Shown piece after piece: positions 1 through 64,000 of a DNA stretch of 64,000 nucleotides. The notes under the pieces were generated by a model. That model was not told where the DNA came from. It saw only the letters and a program-made list of their open reading frames with translations, and did not search any database. A program made the translations under genes and the position numbers. Location: the NCBI GenBank assembly GCA_003602415.1, contig QQSK01000011.1, forward strand, positions 4,186 to 68,185, given 5' to 3'. Every line of letters begins with the position of its first letter. Positions within the stretch are counted from its first letter, which is position 1. Source of the stretch: Candidatus Poseidoniales archaeon. GTDB lineage: Archaea; Thermoplasmatota; Poseidoniia; Poseidoniales; Poseidoniaceae.

Positions 1-380
1 TCGAATGGCAATGCTGCAATCGATATTACAATGGCTCCTGATAATCTTGCTTGACGGGCAAATTCAGGAGCTGCACCAGTACCAGTCCCTCCACCTAAAC
101 CTGTGAGGAGGATTACCATCTCAACACCTTCAAGCAAAGTCCTTGAAACTCCAGATGCTTGCCTCATCCTCTGCTCTCCCAAAGGAGGAAGAGCTGCACA
201 ACCAGCGGTATCGAGATCTTTTCCTAAACGAATGATGTGTGCATCGTTAGATGAAAGTGTACTCTCATCAGCATCGATAAGCACTAAATCGATTCCATGG
301 CCAGTTTTCTGGTGGGCCCTTTTGGCCCAAGAACAACCCAATCCTCCGACGCCAGCAATCAATATCTGGGCGCCATCCAT
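1..380 (-). CDS. FtsZ/tubulin-superfamily GTPase, divergent paralogue, N-terminal part (gene runs off the left edge)
   Basis: Hand translation of the minus strand from ATG (complement of 378-380): MDGAQILIAGVGGLGCSWAKRA..LIDADESTL..MVILLTGLGGGTGTGAAPEFARQA. Contains the tubulin signature GGGTGTG. Absent from the ORF track because there is no stop inside the window. AAGGGGG SD-like run a few nt upstream. Confidence 0.7.
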   Translation of the reverse strand, partial: MDGAQILIAGVGGLGCSWAKRAHQKTGHGIDLVLIDADESTLSSNDAHIIRLGKDLDTAGCAALPPLGEQRMRQASGVSRTLLEGVEMVILLTGLGGGTGTGAAPEFARQARLSGAIVISIAALPF

Positions 381-405
381 ACAACCCCCTTAGATTGGAG
401 GTTAT

Positions 406-711
406 TCAATCTCTTCCCACATATCTCTGATATCTGCGTCTAGCATCTCTAGCCCAAGCGTTGTCTGGTTCGATACTCAAAACTTTGTCATACAATTCAA
501 CAGCCTTTTCGAAATCCGAGAAGTGGCGGCCATATAGATGAGCTAAATTGTTTAGAACAGGGATGCATTTGTAATCTTCATCAAGCATTTGCAAGAGGAT
601 TTCTTCAGCTTTTCCTAAATTGTTTCGAAGCATTTCTTCCTCTGCCTCATCCAATAGCAAAAGTTGTTCATTTGAGAGGTCGTAAGTATTCTCAAAAGGG
701 TGGTCTGACAT
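406..711 (-). CDS. small TPR-repeat protein
   Basis: 101-aa ORF with TPR-like helices (LGKAEEILLQML..NNLAHLYG..FEKAVELYDKVLSIEPDNAWA). Same strand as the FtsZ-like gene and 25 nt upstream of it. Confidence 0.55.
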   Translation of the reverse strand: MSDHPFENTYDLSNEQLLLLDEAEEEMLRNNLGKAEEILLQMLDEDYKCIPVLNNLAHLYGRHFSDFEKAVELYDKVLSIEPDNAWARDARRRYQRYVGRD

Positions 712-795
712 GTCTAGTCGTCGTCGAACTTGGACATATGATTTGCCGTAAATTGTGTAGTATGAAAACCTATGAAAAATGTAACACTCAGAACA

Positions 796-812
796 CCCTA
801 ACGAAGTTAGGG
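796..812 (+). promoter_or_regulatory. 7-bp GC-cored inverted repeat (CCCTAAC GAA GTTAGGG) upstream of the Rieske/cyt b operon
   Basis: Perfect inverted repeat read directly. Lies in the divergent intergenic region about 48 nt before the ATG at 860; a TATA-like GATTATAGG follows at about 822-830. Confidence 0.3.
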
Positions 813-859
813 CAAGGAACGATTATAGGCGCAATACAAGTCGCCCAAAACAACTGGGG

Positions 860-1654
860 TTGGCTATGCGTATGTCACGGGTTTTCATCCGAAGTTTCCT
901 TCCGCTCATCCTTGTGTCATTGATGCTCTTGCCCGGGCTCAGTAATGCATACCCTAACGGCATTGGAGGTGAACAAAGCAATGCTGGAGAAACTATCGAT
1001 GATGTAGCCAAAGAAGGATGTCTTTGTCATGGCGGAGAACCAAGTAATTCTGTAATGGTAGTCTTAGTCGGAGTCCCATATTCATGGAATGAAACTGGCG
1101 AATACAACATGCGACTGGAAATTATTGGAGGACCAGACACTGACATGGGTGGATTTTCGGCAAGGGTTAGTGCTGGAGAATTATCTGGCGATGGTGAGGC
1201 TTGGGACGAAGACCCTGCAACATTATCTCACACAAATTCCAACTCAAGAATTTTCCAAATAACATGGACCCCACCAGCAAGTGGCGAAGGACATGTCGAT
1301 TTCTGGATTAGTGCGAACGCAGTAAATGGAGCTGATGGCCCTGCTGGCGATTATTGGAACCAACTTTTCTTCAACATCGGAGAAAGTGAATACACCGAAG
1401 ATCGTGGTACAAGGACATTAATCGCAGGCAGCGGCACTCCTGAAGCACCAAAGAGTAGCGCTGGTGAAATCGACATCTCTACTCTAGGAGCAGGATTTAG
1501 AGCACACTGGTTAGGACTTCTTGGATTTGGAGCTGTTGTGGCTGTAATCATATTCTGTGGACTGTTGCTTAGATATGGATTCTCAACATCTTACAAGGGT
1601 CGTAGCAACTTGCTACGTCTTCGTTACAAGATTAATCGCAGAGGTGATCAGTGA
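860..1654 (+). CDS. secreted, C-terminally membrane-anchored beta-rich protein with a CLCHGG motif (unknown family), first gene of the Rieske/cyt b operon
   Basis: Signal peptide (MRMSRVFIRSFLPLILVSLMLLPGLSNA), acidic ectodomain, single motif EGCLCHGGEP, C-terminal TM helix (WLGLLGFGAVVAVIIFCGLLL) plus basic tail. Its stop overlaps the next start (TGATG). Confidence 0.6.
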   Translation: MAMRMSRVFIRSFLPLILVSLMLLPGLSNAYPNGIGGEQSNAGETIDDVAKEGCLCHGGEPSNSVMVVLVGVPYSWNETGEYNMRLEIIGGPDTDMGGFSARVSAGELSGDGEAWDEDPATLSHTNSNSRIFQITWTPPASGEGHVDFWISANAVNGADGPAGDYWNQLFFNIGESEYTEDRGTRTLIAGSGTPEAPKSSAGEIDISTLGAGFRAHWLGLLGFGAVVAVIIFCGLLLRYGFSTSYKGRSNLLRLRYKINRRGDQ

Positions 1655-2106
1655 TGGCTAAGGATACAATCACCCAATTACTCGAAAAGGTTGCATCTGG
1701 CAAGGTTAGCGTCAAGGATGCTAGAACCGCATTGGAAGATGCATCCCTCACAGAAGAGCAGATGGATGCTGCCATCAATCATGGTGTATTCAACCCAGCA
1801 GAACCAGGAACTGTGATTTCTGCATCATTAGCACCATCGGGCAAATCTGCTCTAACATTATTCTTCTTCGCATGGGGAATATTCTGGTCGCTTTACTGGT
1901 TTGGCACTATGCTATACGGACTCCTAAACGGCTCCACATGGGACCAACAACAACTTTCATACCATCTTGCAATGGGACTTAGCACACTAATCATGATGGG
2001 TATTGTTTACCTGAAGTGGGTTTTGCCTGACACAATAATTGTCAAGCACAGTCAAAATAAGTACATCCCTGAACATCAGAAGGATTGGAGAGAATACAAG
2101 TGGTGA
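1654..2106 (+). CDS. integral membrane protein, unknown function (operon member)
   Basis: ATG at 1654 overlaps the preceding TGA. Soluble helical N-terminus followed by about 3 hydrophobic helices. No family recognised. Confidence 0.5.
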   Translation: MAKDTITQLLEKVASGKVSVKDARTALEDASLTEEQMDAAINHGVFNPAEPGTVISASLAPSGKSALTLFFFAWGIFWSLYWFGTMLYGLLNGSTWDQQQLSYHLAMGLSTLIMMGIVYLKWVLPDTIIVKHSQNKYIPEHQKDWREYKW

Positions 2107-2110
2107 TATC

Positions 2111-2959
2111 ATGGACGACATGAAACTAAGACCTGCACCTGCTACTGAAGGAAGCGAACTCTCCATGGTTGGAGATGTATCGGTTAATCGAAGGCAATTC
2201 ATGAGATATGGATTCAATGCTGCCAGTGGTGTTCTTGCAGCAACCTTAGGAGCACTTGGTTTTGCTTCTATATTACTACCTCCATCTGGAGGAGGAGGAG
2301 GAGACTCTGCTGTTCTTTACTGGGCTAAAGGTCGTGAAGATGAAGCATGGTACGGTGCTAAGCACTTACAACCGATGATGAAATCAGACTTCGAAGCTGA
2401 AGCCGCAGCATCCAATGTTGGAATGTCAGGGGCTCAAGGAGTATGGAATGGATTACCAGTAATCGTAAATTATGTCCCACACTCTCAGAATGCAGCAACT
2501 CCAGTCTCCGATAACTCTCCAAGATTCCAAGAGATGGCAGGTTACGACATCGGTGGAAATTATGTTGGGCATGCTACTGAATACCTGCTCGGAAATCCTG
2601 ATGTCTTCGACCCAAACAACAACCTCGTAATGAGTTTCGCAAGGTGTACACACCTGTGTTGTATTCCGGGATGGCAACTAGTTTCTAACTCCTTTACCGA
2701 TGATAATTGGACACCAGGAGGAGGTGACGATGGAGGAAGCAAGATGTTCTGCATTTGCCACTCCAGTAGATTCGACCCTACCGCTATTGAAGTCAATAGA
2801 AACGCAAACAGATCCACCGGTGCTTCTTTCGAGTATCTTGGTATTCGTAGAGCAGGAGGTCCTGCTCCAGTAGGACTACCAATTATTCCTATCATTATGA
2901 ATGGAGACACTATTGAGGCGTCTACAGATTACACGGGCTGGTTGACCTATTGCGACTGA
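2111..2959 (+). CDS. Rieske [2Fe-2S] iron-sulfur subunit
   Basis: Twin-arginine-like N-terminus (VNRRQFMRYG followed by a TM helix). Rieske boxes CTHLCC and CICHSS. ATG at 2111 is preferred to the track start 2039, which overlaps the previous gene; GGTGAT lies upstream. Confidence 0.85.
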   Translation: MDDMKLRPAPATEGSELSMVGDVSVNRRQFMRYGFNAASGVLAATLGALGFASILLPPSGGGGGDSAVLYWAKGREDEAWYGAKHLQPMMKSDFEAEAAASNVGMSGAQGVWNGLPVIVNYVPHSQNAATPVSDNSPRFQEMAGYDIGGNYVGHATEYLLGNPDVFDPNNNLVMSFARCTHLCCIPGWQLVSNSFTDDNWTPGGGDDGGSKMFCICHSSRFDPTAIEVNRNANRSTGASFEYLGIRRAGGPAPVGLPIIPIIMNGDTIEASTDYTGWLTYCD

Positions 2960-2968
2960 GGTGAAAAT

Positions 2969-3835
2969 ATGAGCACAATATTTTGGGTACTTTGGTTCTT
3001 TATAGCATTCATCATCGTTCTAATCGCATTTACACTGCGAAAAGAAAACGAAGAAATTCCACGCAGAGAAATTCTACGCGCTGTAGAATCAAGTGGAAAG
3101 ATGGGATTCGCTGAACGTGCATTCCTTTGGGTATTTTCATTCCTAGACACGAGATTCCGAATTCAAGATTATTGGAACATGAGCAAGGGCGCATATTACA
3201 ACATGCACAGACAAATGCCACTTACTCACGCAGAGAAATACAAACTGCGAATCATTTGGTATTGGTATCCATTGTATTGTTTAGGAGGGATTTCTTTCCT
3301 TTCATTCATTATTCTTGTAATCACTGGAACAGTTCTGGGAATATACTACGTCCCTGGTGGTGAAGGTGATCCTTCTCCTGCTTACGCAAGTATGCAGTTC
3401 ATCATGACTCAGTTACCATTCGGCTACATTATCCGTGCAGTACACCACTGGGGAACTCACTTCATGGTAGCATCAGTATTCTTACACATGTGTAGAGTAT
3501 ACTTCACTGGGGCATACAGAAATCCACGTGAGTTAAACTGGCTAATCGGAGTTGCACTGATGGCGCTGACTATTGTTTTCGGATATTCTGGATACTTACT
3601 GCCTTGGGACACATTGGCATACGGTGCTGCAGTTATTGGAATCAACTTAGCAAATGCTACACCGTTGATTGGTAAAAACATTGCAACTCTGCTATTCGGT
3701 GGCTCATCCCTATCACACCGAACCGTAACTAGAATGTACTTCATTCACGTATTCATCTTACCAGTGATTGTTACAACACTGATTATCATACATTTGTTCA
3801 TTGTATGGGTACAAGGAATTGCGGAGCCGCATTGA
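2969..3835 (+). CDS. cytochrome b, N-terminal four-helix di-haem domain (b6-like split form)
   Basis: HHWGTHFMVASVFLHMCRVYFTG and NWLIGVALMALTIVFGYSGYLLPWD. Second His pair in FIHVFILPVIVTTLIIIHLF. GAGGTGA SD upstream. Confidence 0.9.
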   Translation: MSTIFWVLWFFIAFIIVLIAFTLRKENEEIPRREILRAVESSGKMGFAERAFLWVFSFLDTRFRIQDYWNMSKGAYYNMHRQMPLTHAEKYKLRIIWYWYPLYCLGGISFLSFIILVITGTVLGIYYVPGGEGDPSPAYASMQFIMTQLPFGYIIRAVHHWGTHFMVASVFLHMCRVYFTGAYRNPRELNWLIGVALMALTIVFGYSGYLLPWDTLAYGAAVIGINLANATPLIGKNIATLLFGGSSLSHRTVTRMYFIHVFILPVIVTTLIIIHLFIVWVQGIAEPH

Positions 3836-3852
3836 TATTGGAGGTTTGAAAC

Positions 3853-6657
3853 ATGGGACTAATTGAGAATCTTGGTGCAGTTGCTTCATCCTATATGGAT
3901 GAAAAAGAAAGGCTAGAAACCGCAGACGAAAAGAGAAAGAGGACTCGGTCTGGCCATGGGTTTTGGCCTCATGAAGTTCTACGTGACACATTGATCTTCG
4001 GATTTATGGCATGTGTTCTATTGTTCTATGCTTGGTTAATTCCTCCTCCATTACATAGTGCTGCGGACCCATTCGCACAAGCTGGTTTCGTATTCCCTGA
4101 TTGGTATGTTCTATTCTCCTATGGATATCTAAGATGGGGAGAATATCTACCACAATTCGACGTGCCTTTAGGTCCTGTTGGAGACTTCTTTGGCCAACCA
4201 TCGTTCCCTTGGAATGCTGCATGGTGGGGTGCTTTCCTAACTGGAATCCCAGTAGGAATCCTAGCGCTACCTCCATTCCTAGGTGGTCGTGAAAAGAGAC
4301 CTGTTGAAGACCCGTGGTTTGCAAGTGCAGGTGTAGTTTACCTAGCACACATTTGGTTCATCTCTGTTTTCTCAATCAATATCTTCCTAGAATTATATGG
4401 TAAGAATAGGAGTGATTATTGTAAGTTAGATAGTCATGGAGATTTATTGTGTGGTACAAGAGATCCTTGGATTGCAGATTTATTCAACATGATTCCTTGG
4501 ATAATGACTGGCATCTTACTATGGATTATGATTTACTTCATAGCTAAATGGCTATTCAACAATGCTTGGGGTGCAAGGTTCACTCCTGCTCATGGAAAGA
4601 AATTGATTGTTGGTGCATTTATCGTTGCTACTGCAGCTAGCGTTGTTTCTTATCCTGTTTATGATAATGGATTCTGGGATGCAAAGGGTTTGCTTACCAT
4701 TTCTGATTATGGCGAACTAGAAGAAATGCGTTCACAGCCTACTGATGTTCACGTCCATGAGAGAAACGAATTCATGGACGCACAAGGATTTGAAGGAGAA
4801 ATAGTACCTGCTTCTGCTTGGATGGATTGGAATATATACCAACCTGCCAGATATTATCTGATAGATTTCGCAGATAATAATGGTCATCAAGATTTGGATT
4901 CAGGAATTAACGGCGCTACTGGTCTAGAAAATTATACTGCTGACGAAACCATTTGGGCAACAGGTACATTCATTATTTCGGATACATATTGGCCAGAAGA
5001 TAATGATTTCACAACAGTTCCAGTTGATGCGACTTGTGAAACAAGGGCGAGTGAAGTGATTATCGATGGAGGAGATTCTACCTCTGCAATGATTCAATCC
5101 AGTTTGATCATCAAATCCCGAGACACAAATAAGACGGTTATCGATACTGATTGTAACAGTGGTGAGACTGGAGTTGAACTCGAAGACGGAGAATATGATT
5201 ACGAGTTTAGAGTTGAATCAACAGATGGACTCAAGACAAATCAAAGTGTTACTGTTGAAACAATGTTCACAATAAGTGCTTACCAGCCACTTCTATTGTA
5301 TGATGATGATGCAAAGCACGGATTTGCTGGCAAAACAGTTGACCTGACAAACGTTACCGAATTAGCAATTGTAGGAGACGACATGGGAGAGGTTGTCAAT
5401 CCAACATACCATGCAAATCCTAAGGCATTAGATGCAAAATTGACCTATGCAATGTTCATTCCGTGCTTAACTGCAGGTGCGATTGTATTCGTAGTTCTAA
5501 GAAACATGGCAAGAGGATATGAATTCGAAATGAACAAATGTTACGGATGTGACCTTTGTGATGATGCTTGTCCTGTTAGATTATTCAACGCTGGTGACAA
5601 ATTGAATATCATTTACAATTCATGGAATAATGAAGATGATGGCGTACCGATGTATTCATGTTTGACTTGTACAGCATGTACCAATGCTTGTCCACAACTT
5701 GTCGATTACGACTCCTATGTTGATATTCGCCGCTCACTAATAGTCGGAGGGCCTGCTGCTGAGATTCCTCACACGGTTCTACAAGCGGTATTAGCTGCCG
5801 AAGCGGAAGAAGACAGTGATGGCGACTTTGTATCTGTTGAAGAATATCCAATCGATTCCAACATTGGTTACTATCCTGGATGTGTTGATTATCTGGACCA
5901 AGAAATGGTCTTCAGCCATCTCAATGAAGGTGAAATGAACCTCGGGGACACCACAAACTCTGCATTCACTCTGTTTGAGGAAATGGGAACTGAGGTATCA
6001 TACCTAGGAAGAGACTTCCTGAAGTGTTGTGGCCACGACCAAAAGTGGCAAGGACTTGATGAAGTATTTGAGAAATTGAAGTCATACAATCAGAAGAAGA
6101 TCGAAGCATCAGGAATTGACACTCTGGTATCTTCATGTGCTGAATGTTTCAGAACTTTCGCAAGAGATTACGAATTAGAAGGTGTGAAAGTCATGCACAC
6201 CACTGAGTTCCTTATCGAAAACGGATTCGATATGGAGATGAAGGTCGAAGATGAATTGACTGTAACCTATCATGACCCATGTAGACTTGGTAGGCAAATG
6301 GGAATCTATGACGAACCTCGTGAATTAGTTGCAGGTGTAGAAGGTGTCGAACTTGTTGAGATGGAACACCATGGTGAAGATGCAATGTGCTGTGGAGTTT
6401 CCAGCATGATGTCATGCAACGAAAATGCACGTGCTTTGAGAGTTACAAGAATGGAAGAAATCAGGAACACAGGCGCTGATATGATGATTACATCGTGTCC
6501 AAAGTGTGTTTCTCACTTCGAATGTTTGAAATTTGAAGGCGATGAAAGACACGATATCGAGATTCTCGATGTTGTTTCATTCCTTGCAAGACAAGTTGAA
6601 GCAAAGAAATCCATTGCAGATGAAGTATCAACTGCTCAAGTTTCTGTAGAAGCTTAA
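3853..6657 (+). CDS. fusion protein: cytochrome b C-terminal / subunit-IV-like module + extra TM helices + ~258-aa outward insert + HdrD/GlpC-type 2x[4Fe-4S] and 2xCCG domain
   Basis: Single 934-codon ORF with a GGAGGT SD. N-terminus reads FWPHEVLRD..DPFAQAGFVFPDWYVLFSYGYLRW (PEWY-type Qo loop). Six hydrophobic helices by eye. C-terminus has CYGCDLCDDACP and CLTCTACTNACP, then C-x47-CC-x35-CAEC and C-x35-CC-x34-CPKC (hand count). Confidence 0.85.
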   Translation: MGLIENLGAVASSYMDEKERLETADEKRKRTRSGHGFWPHEVLRDTLIFGFMACVLLFYAWLIPPPLHSAADPFAQAGFVFPDWYVLFSYGYLRWGEYLPQFDVPLGPVGDFFGQPSFPWNAAWWGAFLTGIPVGILALPPFLGGREKRPVEDPWFASAGVVYLAHIWFISVFSINIFLELYGKNRSDYCKLDSHGDLLCGTRDPWIADLFNMIPWIMTGILLWIMIYFIAKWLFNNAWGARFTPAHGKKLIVGAFIVATAASVVSYPVYDNGFWDAKGLLTISDYGELEEMRSQPTDVHVHERNEFMDAQGFEGEIVPASAWMDWNIYQPARYYLIDFADNNGHQDLDSGINGATGLENYTADETIWATGTFIISDTYWPEDNDFTTVPVDATCETRASEVIIDGGDSTSAMIQSSLIIKSRDTNKTVIDTDCNSGETGVELEDGEYDYEFRVESTDGLKTNQSVTVETMFTISAYQPLLLYDDDAKHGFAGKTVDLTNVTELAIVGDDMGEVVNPTYHANPKALDAKLTYAMFIPCLTAGAIVFVVLRNMARGYEFEMNKCYGCDLCDDACPVRLFNAGDKLNIIYNSWNNEDDGVPMYSCLTCTACTNACPQLVDYDSYVDIRRSLIVGGPAAEIPHTVLQAVLAAEAEEDSDGDFVSVEEYPIDSNIGYYPGCVDYLDQEMVFSHLNEGEMNLGDTTNSAFTLFEEMGTEVSYLGRDFLKCCGHDQKWQGLDEVFEKLKSYNQKKIEASGIDTLVSSCAECFRTFARDYELEGVKVMHTTEFLIENGFDMEMKVEDELTVTYHDPCRLGRQMGIYDEPRELVAGVEGVELVEMEHHGEDAMCCGVSSMMSCNENARALRVTRMEEIRNTGADMMITSCPKCVSHFECLKFEGDERHDIEILDVVSFLARQVEAKKSIADEVSTAQVSVEA

Positions 6658-6711
6658 TCACTTTTCAGTGATAAAAAACGGCCCAAGATTGATAATCAAT
6701 ATTGATATCAG

Positions 6712-7506
6712 ATGGTTATGGATTATGACTCTCATACATTGATTCAACTCAAAACAATGTGTAAAGATAGAGGACTCAGAGTCAGTGGAACAAAGGCAGA
6801 AGTAATCATTCGTCTAATGGAAGATGATGAATCAAAATTACCTACTCCTGTAATGGTTCCAACACAAACAATCCAGATGCATCCACAACATCATCAGGTT
6901 CAACCTGTGACTCATATCTATGTAAACAATAATTCTGATTTAACTTTACAATTAACAGGAATTGGAATTCTATTGTATGGAATATTCCGTATTGGCATGG
7001 CCTTACTGTTTAACGAGTGGATGCCTGCTGAATCATTTTTGGCAATGTTGATTGGCCTAGGGTTTATTCTTGGTGGAGTTACTACGATTCAGGGTTACAA
7101 ACAAGGACTTCAACTTACGTTAGGAGTATTAGTTGTTTCAGGAATTCTTTCACTCATCAATCATGACGAATTTTCGCCACTGTCCATTGGAATGGGAGGA
7201 TTTTGGCCAGTTTGGCTTTCACTCTTATGCTCTGGAACATGTATGATCATTGTAGCAACCCCACTCCTAGGAGTTGCTGATTCCCAATTTAGAGCCGGCT
7301 CCCCCAACTATATGACTTCAGCAATTAATACGGCTGACTTTGTATCACCAGCACCACTTGTGATGAAAGAACCAGATAAAAGACCGGCTACTGAAGGAAA
7401 AATTGTCACAAAGTGTGTTCACTGTCAATCTAAATTGAAGGTACCAATCGGTTACAAAGGACGAGTAAAATGTCCTACATGTAATGAAAGATTCAAAGTT
7501 GAATAA
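6712..7506 (+). CDS. SAP-domain / multi-TM / C-terminal zinc-ribbon protein
   Basis: N-terminal LIQLKTMCKDRGLRVSGTKAEVIIRLMEDDE matches the SAP helix-extension-helix pattern. Four to five TM helices follow. The C-terminus is KCVHCQSKLKV..VKCPTCNERFKV (CxxC..CxxC). Confidence 0.6.
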   Translation: MVMDYDSHTLIQLKTMCKDRGLRVSGTKAEVIIRLMEDDESKLPTPVMVPTQTIQMHPQHHQVQPVTHIYVNNNSDLTLQLTGIGILLYGIFRIGMALLFNEWMPAESFLAMLIGLGFILGGVTTIQGYKQGLQLTLGVLVVSGILSLINHDEFSPLSIGMGGFWPVWLSLLCSGTCMIIVATPLLGVADSQFRAGSPNYMTSAINTADFVSPAPLVMKEPDKRPATEGKIVTKCVHCQSKLKVPIGYKGRVKCPTCNERFKVE

Positions 7507-7791
7507 TCATTCAGTTGGAGGACTATCTTCGTCCATACCCCGGATTTCATAGTTTGAAGGGAACATAGCAACAATGACTCCTGCGATAAGGAAGCCCAAG
7601 CCCAAGCCAAATTTTTGTTCAACGAACAAGAATTCTAGAGCAAAAACGACCAATAACAATCCTCCTATATTGGATACCCAGACAAGAGTTTTGAAAGTCG
7701 AAAGTGATACTCCAGTGGTATTTGGTCCTCTGACTGGCCCGAATTCTCCGCCAAATCTCTGAGCCCCTTCGTGTTCTGGTTGCTTACTCAT
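7507..7791 (-). CDS. small membrane protein (last gene of the coupled operon)
   Basis: ORF with two hydrophobic helices. The ATG at 7791 (MSKQPEHEG) is 4 nt after the ferredoxin stop; the track start 7806 would overlap it. Confidence 0.4.
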   Translation of the reverse strand: MSKQPEHEGAQRFGGEFGPVRGPNTTGVSLSTFKTLVWVSNIGGLLLVVFALEFLFVEQKFGLGLGFLIAGVIVAMFPSNYEIRGMDEDSPPTE

Positions 7792-7795
7792 ATTA

Positions 7796-8128
7796 TCACC
7801 TATCAATCATTGTAATCGCATCAGTAGGACATGCCAACACACAGAGTCTGCATCCTGTACATGCATCTCTGATGATCTTGGCTTTACGGTTGCTAGGAAC
7901 TTCTAACAATGGTGAAGACATCTCTTTGAAATATAATTCAATGGCGTCATCATCACAAACGATTGTGCATTGGTCACATCCAATACACAAGTTCTCAGTC
8001 ACCCAAGCAACTGTACCTTCACCACCTTTGATAGTTGACCTGCGTTCTCCTTTCTGTCTTGCAAGAGAAATCGCAATTCGCTCAGCCTCTGCTTCGCGAC
8101 GCTTAGCCAAGTCTTCAGGTGAGGTCAT
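7796..8128 (-). CDS. 2x[4Fe-4S] ferredoxin-domain protein
   Basis: CIGCDQCTIVCDDDAI and CTGCRLCVLACPTDAI. ATGA start/stop overlap with the upstream gene. Confidence 0.8.
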   Translation of the reverse strand: MTSPEDLAKRREAEAERIAISLARQKGERRSTIKGGEGTVAWVTENLCIGCDQCTIVCDDDAIELYFKEMSSPLLEVPSNRKAKIIRDACTGCRLCVLACPTDAITMIDR

Positions 8129-8772
8129 TCATTACCCTCCAACAAGTGCTTACCTTCAAACCTCTCGACTGATAGATTCACCAAAAGGTCTCCCAAACAG
8201 TAGAATGCACCTACTAATAATGGTGGATTCCAAGCGGTTAATCCAGTCCAAGGAACATCATTAGCCCACGTCCAATTAGCAAGATGTGTGCCCCACAATT
8301 CCATTAGCAAGGCCAGCCAAGCCATTGTGGCATAAAGTGAGGCCTGAGGGCCCCATTTTGTGAAACCTAGTACCATAATTAGCAAAAAGAGGCCAGAAGT
8401 ATCTCCACCAGTCCAAACTCCATAGGCCACCAATGGAACAAATGGAATAAGAGACCACACAGCCTTGTCTTTTGGAAGATAGTGAGAGAGTTGGCGACCA
8501 GTATCAAATAAGAACCAATGACCCACTGGTACGAAAAGTGGCATCAATCCTCTTTGATACTCGTAGATTAGCCATACCTCGCTAAAAAACAACTCCATAG
8601 GAGTTGCAAATGCTAGAACTGTTAGCATCTCAATTCGTTCTTTCCTCTCGGCATAAACATAAAGCCAAATGAACAATGAAATACACCAAATATTTACTGG
8701 TAATTCAGAGTATTCAGCGCTGACATACAGCCCTATCGAAATTGTGAGGACATAGATTAGTACACGATTCAT
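8125..8772 (-). CDS. polytopic membrane protein, unknown function
   Basis: Six to seven hydrophobic helices and Trp-rich loops. ATG at 8772 (MNRVLIY) sits 11 nt after the upstream stop; the track start is 8805. No family recognised. Confidence 0.5.
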   Translation of the reverse strand: MNRVLIYVLTISIGLYVSAEYSELPVNIWCISLFIWLYVYAERKERIEMLTVLAFATPMELFFSEVWLIYEYQRGLMPLFVPVGHWFLFDTGRQLSHYLPKDKAVWSLIPFVPLVAYGVWTGGDTSGLFLLIMVLGFTKWGPQASLYATMAWLALLMELWGTHLANWTWANDVPWTGLTAWNPPLLVGAFYCLGDLLVNLSVERFEGKHLLEGNE

Positions 8773-8782
8773 GCATATCCCT

Positions 8783-9766
8783 TCATTGCAATTCGATTGA
8801 AACACCTTCTGAACGCATTACATCGATTACCATTCGCACAACATCATCTGGTAAATCTTCAGGTGCATGTACTCCTGGTGACAACATGTCTTGATTTTCA
8901 GCCCAGGCTTTGACACAACAAGCTGTTACTAGACCAGTTGTTCTAGCCATACTTGAATCACCATTTTTGCCACGGTCTTCCACAATCCATCTTTGTTGTT
9001 CATCTCCTGATGAGATGAATACTTCCATCCAAGTAAATTCTTGGCGTTGAGGATCTAATTTCCACGCATCAACCAACTCATCCGCAGTTAGTTTTGATTG
9101 CTGATATTTCTGAATATGGCCTGGCCATCGCACGGTATATTCACCCATATGTGTGGCAGGAATATCTAGTAAGGACCTAAGACCATCTGTAAGGAATGCT
9201 TCCATCTCTCTACCGCTTGCATCTATAGTGTGTAAATCACTCATCGCATCGACTTGAGTATGCTTTCCATCAACCACAATTCTAGCAGGTCTGGTGTACT
9301 CTGCAATCACATCATGTGGAGAAAAGGGAGCCATGTACGACCATTCTGAATCTGGAATTAGAGGATTGCCTCCAACCTTGATTGTCACCTTATCTAAGAA
9401 ACCAAATTCTCTGAAGGCCATTCCGACCAACATGTTCGACAAACCAGGAGCGATTCCCACATCCCAAAGAATTGAACTAACAATACCATTGTGCCGGTCA
9501 GGAGTTTGTTCACTGAATGACAAATCTACTATTTTTTGACCTGAATCCTTTAGCAGTTCAGTAGCTTTTCCACCTATTGAACCAGGAAGCATGTTTACAA
9601 TCAAATCTGCAATACTGTGGTCAAAAGACATAGCATCACCCAAATGGAAATTGGCTTCAGTATCTCTTGAAACAATGTCGTATAGGTGTACTTCGAAGCC
9701 TGAATTCACAAGATTTTTTGTGACAAAACTTCCAACTAGACCTCCTCCAAGACAGTGAATTCTCAC
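8783..9766 (-). CDS. saccharopine-dehydrogenase-like NAD(P)-dependent oxidoreductase
   Basis: Rossmann motif at the very N-terminus (RIHCLGGGLVGSFV). Size and C-terminal domain are typical of the saccharopine / carboxynorspermidine / lysine-6-dehydrogenase family. GTGA overlap with the upstream stop. Confidence 0.65.
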   Translation of the reverse strand: MRIHCLGGGLVGSFVTKNLVNSGFEVHLYDIVSRDTEANFHLGDAMSFDHSIADLIVNMLPGSIGGKATELLKDSGQKIVDLSFSEQTPDRHNGIVSSILWDVGIAPGLSNMLVGMAFREFGFLDKVTIKVGGNPLIPDSEWSYMAPFSPHDVIAEYTRPARIVVDGKHTQVDAMSDLHTIDASGREMEAFLTDGLRSLLDIPATHMGEYTVRWPGHIQKYQQSKLTADELVDAWKLDPQRQEFTWMEVFISSGDEQQRWIVEDRGKNGDSSMARTTGLVTACCVKAWAENQDMLSPGVHAPEDLPDDVVRMVIDVMRSEGVSIELQ

Positions 9767-10977
9767 ATAGAGCCCTCCAGTTGCTTTTTTGATTCAGCGC
9801 CCATGGCTAGCATTGATAATTCAGCGATTAAAGCATGCCAACCGTGAGCATGCTCTCCGAATTTATCTCCAACTTCACTGTAGGGGAGGAATCTTGCAGA
9901 TGGTGAGTTGAGATTTTCCATTTCACCTTTCTTCGAATTGATTCTGTAAAACCAAGATGCCGCCTCTCCATCAACGAGATAGACTACTGGCTCTACCGGA
10001 GAGCCGTCTGTGGATTTCATAAGAGTTGGAACTCCTTCTTGTATCAAAAAGTTCTCAACATCAACTCCACCTTTAGAATACATCAAACGCTTGAACTTGC
10101 GATTTGAAAGATTGAGGAGTTGATCTCCGCTGCTGACTGCCATTATTCCCAAACCATATGTTCCTCTATCGTTCTTGATGAATGCAACTGGTTCCCTATC
10201 TATTCCCAGTATCTCATATCGATGTGCAATTTTTGCTAAAAACTCATCAACTTCAGCAGCTAACATCTGCCTGCAAGTTTCTTTTTCAAGACATTTATCT
10301 TTACTAACAAACCAATCTGTCATAAGATGCCAAGAATCTATTCCCAAAATATCTGCAATTTCGTCAACATAGCTTTGTAGACAAGCATAATGCTCTGATT
10401 TTCTTCTTCGCTGCCATCCCATATGAGGTGGAGGGAACACTTGATTGGACGACAGTCCTGGCAACAAACCTTCAGTCAAGTCATTGTTTAGCATAATCAA
10501 ATCTGGTTGTTCTCCTTCGACGAGTAACGAATCGCCATCCAAGATAACTTCATTCAATAGTAATGGACCTGAAATACCATCCAATGAACCATGCCCTTCC
10601 AGTTCAGGCGAACCTACTGTGCACCGGAAGCCACCCATAGTAATTAGTCGCTTTATGGTTGAAACATTTTCCACATATCCTTGATTCCTTGTATGGGATT
10701 CAGGATAGAGATGTACCCATTTACAATTTTGATTTAACCGCAGAATGTGGTCACGTAACAATGATGAAAGATTGGATTCGTCTTCTTTTGAAACATTGTT
10801 AAATCCAGCAGGGAAGTGATTAGCATCTACCACTGCAACTTTCCAACCACTATCTCTGATGTCCACGCTACCGTAGATTGGAATCGGAACCTCGGAACGT
10901 TTAGTTGCCATCCATTGAGTAATTTCGCTTCTCTTTTCCTCGAGAAGTTTAGTTAGATTATGGACTACAAATTTCAA
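9763..10977 (-). CDS. ATP-dependent carboxylate-amine ligase, resembles the rare Acidithiobacillus-type glutamate-cysteine ligase (GshA) family
   Basis: 404 aa. YGSVDIRDSGWKVAVVDANHFPAGFNN and IKNDRGTYGLGIM recall the Pfam GshA / TIGR02049 family from memory only. TTG start in a TTGA overlap with the asnB-like stop. The coding call is firm; the family call needs an HMM. Confidence 0.45.
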   Translation of the reverse strand: MKFVVHNLTKLLEEKRSEITQWMATKRSEVPIPIYGSVDIRDSGWKVAVVDANHFPAGFNNVSKEDESNLSSLLRDHILRLNQNCKWVHLYPESHTRNQGYVENVSTIKRLITMGGFRCTVGSPELEGHGSLDGISGPLLLNEVILDGDSLLVEGEQPDLIMLNNDLTEGLLPGLSSNQVFPPPHMGWQRRRKSEHYACLQSYVDEIADILGIDSWHLMTDWFVSKDKCLEKETCRQMLAAEVDEFLAKIAHRYEILGIDREPVAFIKNDRGTYGLGIMAVSSGDQLLNLSNRKFKRLMYSKGGVDVENFLIQEGVPTLMKSTDGSPVEPVVYLVDGEAASWFYRINSKKGEMENLNSPSARFLPYSEVGDKFGEHAHGWHALIAELSMLAMGAESKKQLEGSM

Positions 10978-12686
10978 TCTAATTCCTCCAATAAATCGGT
11001 TGCGCTGCCTGAGCGTTTGCTTCTACCACCATCTAATATGTGCATTGATTCAAACAACCCTAATCCAATTGCAATCTCTGGCTGCTTGATTAACGCTCGT
11101 TCTAATCCAGAGTAGCGTTTAGCAATTTTTGTAACATGAGGTTGAAGATCATCTATTAGTGAATCAATCAACTTAGGCGATGTTGCTCTACCTGCAGGTA
11201 GTTTAGGCCTTCTTACTATGTCCGAAGGGAGTTTAGTCAATTCGGCTGCTGCTCGAAGTGCTGCTTTTTCTTCACCTGAACTTGGTAATCTCCAATCCAT
11301 TGGAAGCTTGTTAGATGCTTTGCGATGCCTACTTCCCAAAAACGGAACTCGTACTTCTAAACCGTGGGCCATTGAGTGCCTGTCGACCAATCTCAATTGG
11401 AAATTGGATAACTGGCCATGGTCTAATTCAAACTGCAAGAAATCTTGCAAAGAACCTGTATGAGCATCTGGTGAGTGATTTGTAGTCCACCATTGTTCTC
11501 CTTGAAGTGACGACAAATCACAGTCCATATCAGCAAGCCTTTGAGTTATTGACCGATTATGTTTCTCCAAATTTTTGTATCGAGGGTAACCGGCATGTAA
11601 TTCATCTGCTCCCTGTCCACAAAGCCCTACGGTTACGGATTCAGACATCTTCGAAAACAAAGGCTGGAAAAATAATACTGTCACATCCAAATCTTCTCCG
11701 TGCCAAGCCAAATCAGGTAATTTAGAATCAAAGGAGTCCGGCGACAAAATATGTTGATGGTGTTCTAAATCAAGACTAGATGCCACTATTTCAGCAGCTT
11801 GCCAATCGGGATTATCTTCGCTTTCAGCAACAGTCCAGCATGCAGGAACTGGTTGTTCTGCAATTTCTGCTGCTTCTCTTGCAACAGCACAAACCAAACT
11901 GGAATCTAATCCACCTGAAAGAACAATGCCAACTGGTACATCGGCCATCAAGCGATCACTGACGCTTAAAGTAAAACTGTCCAACAAACCACGAGGGTCA
12001 TTCCAATCAATTTCTGGCTCAACAGATTGTACTTCAAATCTCGACATACTGGTCATTGTTGGAGTGCCATCAATCATTTCCCAAACTTCTACTGTGCCCG
12101 GTCGAACTTGATGAACTCCTGAAAATAAAGTGGTTGCATCAAGAGGATATTCCCATGCAATTCTTGCTTTAAGTGCCAAGATATCGATATTTGGCACATA
12201 TTCATCATAGGCTCGCAGTGCTTTGGCTTCTGATGCAAAAAGTAGATTTCCATCGACTGTAGTCCGCATCAAAGGTTTGATTCCAACAGGGTCACGAGCA
12301 AGAATTAGTTGGCCTTCAGACCACAATGCAAATGCAAACATGCCATCTAATTTTGAGATCCATTTGGCATGCTCACTAGCAGAAGATTTTCCATTATGTA
12401 GTGATAATACAATCTCACTATCTCCGTTGGTAGTATAGTTGTATAAACTATCCCTCAAGGACTTGTGATTGTAGATTTCACCATTCACAACTCCAACTTT
12501 ACCTGGTCCACTTATTGGCTGAGGAGAGCCTTCAATATCCAGAATTGCTAGACGAGTATGAGCAAGACCGCAAATATCATCATTGTAGATTCCATTTCCA
12601 TCGGGACCTCGATGATGTAGCAATGAAACCATGCGTGACAGGACGTTTGCGTCCGGCTGACCAAGCATCCCTGCTATGCCACACAT
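10974..12686 (-). CDS. asnB: asparagine synthase-like glutamine amidotransferase (class II Ntn + PP-loop)
   Basis: MCGIAG N-terminal nucleophile Cys, DGMFAFALW, and SGGLDSSLV PP-loop. Confidence 0.85.
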   Translation of the reverse strand: MCGIAGMLGQPDANVLSRMVSLLHHRGPDGNGIYNDDICGLAHTRLAILDIEGSPQPISGPGKVGVVNGEIYNHKSLRDSLYNYTTNGDSEIVLSLHNGKSSASEHAKWISKLDGMFAFALWSEGQLILARDPVGIKPLMRTTVDGNLLFASEAKALRAYDEYVPNIDILALKARIAWEYPLDATTLFSGVHQVRPGTVEVWEMIDGTPTMTSMSRFEVQSVEPEIDWNDPRGLLDSFTLSVSDRLMADVPVGIVLSGGLDSSLVCAVAREAAEIAEQPVPACWTVAESEDNPDWQAAEIVASSLDLEHHQHILSPDSFDSKLPDLAWHGEDLDVTVLFFQPLFSKMSESVTVGLCGQGADELHAGYPRYKNLEKHNRSITQRLADMDCDLSSLQGEQWWTTNHSPDAHTGSLQDFLQFELDHGQLSNFQLRLVDRHSMAHGLEVRVPFLGSRHRKASNKLPMDWRLPSSGEEKAALRAAAELTKLPSDIVRRPKLPAGRATSPKLIDSLIDDLQPHVTKIAKRYSGLERALIKQPEIAIGLGLFESMHILDGGRSKRSGSATDLLEELD

Positions 12687-12733
12687 GACACTGGCTGAAA
12701 CAAATCATTCAAGAGACCTTGCTTTGTTTCTAA

Positions 12734-12844
12734 TTACCAAAGTGGGTATACGAACATTGTAATCATTAGGATTACGAACGATAGAATGAATGTCACTAAG
12801 TAGGTACTCTGAGGAGGGTCCGGAGATGGTGCATCGTCACTCAT
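12734..12844 (-). CDS. candidate 36-aa hydrophobic micro-protein
   Basis: Hand-translated sORF below the track cut-off: MSDDAPSPDPPQSTYLVTFILSFVILMITMFVYPLW followed by a stop. One TM helix. Lies in an otherwise empty 210-nt gap. No other support. Confidence 0.25.
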   Translation of the reverse strand: MSDDAPSPDPPQSTYLVTFILSFVILMITMFVYPLW

Positions 12845-12896
12845 TGTGTCTCACCTATCCAATGGCGGGACTAGGAGCCATTTCAACATAATGGTC

Positions 12897-13514
12897 TCAT
12901 AACCAAGGTACAAGCATTATTACAAATGAAAGAGGAATCAACAACATAGTAGCATTGTCATCAATCCATCGTAACCTTGGCCATTCTGCCGCAACACATA
13001 GTGGCCCCATAATCAGGGCTATCCAAATTGGTGTTCCAGTAAAATGCCAACAGGAAAGCCAGATCAATGCAATAAATAATGAACCAAAAATGAAGACATT
13101 TTTTGTCTCGATTTCCTTTCTTCTCAATTCTCCAAGGAAAGGGTCCCCCAATGATAAAGAAAGAATGAGAGGCCAAACTAACTCAGGATAATCTGACAAA
13201 ACAAGGAATGTCAAACCAACTGCAATACCACCCCAAGCTAATGCACTTACTTGCTTTGATTCATAGTCACGTTGACCAAAAATTGTGATTCCCATTTTCA
13301 ACCTTAATGCCTCTACCAAAATTAGGGAAAGAGTGAGTGAAGAGACTAGTTGTAATTCTGTTATTGAGAGCGCATCTGCCAATTTTTCTGCATATTCATA
13401 GTACACGAATGGAATAATTGACATGCCAATATGAAAGGCTCTTCTGAAGACATGACCTGATACTCCACCCACTGAATGGTCCACAGGGTCAGTTAATTCG
13501 ATTTGCTCACTCAC
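12897..13514 (-). CDS. integral membrane protein, unknown function
   Basis: 205 aa with about 6 hydrophobic helices. Its start overlaps the meaB stop region. A polyprenol-kinase-like assignment would be only a guess. Confidence 0.5.
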   Translation of the reverse strand: MSEQIELTDPVDHSVGGVSGHVFRRAFHIGMSIIPFVYYEYAEKLADALSITELQLVSSLTLSLILVEALRLKMGITIFGQRDYESKQVSALAWGGIAVGLTFLVLSDYPELVWPLILSLSLGDPFLGELRRKEIETKNVFIFGSLFIALIWLSCWHFTGTPIWIALIMGPLCVAAEWPRLRWIDDNATMLLIPLSFVIMLVPWL

Positions 13515-14328
13515 TAAGTTCCCTCAGTGCCATGTCGAGTTCTAACCCTTCTTGAGACATGCGGTCAAGAATTGCCTCAAAGTTGGGATTTGTGATTAAA
13601 ATATTCTCATGCGCCATAATCAATTGCTGACGGCATCTAGCCCGTTTTGACGAAATTCTTTCTTCTAGATTCATTATCACATTTGCCAGTTCATCCAAAC
13701 CTTCTTCGGTAAGGGTACTGGTTTTGATTATTTGAGGTGCGTCATTAGTTAGTGACAATGAGATTGTAAGGTCATTTACAACACGATCTACACCATCTAA
13801 ATCAGATTTGTTTACGACTATCAAATCAGCCAATTCAAGTAAACCTGCTTTCTCTGCCTGAATGCCATCTCCACGTGCAGGACCTTCAACTACAACAATT
13901 CTGTTTGCTATTGCAGCGCAACGCATTTCAGATTGTCCTGCTCCGACGGTTTCAATTATCACAATATCAAAAGATTCTGCCAATAAATGGTTCGCAAGGC
14001 CCTTAACTATAGAAGGCACAGAACCACTAGAAGACCTAGTAGCAACACTTCGAACATATATTGAATCTGATTTTGACTTATCATCAAGAACGCTTAGTCT
14101 AATTCTATCTCCTAACAAAGCCCCACCACTTAGAGGAGAGGTGGGGTCTACCGCCAATACCGCAACTTTATTTTGTGGAGTAAGACGTTGCAAAATTGAA
14201 TCAACCAAACAGGATTTACCAATTCCAGGAGGGCCTGTAATCGCAACTATCAAACCTTCAACATCTGAAACTACTAGTTCACCGTTCTCAATAGCAGACA
14301 ACTGCCTTGCTAAAGAACGGCGGTCCAA
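13507..14328 (-). CDS. meaB: methylmalonyl-CoA mutase-associated G-protein chaperone (MeaB/ArgK)
   Basis: GPPGIGKS P-loop, DPTSPLSGGALLGDRIR, ETVGAGQSE, VNKSDL. Confidence 0.85.
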   Translation of the reverse strand: MDRRSLARQLSAIENGELVVSDVEGLIVAITGPPGIGKSCLVDSILQRLTPQNKVAVLAVDPTSPLSGGALLGDRIRLSVLDDKSKSDSIYVRSVATRSSSGSVPSIVKGLANHLLAESFDIVIIETVGAGQSEMRCAAIANRIVVVEGPARGDGIQAEKAGLLELADLIVVNKSDLDGVDRVVNDLTISLSLTNDAPQIIKTSTLTEEGLDELANVIMNLEERISSKRARCRQQLIMAHENILITNPNFEAILDRMSQEGLELDMALRELSE

Positions 14329-14766
14329 TCACTCACCCCAATGCCAATCATTTTGTGAACCAACACCACAATCTTTCGTAGATGCAACTTCAACAAATTC
14401 AAGGATTTCAGAAGAAGAAGTACCTGGACCAAAAATCGCCTTTACACCCGCTTCATACAACGGAGCCCTGTCGGATTCAGGGATAATCCCTCCACCGAAA
14501 ACAATGACATCATCAAGTCCGGATTGCCTCAGCAATTCACAAATCTTAGGAAATAGATGACTGTGTGCGCCTGATAGTGAAGATAATCCTACAAAACGGG
14601 CATCTTCATCCATTACGGTTCTTACAATCTGGTCAGGAGTTCTTCGTAATCCTGTGTAGATTACTTCGTGACCTCCATCTCGTAGAGCTCTAGCAACAAC
14701 CTTGGCGCCACGATCATGTCCATCCAAACCGGGTTTGGCGATTACGATGCGCTGACGGGCTCCCAT
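14329..14766 (-). CDS. methylmalonyl-CoA mutase, B12-binding small subunit/domain
   Basis: IVIAKPGLDGHDRGAKVVARALRDGGHEVIYTGLRRTPDQIV (DxHxxG cobalamin motif). The ATG at 14766 (MGARQRIV) is preferred to the GTG at 14820. Confidence 0.85.
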   Translation of the reverse strand: MGARQRIVIAKPGLDGHDRGAKVVARALRDGGHEVIYTGLRRTPDQIVRTVMDEDARFVGLSSLSGAHSHLFPKICELLRQSGLDDVIVFGGGIIPESDRAPLYEAGVKAIFGPGTSSSEILEFVEVASTKDCGVGSQNDWHWGE

Positions 14767-14866
14767 ATTCGGGTGTGTGTAGTAGCGTGTATGAAGCGGT
14801 TGCGGTGTAGAAATGCTCACGCAACCAATAAGGAGGGTCTAACACTGTCGCCATTTGGCGAAAGGC

Positions 14867-16420
14867 ATGATGGGTACCGATGAGAGGTTACGGGACTTGA
14901 GGGCGCGCAAGGCGCGAGTTGAAGCTGGAGGCGGTCAAGCAAGGGTCGATGCTCAACATAATAAGGGCAAAATGACCGCAAGAGAACGCCTTGAAATGCT
15001 TCTTGATGAAGGTTCATTCCAAGAGATAGACGCACTTGTTGAACACAGGTGTCGTGATTTTGATATGGACAAGAATATCATCCCTGGTGACGGAGTGGTA
15101 ACTGGCCATGGAACTGTAAATGGTAGAGAAATATTCGCATTCGCTCAAGATTTCACAGTTTATGGTGGAAGCCTAGGAGAAATGCACGGGCTGAAAATTT
15201 GTAAGGTCCTAGATATGGCACTCAAAACTGGTCGACCCGTAATTGGATTGAATGATAGTGGTGGTGCTAGAATTCAAGAAGGCGTTGCAAGTTTAGGATC
15301 ATATGCTGAGATTTTCTTCAGAAATGTTAGAGCGAGTGGTGTGGTTCCACAAATTAGTGTAATTATGGGGCCATGTGCAGGTGGAGCTGTTTACTCTCCT
15401 GCGATTACTGATTTCGTGATAATGGTCGACAAAACTGCACACATGTTCATCACAGGACCTGAGGTCATCAAGACGGTTACAAATGAAGAAGTTTCATTCG
15501 AAGATTTAGGCGGAGCAGGGACACATGGCAGTAAGTCAGGAGTCTCTCACTTTACTGCTGAAGACGATCAAAGTGCTATTGATTTAGCCAGAGAACTTGT
15601 TGACATGTTCCCTTCAAACAACATGGAAAAACCTCCGATTAAGAAAAGTTCAGATTCACCAAACCGAATCTGTGAGAAATTGGATTCGATTGTTCCAGAA
15701 GACCCTACAAAGCCCTATGATGTAAAGGATGTAATTACTGAAATCCTTGACGATGGTGGATTCCTAGAAGTCCAAGAGAATTGGGCTGGAAATATCGTGG
15801 TTGGGTTCGGACATCTTAACGGGTCAACTGTAGGAGTGGTTGCAAATCAACCAAAGATGTTAGCAGGATGTCTGGACATTGATGCCAGTGACAAGGCTGC
15901 TCGCTTCGTAAGGTTTTGTGATGCATTCAACATCCCATTGATTACTCTGGAAGACGTCCCAGGATTCTTACCAGGTACAAACCAAGAATGGGGAGGAATA
16001 ATCAGACATGGAGCTAAACTTCTCTATGCATATGCAGAAGCAACTGTTCCAAAATTAACTGTGATTCTGCGCAAAGCGTACGGCGGTGCATACGATGTCA
16101 TGTCCTCTAAACACATCAGAGGAGACTACAATGTTGCTTGGCCTAGCGCTGAATTGGCTGTAATGGGTGCAGAAGGTGCTGTGCAAATTATCCACAGACG
16201 CAGATTGCAAAATGCTAGAGACCCTGAAGGGGAAAGAGGTAGATTAATCGATGATTTCGAAGAAAAGTTCGCTAATCCATACAAGGCTGCTGCATTAGGT
16301 TATCTTGATGATGTAATCGAACCAAATCAAACAAGAGAACGATTGTGTAAGGCATTAGGCATGTTACTTGACAAAGAAGAACTACGCCCTGCTAGAAAGC
16401 ATGGGAACATACCATTGTGA
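14867..16420 (+). CDS. pccB: propionyl-CoA / methylmalonyl-CoA carboxyltransferase (beta subunit)
   Basis: Full-length carboxyltransferase pattern ([48 protein letters not shown]). The ATG at 14867 is preferred to the TTG at 14855. Confidence 0.9.
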
Positions 16421-16428
16421 GGGATTAG

Positions 16429-16614
16429 ATGTCGGATATAGATACTCTAAGGATGGCTGCAATCATTGCAGTATTATCTGCAACTTCGAGTAAGGATGAC
16501 CCTGCACAGGCTGGGCGCCAACTAGGAGAGGCTTGGGCACAGGACCATCGTAGAATGAGCATGGGTATGTCTTCATTGATACATAATAGGAGCTCACGCT
16601 CCCCATGGAGGTGA
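16429..16614 (+). CDS. small protein, possibly acyl-CoA carboxylase epsilon-like subunit
   Basis: 61 aa, located between the carboxyltransferase and BCCP genes. RMAAIIAVLSA near the N-terminus and ..SRSPWR at the C-terminus resemble actinobacterial epsilon subunits (from memory). Confidence 0.4.
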   Translation: MSDIDTLRMAAIIAVLSATSSKDDPAQAGRQLGEAWAQDHRRMSMGMSSLIHNRSSRSPWR

Positions 16615-16618
16615 ACAA

Positions 16619-17026
16619 ATGGGTGAAACTCGTAAAGTCATAGTAAATGGAGAAGAATTCGAAGTTGAATTAGAGCAGGATGGTGAAAGCTGGAAAGCAA
16701 CCGTTGGCGGTCAAACTTTCGACATTGTAGTTCCGGATGCTGGGCCTGCTCCTAAACAAAGAAGAGCAAGTGGTGGTAAATCCAAGAAATCAGGAAAGGT
16801 TAGTGCTAACATTCCAGGAAAGGTTGTGACTGTGGAAGTAGCAATAGGTGATGTTGTGGAAGAAGGTCATGTTGTCATGATCTTAGAAGCGATGAAGATG
16901 CAAAACGAGATTCAAGCACCTGTGGGAGGCACTGTTACCGAAATTCATTGTGAAGAAGGTCAATCCATTGAAGCCAATGTACCGTTACTTGTAATCACAC
17001 CTCCAGAAACACCGGATGAAGCGTGA
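16619..17026 (+). CDS. biotin carboxyl carrier protein
   Basis: EAMKMQNEI biotinyl-lysine motif within a C-terminal biotinyl domain. Confidence 0.85.
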   Translation: MGETRKVIVNGEEFEVELEQDGESWKATVGGQTFDIVVPDAGPAPKQRRASGGKSKKSGKVSANIPGKVVTVEVAIGDVVEEGHVVMILEAMKMQNEIQAPVGGTVTEIHCEEGQSIEANVPLLVITPPETPDEA

Positions 17027-17309
17027 AAAATTACAATCATTAATCCGTAATGAAGAATTAGGTGATAACATGGGAGAAGATGCGGTTTGCGATTATCCTG
17101 GCTGTGGTGCAGTTGGAGATATCATTTCACGCTTATCTCCCGAAGGATATCTTGTGGCTACTGGTAAGAAAGCATATTCTTTCAGAGAAGCATATCGTAG
17201 ATTCCATTATTGCGCTAAGCATCACGAAGAACTGATGGGTGGAGTTTGGTCTAGAGTTCGTAAGCCAGACGACAAGAGTGATGGTCACGTAGCCCCTACT
17301 GCAATTTGA
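17016..17309 (+). CDS. hypothetical Cys/His-containing small protein
   Basis: 97-aa ORF overlapping the BCCP stop by 11 nt. Contains CDYPGCG..HYCAKHH. No family recognised. Confidence 0.4.
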   Translation: MKREKLQSLIRNEELGDNMGEDAVCDYPGCGAVGDIISRLSPEGYLVATGKKAYSFREAYRRFHYCAKHHEELMGGVWSRVRKPDDKSDGHVAPTAI

Positions 17310-17336
17310 TTAAATCATCTTTGTCGTAGCAGGTCC

Positions 17337-17342
17337 TATATA
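17337..17342 (+). promoter_or_regulatory. TATA box for a leaderless transcript of the 17365 gene
   Basis: TATATA is centred about 25 nt upstream of the ATG at 17365, and no SD lies between them. Confidence 0.4.
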
Positions 17343-17364
17343 CTAATTTTTTATTCAAAGGGAC

Positions 17365-17793
17365 ATGGAACCTCAAAATAGACCTGAACAAATTGTTATT
17401 CAACCACAACAAAACCTTCAGGGTGAAGTTCAGTATACCAATATAGTACAACAGCCACAAATTGTCTATATTGATTTGAAATACAATCCCGAAAACAATT
17501 TCAGATATTGGTCCTATGGAGTAATTGCAGTTGGAATTTCGATTTATTTTGGCTTTGGGATTTTGTTTTTTGAGAGTGATTTTGGACCTTTCATTGGTAA
17601 TTCATTATGTTGTCTTTCCTTCTCAATCGCATTTTTCCTTGATGCAGCGTTCTACAAAGGTAAATCCGAATGGCAGACATCTACTGGTCAATCCAGTACA
17701 GGATCTATTGTAGGAATGGTTTTCGATATAATATTCGGAATAATTGCATTATTCTATGCAGTATTTTTACTGATATTTATTGGAGAAATTTGA
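17365..17793 (+). CDS. membrane protein, Q-rich N-terminus
   Basis: 142 aa with 4 hydrophobic helices after a Gln/Pro-rich N-terminal stretch. Confidence 0.5.
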   Translation: MEPQNRPEQIVIQPQQNLQGEVQYTNIVQQPQIVYIDLKYNPENNFRYWSYGVIAVGISIYFGFGILFFESDFGPFIGNSLCCLSFSIAFFLDAAFYKGKSEWQTSTGQSSTGSIVGMVFDIIFGIIALFYAVFLLIFIGEI

Positions 17794-17796
17794 ATT

Positions 17797-19236
<1,440 letters not shown>

Positions 19237-19704
19237 TTAGGCATAGGGACAGACGGTATTGAAGCGTTGCAGGCGTTCAAGTCTACGTACGCCATTTTCA
19301 TCTGACTCCGACATCGAGCGAATCGCTTCTTCGATTAATGCATGTTGATCTGGTTGTATTCCTAATAGAGTTCTGAGATTTTCAAGCATTGCCCATTCGT
19401 CTTCAGAAATGACTTCATCATCTAGAGCCGCAACTAACGCTGACTGGTAAGTAGTAGCATCTCCGACCTGGTGGCCTTCGTATTGTTCTGGATTCTGAAT
19501 CGGTGAAGGATCTATTCCACGAGCTACATCCAAAGCATCACCAACTGAAGAAGGAGCAACACCTAATGCGACAGCAAGTACTTTCAAAATTGATGCTTCA
19601 TCATCAGTAACGATATGATCATCTAATGCAGTGCTAAGAACTTCAAGATATAGATACAGTCCACGGCTAGGTACTAGTCCCATAAACACCCTAAATGGAT
19701 TCAC
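19237..19704 (-). CDS. hypothetical protein with two TerB/DjlA-N-like acidic helical repeats
   Basis: Internal duplication DDHIVTDDEASILKVLAVALGV / DDEVISEDEWAMLENLRTLLGI. The family call is tentative. Confidence 0.4.
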   Translation of the reverse strand: MNPFRVFMGLVPSRGLYLYLEVLSTALDDHIVTDDEASILKVLAVALGVAPSSVGDALDVARGIDPSPIQNPEQYEGHQVGDATTYQSALVAALDDEVISEDEWAMLENLRTLLGIQPDQHALIEEAIRSMSESDENGVRRLERLQRFNTVCPYA

Positions 19705-19720
19705 TGTTTGAGGGTTACCA

Positions 19721-20056
19721 TCATTCCTCTACAATGAATTCATCAATTTTAGCAATCGAAGAGATAAGTTCTGACTCCTCATTTTTCAAAATTGATATCA
19801 TGTCATCAACATACTGAGAACTATTGATTTGCCATTTGTTAGTGCTTGAACGTCTAGCAACTCCACATTTTTGCCAGAAATGAATCCCGTTTAGAACTGA
19901 ACTTTTTGACATTCCAGAGACCTTAGAAATCTCAGCTGTAGTTTTCTCATCACCTAGAGATAATTGAGATAGAACGAAAACCGCACTACCCGGTATTCCA
20001 AGACGACGAAGGAAGTTGAGATTGTCGTCCATGGTTGTCTGTGCATACGTCGTCAT
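19721..20056 (-). CDS. winged-helix transcriptional regulator (TrmB/MarR-like)
   Basis: 111 aa. TTAEISKVSGMSKSSVLNGIHFWQKCGV reads as an HTH plus wing. Divergent from the RHH gene. Confidence 0.55.
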   Translation of the reverse strand: MTTYAQTTMDDNLNFLRRLGIPGSAVFVLSQLSLGDEKTTAEISKVSGMSKSSVLNGIHFWQKCGVARRSSTNKWQINSSQYVDDMISILKNEESELISSIAKIDEFIVEE

Positions 20057-20084
20057 TTCAATATACTGCTCCAGGTTCAGCCTT

Positions 20085-20132
20085 TGTAATCACAAGTATT
20101 ACAAAATGTAATCAAATGTAATACATTATATA
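20085..20132. promoter_or_regulatory. TGTAAT/ATTACA repeat array plus TATA box between divergent regulator genes
   Basis: TGTAAT at 20085, 20107 and 20117, and inverted ATTACA at 20098 (TGTAAT-N7-ATTACA palindrome). TTATATA at 20126-20132. Confidence 0.45.
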
Positions 20133-20168
20133 CCGGATGGGGTGTGGATAAATTACGAGGGGAGCCGA

Positions 20169-20543
20169 ATGACCACACCGAGCACACTAGTTTCACTAAG
20201 AATTACAGAAGAGGAGATGTCTCTTCTTGATTCCAGAGTGGGCTTAGATGGAGCAAGAAACAGAAGTGATGTCATTAGAGCCGCAATCCGCTCATTCTTG
20301 GAAGGTCAACCACTTCTACCTGACATGGATACAATCACAATTCCAGTAGGACGCTCAATGAAGGCTAGACTAGGAGATCTGTACGAACTCCAAGGAATTA
20401 GCCCTGAGCAAGCCGCATCTCAAGGAATGCAAGATTATGTTCGACGCCTAATACAAGAAGAGGCACAATTGAATGAAATTCTAGCTGATGGCTTATCTGA
20501 AGCCAGAAGCAAGACTGAAAGACGCAAGGAGTTCACTGAGTGA
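20169..20543 (+). CDS. ribbon-helix-helix (CopG-like) DNA-binding protein with coiled-coil tail
   Basis: LVSLRITEEEMSLLDSRV..RSDVIRAAIRSFLE gives a beta-alpha-alpha pattern. The ATG at 20169 has a GAGGGGAG SD; the track start 20142 is GTG. Confidence 0.6.
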   Translation: MTTPSTLVSLRITEEEMSLLDSRVGLDGARNRSDVIRAAIRSFLEGQPLLPDMDTITIPVGRSMKARLGDLYELQGISPEQAASQGMQDYVRRLIQEEAQLNEILADGLSEARSKTERRKEFTE

Positions 20544-20547
20544 AAAC

Positions 20548-20857
20548 AGGGTGAGAGCCACATAATGGAGGGGATGGGAAAATGCGCTGGGAGGACGAAA
20601 TTGGAAACAATGATTCTCCCACCTTCCGAACTGATGTAACACTGCCAGGTAACATCTGTTTCGCTGCACTGCGTCTACGTGCTAAATTAGCTGCACAAAC
20701 TGGCAACCCAACACATGTCCCCCCGGAAGACCGGGGGGACTCCGATTCCGATCCTGCTTGTTGAGTAGGATTAGTTCCACACGCATCCGGACCCCACATC
20801 CGGGTGCAATCGATTCAAAACGGTGCAACCGCGTTAACCAAACCTCAACCTCAAATA
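20548..20857 (+). ncRNA. candidate structured RNA, identity unresolved
   Basis: 336-nt gap with no credible ORF. By hand count, 125 of 240 nt in 20581-20820 are G or C, against 25 of 60 in a nearby coding line. At least 5 stable hairpins are present, including a 10-bp stem at 20717-20740 and a GAAA tetraloop hairpin at 20600-20611. Two stems contain G-U pairs that exist only on the plus strand. Confidence 0.3.
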
Positions 20858-20879
20858 CCTTCGACGAAGGCATCAGGTT

Positions 20880-22940
20880 ATGGGTGATGTGGCGGGACTA
20901 TCTTGGCTTGCTCACCCAACTCCCAGAGAAGGGCAGCCGGAAATGATTGCTGCATGTCTGGACACATTGGCAAAGGGAGGAGCGCACCTTGCTAGCGCCC
21001 CAACAGGAATTGGAAAAACTGCAGCAGCTTTGGCTGCTGCATTGGAATTTGCTTCATCTTGTGAAGAGAAAAGAACCGTGATGTTCCTTACTCCAAGACA
21101 AAGTCAACACAGAATTGTCGTTGATACTGTTAGAAGAATAAATTCGATGCGTGAAGAAAAGGTAACTCTTGTCGACATGATAGGTCAATCTGGAATGTGT
21201 GTTGAACCATTTGCAGGTAATCGTGGTGCAAGTTTCTCACTCTTATGTTCAAATCATCGAAAGAATAAGCAATGCAGACCATGGTTAACCAATGCTCCTG
21301 AATTTGAAAGAAGAATCCTATCGGACCCAATGCATGTTGATGAATTGGTTGAGATGAGCAAAACACACATGGAAGATGGAGAAAAAAGACAAACTTGTCC
21401 TTGGAAAGCTGCTAGGAATGCGGGTAGGGAAGCACAAATAATCGTATGTGATTACAACCATCTTTTCATTGAAGAAGTTCGAACTGCATCACTCAAGGCT
21501 ATGGAATTGAATTTGGATGACTTGATTGTAATCGTAGATGAGGCACATAATCTTCCAGATAGAGTAAGAATGGGTATGCAGAGAAAACTGACACCAACAA
21601 TGGTCAGAAATGCTGCTAGCGAAGTTGAAGAACATCTTGGAGTAATGCAGCGTGCAGCACAGGTTTACGAAAATATGGTCGACCAAATTTCTATGAAGAA
21701 ATGGTCTCTTGATGTTTGCAAAGAATTCCGATTAATATTGGCAAGAGAATTTCGTCGGATGCTCTCCGAATTGAATGCCGACAAAGAGATGTTAATTCAA
21801 GCAAATGATGTACTAGATTGGCTCAATGAGGCCTTTGATGCAGTATCTGCAGTAGCCAATCAATCGACACTTACCGGAGAGAAAAATACATTCACTAATC
21901 CAGATAAGTTATCCAGACTAAAGATGTTCAAACATCTTCTTGAAACCAATGAAGTGGATGTAGACGAAGATGGAGATAACGAGCCTTCTGCACACTTACT
22001 TGCGCATCTACTCGACGTATTGGATAGATTTAGTTCAGGAACTGCTCTGTGTTTGGTTTTCGAAGGTGAAGGAAAAGATGGAAGAATTGTCACTCATTTA
22101 CTGGATGCTGGTTTGGTAGCAGGCCCGATTTTTGAGAGAGTTAGTGGTGCAATTTTGATGTCGGGAACGTTAGATCCCCCTCACATGTTTGCCGATTTAT
22201 TAGGAATCGATGTTGAGATGAGAGGTGAATCGATTCATCCTTCACCTTTCGCAAAAAAGAGAAGACCAATAGTCGTAGCAACCGATGTAACTACATTATA
22301 TCGAGCTAGGACTCCTGAAAATAATGAGAAAATCCAAGCGCATATTCGTTCAGTAGTGCAAAATACACCAGGAAATGTGGCTGTTTTCGTACCATCCTAT
22401 TCAGCATTGAATCAGATTTTTGATGAGATGTTCTACATACCTGGAGTGAAGAAGGTAGTAGAATCTAAAATGTGGACTAAGAAGGACATAAATGCACTAA
22501 TGTTGGAGTTGGAAGATGCTCCAAAGGTTGGTAGAAAAATCGTTCTAGCAGGTGTTTTTAATGGTAGATTGTCCGAAGGAGTAGACTATGCTGGAGGTCT
22601 TTTAGATTCCGTGATTTGTGTTGGAATTCAGAATGCTCCTCCGTCTGTATTTCAGAAATCATATGCCGATTATATCAAAGATAAGTTTGGAAAATCTAAC
22701 TTTTGGAGATATGCAAACTCACAACCTGCAATCAATACAATTCTGCAAGCGATGGGACGACCTATACGTGCAAAGGGGGATAGAGCACTCATTGTATTAC
22801 TAGATAGAAGAAATCTCGACCGAACATATTCTATTTGTTATCCCCCTGGAATAATGATGAATCAAGTCAGCAATGCTGAGGGTTCAGGAAGGTTTGCAAA
22901 GCGGTTTTTCTCTAAAGTTAAACGAGAAGTGGACATCTGA
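20880..22940 (+). CDS. xpd: XPD/Rad3-family 5'-3' DNA helicase (SF2, Fe-S domain)
   Basis: Walker A APTGIGKT and DEAH box VDEAHNL. A Cys-rich insert lies between them (MCVEPF..LCSNHRKNKQCRPW..TCPW). C-terminal motifs include QAMGRPIR. Confidence 0.85.
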   Translation: MGDVAGLSWLAHPTPREGQPEMIAACLDTLAKGGAHLASAPTGIGKTAAALAAALEFASSCEEKRTVMFLTPRQSQHRIVVDTVRRINSMREEKVTLVDMIGQSGMCVEPFAGNRGASFSLLCSNHRKNKQCRPWLTNAPEFERRILSDPMHVDELVEMSKTHMEDGEKRQTCPWKAARNAGREAQIIVCDYNHLFIEEVRTASLKAMELNLDDLIVIVDEAHNLPDRVRMGMQRKLTPTMVRNAASEVEEHLGVMQRAAQVYENMVDQISMKKWSLDVCKEFRLILAREFRRMLSELNADKEMLIQANDVLDWLNEAFDAVSAVANQSTLTGEKNTFTNPDKLSRLKMFKHLLETNEVDVDEDGDNEPSAHLLAHLLDVLDRFSSGTALCLVFEGEGKDGRIVTHLLDAGLVAGPIFERVSGAILMSGTLDPPHMFADLLGIDVEMRGESIHPSPFAKKRRPIVVATDVTTLYRARTPENNEKIQAHIRSVVQNTPGNVAVFVPSYSALNQIFDEMFYIPGVKKVVESKMWTKKDINALMLELEDAPKVGRKIVLAGVFNGRLSEGVDYAGGLLDSVICVGIQNAPPSVFQKSYADYIKDKFGKSNFWRYANSQPAINTILQAMGRPIRAKGDRALIVLLDRRNLDRTYSICYPPGIMMNQVSNAEGSGRFAKRFFSKVKREVDI

Positions 22941-22975
22941 AAGGTTCAATATGTTCGGCCTCTGGAGTAGATACT

Positions 22976-23395
22976 ATGGAAGAATGGGAAGATGTCGAAA
23001 TAAAGCAGGTCAGTGATGGTCTAGATGCATCTCCTACAGAACTGCATGCTGCATTCGAATTGTCCGGAGACCACCTCGCAGAGGTTCGTGATAGACACAC
23101 AATGATGCTGGTAACTTCAGGTGAACTACCAGAGAAGCATATGGCAAATATTGCTCCTGAGAGAAGACTTGATTGGATGATCGATGAATTAAACGGTAGA
23201 CTTCACAGCGATGGCCTGTCCATTCCATTACATGGAGCTGAAATGGATGCAATCAATCTAACTAAAGGTCAAATCGAGGGACATAGTATTCTCAAACTCA
23301 AGGTTGGTAATTTCGAAAGAAATCTGCCACTGCCAGCAAGTGTCGAAACCGTGAGCGCCGTAATGAAAGACGGCGTTCTCGATGTTCGATGGTAA
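22976..23395 (+). CDS. hypothetical protein with Hsp20/alpha-crystallin-like C-terminus
   Basis: Only the C-terminal NFERNLPLPASVETVSAVMKDGVLDVRW resembles an ACD end. The N-terminal part is not typical. Confidence 0.35.
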   Translation: MEEWEDVEIKQVSDGLDASPTELHAAFELSGDHLAEVRDRHTMMLVTSGELPEKHMANIAPERRLDWMIDELNGRLHSDGLSIPLHGAEMDAINLTKGQIEGHSILKLKVGNFERNLPLPASVETVSAVMKDGVLDVRW

Positions 23396-23400
23396 TTTAA

Positions 23401-26400
23401 TCAGCGATTTGGAATATCTCCAATTTGACCGATCTCATTAGCAACTCTAGTCAGTGCTTCCTGTGCACTAGTCTTGTGGACTTGTCCCATCTCGTGTCGG
23501 CTGTAACGTGCTTCTTCGAATACAGAATCTAGTGCAGATAATGATTCCTCGGATAGATTAGGCAGTGCTGCTCTAATAGCCATCTCGAATTCTCTAACGG
23601 TTTCGAAATCTCGTCGCAGGAATCCTCTACCCATCAATAAGTGAACTAGACTTTCATAACATTGGAAAATAGCCTCACGCATTGAATCGCCTGCAGCAAG
23701 TAACTCTGCAGTGTAAGAGAAGATATCTGCAATCTCTTTTGCTGCATCCTCTGCTCTTCTTCTTAGAACGACGAATGTAGTTACGCCTGCAAGTAATAAT
23801 GCGATGAATACATAGAACCATACAGATTCGAATATCGAGGTTTCTTCACCTTCGTAGGAATAATCTGGAGTGATTCCAGAATTGAATTGAGTGTTAAACT
23901 CTGTCATCGAATTATCCGAAATCACGAAGTTGGATGTGATTGACATCTTCAAAGTCAATTCTCCATATTCTGATGCATCACCATATGGAGGCTCGGCATT
24001 AAATTCGAAAGAAGCGGTTCCACTCGAATCTGTTACAATAACAACCTCATCTAGACGTGTGCCGCTTTCATTCTCCAGATAAACAGAGATTGCAATTCCT
24101 TCAACACCATCGCCAGTGTCTTTAGCAACCAATTCAATATCACCTTTCACAACTTCTTGCTCATTTTCAACTATAGGCTCAATGTCTACATCGAATGGAG
24201 TTTCAAGATCAATTCTGACCGATATTGAATCTGTCCAAGAATTGCCTTCTCGCAGATATAGCGATGAGTTTTGAGGTGTTTGAATATTCAATTGCATTTG
24301 CCCTGGCTCTATCCATGAAGGAGCAGTAGCGACGATAGTGTATGTTCCACCATTCCAAATTACACTCTCGATATTGATACAACGGGCCTCTGTTCCACTT
24401 GAATCACAATTAATTCCATTTCCAAGAATGAGTGCTGCATCATCTATGAGTACTCCTTGTCCACCAATCTCAGTTACTCTACCTGTGATCTGAATCCTGT
24501 GCTCAACTCCATCTCCTCTGACCACATATGTATTGGCTGAATCGATATGAACGGTTACATCTGCCCATACGGTGATTGTTTGATTGGATGCCACAGGCAG
24601 ATGGCCTGGACTTCCTTCAAAGTCAAATGTCATGATGTGATTACCACGTGCATAGGAAGATTCAGCTCTTATGGAAGTGCTGAATTCACCATTGATAGAT
24701 GTTACAACCGTATCTACAAGTGAGCCTCCGATGTAGATAGAAATTGTCTCACCTGCTAATCCATCATTCAATGCTGTGTCAATATCGTACAATGTACCTG
24801 TGATTTCCCAGAAATCATCTCTAGTAGCATCATTATCTGAAATGCTAACCGTCATTCCTGTACGATGTGCCAAGAAGAATGTCGTATTTCCTTGTCCAGA
24901 ACGGTACCAGCCTTGGGCAGGTACATCTGCGATTACAGTGTGATTACCGTCTGCAAAGATGTTAGGGACTTGCCAATTGAAACTGAAGTTTCCATTTGCA
25001 TCGGTTGTTGCATTTCCAATCGAGACTCCTTCAACAGTTACCAATACGAACATGTTTGCTAATGGATTTAGTTGGTTATCTCCAACGAATCCATCGACAG
25101 TGGTTAATTGCTCAACAGCAAGTGGTGATTCGATATTCACTTGTACAAAGATCTTGGAGAATATATTCCAAGTTCCATTATTTGTTGAAGGTAGATATCC
25201 TACTGAACCAGTAAATCTAGTTTCTAACAAGACAGGGCCCAATTCTGCATCGGCAGGAACTGGGTGAATTGCTGTGAAAGAACCATCTGCAGTTGTGGTT
25301 ACATTGGTAAGGAAAACTCCTCCCAACCAGATTTCAATGGATTCGCCTTCGAGAGGATTGTCCACTATGTCCAAGAGACGACCTTGAACTGTTAGAGTAT
25401 CCTCACGGTCAACTTGACCTCCTTGAGTGATTAACAGTATCTTGGTAGGAACTGCCACTGTGAAGTTCACTGAATCTGAACTTGGGTGATAGAAATCTGG
25501 GTTTGCACTATCACCATCTCCTACAGGGTCGACCCAATCTCTTCCTCCAGCAAAGCTCACGATTATGTTATGCTGTCCTGCATTGATACTTTCTGGAGAG
25601 TTCCATGCGAACATAAACATTCCATCAGCAGAATTCGATTGAACACTTGAAACTGGTACTCCATCGACCAATAGATAAACAACTGCAATTGAGTTGTTTC
25701 CATCTATCTGTAATGGTAAGCCAAGGTCATCTAGTAGTGTACCATTGACATAGAGAACATCTCCTGCAGTAATGGCCGATGAACTTTCAGTGATGTTGAC
25801 AACAGTTTGACCAAGGACTACGAAAGTGACACTTGCGGTATCTCCAACTAGCCCGGTAGTTCCAGGTATTCCTGTAAACTCTGCATCTAGATCATGGAAT
25901 CCTACCTGCACATCAGCAGGCACTGTTAGATTCACATCTACAACACCCATTGAGTCAGTAGTTCCAATTGTCGTCACGCTTGTACCGTTTAGAGAAACTG
26001 TGACTTGGGCTCCAACGACTGCAGCGCCTGTATTGTCAAACAATTGCAATCTTGCATTTACATCATCTCCACGGTCAGTTCTATCATTGAGGGACGGTTG
26101 GTTAACCCCATCAAGTGAAGGAGATACAAACGTTAGAGTCGTATACCCTCGACTATCGAAGGATTGATTCGCACTAGAACCAGAATAATAGTTCACCGAA
26201 GGGATATATTGTGCTTCGGCAATATGTGTGCCTGCACCAAACCCGGAAGACAGGGCGATATTGGCTGTCCAACTTCCATTAGCCTGTATTTGTCCGTTAG
26301 TCAAAGTAAATCCTGTTGCATTTCCATCGATTGTGAACAGAACATTCGCAGTCAATTGATTGCCGTTCCTCAACTGAAGTGCGCTTCCGTTATCGCTTTC

Positions 26401-29400
26401 TATCGTTCCAGTAATTGTAAACGAATCTCCAGCAACAGGGTTTGCAACTATTGGGTCAACAACCATTACTGTAGTAGAGCGAATGGTTACTGTAGACAAA
26501 TTCCTTTGCGTGGATAATAAGTCGAAAGTACCATTGTAATACATTGAAATTGTAATCAAACCTAGTGGCTGATCGAAAGGAACATTGTAAACGAAATCTG
26601 TTCTTCCTTGAGCGTCAGTAGTGTTCGAAGGTAACCATGTTTCATCGAATTGAACATCGATAACATAACCACCAAGCGGTTGGAACATATTCGAAGACTC
26701 AACCATTTGTAATGTGATATTTACATCAGAACCACGGTTTACAATAATCGGGTTGAGAGGTTGAACATTTTCGAACAATGTAACTCCTTGAACCAAAATC
26801 GAATGGTTACTTGAATCGGTTAGATAGAATGGAGAAGAGTCCTCCACAACTGAAATTATCAGATCTCGAGGGCCTCTTTGAGTACCGTTATTCAAAACAT
26901 CAGTAGGTACTGAGAGATTGAAACTTCCATTGATAGAAGTGTAGACTCCATTGACTAACTTTTCATCCGGGTTGTCCAGCCAGAACATTTCTAATGCAAC
27001 AGCGGTTGTTAGATTTCTGCTAGCATTATCGCCATCCTCAACTTGTCCAATAACTTGGAAATTAACTCCTGCAGTAATGGTTGAAGGAATTGAATCGATT
27101 CTAATGTTTGAAGGGACTTGTACTGTGACATTGATGTCTGTAAAGTTTCCATAATGTCTAGTTGCTCCAGCTATCTTTGGAGAAGTGACATCATCAAGAA
27201 CTTCCATTCTCAAGACATATTGTCCTGGGTCCACACCAGATACAAGCCAAGTTAGAGTAGCATTTCCATCTGCAGCACTTGTTGCACTTCCAATAGAGAT
27301 ATTCGCACCACCATAGTCTAGAATGTAGTTGACTTGAGAACCGCTAACGTTGGAATTGTCTGTAACATCTCCTACTCTGACGGTTAGATCTACAGAACTA
27401 TTCATCACAGCTATGACATCAGAGCCGGGGGGCGTCGTAAGAACAACCTCTGACTCAATACCCCATGTTGTGGAAGGTATCTGTGGAGGTGAAGGAGGAG
27501 TTGCTGTATCTACCCAAATGAAGTACGCACCTCCAACTGGTGCTAATGAATCAAAGTCAGTGATCACTTCGATATCATAGACAGAAGATGGTAGGATATC
27601 TGGTGCTGTAATACTAATGTTGTAAGTTCCAGTTGTGTTATTGAGAACACCATTCGCTAGGTCAACAATACCTTCAGGAGTTATCATTTGTATCATAATT
27701 ACCGAATCGTTTCCTAGAACTGCTGTTCCATGTACCGAATCGGTGATATCACCAACTATCCAAGTGGTATTTCGCAGATATGTCCAATCATCGATTACTG
27801 TTACAGTTAGGTCAACAGTACCCATAATTCTCAACGATGAAGTATTAGTTGTGGATTGGAAGTATTCATTTCCACCAAATGACATGTCAAATGTGTAATC
27901 TCCCGCAAAGAGATTAGCATTGGTGGCGAATGTAGGTGAAATTGTACTTGAGTCTGGGTCTGAAGTAGTATTTACAGTCGTACCATCAAAGTCAAAAGTA
28001 AATGTTCCACTCAGATTCAAATCAAATTGACCACCCAAATGGTCCGTCACTTGAACAATTATTCCAACATCATTTCCACGAATCTGAGGATTGGCTTGTA
28101 ATTCGAAGAATAACAGCCCTTGTAACCACCAAGGTGTTCCAGATGTATTGACTGAATCAGTAGCCTCTAGATCATCAGGATAGAAAATTAATTGCAATTC
28201 GATTTGTCCAGCTTTAACTGTGGTATCATTCATAGTCAAAACATGAGATATTGCAAATGAACCGTTTACGGACTGATTGAATAATTCAATGAAAGTTCCA
28301 CCGCCGTTCAATTCACGCATACCGAACGAAAGGTTACCCGATAATGCAACAGGTGTCGCGCCGAAAGAGTTAGCCGAACCATTGATGTAAACCAATTCAT
28401 CAATCTGTAGAATTGAATTGTTCGCCCCAGGGCCTTCAATAACAGCAGTTAGGTTTGGAGCATCTCTGATATCCATAGTTATGGAATGGGTAGAAGGACG
28501 AAGGTGGAATTGAGGACCTCCGACCGATTGAGATGTATCTTGCCATCCACTGAAACCAAGTGTTGCAGAAATATTGGTCTTTGTCTCTAGTTCATCCAAT
28601 GTAACATTGATTTCCCAAACACCATCAGGTCCAACAGAACCAGTTAGATTAGTTGCTCCATTAACTGAAGATACGAAATCAAGCCAAATTTCTAGATTGC
28701 CCAACTCATCTGCACCGCCTGTTTCATTATTTTCAAACAATAATTGCCCTGACAAAATGGTAGTAGCACCAGCACCAAGTACCGGTTGGTCGATTGCTGC
28801 AGGCTGGGAATGATTGATTACAGAATCATCGGTCATATTGATGAAAACTCCAAGGTCTAATCCATCATGTGATACATATCCATTCTGAATGTGTTCCAGA
28901 ACAATACTTGCATATCCTGGTGCAGCAGGAGATTGCATTGAACCGTTGATTGAGAAGTTACCGTTAGCATCGGTAGTAATTGTTCCAAACAGATTGTCGA
29001 TAGAACCTGCAGGGCCAGGAACATTTCCAACATCATCTACGCTTACAACAAATCCTCTAAGGGTGATATCCGGTATAGCTGTGGAATTTTCAACATACTG
29101 TAAGGTTCCAGAAACCGTAACTTCGACCTGATTATCACGATCGTAGGTTGTTGGAGACCAAGTTAGATTCACCACTTCAATCTCTTCAGGTGTAGGACAC
29201 GCATCGAATGGAATCCATCCTAAATCATCTCCACCACTTCCAGCAGTCGTTTCTAGACGAACTTCTCCCCACTGAGCGATATTACCGCCATAAACGGCAT
29301 ATCCATTGCCAGTCCAGGAACCGCCTTTGTAACCAGTTACGAATCTTGCAGGTAGGCCTGCAAGTCTTGCCATAGTTACGAATACTGTAGTAAATTCAGA

Positions 29401-32292
29401 ACAAGTTCCTTCTTTGGCTCGATTAAGAACTTCATAGGTAATGTCAGCTTCAGGTGCAGAACCACTTCCGTTGTAATTTCTCTTGAAATCAAAGGTTGTA
29501 TTTCCATCTCGTAAGAATGTAGCAATAGCATCAGCTTTCGAATATGCATCGGTTGCTCCAGCATTACTGATGACTTCATCTGTAACATTCTTGACAAAGG
29601 ATTCAGGCAGTGAATTATTGGTGAAGAAATCTGGAACTAGAGTTTCATAACTTGAATTTGTGCCAGCAATAGTATTTGCAGACAATGTACTCCAATCAAA
29701 CCAATACTCGTGTTCTTCAACCCAAATAGCATCTAACAATCCCGCAGATATTTCGTAAGAATGAGTATCATTTGTTCTAGTCATTGCCAATGAAGCATCC
29801 GACCAGAATGTGATGTTGAATTGGTAAGCAGACATCGGCACCTTGCCAGACATCATAGGGTTTGCAAATGCAATGTTCCAAGCAACTGTATCATTAGCAT
29901 AATTTGAGGATGCCAAATGAGTATTATTTGTGTAAGGGACATTTATTTCGGATGCTGGATGAGAATTTGTTTCAAGTCCATAAGCCGCACCGGTATAGAA
30001 ATCATATGTGTGTAGTCTCCAAAGATGTTCACGGTTGAGGTCTACTACACCACTTGTGTTGTTTGCCCAGAAGATGATGTCATTTTCTACTACGTCATCT
30101 GAAGGGTCCCAAGGGTCGAATGGTGAGCCTTGACAATTTGTGAACCAGAATTGTTGAGGACACTCGTCTCCATCAAGCATTCCGCCGCCATCGGTATCTG
30201 GGTTGCGCCAGTCAGTACCTGTCTGGTTTTCAACAGCATCAGGTATCTTGTCGCCATCAAAATCATCAGGGAAAATATCGTCAGAAGGATTATTTTCAGG
30301 ATTGGTAGAATCGAAGTACTCTTGCTTGTCGTTGACACCACCAGAATCTGTGTCTGCATTATCTTCTTCTGTAACCCATGCATCTTGACTTCCATTTGTT
30401 ATACCAATCCATGAATTGTCACAACCGGTAGTCGTCTCGAAATAATTGTTCAATCCATCACCATCGTCATCAAGTGTATTATCACAAGGTTGTAATGGGT
30501 CTGTTCCTGCAAGGACTTCATCGAAATCGTTTACTCCGTCACCATCTGAATCAAACAAAGTAGGATTGGAAAAGTAGCCAAATACTCCCAAGGTTTCTTC
30601 CCAATCCGCTAATCCATCTCCATCAGAATCAGAATAGTCATCATCACAATAATTTGCAAATGAACCGCCTGAGATGTCATGACACCATGAGTTGTTCCAA
30701 CTTTCGACGGAGGACGCACCAGCCGGAGGAGAAACGAAAACTCCTTGCAATACATTGTTTACTTCAGCACCATAATTGAACTGAGTATACGTTCCCGAAC
30801 TATTGTAAAATCCAATTCCTCCAGCAGGACTGAAACCTGAACCATCAGTAACAGTAAGTTGACTAGAACCAGAATTATAGGCACCTGGACCGATTGAAGT
30901 TGCGAAGTTGATTAGAGAATCACATGGGTCTGTACCATGAGTGACATTGGATTCATCACCATCATTGACACCACCAAAGTCAGTATCTGCAACATTCCAA
31001 AGCGTACAAGATAAGTTTTCTTGCCAGTTTTCTAAACCATCGTTATCGAAGTCTCCCGAATCTTCTCTTCGAGTTGGGTCGGTTTCGTTTGCATCGACTA
31101 AACCATTTCCGTTCTTGTCCTCATCGCCATCATCGAAAGCATCACCATCGGTATTGTTGTTACGAGGGTCGCTAGCTTGTGGAGGAGAACCATATTGTCC
31201 GTTGATTTCCACACCATCGTTGATTCCATCGGCATCTGTGTCTGAATTAGTAGGATCTGTTAGTAAGGTAAGTGCTTCATGAGAATCATTCAATCCATCA
31301 TTATCAGTATCTGAGTCTCGAGGATTGGTTGAAGTTATTCCATCTGTTTCTGCGGTTAGAGTAGCACAACCACCAGGGCCAATTCCTAAGTGAGGAGAAC
31401 AAGGAGTTGTAGTTTCTGTGAATGAGCCTGAAGGACCAGGTCTGTAACAAGGCTGACCACCACAAGTGGTAGTCCATGAAGGATTGATGTACTCGTAGAT
31501 GTTGATTAATCCGTCACCATCTGGGTCTCCGTTTGCTCCATCTGCATTTGAAGCAGATGTTGCATTCAAGCCATTGGATGCTTCCCATCCGTCCGGCATT
31601 CCATCGCCATCTGTGTCCCAACCCATTGGGTCTTCATCAGCGATTCCGTCACCATCATCATCATCAGTAGCACAGTCAGCATCGCCATCAAAGTCGTTAT
31701 CGTTGGAATCAACCATTCCGTCTTTGTCATTATCAAAACCATCTGTACAGATATTTCCAACCGGGTCTTCATCACACAGGATTACGCTGCCTGTACCATC
31801 TGAACCAGCATCACCACATGCAAGTTGGTTGTATTGCATTGCGTTTTCTTCATCCCAGTCATTGACAGGAACCGTTCCATTCCACCAAACACCGTTATCC
31901 AAAACAGATGTTGTAGAAGACAGGTCCCAATTTGAAGGCTGGCCGTAGTTATATTCTTGTAAATTTGAGAATCCATCACCATCAGGGTCACCAATTGCAC
32001 CATCAGAATTAGTTGCTGAGAGTGGGTCTAATCCGTATTGCCATTCCCATCCATCAGGAAGTTGGTCGTTATCGGAGTCCCAATCATTAGGTTGGGTGTT
32101 TATCAGATACTCCAAACCGTATGTCAGACCGTCTCCATCTTGGTCTGTTGCAGCAAGCGCTGTGAACGATACGAATTCAATAGAAGCGATGGTTGAGAGC
32201 AACATTAGGAGTGCAAGACCCATGGACTTGAACTTCTTTTGATCTAGCTCTCTGAGCAATTTTGGACGAGCTGACGAGTGGATGGAGGACAT
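23401..32292 (-). CDS. giant surface protein: TSP3-repeat region + transglutaminase-like core + about 1900 aa of Ig-like repeats + TM + cytoplasmic tail
   Basis: Uninterrupted reading frame. Signal/anchor KKFKSMGLALLMLLSTIASIEF. Many DxDxDG..D..E repeats. Core EGTCSEFTTVFVTMARLAGLPARFVTGY (Cys codon at 29401-29403). C-terminal TM WFYVFIALLLAGVTTFVVLRRR. The ATG at 32292 is preferred because the track start 32373 is TTG. Confidence 0.9.
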   Translation of the reverse strand: MSSIHSSARPKLLRELDQKKFKSMGLALLMLLSTIASIEFVSFTALAATDQDGDGLTYGLEYLINTQPNDWDSDNDQLPDGWEWQYGLDPLSATNSDGAIGDPDGDGFSNLQEYNYGQPSNWDLSSTTSVLDNGVWWNGTVPVNDWDEENAMQYNQLACGDAGSDGTGSVILCDEDPVGNICTDGFDNDKDGMVDSNDNDFDGDADCATDDDDGDGIADEDPMGWDTDGDGMPDGWEASNGLNATSASNADGANGDPDGDGLINIYEYINPSWTTTCGGQPCYRPGPSGSFTETTTPCSPHLGIGPGGCATLTAETDGITSTNPRDSDTDNDGLNDSHEALTLLTDPTNSDTDADGINDGVEINGQYGSPPQASDPRNNNTDGDAFDDGDEDKNGNGLVDANETDPTRREDSGDFDNDGLENWQENLSCTLWNVADTDFGGVNDGDESNVTHGTDPCDSLINFATSIGPGAYNSGSSQLTVTDGSGFSPAGGIGFYNSSGTYTQFNYGAEVNNVLQGVFVSPPAGASSVESWNNSWCHDISGGSFANYCDDDYSDSDGDGLADWEETLGVFGYFSNPTLFDSDGDGVNDFDEVLAGTDPLQPCDNTLDDDGDGLNNYFETTTGCDNSWIGITNGSQDAWVTEEDNADTDSGGVNDKQEYFDSTNPENNPSDDIFPDDFDGDKIPDAVENQTGTDWRNPDTDGGGMLDGDECPQQFWFTNCQGSPFDPWDPSDDVVENDIIFWANNTSGVVDLNREHLWRLHTYDFYTGAAYGLETNSHPASEINVPYTNNTHLASSNYANDTVAWNIAFANPMMSGKVPMSAYQFNITFWSDASLAMTRTNDTHSYEISAGLLDAIWVEEHEYWFDWSTLSANTIAGTNSSYETLVPDFFTNNSLPESFVKNVTDEVISNAGATDAYSKADAIATFLRDGNTTFDFKRNYNGSGSAPEADITYEVLNRAKEGTCSEFTTVFVTMARLAGLPARFVTGYKGGSWTGNGYAVYGGNIAQWGEVRLETTAGSGGDDLGWIPFDACPTPEEIEVVNLTWSPTTYDRDNQVEVTVSGTLQYVENSTAIPDITLRGFVVSVDDVGNVPGPAGSIDNLFGTITTDANGNFSINGSMQSPAAPGYASIVLEHIQNGYVSHDGLDLGVFINMTDDSVINHSQPAAIDQPVLGAGATTILSGQLLFENNETGGADELGNLEIWLDFVSSVNGATNLTGSVGPDGVWEINVTLDELETKTNISATLGFSGWQDTSQSVGGPQFHLRPSTHSITMDIRDAPNLTAVIEGPGANNSILQIDELVYINGSANSFGATPVALSGNLSFGMRELNGGGTFIELFNQSVNGSFAISHVLTMNDTTVKAGQIELQLIFYPDDLEATDSVNTSGTPWWLQGLLFFELQANPQIRGNDVGIIVQVTDHLGGQFDLNLSGTFTFDFDGTTVNTTSDPDSSTISPTFATNANLFAGDYTFDMSFGGNEYFQSTTNTSSLRIMGTVDLTVTVIDDWTYLRNTTWIVGDITDSVHGTAVLGNDSVIMIQMITPEGIVDLANGVLNNTTGTYNISITAPDILPSSVYDIEVITDFDSLAPVGGAYFIWVDTATPPSPPQIPSTTWGIESEVVLTTPPGSDVIAVMNSSVDLTVRVGDVTDNSNVSGSQVNYILDYGGANISIGSATSAADGNATLTWLVSGVDPGQYVLRMEVLDDVTSPKIAGATRHYGNFTDINVTVQVPSNIRIDSIPSTITAGVNFQVIGQVEDGDNASRNLTTAVALEMFWLDNPDEKLVNGVYTSINGSFNLSVPTDVLNNGTQRGPRDLIISVVEDSSPFYLTDSSNHSILVQGVTLFENVQPLNPIIVNRGSDVNITLQMVESSNMFQPLGGYVIDVQFDETWLPSNTTDAQGRTDFVYNVPFDQPLGLITISMYYNGTFDLLSTQRNLSTVTIRSTTVMVVDPIVANPVAGDSFTITGTIESDNGSALQLRNGNQLTANVLFTIDGNATGFTLTNGQIQANGSWTANIALSSGFGAGTHIAEAQYIPSVNYYSGSSANQSFDSRGYTTLTFVSPSLDGVNQPSLNDRTDRGDDVNARLQLFDNTGAAVVGAQVTVSLNGTSVTTIGTTDSMGVVDVNLTVPADVQVGFHDLDAEFTGIPGTTGLVGDTASVTFVVLGQTVVNITESSSAITAGDVLYVNGTLLDDLGLPLQIDGNNSIAVVYLLVDGVPVSSVQSNSADGMFMFAWNSPESINAGQHNIIVSFAGGRDWVDPVGDGDSANPDFYHPSSDSVNFTVAVPTKILLITQGGQVDREDTLTVQGRLLDIVDNPLEGESIEIWLGGVFLTNVTTTADGSFTAIHPVPADAELGPVLLETRFTGSVGYLPSTNNGTWNIFSKIFVQVNIESPLAVEQLTTVDGFVGDNQLNPLANMFVLVTVEGVSIGNATTDANGNFSFNWQVPNIFADGNHTVIADVPAQGWYRSGQGNTTFFLAHRTGMTVSISDNDATRDDFWEITGTLYDIDTALNDGLAGETISIYIGGSLVDTVVTSINGEFSTSIRAESSYARGNHIMTFDFEGSPGHLPVASNQTITVWADVTVHIDSANTYVVRGDGVEHRIQITGRVTEIGGQGVLIDDAALILGNGINCDSSGTEARCINIESVIWNGGTYTIVATAPSWIEPGQMQLNIQTPQNSSLYLREGNSWTDSISVRIDLETPFDVDIEPIVENEQEVVKGDIELVAKDTGDGVEGIAISVYLENESGTRLDEVVIVTDSSGTASFEFNAEPPYGDASEYGELTLKMSITSNFVISDNSMTEFNTQFNSGITPDYSYEGEETSIFESVWFYVFIALLLAGVTTFVVLRRRAEDAAKEIADIFSYTAELLAAGDSMREAIFQCYESLVHLLMGRGFLRRDFETVREFEMAIRAALPNLSEESLSALDSVFEEARYSRHEMGQVHKTSAQEALTRVANEIGQIGDIPNR
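30090..32150 (-). repeat. coding array of thrombospondin type-3-like calcium-binding repeats
   Basis: Recurrent DQDGDGL, DSDNDQLPDGWE, DPDGDGFSNLQE, DTDGDGMPDGWE, DSDTDNDGLNDSHE, DSDGDGVNDFDE and similar units across about 690 codons. Confidence 0.8.
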
Positions 32293-32376
32293 ACGCACGG
32301 CTAACACCAAGACTTCGGTATCACCAAAGGCACTTAATGGAAATGGTACATTGTTCATACACAATTTTGCCAAAAC

Positions 32377-32393
32377 TCTCCCCTACGGGGAGA
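32377..32393 (-). terminator. hairpin plus U-tract after the 966-aa (ATG 35315) gene
   Basis: TCTCCCC TAC GGGGAGA, a 7-bp stem with loop GUA on the minus strand. It lies 22 nt after the stop at 32415 and is followed on the minus strand by GUUUUGG. Confidence 0.35.
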
Positions 32394-32414
32394 AAATTAA
32401 CGATTTTAGAGGTA

Positions 32415-35315
32415 TCAAAGATCTTCTAAATCTTCTAACAACTCTAAATCATCTTCGAATTCTTCTTCTTCTGAAACTGCATCAGGAATGTCTGCTAAAT
32501 CATCAGAAATTGTCTTCATTTCCAACTCTTCTTCTTCCCACATTGAAACTTCTCTAGCAGAAGTCTGCCCTCTTCTGTAGACTGCCAAGAATACCACAAG
32601 AAGGATACCCACATACAGACCAATTGTCTGCGGATTTTCAAAGTCGGTAGCAGCGTTTACAATACATTCGATTCCTTCACATGATGTTGTGAATTGGAAT
32701 TGGGGTGTTTGCTTAAGTTGATTAGTACTTACTTCATCATCCAAAGGCTCAACTGAAAGAACTACAATCGCTTCTTTACCAGCCACAATATCTTCAGATG
32801 CAGTCAGAATCATAGTGAATTCTTGGGTGCTAAATGGCTCAATTTCTAGAAGTATAGTATTTCCTTCCTGAGTAGAACCACTCTTTGAGAATGTAGCACT
32901 CCATCCAGACGGTAATGTTTGAGCTGAAATTATCACATCTAGCACAACATTGTTCGAATTCTCAACACTGAACTCATAATCTTGCTGAGCACCAGGCAAA
33001 AATGGAGTTAACTCGGTTATTCTTTCAACGAAAATCCTTCCTGGCTTTACTTCTTCTTCAACCTCTATGTGGAGTGGTAAATCGAAGTATCTTGGATCAC
33101 CCTCTGAAACTTCTTCTGTCACACGTAGGTACAGTGTGTGATTACCTGCTAGAACTTGGTCACGCATGTCTATTGTGACAGTAATGTCTGCAAATGTGTC
33201 TGGGCTTAGTTGGATAGCGACCAACTCTTCACCATTATCGCCCTTTATTGTATAGTCCCATGTACCGTAAGAAGGATCTCCAGTGTCTTCATTGGTGTTC
33301 TTGTCCAATTTATCAGGTGAGATAATTCTCCAAGTGTTTTCTACACCCTCATCTGTGCTATCGGTGATTCTGACATCGAAACTGACCGTAGAACCTGGTT
33401 CTACTGGTCCAACACTTCCAATTTCTTGGCCATCAGAATCCGACTTTACTTCAGCAAGAATTCCAAAGGTTCTGTGTACTGTAAAAGACACCATAGAACT
33501 CATTTCATCATCTCCAGCACTGAAACAAATAATGGTGAACATACCAATGTCTACATCATCTCTGTTAGTAGGAGGATAGATTTTCAGAATCAAGGACATA
33601 GTTTCATGAGAAGGAATGTCTGGAGTAATTGCATAAGGCCCTTCAGTAGTTAACTCAGAACCGGTATCGTTGTCAAAGAATGTGTAGGTCCAAGACGAAC
33701 TAGGCGTCTCATCAACCTTCAACCGGTAGGTATCTGTATCGAAACCTGCATTGAACAAATCTAGGTAGAATGGTTCTCCTGGAATGGCCATATCTGAATC
33801 GATATAGTGTGATAGAGTTTCATCAAAGGCTTCAGGTCGATTAGAATCTGCGATTTGGATTTGGTGTTCCTCATCTTCGTATACATTCATCCTCGGTGGA
33901 GCGAAAACACCCACCTCTTCAACATCCAGTACAATCTTTTCGATTACTGCCTCTTCTCTAATGTTGTCTTCATTTTCGACAAAGCCACGTGCCCAAACCT
34001 CAATTCTATCAGGTGCTGTTGACAAATCACCATCAGGAGCTTCTATGGATAATGTTGCAATCTTGAATGAACCTCCTCCTGCTAATGAATAGCCTGCAGG
34101 TTGATCCCACAATGGGTCACCCCAAGAACTCGGAAGTGAAGTAAACAACTCAAATTCAACATCCATTTGAATTCCTGCTGAACCTGTGTGCTCCACCATA
34201 AATTCAACACTGCTGAGTTGGCCAGGAGCAATCAAAACACTATCCGCTTGTTCGACTGGTAAGGAAAGATACATCCCATATTCCATGAAATCGATACCAA
34301 CGTGACGGTACACCACTACGTGGCCTTGAACATCTGTAACCTCTAGTGACAGATTGTAATGGCCTGCAGCAATTCCTGCAGCATATGTCCAGGTGTAATT
34401 GCCAACCAATCCATTGTTATCCAATCTCAAATCATCGTCTTCGAATTCTTTATCGAATACCGTGTTAGTGCCTGATGGAGTAGTCAAAACCAAGTTGACT
34501 GAATTGATGTCATCTCTTCCAAATGCATCTCTAACATCAACTGAAAACTGAATTGTTCTGAACTCTGGCCTGTGGTTTGGAGACCATTCTAGTTGTTCTG
34601 CATCGGTCCAAATTCCACCAGATGCGTGAACTTTGACACTAGAATCTGCAAGTGCATTTGCCTTCACAGATAATCTGGAAAAACTGTTGGTGTTATCTAA
34701 ATCACCATATTGAATTTCAACATCGCAATCTCCACCTTGACCAATCCCTCCTTGGCCTTCACAAGACGCTGAACCATCGATTTGGAGCCTTAATTGTGAA
34801 CCCTTTTCTACAAGGAAGCCATCTTCTGGAACGTCAAATGCAATTTCGTTAATTGTCCAAACACAACCTGAACTTCCAGGTATAACACTGTCCTGACATG
34901 GCGATGTGAGTTGATCGGTAACAGTATATGTCGGACCTCCAACAGAATTTAGCGTGTATGTTAAATCAGCAGTAGACCCTTCCTGTCCTTTGAATTGTAG
35001 ATAGACAAATAGTTTGACTTCTGATGCACTTCCTTCACCGTACAAAGTCAAATCACCAATCAGATCATCTGAACGGAATTCAACTCCTGAAAGGATGCTT
35101 GCTATCTTGTTTGAACCTTCTGGTTCGATGGTAGTGATAGCACCATCACCACCTGAAACTCCTTCTTCATCCAGGTACAAATTGTAATTTTGTAAATTGG
35201 CAGGAACTTGCATACTAACTGGTTCTTCGTCCAAAGTTTCGAACTCGACGGCAGGAAGACCTGAAGATAGCATCAACAGCAGCACGAGGACAGGAACAAA
35301 TCGTGATTTTAGCAT
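32415..35315 (-). CDS. large acidic surface protein, C-terminal TM anchor and acidic cytoplasmic tail
   Basis: Signal peptide MLKSRFVPVLVLLLMLSSGLPA (ATG at 35315; the track start is TTG). About 880 aa beta-rich ectodomain. TM helix IGLYVGILLVVFLAVYRR, then an EEEELE..DLELLEDLEDL tail. No family recognised. Confidence 0.8.
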   Translation of the reverse strand: MLKSRFVPVLVLLLMLSSGLPAVEFETLDEEPVSMQVPANLQNYNLYLDEEGVSGGDGAITTIEPEGSNKIASILSGVEFRSDDLIGDLTLYGEGSASEVKLFVYLQFKGQEGSTADLTYTLNSVGGPTYTVTDQLTSPCQDSVIPGSSGCVWTINEIAFDVPEDGFLVEKGSQLRLQIDGSASCEGQGGIGQGGDCDVEIQYGDLDNTNSFSRLSVKANALADSSVKVHASGGIWTDAEQLEWSPNHRPEFRTIQFSVDVRDAFGRDDINSVNLVLTTPSGTNTVFDKEFEDDDLRLDNNGLVGNYTWTYAAGIAAGHYNLSLEVTDVQGHVVVYRHVGIDFMEYGMYLSLPVEQADSVLIAPGQLSSVEFMVEHTGSAGIQMDVEFELFTSLPSSWGDPLWDQPAGYSLAGGGSFKIATLSIEAPDGDLSTAPDRIEVWARGFVENEDNIREEAVIEKIVLDVEEVGVFAPPRMNVYEDEEHQIQIADSNRPEAFDETLSHYIDSDMAIPGEPFYLDLFNAGFDTDTYRLKVDETPSSSWTYTFFDNDTGSELTTEGPYAITPDIPSHETMSLILKIYPPTNRDDVDIGMFTIICFSAGDDEMSSMVSFTVHRTFGILAEVKSDSDGQEIGSVGPVEPGSTVSFDVRITDSTDEGVENTWRIISPDKLDKNTNEDTGDPSYGTWDYTIKGDNGEELVAIQLSPDTFADITVTIDMRDQVLAGNHTLYLRVTEEVSEGDPRYFDLPLHIEVEEEVKPGRIFVERITELTPFLPGAQQDYEFSVENSNNVVLDVIISAQTLPSGWSATFSKSGSTQEGNTILLEIEPFSTQEFTMILTASEDIVAGKEAIVVLSVEPLDDEVSTNQLKQTPQFQFTTSCEGIECIVNAATDFENPQTIGLYVGILLVVFLAVYRRGQTSAREVSMWEEEELEMKTISDDLADIPDAVSEEEEFEDDLELLEDLEDL

Positions 35316-35380
35316 GCGCACCAATATACCGTCTGCGCTGGGGTGTTAAACCGTTTTGCACAGATTGCTTACCAAAGGAG

Positions 35381-35395
35381 TCACCCTACGGGTGA
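35381..35395 (-). terminator. hairpin overlapping the stop codon of the 807-aa gene
   Basis: TCACCC TAC GGGTGA, a 6-bp stem with the same GUA loop as 32377-32393. It is followed on the minus strand by CUCCUUUGG. Confidence 0.3.
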
Positions 35396-37809
35396 TTTCT
35401 ATTTCGCCGAAGCGACCAAGCCGTTGCCAAGCACAGCCCGATAATTATCAAAGCCATAGGGTCGAAACTTGAGGTGGAAATTTGAATGATTTCAGATTGT
35501 GCACCTTGGCCTCCACAACCAGGAGGGGGAGGACCTATTCCTGGACCCCATGTTTCTCCATAGCCATCGCAATCTCCGCCGCCACCGCCACCTTGACCGG
35601 CCCCTGCATCGCTAGACATGTCGGCTTCACCGTGGTAACATATCAGGAAGTAAGGGAACCCCATATCGCCATCACCATTTTGCATAGTACTGTGGTAATG
35701 ATAGATTCCCTGAGGGAATTCTGGAGTCGGCCCAAAGTGGCCGTTGCATTGATCGAGATGACCAAGCCCTTCGGTGTACTTGTAATCATCAATTCCATTG
35801 TATCCGGTTTGTCCATCTTTTAATTCGTATGAGCTTTTCATTTCAACAACATTCATGTTGTCATCATATCCCCAGAAACCATAGATTGGATAGCCATCGA
35901 ATGCAACTCCAATAACCTTCGAATGATTACCGTCATAGGTATTTTGAGCGACTGCTTGAATGGTAGATTCGTCATAATCATTTTCTATAGACTCGCCTTC
36001 TTCTGGATGCCAATGCATACAATTACCATCTGCATGATAGTGATATGTTCCACCTTGCGCAGCATGGCCATGACAAATCCCTAATTCAATCGGTTGTCGG
36101 TCTTCATTGTATGCCCCATGTTCTGCAGCAACTGCATCACCACCAGGTCCATCTTCAGGGCCATAGATGGGAACTCCGTTAATCGAAACAGCAACTGCTC
36201 CCCTATCTGGGGCGCATTCCTTGTCACCATTGGCTTCGGGACAATTTGAACTATCATGACCACCAGAGGTATCGTTGACAGGGCTCCTAGGAATCGACCA
36301 GGTGTATGACTGAGCCGTAGCACAATCACCTCCACCTGAGCATGCTAAGGTTGATTCAAAATCATGATTCGGAAGCCCATTGGTCGTTATTATCAAGTGT
36401 GTTTCATTGAGCGTAATAGATACCTCACACTGATGATTTTCTATATTTGAGGTTGTAAGATCGTCCACAAATGGTCTATCATCGTTTGATTGGCATTGGA
36501 AGAAATCCAACCAGAATTGAGCTAAATCTGTTGCATCATATCCTATTTCAATAACACTCAATATGACGCTAGCGGTACCTGAACCTGCAGAATTATTTGC
36601 AAATACAGTAAATGTAGTTTCAGGGATAACTTCGAGTGGAGTACCACTAATCCTTCCAGATTGATTATCAAATGAAAGACCGTTAGGTAAATCCGGATAT
36701 ATTTCCATTGAAACAATATGACCACCAGTGCTCGTGAAAGTTATGTCAGTCATCTCAGTACCGTTAGTAAGTGACTGTGAAATAGTGTAAGGAGTGATTT
36801 CAGGGACTGTGATAACTGCGGTCAATACAAGAGTCTCTTTACAGAAATCTTCACCATCGTCGACATAAAATTCGATAGTGTAATTCCCAATCAAATCAGG
36901 AGTAAATTCAGCGATCATGTTCGATGGATTAACTACCTGTGCAGTCGAATTCTCTGGGCTTGTGATTATTTGCCACGAAGGATTCAGGAGTGTGTCGCCG
37001 TCTAAATCTGCAGAATTACTCGCATCAAGATATACCATTTCATTTACATCAGTAGTCAAATCATCGCCAACATCACAACTTGGAGCAGTATTTCCATCAG
37101 TATTGTTGGTATTTTGGTCATATTCGCAACTACCATCATCATCAGTCGCATCTGTGTTGTAATTGTTTGCAGATTGATCTGTACAACCTGCAACTTCATC
37201 TGAATCTAAAACTCCGTCATCATCTTCATCATAATCACAACTTCCATCATCACTGTTTGCATTTGAATTGAAATTGTTAGCAGAACTATCTGTGCAACCA
37301 TCTACTAGTTCTGCTGAAATTATTATTGTAAGATTATCTGACCATGTATCTTCAGGTAGATTGTGTGCTCTAAATGTGATGGAGATATTTTCACTCCTGT
37401 CTTCAACGTCAATGTCGAAACTCCAAGCACCATTCATATCTGTAGCTAAATTATCTCCACTAGAAACACCTTCAGCAGATTGCATTATCCAAGTTATACG
37501 AACTTCCATTGGATGGTCATGAATGACATTACCTGTAACAAATTGTTCACCTTCAATTTCCACCAGTATTGCTTCCAAAACCGGGTCTGCATGCGAATGT
37601 TTGGTGTGGTCTATGGTATCCTCATCAGAACTATCATCACAATCTTCGAATCCATTATTTTGTAAATCAGAAGAAATAATTTGACCATTGTCACAAGTAA
37701 AGGTTTCAACTTCTAAATCCTTATCAGAAGAGTTTGAGTCTATGGCGATATAGCCTAGAATTGAAAAAACCAAAACTATTGACAACGCAATAGGGGCAAC
37801 TTTACTCAT
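35386..37809 (-). CDS. surface protein: LDLa-like Ca motif, GCTDxSANN(F/Y)N..DDGSC repeats, PKD-like and putative Ig domains, two YHYH motifs, Gly-rich linker, C-terminal sorting-signal-like anchor
   Basis: N-terminal anchor, then CDNGQIISSDLQNNGFEDCDDSSDED. Duplicated GCTD(S/Q)SANN(F/Y)N..DDGSC(D/E)YD. LDASNSADLDGD (PKD-like). LPNGLSFDNQSGRISGTP. GGTYHYHADGNC and GIYHYHSTMQNG. C-terminus FDPMALIIIGLCLATAWSLRRNRNHP. Confidence 0.8.
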   Translation of the reverse strand: MSKVAPIALSIVLVFSILGYIAIDSNSSDKDLEVETFTCDNGQIISSDLQNNGFEDCDDSSDEDTIDHTKHSHADPVLEAILVEIEGEQFVTGNVIHDHPMEVRITWIMQSAEGVSSGDNLATDMNGAWSFDIDVEDRSENISITFRAHNLPEDTWSDNLTIIISAELVDGCTDSSANNFNSNANSDDGSCDYDEDDDGVLDSDEVAGCTDQSANNYNTDATDDDGSCEYDQNTNNTDGNTAPSCDVGDDLTTDVNEMVYLDASNSADLDGDTLLNPSWQIITSPENSTAQVVNPSNMIAEFTPDLIGNYTIEFYVDDGEDFCKETLVLTAVITVPEITPYTISQSLTNGTEMTDITFTSTGGHIVSMEIYPDLPNGLSFDNQSGRISGTPLEVIPETTFTVFANNSAGSGTASVILSVIEIGYDATDLAQFWLDFFQCQSNDDRPFVDDLTTSNIENHQCEVSITLNETHLIITTNGLPNHDFESTLACSGGGDCATAQSYTWSIPRSPVNDTSGGHDSSNCPEANGDKECAPDRGAVAVSINGVPIYGPEDGPGGDAVAAEHGAYNEDRQPIELGICHGHAAQGGTYHYHADGNCMHWHPEEGESIENDYDESTIQAVAQNTYDGNHSKVIGVAFDGYPIYGFWGYDDNMNVVEMKSSYELKDGQTGYNGIDDYKYTEGLGHLDQCNGHFGPTPEFPQGIYHYHSTMQNGDGDMGFPYFLICYHGEADMSSDAGAGQGGGGGGDCDGYGETWGPGIGPPPPGCGGQGAQSEIIQISTSSFDPMALIIIGLCLATAWSLRRNRNHP
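37125..37298 (-). repeat. tandem coding duplication (two ~25-aa Cys-bounded acidic repeats)
   Basis: GCTDSSANNFNSNANSDDGSCDYD and GCTDQSANNYNTDATDDDGSCEYD, separated by an acidic linker. Confidence 0.7.
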
Positions 37810-37830
37810 AATAATTAACCATCTGCAATA

Positions 37831-37838
37831 TCATATAA
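37831..37838 (-). promoter_or_regulatory. TATA box for a leaderless transcript of the 807-aa gene
   Basis: The minus strand reads TTATATGA, centred about 26 nt upstream of the ATG at 37809, with no SD. Confidence 0.35.
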
Positions 37839-37924
37839 TGTTAGAGATTGTATGCTCACAATGAATTACTTATGGAAAATGGTCCGACTCATTCATTAAT
37901 TCCCAGCCTCGCCGGCAGTTTAAC

Positions 37925-38010
37925 GCAGGGGTTGCCGAGTTGGTCAAAGGCGCCGGGCTTAAGATCCGGTCTCGATGGGTTCGTGAGTTCAAATCTCACC
38001 CCCTGCACCA
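37925..38010 (+). tRNA. tRNA-Leu (anticodon UAA), class II long variable arm, CCA encoded
   Basis: Acceptor GCAGGGG/CCCCTGC, 3-bp D stem GCC/GGC, anticodon stem CCGGG/TCCGG with loop CTTAAGA, T arm GTGAG-TTCAAAT-CTCAC, discriminator A, then CCA. A TATA-like CATTAATT sits about 27 nt upstream. Confidence 0.9.
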
Positions 38011-38011
38011 T

Positions 38012-38725
38012 TCAACTGATTGACCATCCACCATCTACTGGAAGGATGAAACCAGTGATGTAATCTGCATTAGCAAGGAATTTGACCGCATTTGCAATAT
38101 CTTCTGGGTTGCCTGCTCTGCCTAAAGGTACTTTCTCGATAATCTTGTCAAATCTTTCTTTCTCCCAAGCAGCAGCTAGAATTGCACCTGGAGCAATGCC
38201 GTTGACTCTAATTTCAGGTGCTAACTCACCAGATAGATTGAGCAATAATTGCCGTAAAGCCGCTTTTGTAGCGGTATAGTGACTCAATTCCTCCCATGCT
38301 TGGCCCCAACTAGTATCAACCATACCAATTACACATCCTTTCTTGGCTTTCAGTTTGGGAACTAATCCTTGAGTTATGAAGAATGGAGCATCCAGATGGA
38401 TTGAGGTAAACCTTCGCAACTCTTGAGGAGTAACTGTAGAGAAGTCTTCTTGATTATAGATAGACGCATTATGAATTAGAAGATCTATTCCACCTGCTTC
38501 TTGTACTATTTCATGGTCATGAATTTCTTCGATAATCCTGAATAAATCTTCATCGTTTGAAAGATCGCCTGAAACTATAGCTCCTCGGCCTCTTTTGATC
38601 AGATGTTTTGCTTGGGTTAGAGACCGATTACAATGAACAATAACAGCCCACCCGTCTTCCAATAAAGTGCTAACAATTGTTGCACCGATTCTACGCGCTC
38701 CACCAGTGATTACTGCAACTCGCAT
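38012..38725 (-). CDS. short-chain dehydrogenase/reductase (pteridine-reductase-like)
   Basis: VAVITGGARRIGATIV cofactor motif and YTATKAAL catalytic YxxxK. Confidence 0.75.
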   Translation of the reverse strand: MRVAVITGGARRIGATIVSTLLEDGWAVIVHCNRSLTQAKHLIKRGRGAIVSGDLSNDEDLFRIIEEIHDHEIVQEAGGIDLLIHNASIYNQEDFSTVTPQELRRFTSIHLDAPFFITQGLVPKLKAKKGCVIGMVDTSWGQAWEELSHYTATKAALRQLLLNLSGELAPEIRVNGIAPGAILAAAWEKERFDKIIEKVPLGRAGNPEDIANAVKFLANADYITGFILPVDGGWSIS

Positions 38726-38791
38726 ATACTACTCGAATACGAGTTTGGGCTTGAATGCTCGTAAACCCCCATACCGACTCTTTTTGCACTC

Positions 38792-38818
38792 CATCCCTTC
38801 GGGATGGGTAAGGGGGAG
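38792..38818 (+). promoter_or_regulatory. 5' leader hairpin (CATCCC TTC GGGATG) followed by GGGGGAG Shine-Dalgarno of lipA
   Basis: 6-bp GC stem at 38792-38806, GGGGGAG at 38812-38818, ATG at 38824. Confidence 0.4.
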
Positions 38819-38823
38819 TTGCT

Positions 38824-39753
38824 ATGACAGTGCGAAAATTGACTATGGCCAAAGCTAGAACTCGTCTTCCAGAGTGGTTTAGAACTCGCCTTCCGTCCGG
38901 TGAATTACAGAAGAAATTCAACGAAACCAAGAGCACGGTTACCGAAAATATGCTTCACACTGTTTGTCAAGAAGCTCGTTGCCCAAATATCCACGAATGC
39001 TGGGCTGCTAAGGATGCAACCTTCATGGTTGCAGGACAAGAATGTACAAGAGGATGTAGATTCTGTGCAGTTGGTACTATCAAAAGACCACCTCCTCTAG
39101 ATGAAAATGAACCGCAAAATTTGGCGGATGCAATTTCAACAATGGGTCTTAATCATGCAGTTATCACTGTTGTAAATCGTGATGACCTTCCAGATAGTGG
39201 CGCATCTCATTATCGTAAATGCCTAGAAGCGGTTAGAGAAAAATCACCTGAAGTTAGTTTGGAATTACTTTGTAGTGATTTGGCTGGAGACCACCAAGCC
39301 CTACAATCACTTCTAGAAGATATGGAGTTGGAAGTTTTCGCCCACAATGTTGAGTGTGTGCCACGTTTGGATTCGGTAGTTAGAGACGCTAGAGCCTCAT
39401 TTAAGCAATCTATTGGAATACTAATTCAAGCAAAGAAATTACGCCCAGACATTCTAACAAAGTCATCATTGATGGTCGGTTTAGGCGAAACTGATGAAGA
39501 AATCGTCGAAGCATTGCAACTGCTCAAAGACGCTGATGTAGACTTGGTTACAATCGGACAATACCTTGCACCAAGTCCAAATCATTTGCCGGTTGATAGA
39601 TTTCCCGAACCATCACAATATGATGATTGGAGTAAGAAGATTGAGGAAATGGGTTTCCTTGGTTGGGCTTGTGGACCATTGGTTAGGTCTTCGTACAAGG
39701 CTGGTGAACTTCTTGCCAAGGCATCGGCAAGGCTTAGAACGGTCAAGGAGTGA
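38824..39753 (+). CDS. lipA: lipoyl synthase
   Basis: CQEARCPNIHECW auxiliary-cluster motif and radical-SAM CTRGCRFCAV. Confidence 0.9.
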   Translation: MTVRKLTMAKARTRLPEWFRTRLPSGELQKKFNETKSTVTENMLHTVCQEARCPNIHECWAAKDATFMVAGQECTRGCRFCAVGTIKRPPPLDENEPQNLADAISTMGLNHAVITVVNRDDLPDSGASHYRKCLEAVREKSPEVSLELLCSDLAGDHQALQSLLEDMELEVFAHNVECVPRLDSVVRDARASFKQSIGILIQAKKLRPDILTKSSLMVGLGETDEEIVEALQLLKDADVDLVTIGQYLAPSPNHLPVDRFPEPSQYDDWSKKIEEMGFLGWACGPLVRSSYKAGELLAKASARLRTVKE

Positions 39754-39761
39754 GATGTTAC

Positions 39762-41003
39762 ATGGCGGGGAGTAATGACGGGTCTATGGACGCTTATACA
39801 GTACCTACCGCACCATTCCGACCAGGGGATGAGGCCGACTTTGGAGGTTCTTGGAAAGAGCAACCGGGCGACTTATCCAGACCAGATCCTGCAACTTGCA
39901 CAGCACCGGATACAAACGACCATGCACATGGATTAATCCGTGTTCTTGGCGATGATGACTCTGCTTCTGGCGAGTGGAATCCAGAATTGGATGCTGAAGA
40001 ATTGATTCGTGGATTAGAGATGATGATGCGTCTAAGAATCTTCGACGACCGTATGATTAAGATGCAGAGAACAGGAAAACTCTCATTTTACATGCGTTCA
40101 TTTGGAGAAGAAGCTATCGCTATTGCTCAAACTATGGCATTGGACGATACCGACTGGATTTTCCCATCATACAGACAACCTGGTGCCCAATTTGTTAGAG
40201 GCAGAGACATGGTCAGTATGATTTGTCACTGTATAGGAAACACAGAGGATAACATTCGTGGTAGACAAATGCCAGTTCATTACTCTTGGAAAGAGGGGCA
40301 TTTCATCTCAATTTCTAGCCCGGTTGGTACTCAATTCAGTCAAGCGGTTGGAGTAGCAATGGCATCAGCATACAAAGGCGATGACCAAGCAACAATCACT
40401 TGGCTTGGAGATGGAACAAGCGCTCAAGGTGACTATCATTACGGACTAAACTTCGCTTCTGTTTTCAAGCCTCCAGTTATTCTCAATGTTGTAAATAACC
40501 AATGGGCCATCTCAACTCACAGAAATATTGCTACTGGCGGTGAAAACTTCGCTGCTAGAGGACTTGCTTATGACATCCCATCTTTGAGAGTAGATGGAAA
40601 TGATTTCCTCGCTCTATACTCTGTAACCAAGTGGGCGCGAGAGCGTGCTCGTGCAGGCAAGGGAGCGACTCATATCGAGGTATACACATACAGAGCAGGT
40701 GGGCACTCTTCATCGGATGACCCATCGATTTATCGCCCTGGTGACGAATTCGAATGTTGGCCTGGTGGAGATCCGGTTGACAGATTGAAAAAGCACTTGA
40801 TTTCAATTGGAGCATGGTCTGAAGAGAAGGATGCAGAATTAGCGCAAAAGATCGATGATGAAGTAATGGCTGCTTACAAAGAAGCATGCACATATGGTGA
40901 TTTGGCTAACGGTCCATTCCCACCAGCATCAACAATATTTACCGAAGTCTACGAAAGTGTTCCTTGGCACGTACAAGAACAACGTGAGGAACTTGGAAAG
41001 TGA
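39762..41003 (+). CDS. 2-oxoacid (branched-chain/pyruvate type) dehydrogenase E1 alpha
   Basis: ThDP-binding region GDGTSAQGDYHYGLNFA..VNNQWAIST. AAGGAG lies upstream of the ATG at 39762; the track start 39750 is GTG. Confidence 0.85.
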   Translation: MAGSNDGSMDAYTVPTAPFRPGDEADFGGSWKEQPGDLSRPDPATCTAPDTNDHAHGLIRVLGDDDSASGEWNPELDAEELIRGLEMMMRLRIFDDRMIKMQRTGKLSFYMRSFGEEAIAIAQTMALDDTDWIFPSYRQPGAQFVRGRDMVSMICHCIGNTEDNIRGRQMPVHYSWKEGHFISISSPVGTQFSQAVGVAMASAYKGDDQATITWLGDGTSAQGDYHYGLNFASVFKPPVILNVVNNQWAISTHRNIATGGENFAARGLAYDIPSLRVDGNDFLALYSVTKWARERARAGKGATHIEVYTYRAGGHSSSDDPSIYRPGDEFECWPGGDPVDRLKKHLISIGAWSEEKDAELAQKIDDEVMAAYKEACTYGDLANGPFPPASTIFTEVYESVPWHVQEQREELGK

Positions 41004-41013
41004 GGTGATTGTT

Positions 41014-42024
41014 ATGACTGAAATGAATATGATACAATCACTTAACAGTGCATTAGACTCCCTGTTAGAGAAGGATGAAAATGTAGTGATTTTCGGAGAA
41101 GACGTTGGTTACTTTGGAGGAGTATTCCGTGTTACATCCGGGTTACAGGAAAAGCATGGTCTTCACAGAGTGTTTGATGCACCATTAGCGGAAGGTGGAA
41201 TTGCAGCTATCGCATTTGGAATGGGACTCAATGGATTGAGACCTGTAGCAGAGATTCAATTCGCAGACTACATATTCCCTGCATATGACCAAATCGTAAA
41301 TGAAATCGCAAAACTTCGTCACCGAAGTGGCGGTGAGTTCTCAACTCCTGTCACTATCAGAACCCCTGCTGGTGGAGGGATTAAAGGTGGACATCATCAT
41401 TCACAAAGTCCAGAATCACAATTCACACACACGCCAGGACTGAAGGTAGTTTACTGTTCAAATCCTCGAAATGCAAAGGGTCTACTGACCAGTGCTATCG
41501 AATGTAACGACCCAGTTATTTTCTTCGAACCAAAGCGTTGCTATCGCGGACCGTTTTATGGAGACCCACACAATGTTCCTACTTGGAAAGGACATGAAGA
41601 TGGAGATGTGCCAGAAGGTTACTTCTCATTGCCTCTTGAAGAAGCAAGAATTGTCCGTGAAGGCAGTGCATGTACTGTTATTGCATGGGGAACTATGGTC
41701 CATGTCGCCCAGAAAGGCATAGAAGAAAGTGGAATCGATGCTGAGTTGATCGATTTACAGACATTGTTACCTTGGGATAGAGACACTGTAGTTAACTCGG
41801 TTAAGAAAACAGGCCGTTGTGTAATTGTTCATGAAGCACCAAAGACAAGTGGATTTGGAGCAGAGATGAGTGCATCAATCCAAGAAAGATGTTTCTGGCA
41901 CCTAGAATCCCCAATCTTACGAGTTACAGGTTGGGACACACCTTTCCCACACACAACAGAGTGGGATTATCTTCCAAGCCCTGAAAGAATATCAGAGGCT
42001 ATTAAGAAAACACAGGAGGCATAA
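41014..42024 (+). CDS. 2-oxoacid dehydrogenase E1 beta
   Basis: MTEMNMIQSLNSAL..VVIFGEDVGYFGGVFRVT..FDAPLAEGGI. The ATG at 41014 has a GAGGTGA SD; the track start 40894 is an overlap artefact. Confidence 0.9.
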   Translation: MTEMNMIQSLNSALDSLLEKDENVVIFGEDVGYFGGVFRVTSGLQEKHGLHRVFDAPLAEGGIAAIAFGMGLNGLRPVAEIQFADYIFPAYDQIVNEIAKLRHRSGGEFSTPVTIRTPAGGGIKGGHHHSQSPESQFTHTPGLKVVYCSNPRNAKGLLTSAIECNDPVIFFEPKRCYRGPFYGDPHNVPTWKGHEDGDVPEGYFSLPLEEARIVREGSACTVIAWGTMVHVAQKGIEESGIDAELIDLQTLLPWDRDTVVNSVKKTGRCVIVHEAPKTSGFGAEMSASIQERCFWHLESPILRVTGWDTPFPHTTEWDYLPSPERISEAIKKTQEA

Positions 42025-42026
42025 AA

Positions 42027-43286
42027 ATGGGAATATTTGCGTTCAAGCTACCAGATATAGGAGAAGGAGTTGTTGAAGGAGAAGTCGTCGAATGGATGGT
42101 TTCAGTAGGAGATACCGTGAAGGAAGACGACCCGATATTGTCGGTCATGACCGATAAGGCAACTGTCGAAATTCCATCACCTACAGATGGAGTAGTCAAA
42201 TCGTTGGTTGGAGAACCTGGAACTATTCTTGCAGTTGGTCAAGTTTGTATTGAATTCGAAACCGATGGAGAAGGTAGCCCTGCTGAGCCAGAATCTGTCG
42301 CTGAAGTTGTTGAAGAAGTCGCAGAACCAGAACCTGTTGTTGAAGAGAAGGTTGAGGCTGCACCCACACCAGAGCCTGTTGTTGCTAAGGCAACTCCAGT
42401 AGTTGTAGCAGCATCTGGCGCACGACCTCTAGCTTCTCCTGCAGTTCGCCAGAGAGCACGAGAAAGTGGAATCGATTTGACCAGTGTTGGAGGAAGTGGC
42501 CCTGCTGGAAGAATCACACACGCAGATTTAGATTCATGGAAAGATGCTGGCAGCCCAGTTGCTGCTGCAGGTCCTTCAAGAACTGCAAAGACAGGAGTTA
42601 CAGAAGTTCCAGTTATTGGACTAAGAAGAAAGATTGCAGAATCTATGACTGCATCTTACAGCACAATCCCTCACTTCAGTTACTTTGAGGAAGTTGACAT
42701 CACTGATCTAGAAACTCTAAGAGTACATCTAAACTCAAACAGAGCAGAAGGGCAGCCAAAACTGACCTATCTACCATTCATTATGCAAGGATTGGTCAAG
42801 GCTCTTGGTGAAAACCCAGTTTGTAATGCATTGTATGATGATGAGAAAGGAGTCGTTTCTCGGCATGATGCTATCCACTTGGGTATTGCTACACAAACTG
42901 ACAGAGGATTGTATGTACCTGTTGTCAAACATGTAGAAGCTCAGGATATCTGGACCTCTGCATCTGAGATGCAAAGAGTCAGTCAAGCCGCACGTGATGG
43001 AACTGCGGGCTTGGATGAATTAACTGGCTCTACATTCACAATTACTAGCCTAGGACGAATGGGCGGACTTGGAGCAACACCAATCATCAACAAACCTGAA
43101 GTTGGAATTCTAGGGGTACACAATGCGGTAGATTCCCCTGTAGTTAGAAATGGTCAAATCGTAATCCGAAAGATGATGCGATTGTCCTCATCTTGGGATC
43201 ACCGAGTAGTCGATGGCTGGGATGGCGCTGTTCTTGTTCAGAGGCTCAAAACACTGCTTGAAAATCCTGCAACTATCTTCATGTGA
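42027..43286 (+). CDS. dihydrolipoamide acyltransferase E2
   Basis: Lipoyl domain VMTDKATVEIPSP, Ala/Pro/Glu linker, peripheral-subunit-binding motif, catalytic WDHRVVDG. Confidence 0.9.
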   Translation: MGIFAFKLPDIGEGVVEGEVVEWMVSVGDTVKEDDPILSVMTDKATVEIPSPTDGVVKSLVGEPGTILAVGQVCIEFETDGEGSPAEPESVAEVVEEVAEPEPVVEEKVEAAPTPEPVVAKATPVVVAASGARPLASPAVRQRARESGIDLTSVGGSGPAGRITHADLDSWKDAGSPVAAAGPSRTAKTGVTEVPVIGLRRKIAESMTASYSTIPHFSYFEEVDITDLETLRVHLNSNRAEGQPKLTYLPFIMQGLVKALGENPVCNALYDDEKGVVSRHDAIHLGIATQTDRGLYVPVVKHVEAQDIWTSASEMQRVSQAARDGTAGLDELTGSTFTITSLGRMGGLGATPIINKPEVGILGVHNAVDSPVVRNGQIVIRKMMRLSSSWDHRVVDGWDGAVLVQRLKTLLENPATIFM

Positions 43287-43297
43287 GGTTGATTAAA

Positions 43298-44719
43298 ATG
43301 AAGTCTCGAAAATGCAAAGTTCTTGTCGTAGGTGCTGGACCTGGAGGATATGTTGCTGCAATTCGTTCAGCACAATTAGGAATGGACACCATAATCATCG
43401 AAGGTGAAAGAGCAGGAGGAACCTGTTTAATCCGTGGATGTATACCTTCCAAGGCTATGATTCATGCAGCACACAAATTCCACGATTTAGCTAAGCACGC
43501 CAAAGAAGGAGGTCACATGGGAATTTCAATTCCTGGACCTGCTGAATTAGAAATGGCATCGCTGAAAGGATGGAAAGACGATATTGTCGACCGCCTAAAC
43601 AAAGGTGTAGAACACTTGCTAAAGAGTTCTGGAGCAGAGTTGATTACCGGCTGGGCTGAATTCAAAGATGCCAAAACTGTAGTAGTTGGAGATGTACAAA
43701 TCGAAGCTGAGAACGTAATTTTAGCAAATGGTAGTGTACCTATCGAATTGCCATTCATGAAATATGGAGATGGTGTAATCTCTAGTAGAGAAGCCTTGGA
43801 CATAGACGAAAAGTTGGACCACTTAGTCGTTGTCGGAGGAGGATATATCGGACTTGAATTAGGAATTGTTCACAGAATGCTTGGTGCTGAAGTAACAATT
43901 GTTGAGGCCATGGATAGTGTTCTACCTATTTTCGATAAGGAACTGAGAAGACCACTAGAACTATTCCTTAAGAAAAACAAAATCAAGGTAAATACCGGTG
44001 TTTTTGCTAAAGGTGCTGAAAAACTAGACAATGGAAAAATCAAGCTCAACTTCATTGACAAGAATAATGCTGACGATGAATCAAAAATGCAGTCTGTTGA
44101 AGCAGACCGTGTATTGGTAACTGTTGGCCGCAGACCTCGAAGTGAAGGACTTGCACCAACAGGAGTCGCTCTAAACGAGCGTGGATTTGTCAAGGTTAAC
44201 GACCAATGCCAAACCAACATGAAAGGTGTCTATGCTATTGGTGACGTTTCTGACTTAGGAGAAATGTTAGCCCACGTTGCTTCATTCCAAGGAGAAATGG
44301 TGGCTGAGATAATCGCAGGTCACAATCGCGCTTACAATCCGGTGGCTGTCCCTGCAATTGTGTTCACAGAGCCAGAAATCGTCTCTGTAGGTATGTCTCC
44401 TGAAGAAGCCAAAGAAGCAGGTCATCCAGTGATTACTGGTAAGTTCCCCCTCGCAGCCAATGGAAGATCTCTTACTCAAGAAGCCGAAAAGACCGGTGGT
44501 TTTGTTCGTGTAGTTGCTCGTGAAGATGACCACCGAATACTAGGTGTTCAAGCGGTTGGAACACACGTCAGTGAATTGGTTGGCGAATGGACTCTAGCGC
44601 TTGAGATGGGTGCTCTACTCGAAGATATTGCTGGAACTATCCATGCACACCCAACTATGACCGAGATGACGCATGAGGCTGTTTTAGCAACTCTGGGACA
44701 TGCAATTCACATTGCTTGA
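43298..44719 (+). CDS. lpdA: dihydrolipoyl dehydrogenase E3
   Basis: VVGAGPGGY FAD motif, GGTCLIRGCIPSK redox disulfide, C-terminal HAHPTMTE. GAGGT SD before the ATG at 43298. Confidence 0.9.
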   Translation: MKSRKCKVLVVGAGPGGYVAAIRSAQLGMDTIIIEGERAGGTCLIRGCIPSKAMIHAAHKFHDLAKHAKEGGHMGISIPGPAELEMASLKGWKDDIVDRLNKGVEHLLKSSGAELITGWAEFKDAKTVVVGDVQIEAENVILANGSVPIELPFMKYGDGVISSREALDIDEKLDHLVVVGGGYIGLELGIVHRMLGAEVTIVEAMDSVLPIFDKELRRPLELFLKKNKIKVNTGVFAKGAEKLDNGKIKLNFIDKNNADDESKMQSVEADRVLVTVGRRPRSEGLAPTGVALNERGFVKVNDQCQTNMKGVYAIGDVSDLGEMLAHVASFQGEMVAEIIAGHNRAYNPVAVPAIVFTEPEIVSVGMSPEEAKEAGHPVITGKFPLAANGRSLTQEAEKTGGFVRVVAREDDHRILGVQAVGTHVSELVGEWTLALEMGALLEDIAGTIHAHPTMTEMTHEAVLATLGHAIHIA

Positions 44720-44728
44720 TTCGCTCAT

Positions 44729-45511
44729 TCAGAGTAAACTGCCACCGTTCCATTCCAAAACCTGTACCTCAAACCATTCTAACTGTACACCATATTGGAT
44801 GGTAACACTAGGGTCTTGTCTGTCACATTCAATGGTTGAATCTCCCGATTCAACATTTCCTGTGAATTGGAAGAAATATTCTCCTTTTACTTCATCACTA
44901 GTATCAAACATTTCTTCAATTTCTGCAATTGTATATCCTGTGATAAATGGATATGTCTCGAATTCTGGGTATTCCATCAAGAAGATATAGCTATAATCAC
45001 TTGATTGAGTTTCAAATGAGTAACTGTCTGCAGGAGTGCTAAATGTAACTGAGACTGAATCAAGTTCATCTTCTCCAGAATTGATAATGCATCCAGCACC
45101 ACTAGTTTCTTCATTGTCATCTTCATAATCTAGCACTGTAATGAATAATTCAACAGATATAATGTTGCTATTTTTGGCTTCATCAGGAAAATCTTGTTCT
45201 GTTAATGTGAAAGATAGTTCTTCATTATCGCCCAACTCATGATTTACCTGTTCAATCCATGTAATATATCCAAAATCACCATCTATAATGTATTGATTAT
45301 CTCTTTGGTATGCATCATCTTCTTCAGTTTCACCAAAAAATGAATAGACTGGGAGAGCAATAATCATTATAATTACCAATACTGAAATAGTTTGTAGTTT
45401 CTTGTTGCTCTTGTAATTACGAACTGATTTTTGAAAAAAGTTTTCTGACAACAATTCTGCTTCCAGTTCTTCCATACTTAACGAAATTGATAGTATATCA
45501 TAAACTATCAC
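44729..45511 (-). CDS. membrane-anchored acidic hypothetical protein
   Basis: 260-aa ORF with one N-terminal TM helix (ISVLVIIMIIALPVYSFF) and an acidic ectodomain. No family recognised. Confidence 0.5.
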   Translation of the reverse strand: MIVYDILSISLSMEELEAELLSENFFQKSVRNYKSNKKLQTISVLVIIMIIALPVYSFFGETEEDDAYQRDNQYIIDGDFGYITWIEQVNHELGDNEELSFTLTEQDFPDEAKNSNIISVELFITVLDYEDDNEETSGAGCIINSGEDELDSVSVTFSTPADSYSFETQSSDYSYIFLMEYPEFETYPFITGYTIAEIEEMFDTSDEVKGEYFFQFTGNVESGDSTIECDRQDPSVTIQYGVQLEWFEVQVLEWNGGSLL

Positions 45512-45550
45512 CCGTCAATTGGAATTTCGATTTGAAATAATTTCAATTAT

Positions 45551-47308
45551 TCAATCACAGCAACTCTTCTCTAGTGCGTCTTGAGCACAGAAGCAGGTCT
45601 TTGCAGGTACGATATCCGCTCTAGAACTTCTCTCATTGAATAATGCAGTAACTTGTTCTAGTTCTCCTGAAGTATCTCCTCTTGCTTCTAGACATAGTTT
45701 GAGACCTAGTAGTCCCCACATGTTGTCCTTCCATAGTTTGATATCAGCACGATATACTTCTTCTGCTTCTTCAACGTGTCCTTGTTCTAGAAGTAATGCA
45801 CCAAGGATGTGCCTTACAGGTTGCATTTGACCCCAAGGTTCGTTGTATGCTAGATTCAGTGAGAGATCTACGCCTCTACGCAATTCATCGAATGCGGCTG
45901 TAAAGTCATGGGATTCACCGTTTGCCTTTGCTAGGAATTGTCTGCGATATTCGATTTCAGCCTCAAGAATTGCGGCGTTAACATTCAGGATTGAAGGCCC
46001 TTCTGCTGGGTCTTGATACATGAAATTGTTATGCATGACTCTTCCAGCTAGTGCAGGGTTCTCAAGCGCCTGCTTGAACAATACTTGCTCTGCTTCTGCT
46101 TCAGGGACCATTCCCTTGGATGCGTAAGCAACACCTCTTGCGTAGTGCTGAGTAGCAATTGCTGCAGGGAATACATCCTTGTCGGTATGCATAGGTTCTG
46201 CTAAAATTTCATCCCACTTTCCGAATCTAATCATTACATGCCATGGCATAGTTACATATGATTCTAGGAATATTGCACCCATTGGAATAATTCCTGCAAG
46301 CATGAATTGTACACCGGAGTTTTCATCACCTGCAGGTAGTGTAGATACGGCTTTTCTTGCGTACTTCAATGCTGTTTGGTATTGACCATCGAACATTGCA
46401 CACCAGACAACGAAATGGTGATTGTGCATACGATAGAATTTGTAAAACTGGGATTCATTTCCAGTTAATTCAACATATTTGTCATCGGCTTCTACAGCTG
46501 CAATATTACAATCAATCGCTTCTTTCCATTGGCCAACCCATGCATCGATGTGAGATGGCATGTGTACTAGGTGCCCCAATCCTGGCATTCTTGTACGTAG
46601 TACATCTGCTGCAGGAAGTGCTTTTTCAGGGAATGGTGATAATTCTAGAGCGTGGCAATATAGGTGGCACAAAGCAGGATGAACTTTTGCTTCTTCGCTA
46701 CCATCGAATGCTTCTTCCATGATTTTTACCAGAAGGAGTGTGTTGTCATCTGCTGGAGTTATTTCACCAGTTGCTGTGTTTTTGTCCCATAGTTGCCATG
46801 CTTTGAGGTTCATTAGAGCCTCAACATAAATCGCAGTAACATCGAGATTGCCGGCGTACTTTTCGTATAGTGGCGCCATTGCTTCAGCAAATGCTACGTT
46901 TAATTCAGGATCATTTCCCATGTTCAAAACTGATGGGTCGGCTGCATCACGAGCTTCTGCGGAGTGTCGAGTAGATAGTGCCCTAATCAGATCTTGTTCC
47001 AACTCAGAGCAATGGTCCATAACAGATAGAGCCTGTTGAATTGCATCGTGTCCAGAACCCAAACCTGGAGCCCAGTTGTAATTTGAAGATACACAATATG
47101 CGATTCCCCACCATGCCATAGCGCAATTTGGATCGATTTCTGTACATTTTGAGAAACAAGCGATTGCTTGTTCGTGATTGTAATTCAGCATATGGCCAAA
47201 CGCTTCAACATACATTTTTCTTGCTTCATCATTAGCGCAAGTAATCTGTGTAGCAAAGTAATAATTCGAGTTTTCTCCATAGTCATAGTCTGTTGGTGCG
47301 AACGACAT
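45551..47308 (-). CDS. large TPR-like helical-repeat protein with Cys-rich C-terminus
   Basis: 585 aa. NHEQAIACFSKCTEIDPNCAMAWWGIAYCVSSNYNW and repeated helical pairs. Ends with KTCFCAQDALEKSCCD. Confidence 0.6.
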   Translation of the reverse strand: MSFAPTDYDYGENSNYYFATQITCANDEARKMYVEAFGHMLNYNHEQAIACFSKCTEIDPNCAMAWWGIAYCVSSNYNWAPGLGSGHDAIQQALSVMDHCSELEQDLIRALSTRHSAEARDAADPSVLNMGNDPELNVAFAEAMAPLYEKYAGNLDVTAIYVEALMNLKAWQLWDKNTATGEITPADDNTLLLVKIMEEAFDGSEEAKVHPALCHLYCHALELSPFPEKALPAADVLRTRMPGLGHLVHMPSHIDAWVGQWKEAIDCNIAAVEADDKYVELTGNESQFYKFYRMHNHHFVVWCAMFDGQYQTALKYARKAVSTLPAGDENSGVQFMLAGIIPMGAIFLESYVTMPWHVMIRFGKWDEILAEPMHTDKDVFPAAIATQHYARGVAYASKGMVPEAEAEQVLFKQALENPALAGRVMHNNFMYQDPAEGPSILNVNAAILEAEIEYRRQFLAKANGESHDFTAAFDELRRGVDLSLNLAYNEPWGQMQPVRHILGALLLEQGHVEEAEEVYRADIKLWKDNMWGLLGLKLCLEARGDTSGELEQVTALFNERSSRADIVPAKTCFCAQDALEKSCCD

Positions 47309-47436
47309 ATATGGTCCTATTTTGGCTGGAATATAAGTTCACTGTAACTAAAATAATGATTAATATTGCATATAGTAGAATTTACTGTAAAATCCAAATG
47401 CAAACTCAATTGAGCATTTGAGAAATTTTACTCAAA

Positions 47437-49830
47437 TCATGACCCGCACATTAGACAGTCATCAGGAGCGTCTAGCGAACAAGCGATGGCTTCCAGACTG
47501 GTTGCTTCATCTGCTCTATTAGCTAAGCCTTCAACAGTTTCGTCTTCTGAGGCTTTCTGCTCGACTGTAAATTGGATTGCATCTGCTGCAGCCTTGGTTC
47601 GAAGATAGTACATTCCTGTCTTCAATCCCTTTCTCCATCCATAGAAGTGCATGGAAGTAACCTTAGCAGGGTTAGCATCAATCATGTGAATATTCAATGA
47701 TTGACTTTGATCGATGTATGCACCACGGTCAGCAGCCATGTCGATGACATGCTTCTGCTTGATTTCCCATGTTGTCTTATACAATTCTTTCAAATCTTCA
47801 GGAATTCCTGCGATTGCCTGAACACTTCCCTTATGCCTTAGAATCTCATTCTTCATATCTAAAGACCACATTCCTCTAGAGATTAAGTCCCTAACAAGGT
47901 GCTTATTCAATACAATGAATTCTCCAGAGAGAGTTCTTCTGACATATAGATTCGAAGTGAATGCTTCGAAACATTCGTTGTTTCCTAAAATCTGGCTAGT
48001 GGATGCAGTAGGCATTGGAGCTAGCATCAATGAATTACGAAGACCGTGCTTCATGATATCTGCCTTCAGAGTGTCCCAATCCCATCGTCCAGAGTGGTCG
48101 GTTACACCCCATAGGTCAGGCTGTAGTAATCCCTGGCTAGCAGGTGAGCCTTCGAAGGTAGAATATGGGCCCTCTTCCTTTGCTGCATCCATGCTCGCTG
48201 TGCAAGACGCAAAGTAGATTGTCTCGAATATCTCACGGTTTAGTTGTCGTGCTTGTTCGGATTCAAAAGGCATCTTTAGCATGGCGAAAGTATCAGCTAA
48301 TCCCTGAACACCAAGACCGATAGGTCGATGACGCATGTTAGAATTTCTTGCTTCCTTTACTGGGTAGAAGTTGACATCTATGACTCTGTTTAGATTTCCT
48401 GTAGCATGGTAGGTGACATCGAATAATTTCTGATGATCAAATTCACCATCAGCAGCATTGACGAACTTTGGAAGTGCGATAGATGCCAAGTTACAGACTG
48501 CTACTTCATCAGGAGCGGTATACTCAATGATTTCAGTGCACAGATTGGATGAACGGATAGTTCCTAGATTCTTCTGGTTAGATTTCTCATTACATGCATC
48601 CTTGTATAGCATGTAAGGAGTTCCTGTCTCTATTTGAGATTGGGTGATTGCATCCCATAATTCACGTGCTTTGATTGTCCTACGTGCACGTCCTTCGGAC
48701 TCATACTTTGCATACAGAGCACGGAATTCATCACCGTATGTATCGTGAAGTCCAGGGCATTCATTAGGACAGAATAGTGACCATTCTCCATTAGCTTCTA
48801 CTCTTTCCATGAATAGGTCTGGAGTCCATAATGCGTAGAATAAATCTCTAGCCCTCATCTCTTCCTTACCATGGTTCTTTCTTAGGTCAAGGAATTCGAA
48901 GATATCTGGGTGCCAAGGTTCTAGATAGATAGCGATACTACCTTTTCTCTTTCCTCCACCTTGGTCTACATACCTTGCAGTATCATTGAAGACTCGAAGC
49001 ATTGGAACAAGACCGTTGGAGTGGCCATTGGTTCCCTTGATGTACGAACCCTTTGATCTGATTTGGTGGATAGACAATCCAATACCACCTGCGGATTTGG
49101 AAATCCTTGCACATTGCTTGAGAGTATCATAAATTCCGTCCAGTGAGTCTTCCTGCATAGTTAGAAGGAAACATGAGGACATCTGTGGAGTTGGAGTTCC
49201 AGAATTGAAAAGTGTTGGTGTGGCGTGTGTGAACCAGCCCTCACTCATCAAGTCATAAGTTTCCAAAGCCTTCTCGATTTTACCGTGATGGATTCCTACT
49301 GCCACTCGCATTAGCATATGCTGGGGCCTTTCTACCACATTACCATCCAACCTAAGTAGGTATGAACGTTCTAAGGTCTTGAAACCGAAGTAATCGTAGT
49401 TGTGGTCTCTATCATAATCGATATGAGAGTTGAGAACATCCTTGTTTGCCATAATGATGTCAAATACTTCTTCAGAAATTAAAGGCGCATGCTTTCCAGA
49501 TTCAGGGTCTACATAATTTCTCAAATCTGAAACTACATCAGTGAACACATCTTTGGTAGAACGGTGGAGATTATCTACGCAAATACGTGCTGCAAGTTTG
49601 GAATAATCAGGGTGCTGTGCAGCTAAGGATGCTGCTGTTTCAGCAGCCAATTCATCTAATTCTGAAGTGGTAACACCATCATATAGTCCCTCGATAACTA
49701 ACTTGGTTAGCATACCTGGATCTACCCAATCTGTGTTTAATCCAACTGAAAGGTTTGTCAATTTCTCTTGAATTGCATCAAACCTAACATCTTCCTTATC
49801 TCCATTCCTTTTTACTACTTGTAGACCCAT
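47437..49830 (-). CDS. nrdA: ribonucleoside-diphosphate reductase, class Ia large subunit (eukaryote-like R1)
   Basis: ATP-cone [20 protein letters not shown], active-site [12 protein letters not shown]-terminal tail ..DDCLMCGS. Confidence 0.9.
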
Positions 49831-49892
49831 ATTTCTGTCCCCCTAATTCATTACATGTGAGCGTGAAGCATCCTACCTCCAACGCGGACGGT

Positions 49893-50927
49893 TTAGAAGT
49901 CTTCCTCCATTGAGAAGCGTTGTTGTACCGCTCCGAGACTGGATGAACCCATTACGCCAGCCTTCTGATATTCTCCGACTCTCTTCTCGAAGAAGTTCGT
50001 CTTTCCTTGCATAGAAATCATTTCCATCCAAGGGAATGGGTTTTCCGCGTTGTACAATTTAGTAGCTCCTAGAGAGACAAGAAGTCTATCCGCTACAAAG
50101 TGAATGTATTGTTTCATTAGATCTGCATTCATTCCAATCAATGATACAGGAAGTGCGCTGGTGACGAACTCAATTTCGATTTCTACTGCTTCTGAAATGA
50201 TTTGTTGAATCTTCATTTCTCCAGCGCCTCTAACGAGATTGGAATGCAATAAGCAAGCGAAATCACAGTGAAGACCTTCATCTCTGCTAATCAATTCGTT
50301 AGAGAATGTCAGACCTGGCATCAATCCACGCTTCTTTAGCCAGAAAATCGCACAGAATGAACCAGAGAAAAATATCCCTTCAACCGCAGCAAATGCAACA
50401 AGTCTCTCTGCGAAAGAGGCTCGCTTTCTATCTAGCCAGCGCAATGCCCACTTACCTTTCTTCTCGACAGATGGTACTGTTTCTAGTGCTTTGAATAAGT
50501 GATCTTTCTCGTTAGGGTCTTTGATGTAAGTATCAATCAATAGAGAATAGGTTTCTGCGTGAATATTTTCCATCATAATCTGGAATCCGTAGAATGTACG
50601 AGCTTCAGCCCATTGTACTTCATTGGCAAAATTCACAACCAGATTTTCATTTACGATACCATCGGATGCTGCAAAGAATGCTAAAACATGTTTCAGGAAA
50701 TGTTGCTCATCTGAAGAAAGGGATTCCCAATCTTTTGCATCTTCAGCAAGATCTATCTCTTCTGCAGTCCAAAAAGACGCAGCATGTTGCTTATACATTT
50801 CCCACACCTCAGAGTGTTCTATAGGGAATAGAACGAATCTATCTAAAGATTCTTTGAGCATTGGCTCAACAAATTCTGATGAAAGGTCTAAATCGAAGCC
50901 GTCTTGCTTTTGAGATTCTGGTTGCAT
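49893..50927 (-). CDS. nrdB: ribonucleoside-diphosphate reductase, class Ia small subunit (eukaryote-like R2)
   Basis: Di-iron/tyrosyl motifs [52 protein letters not shown]-terminus FSMEEDF. Confidence 0.9.
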
Positions 50928-50996
50928 TTTGTCTCCCTCCCATTTTTCACCCGAGGTGGATTTTGTTGGCCGTAGAAACGGGCCTATAAGGTTGTG

Positions 50997-51089
50997 TAAA
51001 CCTCCTCCTATTTTCGAGCCGATTATGGCACTAACATTTCAGTGTCAGACTCCATGCTACCAGCGTCGGAGGTTTATGATATCTATCAT
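50997..51089. promoter_or_regulatory. long-range 9-bp inverted repeat plus ATGATA-TC-TATCAT palindrome in the nrdB/dut divergent region
   Basis: TAAACCTCC (50997-51005) pairs with GGAGGTTTA (51068-51076). A perfect 6-bp palindrome lies at 51076-51089. Confidence 0.3.
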
Positions 51090-51172
51090 TTATTTTTGAT
51101 AACAAAATCTAGTGATTTTAGACCCAGAACGCTAACCAAAGGCTTGAGAGCCCCCTCTTACTAGGATGTACC

Positions 51173-51622
51173 ATGAGAGATGAAGTCGAAGTGCTATTCG
51201 CCAAATTAGACCCTGAAGCGGCGGCACCAACTCAAGGCTCCAAATCTGCCGCCGGCTGGGATTTAAGAGCACTAGAAGATACAGTGGTAACCAGAGGCAG
51301 TTCTACAAAAATTAGAACGGGATTAGCAGTAGCAATTCCAGAGGGATGGGAGGGGCAAATTCGGTCACGTTCTTCCTTAGGAGCAAAGGGCATGATTATG
51401 CCTAATGGTGTTGGAACAATCGATTCAGATTACAGAGGAGAACTAATGATATTAGCAACTTGGATTGGAGAAGGAGATTCCATCCATTTATCCAAAGGCG
51501 AGAGAATTGCACAGATGCTTATTGCACCAGTTCCTCAGACTAGTTACAGAGAAGTAAGCGTTGATGATTTATCTAAAACCGAAAGAGGAGAAGGCGGTTT
51601 TGGAAGTAGCGGTAGATTTTGA
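51173..51622 (+). CDS. dut: dUTP diphosphatase (trimeric)
   Basis: AAGWDLRA, RSRSSLG, GTIDSDYRGE, C-terminal RGEGGFGSSG. Confidence 0.9.
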   Translation: MRDEVEVLFAKLDPEAAAPTQGSKSAAGWDLRALEDTVVTRGSSTKIRTGLAVAIPEGWEGQIRSRSSLGAKGMIMPNGVGTIDSDYRGELMILATWIGEGDSIHLSKGERIAQMLIAPVPQTSYREVSVDDLSKTERGEGGFGSSGRF

Positions 51623-51631
51623 GGCGATACT

Positions 51632-52261
51632 TTGCGTGAATTTGTAATCAGTGACCTTGGGATAATATCTCACTCTGATGCCGATCAAATCATGAGAGAA
51701 ATGCAGCAGAAAAGAATCGCAGACCAGATTTTAGACACCTTATTGATTTGTGAACATGAAGAAATTGTCACTATCGGTCCTCGAGCAAGAAATGATGGAA
51801 TAAGCCCTCCCAGTGATTATGCAACAGCTCCTGTCGACAGAGGAGGAGGCCTTACATGGCATGGACCTGGACAATTGGTATTGTATCCGATATTCAAATG
51901 GGACCAAGATGGAGAGTCTAATGTTAAAGCTATCATATCAATTTTAGAAGACTGGGTAATAGATGCATTATCTACACACAATATCCAAGGCGTAAGAGAT
52001 GATAGAATGCAAGGCGTTTGGATTGGTGGGAACAAAATCTGCTCGATAGGCCTCTCATTCCTCAGATGGACCAGCCGTCATGGACTTACAATAAACTGTA
52101 ATACTCCTCCTGGAAGAGTGGAAATGGTAAGCGGTTGTGGATTGGGTCAAGACACTACAACAAGTCTTTCCGCACTGGGCTATGATATATCCAAAGATGA
52201 CATTTTAGATTCACTACTAAAACATACATCAGCAATTTCTAGAAGATTGATAACCCATTAA
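51632..52261 (+). CDS. lipB: octanoyltransferase (lipoyl(octanoyl) transferase)
   Basis: VDRGGGLTWHGPGQLVLYPI and GNKICSIGL (catalytic Lys/Cys region). TTG start. Confidence 0.8.
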   Translation: MREFVISDLGIISHSDADQIMREMQQKRIADQILDTLLICEHEEIVTIGPRARNDGISPPSDYATAPVDRGGGLTWHGPGQLVLYPIFKWDQDGESNVKAIISILEDWVIDALSTHNIQGVRDDRMQGVWIGGNKICSIGLSFLRWTSRHGLTINCNTPPGRVEMVSGCGLGQDTTTSLSALGYDISKDDILDSLLKHTSAISRRLITH

Positions 52262-52292
52262 TGTTCATTAATTGAATCGTAATCAGAGAGTT

Positions 52293-53405
52293 ATGGAAGT
52301 ATATCACCCGACTGCAGGAAAACCAGCAAAGGGCTCTGAAATTCCCCCAGTATCATATCTAAAATGGTACATTCCAAGGCTCAAAGAAATGAGGCCTCAT
52401 AACCTTTCATTTTCGGGATTACAATTCCCATGGGATTTGGATTCTATCGATGAGATTTGGAAAGACCACAGAGGACCTGGAATTGATGATAGAAGACTAG
52501 TTAGCGAAATGTACGACATTCCTGTAGAGAATGTTCTTCTTTGCCATGGAGCCACTCAAGCGATTAATATCGCTATATCTTCTGCCTCTAGAGGAGGAAA
52601 GGTTGCTGTGGAAATGCCATCATATGGCCCATTGAGTCAATCTGCAAGAATACTTGGACTTGAGACAATTGTAGTTCGCCGAAAACCAACTGAGGCGGCA
52701 TGGGAAATCGATAGGGATGAATGGAAAGATGCTCTATCACAAGTTGATCTACTGATGATATGCCCTCAACTGAATCCGGTAGGTTGGTGCTACACAGATG
52801 AGGATCGAGCCTGGATAGTACAAACATGTAGAGACAATGATGTTCGAATTATCAGTGACGAAGTTTATTCGGGCGCTATCAAAGACTGGAAACCTTTCTT
52901 CAAGGAAGGAGATAATTGCATATCATTATCTTCACTAACTAAAATTCACGGACTAGGACAGATACGCTATGGCTGGATGATTGCCAGCAAAGAAATTATT
53001 CAAAATGCAGAAAATACATTTCACAATATGGCTGGAATTATGTCATCCCCGGTAATTCGAATCGCCGAGCGACTAAAGCCAAGGCTTAACGAACCTGTAG
53101 AATTGATTGAAGAATACAGAAAACTGAATCTTCCTGTACTCCAAGAAACTCTTGAAAGGTTAGGAATTAATTGGACACCACCGCCATATGGTGTCTTTGG
53201 CGCATTCAAAGTTCCCGGCATCAATACTATGGAAATGATCGACACTATTGGAAAAGAGCATGGACTACTTGCAGTACCAGGATGTATGTTCGATTCTGGA
53301 TTGGATGAATGGTTGCGAGTAGGTTGGTCTATAGACCATGAATCATTTTGCAAAGCCGTAAAGGTTTTAGAAACTGTACTGCGTACAGCCATTTACATAA
53401 CTTGA
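52293..53405 (+). CDS. class I/II PLP-dependent aminotransferase-fold enzyme
   Basis: HGATQAINI, SDEVYSG, and LSSLTKIHGLGQIRYGWMIA (PLP lysine). The start is ATG 52293 or TTG 52272. Specificity unknown. Confidence 0.7.
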   Translation: MEVYHPTAGKPAKGSEIPPVSYLKWYIPRLKEMRPHNLSFSGLQFPWDLDSIDEIWKDHRGPGIDDRRLVSEMYDIPVENVLLCHGATQAINIAISSASRGGKVAVEMPSYGPLSQSARILGLETIVVRRKPTEAAWEIDRDEWKDALSQVDLLMICPQLNPVGWCYTDEDRAWIVQTCRDNDVRIISDEVYSGAIKDWKPFFKEGDNCISLSSLTKIHGLGQIRYGWMIASKEIIQNAENTFHNMAGIMSSPVIRIAERLKPRLNEPVELIEEYRKLNLPVLQETLERLGINWTPPPYGVFGAFKVPGINTMEMIDTIGKEHGLLAVPGCMFDSGLDEWLRVGWSIDHESFCKAVKVLETVLRTAIYIT

Positions 53406-53431
53406 TACATGATTCCGACCGAGATTAGTTC

Positions 53432-53998
53432 ATGGGCGAGGTTGTTTTGGTTATCTCTGGCGCTTCTGGCGCCGCTTACGGAGTTAGGTTAGCCGAGATT
53501 TTAGGTCAAGATGTAAGATTGGTTGTTACCGAATCCGGAAGACTGACCATGGCCCATGAATGTGAAGGATTAACGCCTGAAGATTTAGCCAAGAGAACTG
53601 GAGCAATTCTTGAGAATAATGATGATATTGCAGCCAAGTCGGCATCTGGTTCTGCTGCTATTGATGCTGTAGTAATATGCCCTTGTAGTGGAACAACTCT
53701 TGGAAAACTTGCGGCAGGAATTGGTGACAATCTTGCAACAAGATCTGCGATTGTAGCTATGAAGGAAAGAAGAAACTTGATTGTCGTGCCACGTGAAGCC
53801 CCTTATGCAACCGTTCATCTTGAGAACATGGCCAAACTTTCTGGCTGGGGTGTGACAGTAATTCCTGCATCTCCTGGCTTCTATAATCTTCCAAAAACCA
53901 TGGAAGATTTGATTGACTTTGTAGTATCACGTATCCTTGACCACCTTGACCGAGACAACGACTTAACCAAGCGCTGGACTGGAGATGAACTGAAATGA
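53432..53998 (+). CDS. ubiX: flavin prenyltransferase UbiX/Pad1 family
   Basis: VISGASGAAYGVRL, PCSGTTLGKLAAGIGDNLATRSA, KERRNLIVVPREAPYATVHLENM. Confidence 0.85.
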   Translation: MGEVVLVISGASGAAYGVRLAEILGQDVRLVVTESGRLTMAHECEGLTPEDLAKRTGAILENNDDIAAKSASGSAAIDAVVICPCSGTTLGKLAAGIGDNLATRSAIVAMKERRNLIVVPREAPYATVHLENMAKLSGWGVTVIPASPGFYNLPKTMEDLIDFVVSRILDHLDRDNDLTKRWTGDELK

Positions 53999-55590
53999 GT
54001 GATACTGAAATCTTGTCTGCAGAATTAGCAGAAGAGTGGGTTGAAGCAAATAATCGTAGAACTGCATTAGATTTCCTCCTTGACACAAAAGTAATGGCTG
54101 TATCTTTGGTACTAATTTTTGTTTCATCGACAGTACTTTACTTCATGCTAGATGAAGAAAATGTCGATTATGGAGCATCCATGGAATTCGACCAGGACAG
54201 AGTAAGAGGATATGCTCAAGATTTGGTCGACTTAGGTCATCCTGAATGGCAGGGAAGAATGAGTGGATCTGCTGAAGAGCAAGCTGCTGCTGAATATATT
54301 GCAAATCTATTCGAAGAACTCGGATACCAATCAACATTGCACACTTACGAAGTACCTATGCATAGCATAAACAGCGAACCAAGTTTGAGAGTCTGTACTC
54401 CTGGGACTATTGGAGGATTTGGAGTTGCTCCGTGTTCTCCTGGTGATGCTGGTCAACAAGTTACAACATTTATCCACAGAAGTGATTATGTCATTCAAGG
54501 ATTCTCAGGAGAATCATCAATTATGTTTGGCCAAGATATCGAAGTAGTGCATTTAGGAAACGGTTCAGATGAAGCACTTTGGGCATCTGCTGCTGGCAAG
54601 GTAGGATATGTCGAAGGAGGAGGTTCAAAAACCGGTAACACTTTCGTAATGACAAGTGCTATAGAAAACGACCTTACGGCCATAATTAGAGTAAACAAAG
54701 ATTACAATTGTGGAAAAATCGAAGGCAATGATTGTGTCCCAATATTCAAAGGAACAAACTATGATGCTATCGCTCAAGCAAATGGTGGAGGAGCACCCTC
54801 TCAACTTGCATTTATCGCAATGAGTAAAGATGCTGGAGAGATTCTTGAATCGATCGTAATCAATGGCAGTGGCCGTCTAGAGATGATAATGGATGTAACC
54901 AATGACCAGGAATTGACTATTAGAGTACCTTGTGGAACTTACTATGGAACCTCCGACGAATTACTAATCGTAGGCGGACACCATGATACCGTTTACCATG
55001 CACAGGGCGCTGTTGACGATACTTCAGGAACCGCATCTGTGTTAGAGATGGCTACTATGTTCTCTGAGTACATAGAAGAAAACGGAATGCCTAAGCGGAC
55101 TATCAGATTCTGCACTTGGGGTGGAGAGGAAGAGGGACTTTGGGGTTCTAGGGCATATGTAGCAGATATGAATCAAGAACTCTCAGATGAATTACGTCTT
55201 TACATAAACTTGGACATGAACCATGTTGACAAAGATACAGCCCGAGGCAATTCAGTCACCCTATTTACAAACCATCCTACCGACTATGAACACATCAAGG
55301 CACTTGCAGAGGAATACAAAGAAAACTATCCAGACATGGCAGACAAATACACCATCAACATAGGATTGTATGAAGGTGACTTAGGTGAGCCAGACGGTAT
55401 GCCTTGCAATTCTGACCATTGCCCGTTTGTATACGACCTAGATGGTAAAACCGGACGTGCAGCTGTATGCTACGGTAGTGGTTCATGGGAATATCACACT
55501 TATCTTGATGAAATGAGTCGATTCAATGAGGAGAGTTTGGGAATATCGATCACCATCTACTCCAATTACATTAAATTCCTAGCCTGGTGA
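53995..55590 (+). CDS. membrane-anchored M28-family aminopeptidase
   Basis: N-terminal TM helix. Zn-ligand motifs GGHHDTV, DDTSGTASVLEMA, WGGEEEGLWGS. ATGA overlap with ubiX. Confidence 0.8.
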   Translation: MSDTEILSAELAEEWVEANNRRTALDFLLDTKVMAVSLVLIFVSSTVLYFMLDEENVDYGASMEFDQDRVRGYAQDLVDLGHPEWQGRMSGSAEEQAAAEYIANLFEELGYQSTLHTYEVPMHSINSEPSLRVCTPGTIGGFGVAPCSPGDAGQQVTTFIHRSDYVIQGFSGESSIMFGQDIEVVHLGNGSDEALWASAAGKVGYVEGGGSKTGNTFVMTSAIENDLTAIIRVNKDYNCGKIEGNDCVPIFKGTNYDAIAQANGGGAPSQLAFIAMSKDAGEILESIVINGSGRLEMIMDVTNDQELTIRVPCGTYYGTSDELLIVGGHHDTVYHAQGAVDDTSGTASVLEMATMFSEYIEENGMPKRTIRFCTWGGEEEGLWGSRAYVADMNQELSDELRLYINLDMNHVDKDTARGNSVTLFTNHPTDYEHIKALAEEYKENYPDMADKYTINIGLYEGDLGEPDGMPCNSDHCPFVYDLDGKTGRAAVCYGSGSWEYHTYLDEMSRFNEESLGISITIYSNYIKFLAW

Positions 55591-55610
55591 GCAAAAACTG
55601 AGATGGTATT

Positions 55611-55898
55611 ATGGTAAAACCAAGTGCACATGCAAGCCACATTCTGGTCAAGAGTAAGGGAGAGGCTACTCAATTAGCTTCCAATATTAGCAAACTCAAG
55701 GATTTTCAAAAAACCGCTAGGAAAAAGTCGGATTGCCCATCCAGCCAAAAGGGAGGAGACCTGGGCTGGTTTAGAAAAGGGCAAATGGTTAGGGAGTTCG
55801 AAGAAGCCGTCTGGTCTACACCTTTGAAAACCGTTTCAGCACCTGTAAAAACCCAATTTGGATACCACCTTATTTGGGTACATGAACGTGAGGAATGA
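55611..55898 (+). CDS. parvulin-type peptidyl-prolyl isomerase
   Basis: ASHILVKS, GGDLGWFRKGQMVREFEEA, FGYHLIWV. Confidence 0.85.
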   Translation: MVKPSAHASHILVKSKGEATQLASNISKLKDFQKTARKKSDCPSSQKGGDLGWFRKGQMVREFEEAVWSTPLKTVSAPVKTQFGYHLIWVHEREE

Positions 55899-56260
55899 GT
55901 ATGCCTACAAGAGTTGGGCTCGAATCCTATGAAGTCATGGCATGCCATGGAGCATATGATTTCGAAAGGGAAAAGAAACAACCGTTTGTGATTTCGATTT
56001 GGGCCACATTGGCATCTGATGTCATAGAAGATGAACTAGAGCAGACACTGAATTATGCAGACCTACAGTCAGCAGTCGATTCTGAAATTGTGAACTCAGA
56101 ACCTGTAAAATTGATGGAAACGCTTTGCAATAAGCTGGTTTCACTAATCAGCCAAAATGAGCTGGTTTCCGCAATTTCAATTCGAATGGAAAAACCCGAC
56201 GCTCCTTTTCCACACCCCGGAGGATTGGCAGTTGTGGAGCATGAATGGTCGAGGGTTTGA
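55895..56260 (+). CDS. folB: dihydroneopterin aldolase-like (FolB family)
   Basis: 121 aa. GLESYEVMACHGAYDFEREKKQPFVISIW..LNYADL fits the FolB tunnelling-fold pattern. ATGA overlap with the parvulin gene. Confidence 0.6.
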   Translation: MSMPTRVGLESYEVMACHGAYDFEREKKQPFVISIWATLASDVIEDELEQTLNYADLQSAVDSEIVNSEPVKLMETLCNKLVSLISQNELVSAISIRMEKPDAPFPHPGGLAVVEHEWSRV

Positions 56261-56772
56261 AAGGCTTCCATCATTCAGCCACATTCATGACAGCCACGTC
56301 TAGAGTGTTCGTTCCCTCTGTGACGGAGGAAAATGGAAACACCATTGGACTAGGTGTATTCTCTACTGAGGAAACCGCTTGGAAGGTCCTGAGACAATTC
56401 ATCAAGAAATCTCATCTTATGTCTTTGACCAGATCAGACTTGGTAATTTGGGAAGTAGATTTGATTGGAGAGGAAGGGATGACTGTCCTATCCAGTATGC
56501 ATTGTAGGGACTGTCCAGTTTGCAAAAGAAGGACCTTTTGGATTGACCTAGAAACATTCTCAGCCATGTGTACAGGACAGGCTTGTGAAGCATGGATAGA
56601 AGAGTCAACCTTGGAACCTGGAATTATGGATTTAGGTTGGCCGCCTACAAGATTCCTAAAACAAACTGATTCAATAGAAAAAGCACTATCAGAATTAGCA
56701 GACATAGGTGCGCAATTGGAAGCTGCTGGAAACACTCCAAACCAAGCATTCACATCGATTCCAGAGGAATGA
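56245..56772 (+). CDS. hypothetical protein with a CxxC..C..C zinc-ribbon-like segment
   Basis: 175-aa ORF containing HCRDCPVCKRR..MCTGQACEAW. Its 3' end overlaps the argS 3' end by 23 nt (convergent). Confidence 0.45.
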   Translation: MVEGLKGFHHSATFMTATSRVFVPSVTEENGNTIGLGVFSTEETAWKVLRQFIKKSHLMSLTRSDLVIWEVDLIGEEGMTVLSSMHCRDCPVCKRRTFWIDLETFSAMCTGQACEAWIEESTLEPGIMDLGWPPTRFLKQTDSIEKALSELADIGAQLEAAGNTPNQAFTSIPEE

Positions 56773-58465
56773 CACCAATTCCATTCATTCCTTCACGGAG
56801 TAATGCACGTGCTTTTTCACTTACCGCGAAATTGAATTCATCAACTTCGCCATCTTTAATCACATGACAATCACGATAGAACGAATTGTAGGCAGTAGCC
56901 AGTTCCAAAAGATATAGTGCGAAGACATGTGGTTTGTTTTCATTTACAGAATGGCTCAATTTATCCACATAGCAAGCCATTACTCTAAGCAATTCATGCA
57001 TTGCAGGAGGTATTTCGCCCTTGGAATCCATCTTTGCATCTCTTCCAACTCTCTTTGCTATGGAGCACGCTCTAGTGTGTGAATACATCATGAATGGTGC
57101 ACTCTCTCCTTCGAAGGATAGTGCTTCTTCCCATCTAAACGTAAATCCCTTATCCGGACTTACTTTAGTGATATTGAATCTAACTGCTGAAACACCTACT
57201 GCTTCTGCAATTGCTTCTACTTCTTCATCCGATAGATCGCTGCGTAGCCCCCTGACTACCGAAGCGGCTTGTGCTTGAGCTTCTTCTAGTAAGTCATCCA
57301 TGAATACTACATTCCCCCTTCGAGTACTCATCTTGCCTTCTGGAAGTTTTATGAAAGCATAGAACATCACTTCAGGTACCTTTTGACCCAATTCTTGTAG
57401 AGTCATGCCAACTTGCTTAGCCTGCAACTTGTGGTCTTCACCAAGAATGTTAACCAGATTTTCCGACTGTTGCCATTTCCACATGTGATATGCAATATCT
57501 CTAGTTGCATAGAGAGATGAGCCATCACCTCTTCTATAGAAGAAATCAGTCTTTCCTTTCAAGCCTCTTTGGCCCAGGTCTAGGAAGTGAGCGCCATTAT
57601 CTGCAACACCGTGAATTTCTAGAGATGCTAATTTCTCCATCAAATTAGAAACTGTGCCATCGACTACAAATTTTGATTCTTTAGTGAAGGTATCAAATTC
57701 AATTCCTAAACGTGATAGTGTCTCCAACATCCCATCAAGAACTGGTTGGTATGCATCTTCAAACTGAGCTAATACTTCATCATCCCCGTGTTCAGAAGCA
57801 TGTACTAAGCGGCCAATTTCCTCTTCTATTTTCTTGTCTTCAGCATTTGAACGCAAATGCTGAGCGGCTTGATACCATCGAACTGTTTCATGATCTTTCT
57901 TTCCAATCCATTTTGGATTTACTTCTTCGGCATCGTTGAGGATATTGTCCACATTCTCTGAAGACAAATTTGCTAATGCCCATGCGAGAACTCCAACTTG
58001 CTTACCCATATCATCAACATAGTACTCTGCTCGAACTTGATTGCCAAATAAACGATTCAAGCGAACCAATGTATCCCCAAGTATAGCGTTCCTAGCACGA
58101 CCAACATGGAATGGCCCGTTTGGATTAGCACTGGTATGTTCTATGAGAACACTCTTTTGTCCAGGCATTTCATTTTCTTTCAACACATTAGAAGCGAGCC
58201 ATTCAGGATTGGCTTTGAAATTCAAATATCCTCCAGTAGAAGATACCTCGAAATTACCAGAAATTGAAGACTCTAAAGCGGTTGCAATATCGACTGGGCT
58301 TTTTCCTAATTGTTTGGCAAAAGGGAAACATGGCAGAGATAAATCACCCTGAGCTTTCTCACGACTTGGCCCCAATGCCTTTCTCCAAAAATCTCCGGAG
58401 ACCCCCATGTCAGTTAGTGCTGACATTAGCGGTTCTTCGATTAATTCCCTTAGAATATTCATCAA
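56750..58465 (-). CDS. argS: arginine--tRNA ligase
   Basis: HTSANPNGPFHVGRARN (HIGH region), class I core, and an anticodon-binding C-terminus ending in ..M. Confidence 0.9.
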   Translation of the reverse strand: MMNILRELIEEPLMSALTDMGVSGDFWRKALGPSREKAQGDLSLPCFPFAKQLGKSPVDIATALESSISGNFEVSSTGGYLNFKANPEWLASNVLKENEMPGQKSVLIEHTSANPNGPFHVGRARNAILGDTLVRLNRLFGNQVRAEYYVDDMGKQVGVLAWALANLSSENVDNILNDAEEVNPKWIGKKDHETVRWYQAAQHLRSNAEDKKIEEEIGRLVHASEHGDDEVLAQFEDAYQPVLDGMLETLSRLGIEFDTFTKESKFVVDGTVSNLMEKLASLEIHGVADNGAHFLDLGQRGLKGKTDFFYRRGDGSSLYATRDIAYHMWKWQQSENLVNILGEDHKLQAKQVGMTLQELGQKVPEVMFYAFIKLPEGKMSTRRGNVVFMDDLLEEAQAQAASVVRGLRSDLSDEEVEAIAEAVGVSAVRFNITKVSPDKGFTFRWEEALSFEGESAPFMMYSHTRACSIAKRVGRDAKMDSKGEIPPAMHELLRVMACYVDKLSHSVNENKPHVFALYLLELATAYNSFYRDCHVIKDGEVDEFNFAVSEKARALLREGMNGIGVIPLESM

Positions 58466-58471
58466 ACCAAC

Positions 58472-59719
58472 TCACATAATTGGGTATCGAAGAACGGCTG
58501 CAAGACCACCAAATCCTGAATTCAATTGTGCACCTTCTTCGGTATCTATTGAAATGAATTTCACTTCTGAGCGACCTTTTGCCGCTAACAAAGATAATTC
58601 ATCGATAAGAGATACAGATTGTATTTCCTTTAGGTCATCCCCATCAGCTTTGCACTTTGGACATGCGGGCAAAGCATCCATCCTACCAATGCTGACTGTC
58701 CATTCATTGGAGCAAGAGTTGCATTCGATGTCAACTACATTCTTCCTCATGCCTTCACTGATCAGAAGTTTAGCAACTGCTCCCTGCTCTAATGCTTGAC
58801 GTATCATAGCCTCTCCGTAAGTTGCTTTAGGATGAGTTTTTACCAACTCTTCTAAGAATTCAGTTACAACCTGTCTTTCAGCATCTAACTCAATCTCTCC
58901 CATTAAGCCCCCAGCATTGTCAACTAATTCTCTAACTCCGCTTTCATTGGAATAACCAACATCGAATGTGGTTTTTGCAATCTTCTTGGTTATTTCGTGA
59001 TGGAAATAATCGTTTTTGACAACGAAATCTTTGGTTGCACCTGGCCCACCGATAATAATAGCCTGAATATTCTCTAATTCAGGCAACCAGTACGAACATG
59101 CATGCTCTGTTGCACGCTTGTAGAAATTATGAGCTGCTTCTTCGATCAACCTCTCGAAACGTTGAGCTGACTGGCCACCTTGTCGGTGCTTACCCATGAT
59201 GTTAGAAACAAGATACTCTTGCACATGTATTCTCTTTCCACTAGCAATACCGTAAGCAGCCTCTGCTCTGTCGATAACGAACAGACCGTATGACTTCTTA
59301 TCGATCAGCATTTCTTCCAATTGTGTTAACTCGAATTTGGAGTCACATCTGTACCTGAATGAGAGTAATGGTTGAGGAAGGTCATCGACAACCACTGTGA
59401 TGTGCCTGGTCTTGTTATTTCCAACAATAATTGAACCTGTGAATAGAGCAATTCCTTTCTCTCCTGCATCACGGTATTTTGAAAGAGAAGAAATCGCAGA
59501 TTCAATAGCAGCCTGAACATTCTTTTTGGTCGACTTAGATTTGATGTTAGCAGCCTGTCCGTGCTCGTTTTGAAGCATTTGACGAGCATCCGAAACCTGT
59601 CTATCTGGAGGAATGATAACAGTAACCAATTCAGTTCCAAAACCCTTCATTTCTCTCAAATCTTCAAGAGTAAGTTTCAGTTTCAACCTGCGGGTCGCCT
59701 GTTCTGGATCATCACTCAT
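58472..59719 (-). CDS. prf1: peptide chain release factor aRF1
   Basis: NIKS (AANIKSKSTK), GGQ (HRQGGQSAQRF), and a C-terminal domain with a CxxC..CxxC insert. Confidence 0.95.
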   Translation of the reverse strand: MSDDPEQATRRLKLKLTLEDLREMKGFGTELVTVIIPPDRQVSDARQMLQNEHGQAANIKSKSTKKNVQAAIESAISSLSKYRDAGEKGIALFTGSIIVGNNKTRHITVVVDDLPQPLLSFRYRCDSKFELTQLEEMLIDKKSYGLFVIDRAEAAYGIASGKRIHVQEYLVSNIMGKHRQGGQSAQRFERLIEEAAHNFYKRATEHACSYWLPELENIQAIIIGGPGATKDFVVKNDYFHHEITKKIAKTTFDVGYSNESGVRELVDNAGGLMGEIELDAERQVVTEFLEELVKTHPKATYGEAMIRQALEQGAVAKLLISEGMRKNVVDIECNSCSNEWTVSIGRMDALPACPKCKADGDDLKEIQSVSLIDELSLLAAKGRSEVKFISIDTEEGAQLNSGFGGLAAVLRYPIM

Positions 59720-59724
59720 TCAGG

Positions 59725-59746
59725 TCTCCCCCAGCCCTAAGGGCTG
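59725..59746 (-). promoter_or_regulatory. 5' leader hairpin (CAGCCC TTA GGGCTG) abutting the GGGGAG Shine-Dalgarno of aRF1
   Basis: The minus strand reads CAGCCCTTAGGGCTG-GGGGAG-ACCTGA-ATG. Confidence 0.4.
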
Positions 59747-59808
59747 AGGCGAGGACTTTCAAGCCTTCTGAGAAGGAAGCATCATCTATTGCCGACATTC
59801 ACGGCCTG

Positions 59809-60516
59809 ATGATGGCGACACATATCGTGGCACTCGGAGGTTCGTTACTTCGCCCAGAAGAAGCGGACCAGAGGTCAATGTGGTTCGGCCAACTGAGACA
59901 ATTAGCTGTTCATTTCGAAGGCAATGGAAGAAAATTGGGAATCGTTGTCGGTGGAGGGTTGCCTGCGAGAGAAGCGATAACTCTAGCTCGTTCATCTTTC
60001 ACAGACTCCTATAGACTAGACACCGTCGGCATTTCTGCAACTAGATTGAACGCCACAATTTTGCAACAAAGCCTACTCGATGTGGGCTGTAAAGTTAGCC
60101 CTACTATCCCCACATCTACTCAAGAAGCAACTGAATTACTAGAATCTCACAACATTGTCATCATGGGTGGAACCACACCTGGCCATACAACTGATGCAGT
60201 AGCCGTTGCACTGGCAAGGGACTGTGGAGCACCTCACTGCGTGATAGCAACCAATGTCACCCATGTACACGATTGTGACCCTCGAGAAAACCCCGATGCT
60301 AAACCTCTCGAAGAGATTACACTGACTCAATTGGCAGAAATTACGGGTACTGAACCATTAGGCCCTGGTGAATCTGCAGCAGTCGACCCTGTGGCTGTAA
60401 AGTGGGCAATGAAAGCGGGAATAAGATTAGCAGTTCTCGATGGAAGGGATTTATCGATACTGGAAGACGCTCTAGAAGGTAAGCCGTTTGTTGGAACATT
60501 AGTCAAGGCTGAGTGA
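59809..60516 (+). CDS. pyrH: UMP kinase, archaeal type
   Basis: VVALGGSLL, IVVGGG, IVIMGGTTPGHTTDAVAVALA. Confidence 0.85.
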   Translation: MMATHIVALGGSLLRPEEADQRSMWFGQLRQLAVHFEGNGRKLGIVVGGGLPAREAITLARSSFTDSYRLDTVGISATRLNATILQQSLLDVGCKVSPTIPTSTQEATELLESHNIVIMGGTTPGHTTDAVAVALARDCGAPHCVIATNVTHVHDCDPRENPDAKPLEEITLTQLAEITGTEPLGPGESAAVDPVAVKWAMKAGIRLAVLDGRDLSILEDALEGKPFVGTLVKAE

Positions 60517-60520
60517 TATT

Positions 60521-60802
60521 ATGGTAGATGCAAAAGCGATTAAGGATAAGGTCAGTAAAAAAATCAACAATACGAAATCTAAGATTTCATCTCACATAAC
60601 AGCTCACAAGCACTGCAGAATATGCGGGATAAATATCGATTCGAGATCTGACCCTAGGATTTGCAAATCAGACGAGTGCTCGGCTGCGTTAGAAAAGCGT
60701 GGGAAAAATGACCGAATGATGAGAATCATGTTCTTCATATTCGTATTGATTTTCTTTGGACCAATTTTACTGAGCGCACTGGGCTTTGCAGTAGTAGGTT
60801 AA
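60521..60802 (+). CDS. small tail-anchored protein with a Cys motif
   Basis: 93 aa. HCRICG..ICKSDEC, then a C-terminal TM helix (IMFFIFVLIFFGPILLSALGFAVV). Confidence 0.4.
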   Translation: MVDAKAIKDKVSKKINNTKSKISSHITAHKHCRICGINIDSRSDPRICKSDECSAALEKRGKNDRMMRIMFFIFVLIFFGPILLSALGFAVVG

Positions 60803-61902
60803 TCTTGACGATGCCATCCATCAGGTAATGACATTGGGTCGCTGGCAAGGTTTTGTTTGCACCTTCTGACCATTTCAAGTCGTAAGGCTGTGACTCCAAC
60901 ATCTTCCATTGCAGAAATTGTAACACATCCCTCTTCATCGATTAGAACCGGTAAATTGGGTTCTCCTTCTCCATCCCAATCTGATTCAAATTGCTTTACT
61001 TGTTCCCAATTTTGAGGAAGAGGGTCCATCAAATCCGCTTTGGAAACTACAACTATCATATCGATTTCTGGAAGTAGACTTTTTACTTCTTCCAACAAGT
61101 TATGCTGATCCTCTAAACTAGTACCGCAACTTTCAGAAATATCCATCAAGAAAATACACAATGCACCAACGTGCTCTATTGCAGCAATAGCTTGCATTTC
61201 AATCGCATTTCTATCATCCATAGGCCTATCCAGTAATCCCGGAGTATCGACCATTTGGTGAGGTACTCTTCGATGCTTAAAGTGGCCCACGTGGAGTTGT
61301 TTGGTGGTAAACGGATAATGATTTACTTCCATATTACCACTAGATAGTGAAGAAATAAATGCGCTCTTTCCAACATTTGGTGCACCACAAACAACAATTG
61401 TTGGGCATACTTGGTCAATGACTGGTAATTTCCTTAATATCAATCTGCTTTCATGTAGCCAATCCAATGAAGGTCCAACTCTCCTCATTATACTAGAAAG
61501 ACGACCATATGCTTCTTTCCTTGCATCATGCATGACTTCAAACCTAGCACTGCGAATGATTTTGATCGCATTTTGCTTAGCAATTTTCCTCATTTGTTTT
61601 GCACCCCATCCCAACATTGAGAGATGATGGCGGTAATCATCACATCCAACACAGGCATCAACCATGGCTTTGTCGAATAACGGCATTTGGTCAAGGCTTG
61701 GCCATGCTTTTTCTGTATCCTCCAAGTACTGAGACATGACGTCTGCAGCAGTTTGAACCATCCTGGTAAGTTGCTTTCTTACTCGAAACACCTTGACTGG
61801 GTCATCTACTCTGTCTGCCGCTTTCTTAGCACGGCTGAAACCCTTGTCAAGAACCTCTTCCTCAGTCAGTACGGTGATTAAATCTCGCCATACCACCTTC
61901 AT
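60799..61902 (-). CDS. NOG1-family GTP-binding protein
   Basis: Helical N-terminal domain, G1 GAPNVGKS, G3 DTPG, VVSKADL. GGAGG SD. Confidence 0.8.
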   Translation of the reverse strand: MKVVWRDLITVLTEEEVLDKGFSRAKKAADRVDDPVKVFRVRKQLTRMVQTAADVMSQYLEDTEKAWPSLDQMPLFDKAMVDACVGCDDYRHHLSMLGWGAKQMRKIAKQNAIKIIRSARFEVMHDARKEAYGRLSSIMRRVGPSLDWLHESRLILRKLPVIDQVCPTIVVCGAPNVGKSAFISSLSSGNMEVNHYPFTTKQLHVGHFKHRRVPHQMVDTPGLLDRPMDDRNAIEMQAIAAIEHVGALCIFLMDISESCGTSLEDQHNLLEEVKSLLPEIDMIVVVSKADLMDPLPQNWEQVKQFESDWDGEGEPNLPVLIDEEGCVTISAMEDVGVTALRLEMVRRCKQNLASDPMSLPDGWHRQD

Positions 61903-61970
61903 AGGAGTGCCTCCATTTTAGTCGGGAAGCCTCCACTTCTTCAATTCGTAGGTTGGTTTCACTAGCGTCA

Positions 61971-61990
61971 GGGCTTAGAAGGAGAAGCCC
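61971..61990 (+). promoter_or_regulatory. hairpin GGGCTT-AGAAGGAG-AAGCCC carrying the only SD-like sequence of the 62003 gene in its loop
   Basis: 6-bp stem with loop AGAAGGAG, ending 12 nt before the ATG at 62003. Confidence 0.3.
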
Positions 61991-62002
61991 TAACACCGTA
62001 TC

Positions 62003-62428
62003 ATGTCGGAGTTACCTGAATGGGCGCAGAGCATGTGGGAAGACCTTGGATCACCAGAATTAAGTGACGTTGAAAGTGTTCATACTGGGGACCTGATGGA
62101 CCGACGTCATGGCTTGAGGAAAGACGATTTTGTAGAGATTCAATTGGATGCTAGAGCATTAAGAGATAGTGACGACACCTGGGTAAAAGGAAGATTATTG
62201 TCGTCGGGCAAATCTTCTATCGAATTGTTAACTACCGATGGAAATCACATTTACCTAGCCAGAGAAGTAATTGTTCAAGTTGTTTTAGTTGCGCATACTA
62301 GGCCAGCATACATCGATGACAAGGAATTGCTGGAGTTTGAAAGAGCTGACCAAAAAAGACGTTCAAACCTACACGAGAGAGTAGAAAAGAAGACCAAAGG
62401 AAATGATGATTCTCACCTTTGGGGCTGA
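62003..62428 (+). CDS. hypothetical protein
   Basis: 141-aa ORF with a beta-rich middle and a basic C-terminus. No family recognised. Confidence 0.45.
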   Translation: MSELPEWAQSMWEDLGSPELSDVESVHTGDLMDRRHGLRKDDFVEIQLDARALRDSDDTWVKGRLLSSGKSSIELLTTDGNHIYLAREVIVQVVLVAHTRPAYIDDKELLEFERADQKRRSNLHERVEKKTKGNDDSHLWG

Positions 62429-62684
62429 TTTTTTGTCGTGGAAAGTTATTGATGAACATCACCTAGAGAAGAACTTCTCTTTCGAGGATTTCATCACTGC
62501 TTTAGATTTTGTAAATAAGGCGGGACAAGTTTGTGAAGAGCAAGACCACCATGCAGAGTTCATACTATCTTGGGGGAGTGTGATTGTCAAAACATGGAGT
62601 CATGATGTAAATTCGATTACTGAAAGGGATTACCGTTTGGCAGAAGGTATTGACGGAGTGTATTCTAATGGACCCCAAAGGTAG
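62403..62684 (+). CDS. pterin-4-alpha-carbinolamine dehydratase (PCD/DCoH)
   Basis: F.F.DF..A..F pattern, EEQDHHAEFILSWGSVIVKTWSH, ITERDYRLAEGID. Confidence 0.8.
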   Translation: MMILTFGADFLSWKVIDEHHLEKNFSFEDFITALDFVNKAGQVCEEQDHHAEFILSWGSVIVKTWSHDVNSITERDYRLAEGIDGVYSNGPQR

Positions 62685-63000
62685 AACTGCTCCAGGCTAT
62701 AGAATGCATGCCTTCGTCTGTGGACACTCTAGGCCTGAAGGTGCCTCAAGAGGATGTTGTAGTGACAAGGGATCTCTTGAATTGATGAAACAATTCAAAC
62801 TTGCAGCCAAAGAAAAGGGAATCAAAGACGTACGAGTGCAAAAATCCGGATGCTTGGATTTTTGCGAAAGTGGCCCTACTTGTGTCATTTATCCTAATGG
62901 GGATTGGTTCAAAATTACAAAACAATCTATCCCAGACCTAGTAGAATTTTTGAACGGCGGGATTATTCCGACCGATTATTTACTGGATATCAAAGCTTGA
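62650..63000 (+). CDS. thioredoxin-like [2Fe-2S] ferredoxin
   Basis: HAFVCGHSRPEG..RGCCSDKG and VQKSGCLDFCESGPTCVIYP. Confidence 0.7.
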   Translation: MTECILMDPKGRTAPGYRMHAFVCGHSRPEGASRGCCSDKGSLELMKQFKLAAKEKGIKDVRVQKSGCLDFCESGPTCVIYPNGDWFKITKQSIPDLVEFLNGGIIPTDYLLDIKA

Positions 63001-63403
63001 CTGGGCGAGTTGCACCACACGCTTGACACTTCAATAGAGTGGTTCTGTCCTGCTTGATAAAATGAGTATCTGGAGCGTTGCATTGAACGCATTTGATGTA
63101 AGTGTTGACATAATTTACAATTGTCTTTTTGATTCTTTTAGGAGGAATTCTTCCCTTGAAACGTGCTCTTGGTCCATCTCTAGAACCTGCAGTTCCTAAT
63201 TCATTCAACATGAATTGGTAAACGTGATTAGCATCTCTTTCCATATGATTAACAACTTCAGTAAAGTTTCTCAAAATAGTGTTTGAACCTTCAATCATAA
63301 TTTGAGGATCTGGTAAAGTCCAACGTGCACGATTAGAAATTTCCTCAGGGATATTTGACCTGGCTCGGTCAAGCAATGACTCATATTCGAAGTCGGACAT
63401 CAT
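62990..63403 (-). CDS. eif2b: translation initiation factor aIF2 beta
   Basis: MMSDFEYESLLDRA start (ATG at 63403 or 63400). C-terminal zinc ribbon CVQCNAPDT..KCQACGA. The upstream 54 codons of the track ORF are hydrophobic nonsense. Confidence 0.85.
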   Translation of the reverse strand: MMSDFEYESLLDRARSNIPEEISNRARWTLPDPQIMIEGSNTILRNFTEVVNHMERDANHVYQFMLNELGTAGSRDGPRARFKGRIPPKRIKKTIVNYVNTYIKCVQCNAPDTHFIKQDRTTLLKCQACGATRPVKL

Positions 63404-63497
63404 ACCCCTCGCCGAGCCTGTTCCATTTGAGGGTTTCCGCCCCTTTGGGCAAATGTGAACGATGGGTTGATGTCTGAGGGGCCACCAGAACATCAAC

Positions 63498-64000
63498 ATG
63501 GAACACGGAAAGAGTATCGAAGCATTGAGGGACATGGTCTCAAATTTGCGAAAAGAAGGACTCAATTCTCAACAGATTGCTGATGAATTATCACTATCAC
63601 AAGATACTATTTCATGGCTACTTGCTGAAAGCACCAGTAGCGAAAAGCCTCGTGATGTAAGAATTGGTTGGCGGACCATTGGTGTGCGCCCGCAAAGGAT
63701 TGCTGCAATTGGCGCAATAATGGCTGATGTGGTAGCAGAGGAATGCGGGGATAGCATCGATACAGTAGTTGGAGTTTCGATTAATGGCGTTCTATTTGCG
63801 AATGAAGTAGCAAATCAATTGGATTGCGAAGTTGCTATTCATCGAAATGTTGACGGAGGACCAGGTAAAGGTTCTCTTTCAAACAAATATGGACAGGTTT
63901 CAGGAAAGAGAATTGTAATTGTTGATGATGTACTTTCAACTGGAGTAACCATGTCTAGAACTATTGAATCCATGCGAGAATCTGGTGCTCAAGTCGCACT
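63498..64000 (+). CDS. HTH + phosphoribosyltransferase-domain protein (orotate-PRT-like / GfcR-type regulator), partial, runs off the right edge
   Basis: Hand translation: MEHGKSIEALRDMVSNLRKEGLNSQQIADELSLSQDTISWLL..GKRIVIVDDVLSTGVTM (PRPP-binding loop). Absent from the ORF track because there is no stop in the window. Confidence 0.65.
   Translation, partial: MEHGKSIEALRDMVSNLRKEGLNSQQIADELSLSQDTISWLLAESTSSEKPRDVRIGWRTIGVRPQRIAAIGAIMADVVAEECGDSIDTVVGVSINGVLFANEVANQLDCEVAIHRNVDGGPGKGSLSNKYGQVSGKRIVIVDDVLSTGVTMSRTIESMRESGAQVA

Follow-up and report, generated by a model that had tools for sequence, protein, structure and literature searches.

The window analysed here is a stretch of 64,000 nucleotides from a Candidatus Poseidoniales archaeon (contig QQSK01000011.1) of Marine Group II (MGII). 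Near its start lies an operon whose gene order is: secreted CxCH protein, two-helix membrane protein, Rieske protein, cytochrome b6, a large fusion protein, an RnfB-like ferredoxin and a further two-helix protein. The first gene (860..1654, + strand) codes for a secreted protein. It has a signal peptide and a C-terminal transmembrane (TM) anchor, and its G-C-x-C-H motif is invariant. It matches the NCBIfam choice-of-anchor V domain (3.6e-20); GCxCH, NxVNG and DxW are invariant in the family alignment. Homologues hold the same operon position in MGII and Marine Group III (MGIII), and the product may serve as a partner on the outer (p) side. The second gene (1651..2106, +) encodes a small conserved protein with two hydrophobic stretches, by eye probable TM helices. 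Its match to DUF7318 is weak, as is that of its L081 homologue to PF24002; homologues are found 5′ of the Rieske gene in MGIII, L001 and L002.

The Rieske [2Fe-2S] protein (2111..2959, +) has a Tat signal (RRQF) and the cluster boxes CTHLCC and CICHSS. The mechanical ORF begins at 2039, and the likely start is the ATG at 2111. The product matches NCBIfam Rieske_proteo at 6e-08, which is under the cut-off, and is homologous to the PF00355-positive Rieske protein of L012. It is followed by a four-helix haem subunit resembling cytochrome b6 (2969..3835, +; PF00033 1.2e-43), with four His ligands and the sequence YCLGG, which corresponds to the CxGG haem ci motif. Among PDB entries it comes closest to cytochrome b6 (3.8e-45), and its Cys104 lines up with Cys35 of b6. 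This haem ci Cys is kept in MGII, and is replaced by Ser in MGIII and by Tyr in L001; haem ci is therefore not an obligatory relay. Both genes are as given in the preliminary description.

Directly 3′ of these two genes lies the fusion gene (3853..6657, +), with a Shine-Dalgarno-like GGAGGT 7 nt 5′ of its ATG. It has no internal stop and encodes 934 aa, comprising a subunit IV-like module, two extra TM helices around an outside insert, and an HdrD-like Fe-S module. An uninterrupted ORF behind the Rieske and cytochrome b genes had been described before, together with a series of sequence motifs; the translation bears out the ORF and has every motif in its place.

The subunit IV core (aa 30-231; 3940..4545, +) contains FWPHEVLRD (aa 37-45) and DPFAQAGFVFPDWYVLFSYGYLRW (aa 72-95), in which PDWY is located at nt 4096. 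By analogy, its four helices would correspond to E, F, G and H of cytochrome b. The Qo (ef) loop with PDWY (aa 61-102; 4033..4158, +) is the most conserved stretch of the protein, with a mean column conservation of 97% across 114 homologues, and P82, D83, W84 and Y85 are invariant in the alignments, distant relatives included. PDWY is a variant associated with menaquinol and low-potential Rieske proteins (PMC4122944). A Pfam check had been proposed for both ends of the protein; CCG and Fer4_8/9/10 score above threshold, but PF00032 gives no direct match to the N-terminus. Relatives at E-values of 1e-14 to 1e-24 exceed the PF00032 gathering score, and the family profile matches 48 PDB sequences (best 5e-13), all of them cytochrome b C-terminal halves or b6f subunit IV. 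A profile of MGII sequences only retrieves b6f subunit IV alone, at a weak E of 0.055 and with PEWY in register. The top 20 Foldseek matches of the core, although weak, are likewise all cytochrome b or subunit IV. Judged from these comparisons, the identification of the N-terminus as a true homologue of the cytochrome b C-terminal half, as first proposed, is solid.

Six hydrophobic segments are present (aa 46-64, 126-144, 161-179, 213-231, 251-269 and 530-548). TM helices come in even numbers, six here and four in each of two short relatives with clean counts. The density of K+R is 0.15-0.21 in predicted inside loops vs 0.02-0.12 in outside loops, and all five N-x-S/T sequons fall within predicted outside segments, four of them in the acidic insert. 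These features lend indirect support to the topology of the preliminary description, namely that the insert is outside the cell and that the Fe-S module lies in the cytoplasm, presumably at the n-side face of the complex. The MGII-specific insert between TM5 and TM6 (aa 270-529; 4660..5439, +) contains 51 D+E and 14 K+R, giving a net charge of -37. Its core is modelled as a beta-sandwich, with AlphaFold2 (AF2) strands of pLDDT 85-90 at aa 340-480 and a weak Foldseek likeness to GOLD beta-sandwiches (E about 0.01); the insert has no match among PDB sequences. It is variable (about 50% conservation in the 114 homologues), and is missing from the ~350-aa MGIII and ~430-aa soil Thermoplasmata genes for subunit IV plus Fer4, and from the short single-chain forms. 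The AF2 model reaches a pTM of only 0.45, and inter-domain geometry is therefore undefined.

The Fe-S module opens with a two-[4Fe-4S] ferredoxin domain (aa 559-615; 5527..5697, +) that begins 14 residues past TM6 and exceeds the Pfam cut-offs for Fer4_8/9/10. Its motifs are CYGCDLCDDACP (aa 563-574) and CLTCTACTNACP (aa 603-614), and its eight Cys are all invariant in alignment A3. Two CCG domains follow (aa 677-765 and 804-889; 5881..6519, +; PF02754 3.7e-25 in two stretches), with the signature KCCGHD...SCAEC / HDPCR...CCGVSSMM...CPKC. Their ten Cys are complete and spaced C677-x47-C725C726-x35-C762AEC765 and C810-x35-C846C847-x34-C882PKC885, in exact agreement with the earlier reading. All 18 cluster cysteines are near-invariant, as is the PDWY loop. 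Foldseek places the CCG module closest to EtfD (7.3e-14), then LutA (8e-9) and HdrB (1.6e-7); a PDB sequence search also returns EtfD (2.8e-23). NCBIfam partial matches of the fusion protein include LdhH, GlpC and GlcF, all far under cut-offs, and none of the heterodisulfide, DsrK, HmcF, TmcB and TfrB models attains its cut-off. Within C-A-E-C, E764 is invariant in 24/24 sequences and aligns with EtfD His583; HdrB sequences have G or I here. In EtfD, His583 is an extra ligand that renders its cluster non-catalytic (PMC13083937). The conserved Glu thus hints at a wire and not a catalytic site.

Full-length MGII homologues (>900 aa, up to 969 aa; 61-89% identity) number 114 and stem from independent ENA, JGI, NCBI, Tara and Logan assemblies; over 110 MGII protein clusters keep the fusion. 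Related forms occur in MGIII, soil Thermoplasmata, Geothermarchaeales and other archaea. Single-chain fusions that lack the insert are found in L001 (Geothermarchaeales, 563 aa), L002 (606 aa) and L012 (543 aa), and here the Rieske, cytochrome b and fusion genes are joined to genes for HdrC, HdrB, HdrA and MvhD. In MGIII and soil Thermoplasmata the gene is split, but only between the Fer4 and CCG parts; in no lineage examined is subunit IV split from the Fer4 domain. Between the last TM helix and the first Cys lie 14-16 residues, a short tether conserved at least in MGII and the short form P0172; in the soil forms the linker is longer, hydrophobic and multi-TM by hydropathy. The closest relatives of the module (44-49% identity to that of P0172) are soluble HdrD-like proteins of Methanoperedens and ANME-2, which are also encoded with HdrC, HdrB, HdrA and MvhD. 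Both halves of the protein are homologous to named families, and the fusion is conserved; the architecture proposed in the preliminary description, subunit IV covalently joined to an HdrD-type Fe-S and CCG module, is borne out and is very probably real.

The RnfB-like 2x[4Fe-4S] ferredoxin (7796..8128, - strand; 110 aa; Fer4_21 1.2e-13) is a conserved operon partner. Its best NCBIfam match is an rnfB subfamily (5.5e-13), under the cut-off (48.9 vs 68.7 bits). The gene is inverted here relative to other MGII genomes; in L081, L083 and L084 it lies directly 3′ of the fusion gene on the same strand, with a gap of 4 nt in L083. In every MGIII and soil Thermoplasmata locus examined, the gene after the CCG gene encodes a homologue of this ferredoxin (1e-13 to 1e-17); the MGIII versions carry a fused domain, either zinc-ferredoxin-like (5.5e-17) or of the flavodoxin FMN type (7e-39). 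An RnfB and an 'MGII specific complex III' have been recorded (Tully 2019, PMC6336850). Predicted to be co-transcribed with the ferredoxin gene is one for a small protein with a long hydrophobic stretch, by eye probably two TM helices (7507..7806, -). A gene of 95-100 aa also follows the ferredoxin gene in L081, L083 and L084, and in L049 (MGIII) the gene behind the ferredoxin gene matches weakly. Both the window and L083 have a glutamate-cysteine ligase gene (gshA) at a distance of 3 kb; this linkage is missing in L081 and the MGIII loci.

The best explanation of the fusion gene is that it encodes subunit IV of a Thermoplasmatota-type Rieske/cytochrome b6 complex that has acquired a cytoplasmic HdrD-like module. 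This C-terminal module would hold two cubane [4Fe-4S] and two CCG-domain clusters, and may act as a wire that links a soluble low-potential electron carrier to the n-side haems (bH, plus haem ci in forms with CxGG) or to the quinone at Qi. Such a wire would resemble that in the structure of EtfD, where electrons run from CCG clusters through [4Fe-4S] clusters and haem b to menaquinone; EtfD, from an aerobe, is thereby a structural precedent for an HdrD-like module that works as a wire of this kind (PMC13083937). The preliminary description had suggested a disulfide or an organic acid as the partner. The conserved RnfB-like gene in the operon instead favours ferredoxin or flavodoxin. The carrier would be the operon ferredoxin, relaying from a metabolic ferredoxin or flavodoxin that could be reduced, for example, by 2-oxoacid:ferredoxin oxidoreductases in peptide catabolism. 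With inward flow, the Qi quinone would take one electron from ferredoxin and one from haem bH, while quinol would be oxidised at Qo; the net effect would be that ferredoxin electrons enter the high-potential chain with Q-cycle proton translocation. Essentially, this would be the Q cycle in the form first proposed by Mitchell, in which a dehydrogenase donates at centre N. If the module does wire ferredoxin-type carriers to the n-side haems or Qi, complex III would double as a ferredoxin entry point, and in these abundant marine archaea such carriers would feed a complex-III-like enzyme directly. For Angelarchaeales, the same idea has been put forward independently (PMC9038741).

Some redox wire to the n-side is likely. 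Ferredoxin input specifically is put forward tentatively, at slightly less than an even chance, and inward electron flow is at least as likely as outflow from the low-potential branch. This picture is complicated by several points. The ten-Cys Hdr signature is intact, with CC and not the CT of EtfD, and so has the look of a catalytic disulfide site. HdrC, HdrB, HdrA and MvhD extend the operon in anaerobic relatives, which fits heterodisulfide-type chemistry at least there. The RnfB-like assignment of the ferredoxin is under cut-off, and the linkage of its gene is silent on electron direction. Finally, helix H of cytochrome b is peripheral in known structures, and the first cluster could therefore be too far from haem bH.

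The first two of these points are shared by a different reading, that of the preliminary description, which amounts to quinol-based bifurcation with cytoplasmic output. Here, one Qo electron would go to the Rieske/oxidase chain and the other via bL, bH (and ci) to the Fe-S chain, where it would reduce a disulfide at noncubane CCG clusters, in competition with Qi or bypassing it. Acceptors might be a low-molecular-weight disulfide such as bis-gamma-glutamylcystine, or a DsrC/CoM-CoB-type heterodisulfide in anaerobic relatives. Both CCG motifs keep the ten Cys of HdrB/HdrD, the nearest module relatives and the operons of L012, L001 and L002 are associated with HdrCBA-MvhD, and conservation along the protein peaks in the Qo loop; the glutamate-cysteine ligase gene of the window and L083 would also fit, but its linkage does not extend to L081 or MGIII. 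This reading leaves the conserved ferredoxin or flavodoxin-ferredoxin gene unexplained. Moreover, exposed noncubane clusters are expected to be oxygen-sensitive (PMC13083937), whereas MGII are described as obligate aerobes that degrade proteins and fatty acids (PMC6336850); an invariant Glu where EtfD has His583 suggests that this cluster has its full set of ligands, and the heterodisulfide, DsrK and TfrB models all stay under cut-off. Bifurcation is unlikely, if still worth considering.

The module could also be a docking site of the EtfD/GlpC/GlcF type, through which a flavoprotein dehydrogenase would feed the b haems and quinone, with ferredoxin as an accessory. The donor might be, for example, ETF, supplied by the beta-oxidation of fatty acids or amino acids, or a dehydrogenase acting on lactate, glycolate or glycerol-3-phosphate. 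EtfD is the best structural and sequence match, LutA comes second in Foldseek, the partial NCBIfam matches include LdhH, GlpC and GlcF, and the protein and fatty-acid diet of MGII would suit such donors. However, the EtfD-specific CT motif, His ligand and NarI-type anchor are all missing, and the scores against LdhH/GlpC/GlcF-type families are far under cut-offs. No etfAB, glcD, lutBC or glpAB was found beside the operon in the gene-scanned stretches of MGII (window, L081, L083), MGIII and soil Thermoplasmata, a scan in which most locus ORFs were screened with custom queries blind to such genes. We regard a docking site as quite improbable.

Even less credence is given to a module that is merely tethered and has no redox contact with the b haems. 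Such a module might reduce quinone on its own at the membrane surface, a role proposed for CCG proteins of the SdhE/GlpC type; it might equally sense redox state for complex III, regulate it, or assist in assembly. The peripheral helix H, the two extra TM helices and 260-aa insert that MGII tolerates before the Fe-S domain, the longer hydrophobic linker of the soil forms and the undefined AF2 geometry would all allow this. Against it, none of the lineages examined has lost the Fer4 junction, not even those with a separate CCG gene, the short tether is conserved at least in MGII and P0172, and all known HdrD-like modules on membrane cytochromes exchange electrons with haems (PMC13083937, PMC9478090).

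That the long ORF is an assembly, frameshift or chimeric artefact, falsely joining separate subunit IV and Fe-S genes, might be suspected from an N-terminus without a Pfam cytochrome b domain and from the separate CCG gene of MGIII and soil Thermoplasmata, but is effectively refuted by the 114 full-length homologues, which come from five data sources, lie on independent contigs and in some cases stand for hundreds of member sequences, by the same fusion in other MGII genomes on contigs of up to about 200 kb, and by the subunit IV::Fer4 junction kept in every relative.

Among known systems, cytochrome b6f and Bacillus-type bc complexes have the same split into four-helix b6 and subunit IV, a Rieske partner and a PEWY-type Qo loop, and b6 is also the PDB protein with which the haem ci Cys aligns. 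In b6f, n-side electron input from ferredoxin towards haem ci is debated in cyclic electron flow. The MGII complex differs from b6f in having a fourth helix (H) in subunit IV, like long cytochromes b, two added TM helices, the outside insert and a 385-aa cytoplasmic Fe-S module; its Qo motif is PDWY, and it has no cytochrome f or c1 homologue and no photosynthetic context. HdrDE, DsrMK, HmeCD and TmcBC likewise combine a cytoplasmic two-[4Fe-4S] plus two-CCG module with a quinone-linked membrane b cytochrome. In contrast to these, the MGII anchor is a Rieske/cytochrome b scaffold with Qo and Qi and not of the NarI family, the module is covalently attached to subunit IV, and the host is an aerobic heterotroph. 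Mycobacterial EtfD and syntrophic EMO (PDB 9ojn) also unite a membrane domain and an HdrD-like module in a single chain; EtfD has a five-helix NarI-like haem-binding domain, whereas the fused TM domain of MGII lacks haem ligands, and the CT motif with a linear [3Fe-4S] cluster and His583 ligand in EtfD contrasts with CC and an invariant Glu in MGII.

The preliminary description did not recognise the fusion as a described architecture, which overstates its novelty: related arrangements are published (PMC9038741, PMC4122944, PMC5600118). No account of the subunit IV::HdrD fusion itself, or of its presence in MGII, was found in the literature. In Angelarchaeales, hdrD-like and rnfB-like genes lie near complex III, and ferredoxin entry was proposed (Diamond et al. 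2022, PMC9038741). This is almost certainly the same system. Loci from the Angelo site (scaffolds 14_0903/14_1009) and other soil Thermoplasmata MAGs encode Rieske, cytochrome b6, subunit IV+Fer4, a CCG protein and a ferredoxin-domain protein, with the CCG domains on their own gene and not fused as in MGII. Diamond et al. devote one sentence to gene proximity and mention neither the subunit IV::Fe-S fusion nor Marine Group II/III; the arrangement has so far been noted only in passing. In the 'PDWF-FeS' clade, cytochromes b carry fused 4Fe-4S/MvhD domains (Kao & Hunte 2014, PMC4122944); in anammox bacteria, the Rieske/cyt b complexes include NAD(P)/FeS oxidoreductase subunits on the cytoplasmic side (PMC5600118). 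As in MGII, a cytoplasmic Fe-S or flavin oxidoreductase module is here physically attached to a bc-type cytochrome b or encoded alongside it. The PDWF-FeS proteins differ in being bacterial, with no Rieske gene in the cluster and with 4Fe-4S+MvhD or ferredoxin+flavin domains but no CCG; the anammox modules are separate GltD-like subunits, unlike the covalent fusion of MGII. Both systems show that a whole cytochrome b, Qo motif included, can serve other bioenergetic complexes.

Marine Group II (MGII) archaea rank among the most abundant heterotrophs of surface seawater, yet what is known of their respiration comes from annotation only. In the MGII literature, cytochrome b and Rieske proteins are present and RnfB occurs, but a canonical bc1 complex (complex III) is lacking (PMC6336850). 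The protein encoded at 3853..6657 provides an explanation: it contains the second half of cytochrome b that had been missed, in a gene that annotation pipelines label 'Fe-S oxidoreductase' or 'HdrD', and MGII seemed to be without this half because of that naming. Since it resides inside the fusion gene, MGII complex III is complete in its catalytic core. Within the same polypeptide, the subunit IV module is covalently continued by four Fe-S cluster sites, an arrangement predicted to equip a Qo/Qi enzyme with an HdrD-type Fe-S chain on its cytoplasmic side.

The preliminary description had read this region as one uninterrupted 934-codon ORF directly after genes for a Rieske protein and the N-terminal part of cytochrome b; its anatomy was read correctly, and the fusion is conserved. 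The plus-strand ORF runs through 934 residues without interruption, with a GGAGGT box 7 nt 5' of its ATG. All quoted motifs are found at their expected spacing: FWPHEVLRD at the N-terminus, the PDWY loop (aa 72–95), two CxxCxxCxxxCP motifs (aa 563–574 and 603–614), and a ten-Cys pair of CCG signatures, namely C677-x47-CC-x35-CAEC and C810-x35-CC-x34-CPKC. A Kyte-Doolittle scan gives six hydrophobic, putatively transmembrane (TM) segments (aa 46–64, 126–144, 161–179, 213–231, 251–269 and 530–548); the acidic insert (aa 270–529, net charge −37) lies between segments 5 and 6. A search of 5.8 billion proteins returned 473 matches. Among the 120 of these that were listed, 114 exceed 900 aa (maximum 969 aa), with 61–89% identity and coverage of the whole query. 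They stem from ENA, JGI, NCBI, Tara and Logan assemblies, and several stand for hundreds of member sequences; the names of their sources point to MGII (Poseidoniales, Thermoplasmatota). Conservation is highest in the Qo loop (aa 61–90; 97%), followed by the Fe-S and CCG parts (84–95%), and falls to about 50% in the insert. That the long ORF is an artefact is thus exceedingly improbable, and the architecture, a subunit IV continued into an HdrD-type module, can be regarded as genuine with high confidence.

The N-terminal assignment was upheld by profile searches rather than by a direct Pfam scan. PF00032 is absent from the MGII fusion protein at E<0.01 in such a scan, and the precomputed annotation contains it for 0 of the 120 fusion homologues listed. 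Reading this as a true absence of a cytochrome b domain was overturned by the profile searches. A family profile of MGII sequences and relatives, with the MGII sequence first, retrieves 48 PDB sequences, each of them either the C-terminal half of a cytochrome b or a subunit IV (best E 5e-13; subunit IV 1.4e-9); the aligned region runs from helix E through the ef loop to helices F and G. An N-terminal profile built from MGII sequences only finds nothing but b6f subunit IV in the PDB (E 0.055), with six matches that are all in register at ADPFA...PEWY. Against 1.84 billion representatives, the same profile matches just 136 proteins. These include canonical long cytochromes b (P0198; 6.5e-8 at residues 233–308) and many relatives at 1e-14 to 1e-24 that themselves exceed the PF00032 gathering score, which is passed by the related proteins P0148, P0172, P0174, P0193 and P0167. 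The Marine Group III (MGIII) orthologue of the subunit IV part matches residues 231–390 of actinobacterial QcrB at 2.3e-10. An AF2 model of the N-terminal module alone is of low confidence (pLDDT 62.7) and gives weak Foldseek matches (best E 2.7e-3), so that the identity of the top 20, all cytochrome b or subunit IV, is a matter of consistency only. The fusion N-terminus is firmly established as homologous to the C-terminal half of cytochrome b, or subunit IV. Its PDWY motif (aa 82–85) is invariant in all alignments and aligns with the PEWY of subunit IV and cytochrome b; PDWY is a natural variant of the Qo motif that is associated with menaquinol and low-potential Rieske proteins (PMC4122944). 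In a distant relative, P0158 (577 aa), the subunit IV module (PF00032 1.6e-08) is joined to a Laminin_G_3/concanavalin-like domain in place of the Fe-S part, so that subunit IV seems to have served repeatedly as a platform for fusions.

The C-terminal half is equally well delimited. The Pfam scan of the fusion returns the CCG domain (PF02754) in two stretches at 3.7e-25, and Fer4_8/9/10 above cut-off for the ferredoxin motifs. All 18 cluster cysteines are invariant or nearly so in the family alignment, and the protein carries the HdrD-type combination of two CxxCxxCxxxCP motifs and two Cx(n)CCx(n)CxxC CCG domains. Assignment to a named family does not follow: TfrB, LdhH, GlpC, GlcF, DsrK, TmcB and HmcF are partial NCBIfam matches, each far under its cut-off (TfrB, the best, 115.6 bits against 385; LdhH 80.4 against 800; GlpC 41.3 against 278; DsrK 35.4 against 400), and no equivalog cut-off is reached.

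The N-terminus of subunit IV lies on the cytoplasmic side (n-side) of the membrane, as established for b6f and bc1. Given this starting point and six helices, the Fe-S module is predicted to return to the n-side, and a C-terminal Fe-S domain without a Tat signal should not be exportable. The topology first proposed, with the insert outside and the Fe-S/CCG module in the cytoplasm, agrees with the even helix count and with the charge distribution: the four segments predicted to lie inside have K+R densities of 0.18, 0.19, 0.21 and 0.15, and the three outside ones 0.02, 0.12 and 0.05. It agrees likewise with the position of the N-x-S/T sequons, all five of which fall in predicted outside segments. 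In two short forms without an insert (P0172 and P0174), the Fe-S domain is preceded by four hydrophobic segments, so that the number is even here too; hydropathy counts for other short forms are less clean. The first cluster cysteine follows TM6 by 14 residues. The insert itself is MGII-specific, as the MGIII (about 350 aa) and soil Thermoplasmata (about 430 aa) genes for subunit IV plus Fer4 are too short to hold it, and so are the short single-chain forms. In the AF2 model, aa 340–480 form a beta-sandwich (pLDDT 85–90) with a weak GOLD-domain-like resemblance in Foldseek (E about 0.01); there is no sequence match in the PDB. Being variable and acidic, with four sequons, the insert is read as an extracellular decoration.

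Immediately upstream, the identities of both partner genes are borne out by motifs and by PF00033. The Rieske protein (2111..2959, + strand) has a Tat signal and CTHLCC and CICHSS boxes. The cytochrome b6-like protein (2969..3835, + strand; PF00033 1.2e-43) is closest to true cytochrome b6 (3.8e-45), and in its YCLGG sequence Cys104 aligns with b6 Cys35, corresponding to the CxGG haem ci motif in helix A. Together with subunit IV and its PDWY, these proteins form the core of a Qo-type quinol oxidase, comprising a Rieske protein and a dihaem b6 with haem ci motif, which is under strong purifying selection. The CxGG cysteine is kept in soil Thermoplasmata loci and in four other related loci (L002, L012, L037 and L045). 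It is replaced by Ser (SLGG) in the MGIII cytochrome b6 genes (loci L039, L040, L043, L047, L049–L053, L064 and L070) and by Tyr (YLGS) in a Geothermarchaeales locus, L001. Since SLGG takes the place of the CLGG of MGII and soil Thermoplasmata, covalent haem ci has probably been lost in MGIII, where the Fe-S module is retained. An obligatory relay function of haem ci is ruled out by the Ser and Tyr residues at this position.

No gene for cytochrome f, c1 or a CXXCH protein is found in the operon. In other MGII genomes (L081–L084), the gene order is a secreted protein (269–275 aa), a DUF7318-like protein (149 aa), the Rieske protein, cytochrome b6 (288 aa), the fusion (920–926 aa), a same-strand dicluster ferredoxin (110–126 aa) and a protein of 95–100 aa. 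The first gene of the operon (860-1654, + strand in the window) encodes a protein with a signal peptide, one C-terminal TM anchor and an NCBIfam 'choice-of-anchor V domain' (3.6e-20), for which there is no Pfam match. It has an invariant G-C-x-C-H about 25 residues into the mature chain, and NxVNG and DxW are also invariant. Its overall layout is like that of cytochrome f or c1, but CxCH stands in place of CxxCH. As its position is conserved in MGII and MGIII, it may be the electron acceptor of the Rieske protein. The second gene (1651-2106, + strand) encodes 151 aa with a soluble N-terminus and two hydrophobic stretches that, judged by eye, are probable TM helices; its L081 homologue has a weak DUF7318 match. 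The gene lies just upstream of the Rieske gene in MGII, MGIII, Geothermarchaeales (L001) and L002, and this conservation across lineages suggests that its product is probably an unrecognised small subunit of the complex.

Downstream, the ferredoxin-type gene is a conserved member of the operon; in L083 it starts just 4 nt past the fusion gene. In the window, the ferredoxin gene (7796..8128) and a small gene whose product probably has two TM segments (7507..7806) are inverted relative to L081, L083 and L084, and a gene for a 264-aa SAP-domain protein (6712..7506; PF02037 1.2e-06) is inserted between the fusion and this pair. For an archaeon, a SAP domain is an unusual feature. In all MGIII and soil Thermoplasmata loci that extend beyond the CCG gene, this gene is followed by one whose product is a homologue of the window ferredoxin (1e-13 to 1e-17). 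The best NCBIfam match of the window ferredoxin is the rnfB subfamily (5.5e-13), confined to the dicluster part (model positions 82–164); TIGR01944 scores 48.9 bits against a cut-off of 68.7. 'RnfB-like' therefore denotes a resemblance, as the protein stays under the cut-off and its match does not extend to the N-terminal membrane anchor and the extra Fe-S domain of Rnf subunit B. The MGIII homologues are fusions, in which the second domain is either zinc-ferredoxin-like (5.5e-17) or a flavodoxin FMN domain (7e-39).

The spread of the architecture was surveyed by a genome scan with six non-MGII fusions as queries, followed by phmmer annotation of 80 loci. A single-chain subunit IV::Fer4::CCG protein is found in MGII, in Geothermarchaeales (L001, 563 aa), in L012 (P0172, 543 aa) and, with 606 aa, in the unclassified 'Methanobacteriota' MAGs represented by L002 and L037; in the latter two, the cytochrome b6 domain forms the C-terminus of a 941-1074 aa protein. 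MGIII have the same operon, but with two proteins in place of one: subunit IV::Fer4 of about 350 aa, and the CCG part on its own with 295 aa. Soil Thermoplasmata, including MAGs from the Angelo soil site, likewise encode subunit IV::Fer4 (about 430 aa) and then a CCG protein (about 320-360 aa), and a Halobacteria MAG has subunit IV::Fer4 alone (P0144, 336 aa). The order Rieske, cytochrome b6-like, fusion is identical in all full-length related loci, and in no relative is subunit IV separated from the Fe-S domain, so that the gene split which would have spoken against the preliminary description is not seen.

The Fe-S chain is likely to act as some form of redox wire to the n-side. In EtfD, the corresponding module is an electron wire in which two CCG clusters pass electrons to two cubane clusters, haem b and menaquinone (PMC13083937). 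In both EtfD and HdrDE, the Fer4 clusters lie near the membrane haem and the CCG clusters farther from it; by analogy, electrons would pass between the chain on the cytoplasmic face and either haem bH/ci or the quinone at Qi. The RnfB-like ferredoxin may dock on the Fe-S module and relay electrons of metabolic ferredoxin or flavodoxin, although ferredoxin as the specific input has a little less than an even chance of being correct. Electron flow would most likely be inward. This direction is strongly exergonic: the textbook potential of ferredoxin is about −420 mV and that of menaquinone about −75 mV. At Qi, one electron from bH could then combine with one from ferredoxin, allowing ferredoxin electrons to reach the high-potential chain; the stoichiometry would be that of the Q-cycle, 2 H+ per electron, with no net consumption of quinol. 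A Q-cycle with a dehydrogenase donor at centre N is the form that Mitchell first proposed (recounted in PMC5600118). Doubtful, if worth considering, is a wider reading of the complex as a Q-cycle machine with an n-side that opens onto the cytoplasm. This could take two forms. In a version that follows Mitchell's original 'donor d' cycle, the second Qi electron may come from ferredoxin, making the complex a ferredoxin:high-potential-acceptor oxidoreductase. In a Qo-bifurcation version, Hdr-type noncubane clusters of an obligate aerobe may receive the low-potential electrons of quinone-based bifurcation.

The preliminary description suggested that the low-potential branch of a Qo-type reaction is wired to a cytoplasmic disulfide or organic-acid site. 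In the disulfide form of this model, Qo bifurcation would supply a disulfide in the cytoplasm with low-potential electrons. The complete Hdr signature of ten Cys speaks for this, as does the HdrCBA-MvhD context in anaerobic relatives. In L012 (4729-14876), the Rieske, cytochrome b6 and fusion genes run directly into those for HdrC, HdrB, a double-length HdrA (1010 aa) and MvhD, and the cluster is flanked by multihaem cytochromes c. Downstream in L001 come genes for HdrA (1024 aa), MvhD and another HdrD-like protein; in L002 the contig ends at an HdrA-like gene. Judging from gene content, these three loci juxtapose a quinone-based and a flavin-based bifurcation machine, in relatives that look anaerobic. 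The closest relatives of the fused module point to the same neighbourhood. They are a soluble HdrD-like subfamily (324–390 aa; 44–49% identity to the P0172 module) with which the fusion has the signature KCCGHD...SCAEC...HDPCR...CCGVSSMM...CPKC in common. Their genes (L003-L036, L060-L080) lie upstream of HdrC, HdrB, a 1000-aa HdrA, MvhD and a second HdrA, in archaea (Methanoperedens, ANME-2, Methanosarcinales, Bathyarchaeia and Asgard archaea) and bacteria (Gemmatimonadota, Zixibacteria and Chloroflexota). Canonical HdrDE was provisionally rejected as the nearest relative: in terms of downstream genes, the context considered here, the Methanoperedens and Methanosarcinales matches are soluble HdrD-like genes followed by HdrC, HdrB, HdrA and MvhD, which would still leave room for an HdrE partner upstream. 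The disulfide model leaves the ferredoxin gene unexplained, however, and requires exposed noncubane clusters in an obligate aerobe, which makes it unlikely.

Docking of a flavoprotein dehydrogenase, in the manner of EtfD, GlpC or GlcF, fits the best structural match. The sole PDB sequence match of the Fe-S module is M. smegmatis EtfD (9ojn; 2.8e-23), and Foldseek of the full-length AF2 model (mean pLDDT 70.5; CCG region 85–92) also ranks EtfD first (7.3e-14), followed by LutA and HdrB. Cognate genes are not seen beside the operon in the MGII (window, L081, L083), MGIII and soil Thermoplasmata stretches scanned, however, and the residues specific to EtfD are absent. EtfD is non-catalytic owing to two features: its first CCG motif reads CT where others have CC, which gives a linear 3Fe-4S cluster, and the second cluster is ligated by His583 of a C-x-H-C motif (PMC13083937); the fusion keeps CC (C725, C726) and has C-A-E-C in the first CCG domain, where Glu764 (6142-6144) aligns with His583. 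This Glu is invariant in 24 of 24 members of the family alignment, and the HdrB sequences compared carry G or I at the position. Glu764 could be a carboxylate ligand marking a non-catalytic cluster. Flavoprotein docking is accordingly rated as less probable still than disulfide reduction, and a module that is tethered but electronically independent is very unlikely.

The redox-wire reading places the MGII system between known enzymes without making it a member of either group. It resembles HdrDE, DsrMK and EtfD, whose membrane cytochrome b likewise carries an HdrD-type module, and the split cytochrome b of the b6f/Bacillus type is the scaffold on which it is built. HdrDE proper has the NarI-type dihaem HdrE as partner and belongs to CoM-S-S-CoB metabolism, whereas the MGII system has a bc-type cytochrome b6 plus subunit IV, in a host described as an obligate aerobic heterotroph (PMC6336850). 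EtfD/EMO has an N-terminal five-helix haem-b domain, whereas the TM part of the fusion is a subunit IV homologue. With b6f-type haem ci complexes, the MGII cytochrome b6 has the CxGG motif in common, but their cytochrome f/c1 acceptor is not found in the operon. Precedents for bc-type cytochromes joined to cytoplasmic redox modules exist, namely a bacterial 'PDWF-FeS' clade, in which cytochrome b occurs with 4Fe-4S and MvhD domains and no Rieske protein (PMC4122944), and anammox bc-type complexes that carry NAD(P)/FeS subunits (PMC5600118). The claim that the architecture is undescribed stands for the fusion itself: no description of a subunit IV::HdrD-like fusion, or of its presence in MGII or MGIII, was found in the open-access literature searched. 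It does not extend to the gene neighbourhood, which has been noted once, as hdrD-like and rnfB-like genes near complex III in the sister lineage Angelarchaeales (Diamond et al. 2022; PMC9038741).

If the chain does communicate with the haems of the n-side, this would be the point where the catabolism of peptides and amino acids feeds ferredoxin electrons into aerobic respiration, which bears on the question of how aerobic archaea reoxidise ferredoxin. The fusion also offers a model for the disputed injection of electrons at the Qi/haem ci side of b6f-type complexes, and for the question whether bc complexes descend from cytochrome-b-anchored dehydrogenases. Should either Q-cycle version be true, the Rieske/cytochrome b family would have a new operating mode. 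The complex would then provide a model from nature, with covalent wiring, for the contested route from ferredoxin to haem ci in b6f cyclic electron flow, and a living example of the postulated bc-complex ancestor, a cytochrome b with an attached cytoplasmic oxidoreductase.

Two further gene groups in the window deserve mention. Three kb from the operon, genes for an archaeal-type glutamate–cysteine ligase (GshA; PF08886 3.7e-98) and an asparagine synthase lie on the minus strand (9763-12686), and the former implies a gamma-glutamylcysteine-type thiol in this MGII lineage. The pair is near the operon in L083, not in L081, and gshA is not near it in any MGIII or soil locus examined. A linkage pointing to a gamma-glutamylcysteine disulfide as substrate was rejected on account of this patchiness, which indicates local synteny; proximity to the HdrD-like module looks coincidental. 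On the same strand, three consecutive, very large genes within 23401-37809 encode the following products: one of 2990 aa with a transglutaminase-like core and TSP3 and CarboxypepD_reg repeats, one of 969 aa without a Pfam match, and one of 807 aa with YHYH and He_PIG domains. All three are probably surface proteins, of a kind that would be typical of MGII.

Follow-up and report, generated by a model that had tools for sequence, protein, structure and literature searches.

The conserved feature of this stretch of a Poseidoniaceae genome is a pair of adjacent genes, one for an AsnB-like amidotransferase and one for a GshA-like ligase. Of the six genes in the block that holds them, this pair is the only conserved unit. 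Our preferred reading, to which we give an even chance of being right, is that the region holds a string of genes pointing one way, probably transcribed together, in a streamlined Marine Group II genome, in which the two-gene core would make an amidated γ-glutamyl(-cysteine) compound and the downstream genes would be unrelated passengers. The initial annotation of the window (the whole 64,000-nucleotide stretch that was analysed) had instead read all six genes as one dedicated pathway, and synteny, set beforehand as one of the tests that could refute that idea, fails for four of the six.

Gene calls confirm six minus-strand genes at the coordinates first annotated, joined by 4-nt overlaps or separated by 4-10-nt gaps. 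The AsnB-like gene comes first (10974-12686, 570 aa, ATG start), and its stop overlaps by 4 nt the TTG start of the ligase gene (9763-10977, 404 aa). A saccharopine-dehydrogenase-like gene (8783-9766, 327 aa) begins at a GTG in another 4-nt overlap. The membrane protein gene that follows is placed at 8125-8772, with its ATG at 8772, 10 nt past the preceding stop, on the strength of homologue length: the longest ORF is 8125-8805, while the homologues are 215 aa. A ferredoxin gene (7796-8128, 110 aa, ATG start) overlaps it by 4 nt, and after a 4-nt gap the block ends with a small transmembrane (TM) protein gene (7507-7791, 94 aa, ATG at 7791).

The minus-strand block also runs on upstream without a real gap, through a 36-aa sORF and genes for a 205-aa membrane protein, MeaB and a B12-binding protein. 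The sORF, a conserved single-TM frame at 12734-12844 on the same strand and 47 nt from AsnB, occupies what appears to be a 210-nt gap upstream of AsnB, and the transcription unit may therefore start further upstream than AsnB. The 205-aa membrane protein (12897-13514, minus strand, 8-nt overlap with the MeaB gene) matches no family and is kept upstream of AsnB throughout Poseidoniales; we treat it as context, and at most as a putative part of the module. Since the junctions are tight and the block continues upstream in this way, co-transcription of the string is likely. Tight packing is nonetheless weak evidence here, because about 94% of the window is coding by a crude gene call and its remaining same-strand junctions are just as tight in roughly half of the cases (17 of 35 at most 11 nt or overlapping, a count from a crude gene table whose longest-ORF starts somewhat inflate it). 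A second run of similarly tight junctions lies at 51173-56772. In a genome this compact, co-transcription says little about shared function.

Conservation across genomes is more informative. We compared 91 related loci, 57 bacterial and 34 archaeal, and found the AsnB-like gene adjoining GshA in 31 of the 33 informative Thermoplasmatota loci, usually with a 4-nt overlap (L001, L013, L014, L022, L023, L070, L085, L086, L087, L090 and L091). It lies directly upstream in every informative Poseidoniaceae locus but L004, and also in L022, L023, L026 and L070; seven extra loci picked through the AsnB gene alone (L085-L091) all carry the pair. Eight loci (L026, L070, L085-L088, L090 and L091) keep the pair and no other gene of the window's neighbourhood, so that the arrangement persists at 33-44% GshA identity with every other neighbour changed, and it is found in soil and freshwater Thermoplasmatota MAGs as well. 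The neighbourhood conservation that the initial annotation proposed to check thus holds for these two genes and not for the other four. Two archaeal loci, L004 and L057, have GshA without an adjacent AsnB; their GshA proteins nest inside AsnB-linked clades in a rough neighbour-joining tree, and adjacency is therefore not obligatory. Bacteria pair the ligase differently. GshB (GSH-S_N and GSH-S_ATP domains) immediately follows GshA in 27 of the 57 bacterial loci and is near it in none of the 34 archaeal loci, within fetched flanks of up to 10 kb, while AsnB was found near GshA in none of the 57 bacterial loci, even at E ≤ 1e-4. The initial annotation could put no pathway name to the genes, and our literature search likewise found no characterised pathway that matches the AsnB-GshA pair.

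The gene families first proposed are borne out by Pfam, NCBIfam and PDB matches. For the ligase, the HMM check returned a carboxylate-amine ligase family, PF08886/TIGR02049, and both HMM matches and full-length similarity assign it to the glutamate-cysteine-ligase family. The match to PF08886 is strong (3.7e-98, 329.2 bits, cutoff 25), that to TIGR02049 a marginal pass (297 bits, cutoff 293.9), and the solved family member 3k1t is recovered at 8.6e-60 with a single sequence and at 3.5e-147 with a profile. Archaeal and bacterial GshA share 31 invariant columns at about 30-35% identity. The archaeal clade departs from GshB-linked bacterial GshA at many residues that never vary in the latter, a comparison that is not in itself interpretable. 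That the archaeal enzymes are specific for cysteine is assumed because they belong to this family.

The AsnB-like protein matches Asn_synthase and GATase_6/7 (PF00733, PF13537, PF13522) and has an MCGIAG start, NGE and GDSE motifs and an SGGLDS PP-loop. It passes the "asparagine synthase" equivalog TIGR01536 (330 bits, cutoff 267) and stays below the stricter NF006949 "asparagine synthase B" model (256.8 bits, cutoff 499). Among solved structures, the hydroxyamidotransferase 7ylz (1.5e-35) resembles it roughly as closely as true asparagine synthetases do (1ct9, 6e-40; 6gq3, 3e-38). The clade to which it belongs, here called Q-type, keeps the predicted glutaminase and adenylation machinery: 134 of 141 sequences carry Cys2 and the remaining seven have gaps there, all 141 carry the PP-loop SGGLDS, and the residues corresponding to human D367, E368, D405, E414 and K466 are invariant. 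With asparagine synthetase B and human ASNS (EC 6.3.5.4) it has in common the two-domain architecture, the Cys nucleophile, the glutamine-binding residues, the PP-loop and D367/E368/E414/K466. The difference lies in the aspartate pocket. Glu-364 and Asp-400 are the acidic residues that hold aspartate in asparagine synthetases (PMC6748925), and in 140 of the 141 clade members both are missing, each replaced by Gln, with Asp-367 kept; the window protein reads CGQGADE and NFQLRLV at these sites. Known asparagine synthetases conserve Glu-364, and the human enzyme is inactive when this residue is changed to Ala or Gln (E364A, E364Q; PMC6748925). Because the clade carries Gln at a position where this very change inactivates human ASNS, the Q-type AsnB is probably not an asparagine synthetase. 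The E364Q effect was measured in the human enzyme, and a natural Gln-364 could be compensated by other changes.

Conservation suggests that the functional core is a two-gene module of Q-type AsnB and GshA, and the sequence features above suggest how it might work. The PF08886 ligase would use ATP to couple glutamate with cysteine or a comparable amine, as its bacterial relatives do upstream of GshB. The AsnB-like enzyme, in which both the Cys2 glutaminase site and the PP-loop site are intact, would use the first to hydrolyse glutamine and the second to adenylate a carboxylate, yielding a carboxamide. Its acceptor is probably something other than free aspartate, because both aspartate-holding acidic residues are Gln. 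The leading candidate is the ligase product itself, which would give amidated γ-glutamyl-cysteine, with amidation taking the place of the glycine addition made by GshB. Within such a scheme the dehydrogenase and the 215-aa membrane protein would be variable passengers, and the ferredoxin and small membrane protein Poseidoniales-specific neighbours. Thiol-related genes accompany the pair in four loci, with weak family scores: a glutaredoxin-like protein of 77-78 aa directly upstream of AsnB in L086 and L090 (CHEC or CFES motif; 4e-7 to TIGR02196, below its cutoff), a GST_N-like protein near the pair in L088, and a TPMT-family methyltransferase directly upstream in L091.

One of the closest parallels is the bacterial gshA-gshB arrangement (PF08886/TIGR02049, of the Acidithiobacillus, Methylobacillus and Betaproteobacteria type), which uses the same ligase family in a two-gene, translationally coupled module. 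The partner there is a downstream ATP-grasp glutathione synthetase, whereas in archaea it is an upstream AsnB-type amidotransferase, and the second step there adds glycine where the archaeal pair is predicted to add NH3. Haloarchaea provide an archaeal case of GshB-less glutamate-cysteine ligase use for a low-molecular-weight thiol (GshA HVO_1668 with γ-glutamylcysteine reductase), but their ligase belongs to another family (a review of such thiols surveyed only IPR006334 and IPR006336; PMC7278568), and no coupled amidotransferase has been reported there. For a C-terminal carboxamide on a γ-glutamyl-cysteine scaffold, glutathione amide offers a natural precedent; no enzyme is known to us to have been assigned to its amidation, and our literature search found none. 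As described for Chromatium (Bartsch et al. 1996, as cited in PMC7278568), the compound is γ-Glu-Cys-Gly-NH2, and so differs in containing glycine and in coming from purple sulfur bacteria.

Could all six genes still serve one small molecule, through ligation, amidation, NAD(P)-dependent reductive C-N chemistry, ferredoxin and membrane components? They are co-directional with junctions that overlap or span at most 10 nt, and the complete order recurs in the closest relatives (L001-L003, L005, L007, L010 and L025; in L006 the five downstream genes are in place, on a contig that ends before the AsnB position). The idea is nevertheless largely refuted by synteny and we consider it very improbable, as the genes meant to supply the reductive, electron-carrying and membrane functions prove variable, inverted or absent. 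The dehydrogenase is variable cargo outside the conserved module. It matches Sacchrp_dh_C (PF16653) in the proposed HMM check (1.5e-23, 84.7 bits, cutoff 31), bears an N-terminal Rossmann motif, GGGLVG ('LGGGLVGS' at residues 6-13), and is closest in similarity to the L-lysine 6-dehydrogenase PH1688 of Pyrococcus horikoshii (3abi; PMC10413350), with which it aligns from end to end (residues 1-325 against 17-363, 1.8e-40); its own substrate specificity is putative. Here, however, it is a patchy insert between GshA and the membrane protein. Ten Poseidoniaceae loci (L008, L009, L011, L012, L015-L019 and L021) have a slot of 36-70 nt in its place, L013 and L014 have an arylsulfotransferase-like gene, and L022 and L023 have a GT4 glycosyltransferase downstream of GshA. 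The 215-aa membrane protein, polytopic with about 8-9 predicted helices, is seen only in Poseidoniaceae loci and is missing from L022, L023 and L089; neither it nor the 94-aa membrane protein has a Pfam or NCBIfam match. The ferredoxin matches Fer4_21 (51.4 bits, cutoff 35) and related 4Fe-4S families, with a charged N-terminal extension and two [4Fe-4S] cluster motifs, CIGCDQCTIVCD and CTGCRLCVLACP (two CxxCxxCxxxC(P/D)), and is highly conserved, being 97% identical to its L001 counterpart, against 79% for GshA. It occurs in the GshA neighbourhood only in Poseidoniales, where the small TM gene accompanies it. The two remain close to GshA throughout that order (L089), inverted relative to it in L022 and L023, and they may have some link to the AsnB-GshA module. 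None of the four downstream genes occurs in any Thermoplasmatota locus outside Poseidoniales, including those that keep the pair.

Two further readings bear on the pair itself. One, which we regard as unlikely, is that the genes are independent housekeeping functions, with AsnB an asparagine synthetase and GshA making plain γ-glutamylcysteine as in haloarchaea, so that the two, like the other four genes, would lie side by side through synteny inherited in compact genomes, without a shared product. The TIGR01536 pass, the tight junctions that are the norm in the window and the solitary GshA of L004 and L057 are all in keeping with this, as is the view that haloarchaea and Nitrososphaerales stop at γ-Glu-Cys without GshB (PMC7554672; PMC7278568). 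It sits poorly with a pair that survives, mostly with its 4-nt overlap, amid changed neighbours at such low GshA identity, and with the loss of an acidic residue that human ASNS requires (E364Q being inactive; PMC6748925), compounded by a second Gln at Asp-400. A non-thiol product seems to us distinctly unlikely: here the amine that the archaeal ligase couples with glutamate (or aspartate) would be one other than cysteine, and AsnB would amidate the result into a compatible solute resembling N-acetylglutaminylglutamine amide (NAGGN) or into another γ-glutamyl amide. The likeness to Ngg and AsnO that the initial annotation drew holds only as mechanistic logic, both systems having an ATP-dependent ligase and an amidotransferase of the AsnB family to turn a carboxylate into an amide cap, and TIGR03104 ranks fourth among the NCBIfam matches of the AsnB-like protein. 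The marginal TIGR02049 score, the uninterpretable departures of the archaeal clade at GshB-linked-invariant residues and the marine organisms among the hosts, which need osmolytes, lean the same way. The TIGR03104 match reaches only 221.8 bits against a cutoff of 570.1, however, and the adjacent ligase is PF08886 alone, in contrast to the GNAT/ATP-grasp Ngg, with no GNAT acetyltransferase domain present. The soil and freshwater carriers, the residues invariant between archaeal and bacterial GshA, and the glutaredoxin-like, GST_N and TPMT neighbours also argue against it. Of the alternatives raised initially, the evidence favours a modified γ-glutamyl thiol.

The amidated γ-glutamyl(-cysteine) reading can be taken a step further, if only tentatively. 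It is possible that aerobic Thermoplasmatota, among them the Marine Group II archaea that abound worldwide, make a hitherto unrecognised low-molecular-weight thiol, γ-glutamyl-cysteine amide or a close relative, capped with ammonia by the Q-type AsnB. Such a thiol would be used by the neighbouring glutaredoxin-like proteins in some lineages, and might be recycled by neighbouring ferredoxin and HdrD-like (CCG-domain) membrane proteins. If this is true, a γ-Glu-Cys amide thiol would stand in for glutathione in a major archaeal phylum.

The six minus-strand genes described in the initial annotation were all found as open reading frames where it had placed them, and Pfam and NCBIfam profiles together with PDB matches uphold its family assignments. 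First among them is the AsnB-like gene (10974-12686; 570 aa, ATG start), which carries Asn_synthase and GATase_6/7 domains and scores 330 bits against TIGR01536 (cutoff 267) in a profile search. It overlaps by 4 nt (TTGA) a ligase gene (9763-10977; 404 aa, TTG start) of the carboxylate-amine ligase family that had been proposed, matching PF08886 at 3.7e-98, TIGR02049 at 297 bits, above the cutoff of 293.9, and PDB entry 3k1t, 'glutamate-cysteine ligase GshA', at 8.6e-60. We refer to it as GshA. The saccharopine-dehydrogenase-like gene (8783-9766; 327 aa, GTG start), which overlaps GshA by 4 nt (GTGA), likewise gave the anticipated Sacchrp_dh_C match, along with PDB entry 3abi at 1.8e-40, the L-lysine 6-dehydrogenase of Pyrococcus horikoshii (PMC10413350). 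After a 10-nt gap comes a 215-aa membrane protein (8125-8772, ATG start); its longest open reading frame begins at 8805, and from the length of its homologues, 212-220 aa (120 of 120 among the matches listed), we take the ATG at 8772 as its start. A ferredoxin gene (7796-8128; 110 aa, ATG start), encoding a 2x[4Fe-4S] protein, overlaps it by 4 nt (ATGA), and the series closes, after a gap of 4 nt, with a small TM protein of 94 aa (7507-7791; ATG start, read from sequence). Neither the 215-aa nor the 94-aa membrane protein has a match in Pfam or NCBIfam. Close homologues bear names that put the window in Candidatus Poseidoniaceae, Marine Group IIa.

The tight junctions had been taken to mean a single expression unit. 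Co-transcription of the six genes is indeed likely, but their packing is only mildly informative, as such tightness is usual here: coding density in the window is about 94% by a crude gene call, and on the same table 17 of 35 other same-strand junctions overlap or are separated by 11 nt or less, with a second stretch of comparably tight junctions at 51173-56772. An apparent 210-nt gap upstream of AsnB is occupied by an unannotated 36-aa single-TM sORF (12734-12844, minus strand; MSDDAPSPDPPQSTYLVTFILSFVILMITMFVYPLW). In 20 Poseidoniaceae loci this sORF keeps its exact length and the motifs at its two ends, DPPQ..Y and YP(L/V)W, even where identity falls to 36%. With that gap filled, the co-directional block extends from the B12-binding mutase subunit gene at 14820 to 7507, no gap in it exceeding about 50 nt. 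The sORF is preceded by the gene for a polytopic 205-aa membrane protein (12897-13514, minus strand), which shares 8 nt with the MeaB gene and has no match in Pfam or NCBIfam; it is conserved ahead of AsnB in every Poseidoniales-type locus, L022, L023 and L089 among them (48-76% identity). Elsewhere on this strand, three consecutive very large open reading frames of 2990, 969 and 807 aa lie at 23401-37809. An Rfam scan of 6500-15000 gave no RNA family at E <= 0.1, and a repeat scan of 7400-13000 gave just short, chance-level matches. Co-transcription in this genome implies no shared function.

Gene order across genomes separates two of the six genes from the rest. A locus scan anchored on GshA, using one genome per GTDB species and a query alignment spanning archaeal and bacterial representatives, returned 80 loci, in which the window proteins were placed by tblastn. 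The order in Poseidoniaceae is B12-binding subunit, MeaB, 205-aa membrane protein, sORF, AsnB, GshA, a slot of variable content, 215-aa membrane protein, ferredoxin and small TM protein, beyond which lie a convergent SAP-domain protein and a 934-aa HdrD-like protein. Only L001-L003, L005-L007, L010 and L025 have the dehydrogenase in this slot; L008, L009, L011, L012, L015-L019 and L021 have no gene there, just 36-70 nt, and in L013 (11268-13664) and L014 (4758-7118) a 798-aa arylsulfotransferase (ASST)-like gene occupies it. In the Poseidoniales-type loci L022 and L023, whose GshA is 44% identical to the window's, AsnB-GshA is retained, the small TM protein and ferredoxin are inverted with a GT4 glycosyltransferase between, and the 215-aa protein is lost; in L089, also of Poseidoniales type, ferredoxin and small TM protein directly follow GshA, with neither dehydrogenase nor 215-aa protein. 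By L026 and L070, from other Thermoplasmatota (GshA 33-35% identical), AsnB-GshA alone is left.

The reverse test gave the same pairing. Searching with the L070 AsnB, we checked the contigs of seven matches (74% to 40% identity; L085-L091) and found a PF08886 GshA immediately downstream in all seven, five of them with a 4-nt overlap. Overall the pair occurs in 31 of 33 informative archaeal loci (L006, cut off upstream, was left out), the exceptions being L004 and L057. On L004, a JGI metagenome contig of 6971 bp, the lone GshA (3307-4530; 76% identity to that of the window) is flanked on one side by a divergent TspO_MBR gene and on the other by a gene for a sodium:solute symporter (SSF). Both exceptions nest inside AsnB-linked clades in a rough NJ tree, L004 within that of Poseidoniaceae, which suggests secondary relocation of GshA. 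Among the 57 bacterial loci, tblastn found no homologue of AsnB, the dehydrogenase, the ferredoxin or the membrane proteins; in 27 of them a glutathione synthetase (GSH-S_N and GSH-S_ATP) directly follows GshA, often with ApbE next. The comparison shows AsnB-GshA to be the conserved unit, in place of the bacterial GshA-GshB pairing, and the dehydrogenase, 215-aa protein, ferredoxin and small TM protein to be dispensable or lineage-specific. The initial annotation had expected conserved synteny and a new six-gene pathway; four of the six genes proved variable, inverted or absent, and what survives of that pathway is the phylum-wide pair of GshA and amidotransferase. We consider it probable that AsnB-GshA is a functional two-gene module and that no single pathway unites all six genes. 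A 571-aa open reading frame at 56750-58465, a candidate second AsnB in the window, is an arginyl-tRNA synthetase.

Of the remaining genes, the dehydrogenase, in its variable slot, is best seen as coding for an accessory enzyme, presumptively L-lysine-6-dehydrogenase-like. For the 215-aa protein, an AlphaFold2 model (pLDDT 64, built on 24 sequences of 79% identity or more) had no recognisable fold, the best Foldseek match in the PDB having E = 0.84. The ferredoxin is 97% identical to that of L001, compared with 79% for GshA, and is under very strong constraint. Throughout Poseidoniales, ferredoxin and small TM protein vary in orientation but stay close both to GshA and to a cytochrome b/HdrD-like cluster. 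The arrangement in L022 and L023 suggested that they may belong to that cluster; in L089, however, both adjoin GshA, and the HdrD-like gene is on the far side. In L057, a Thermoplasmatota MAG, a different HdrD-like protein of 745 aa (11004-13241; NarI-like, Fer4, 2xCCG) lies 0.9 kb downstream of GshA; at the C-terminus it shares 28% identity with the 934-aa protein of the window. It is conceivable, as speculation, that the iron-sulfur proteins recycle a disulfide. The window's cluster (2969-6657, plus strand) comprises a cytochrome b gene (288 aa) followed by the 934-aa protein, which has C-terminal Fer4 and two CCG (HdrD-like) domains and an N-terminus resembling, by eye, the C-terminal part of cytochrome b ('PDWY' motif); this protein is conserved beside the GshA neighbourhood in Poseidoniales. 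Next to them lies the gene for a 264-aa protein (6712-7506, plus strand) that has a SAP domain at its N-terminus, several TM helices, and at its C-terminus a CxxC...CxxC tail resembling a zinc ribbon. The gene is convergent with the small TM gene, no base separating the two, and is fast-evolving (58% identity to L001 versus 80-97% for its neighbours).

The AsnB of the pair departs from asparagine synthetases at the acceptor side. In the PDB it matches E. coli AsnB (6e-40) and human ASNS (3e-38) best, with the hydroxyamidotransferase 7ylz close behind at 1.5e-35. In the HMMER alignment to human ASNS, human SGEGSDE is replaced by CGQGADE and YLFDVLRADR by SNFQLRLVDR, and thus the positions of human Glu-364 and Asp-400 are both Gln. 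Both are Gln in 140 of 141 clade sequences (24 from the loci and 117 from the L070 AsnB search), in which Cys2, the PP-loop and the counterparts of D367, E368, D405, E414 and K466 are invariant. Known asparagine synthetases are reported to conserve Glu-364 and Asp-367, and the E364A, E364Q and D367A variants to be inactive (PMC6748925). On sequence, this Q-type AsnB has both catalytic sites intact and an acceptor pocket that is altered, and we infer a working glutamine-dependent, adenylating amidotransferase that would act on an acceptor other than free aspartate. The automatic annotation of the clade, 'asparagine synthase (glutamine-hydrolyzing)', is probably wrong, and the pairing serves as a warning against it.

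For the ligase, 31 invariant columns common to the archaeal proteins and bacterial members place it, by alignment, in the GshA family, and the GshB coupling of its bacterial relatives supports a putative role in gamma-Glu-Cys synthesis. Of the positions invariant in GshB-linked bacterial GshA, 56 of 116 are common to the archaeal clade, though the bacterial set is so closely related that the differences are not interpretable. A few weak neighbours all point to thiol chemistry: a 77-78-aa glutaredoxin-like protein immediately upstream of AsnB in L086 and L090 (CHEC or CFES motif; GST_N_3, with TIGR02196 at 4e-7, under cutoff), a GST_N-like protein near the pair in L088, and a TPMT-family methyltransferase directly upstream of it in L091. 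A PALP gene near the L088 pair, considered as a cysteine synthase, is a threonine synthase. Non-marine Thermoplasmatota share a recurrent arrangement (L086 3310-8945, L087 3590-8912, L090 3318-8744, L091 340-4584) of NadE on the opposite strand, CN_hydrolase, Dph6 (diphthine-ammonia ligase family), sometimes the glutaredoxin-like gene, and the pair, followed by convergent heme O and heme A synthase genes (UbiA, COX15-CtaA); we treat Dph6, CN_hydrolase and NadE as neighbours only. Among 20 further window open reading frames, Pfam identified no glutaredoxin, GST or GshB, and the E3 of a 2-oxoacid dehydrogenase operon was alone in being thiol-related. That operon follows a lipoyl synthase gene, the two together spanning 38824-44719 on the plus strand, and runs E1 alpha, a roughly 1-kb stretch left without a gene by the crude caller (41004-42026), E2 and E3.

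Together the two enzymes could form a short pathway. The ligase would make gamma-Glu-Cys or a close analogue, and the Q-type AsnB would turn one carboxylate of that product into a carboxamide, with ammonia from glutamine, to give a GshB-independent, glutathione-like thiol. A thiol-amide as the specific product is a tentative suggestion, and less likely than not. NAGGN follows the same ligase and amidotransferase logic and is a precedent in principle, and dapdiamide biosynthesis (DdaF/DdaH) shares that logic. Chromatium glutathione amide, cited in an archaeal thiol review, is a precedent in principle for an amidated thiol (PMC7278568).

We found no description of the pair in the literature searched, and searches on PH1688, PF08886 and Glu-348/Glu348 of AsnB found nothing. 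To our knowledge, the low-molecular-weight thiols used by archaea are largely unknown. Marine Group II, still uncultured, is among the most abundant planktonic archaea of the sunlit, oxidising surface ocean. Glutathione is stated to be undetected in archaea (PMC7554672), and the archaeal thiol review surveyed only other GshA families, two in number, and found no archaeal GshB (PMC7278568). The lead that remains is smaller but better founded, namely the GshA-amidotransferase module as a putative variant of low-molecular-weight-thiol (gamma-glutamyl peptide) biosynthesis, and it is open to direct testing by heterologous expression in E. coli. A GshA translationally coupled, across the phylum, to a non-canonical amidotransferase offers a concrete candidate pathway.
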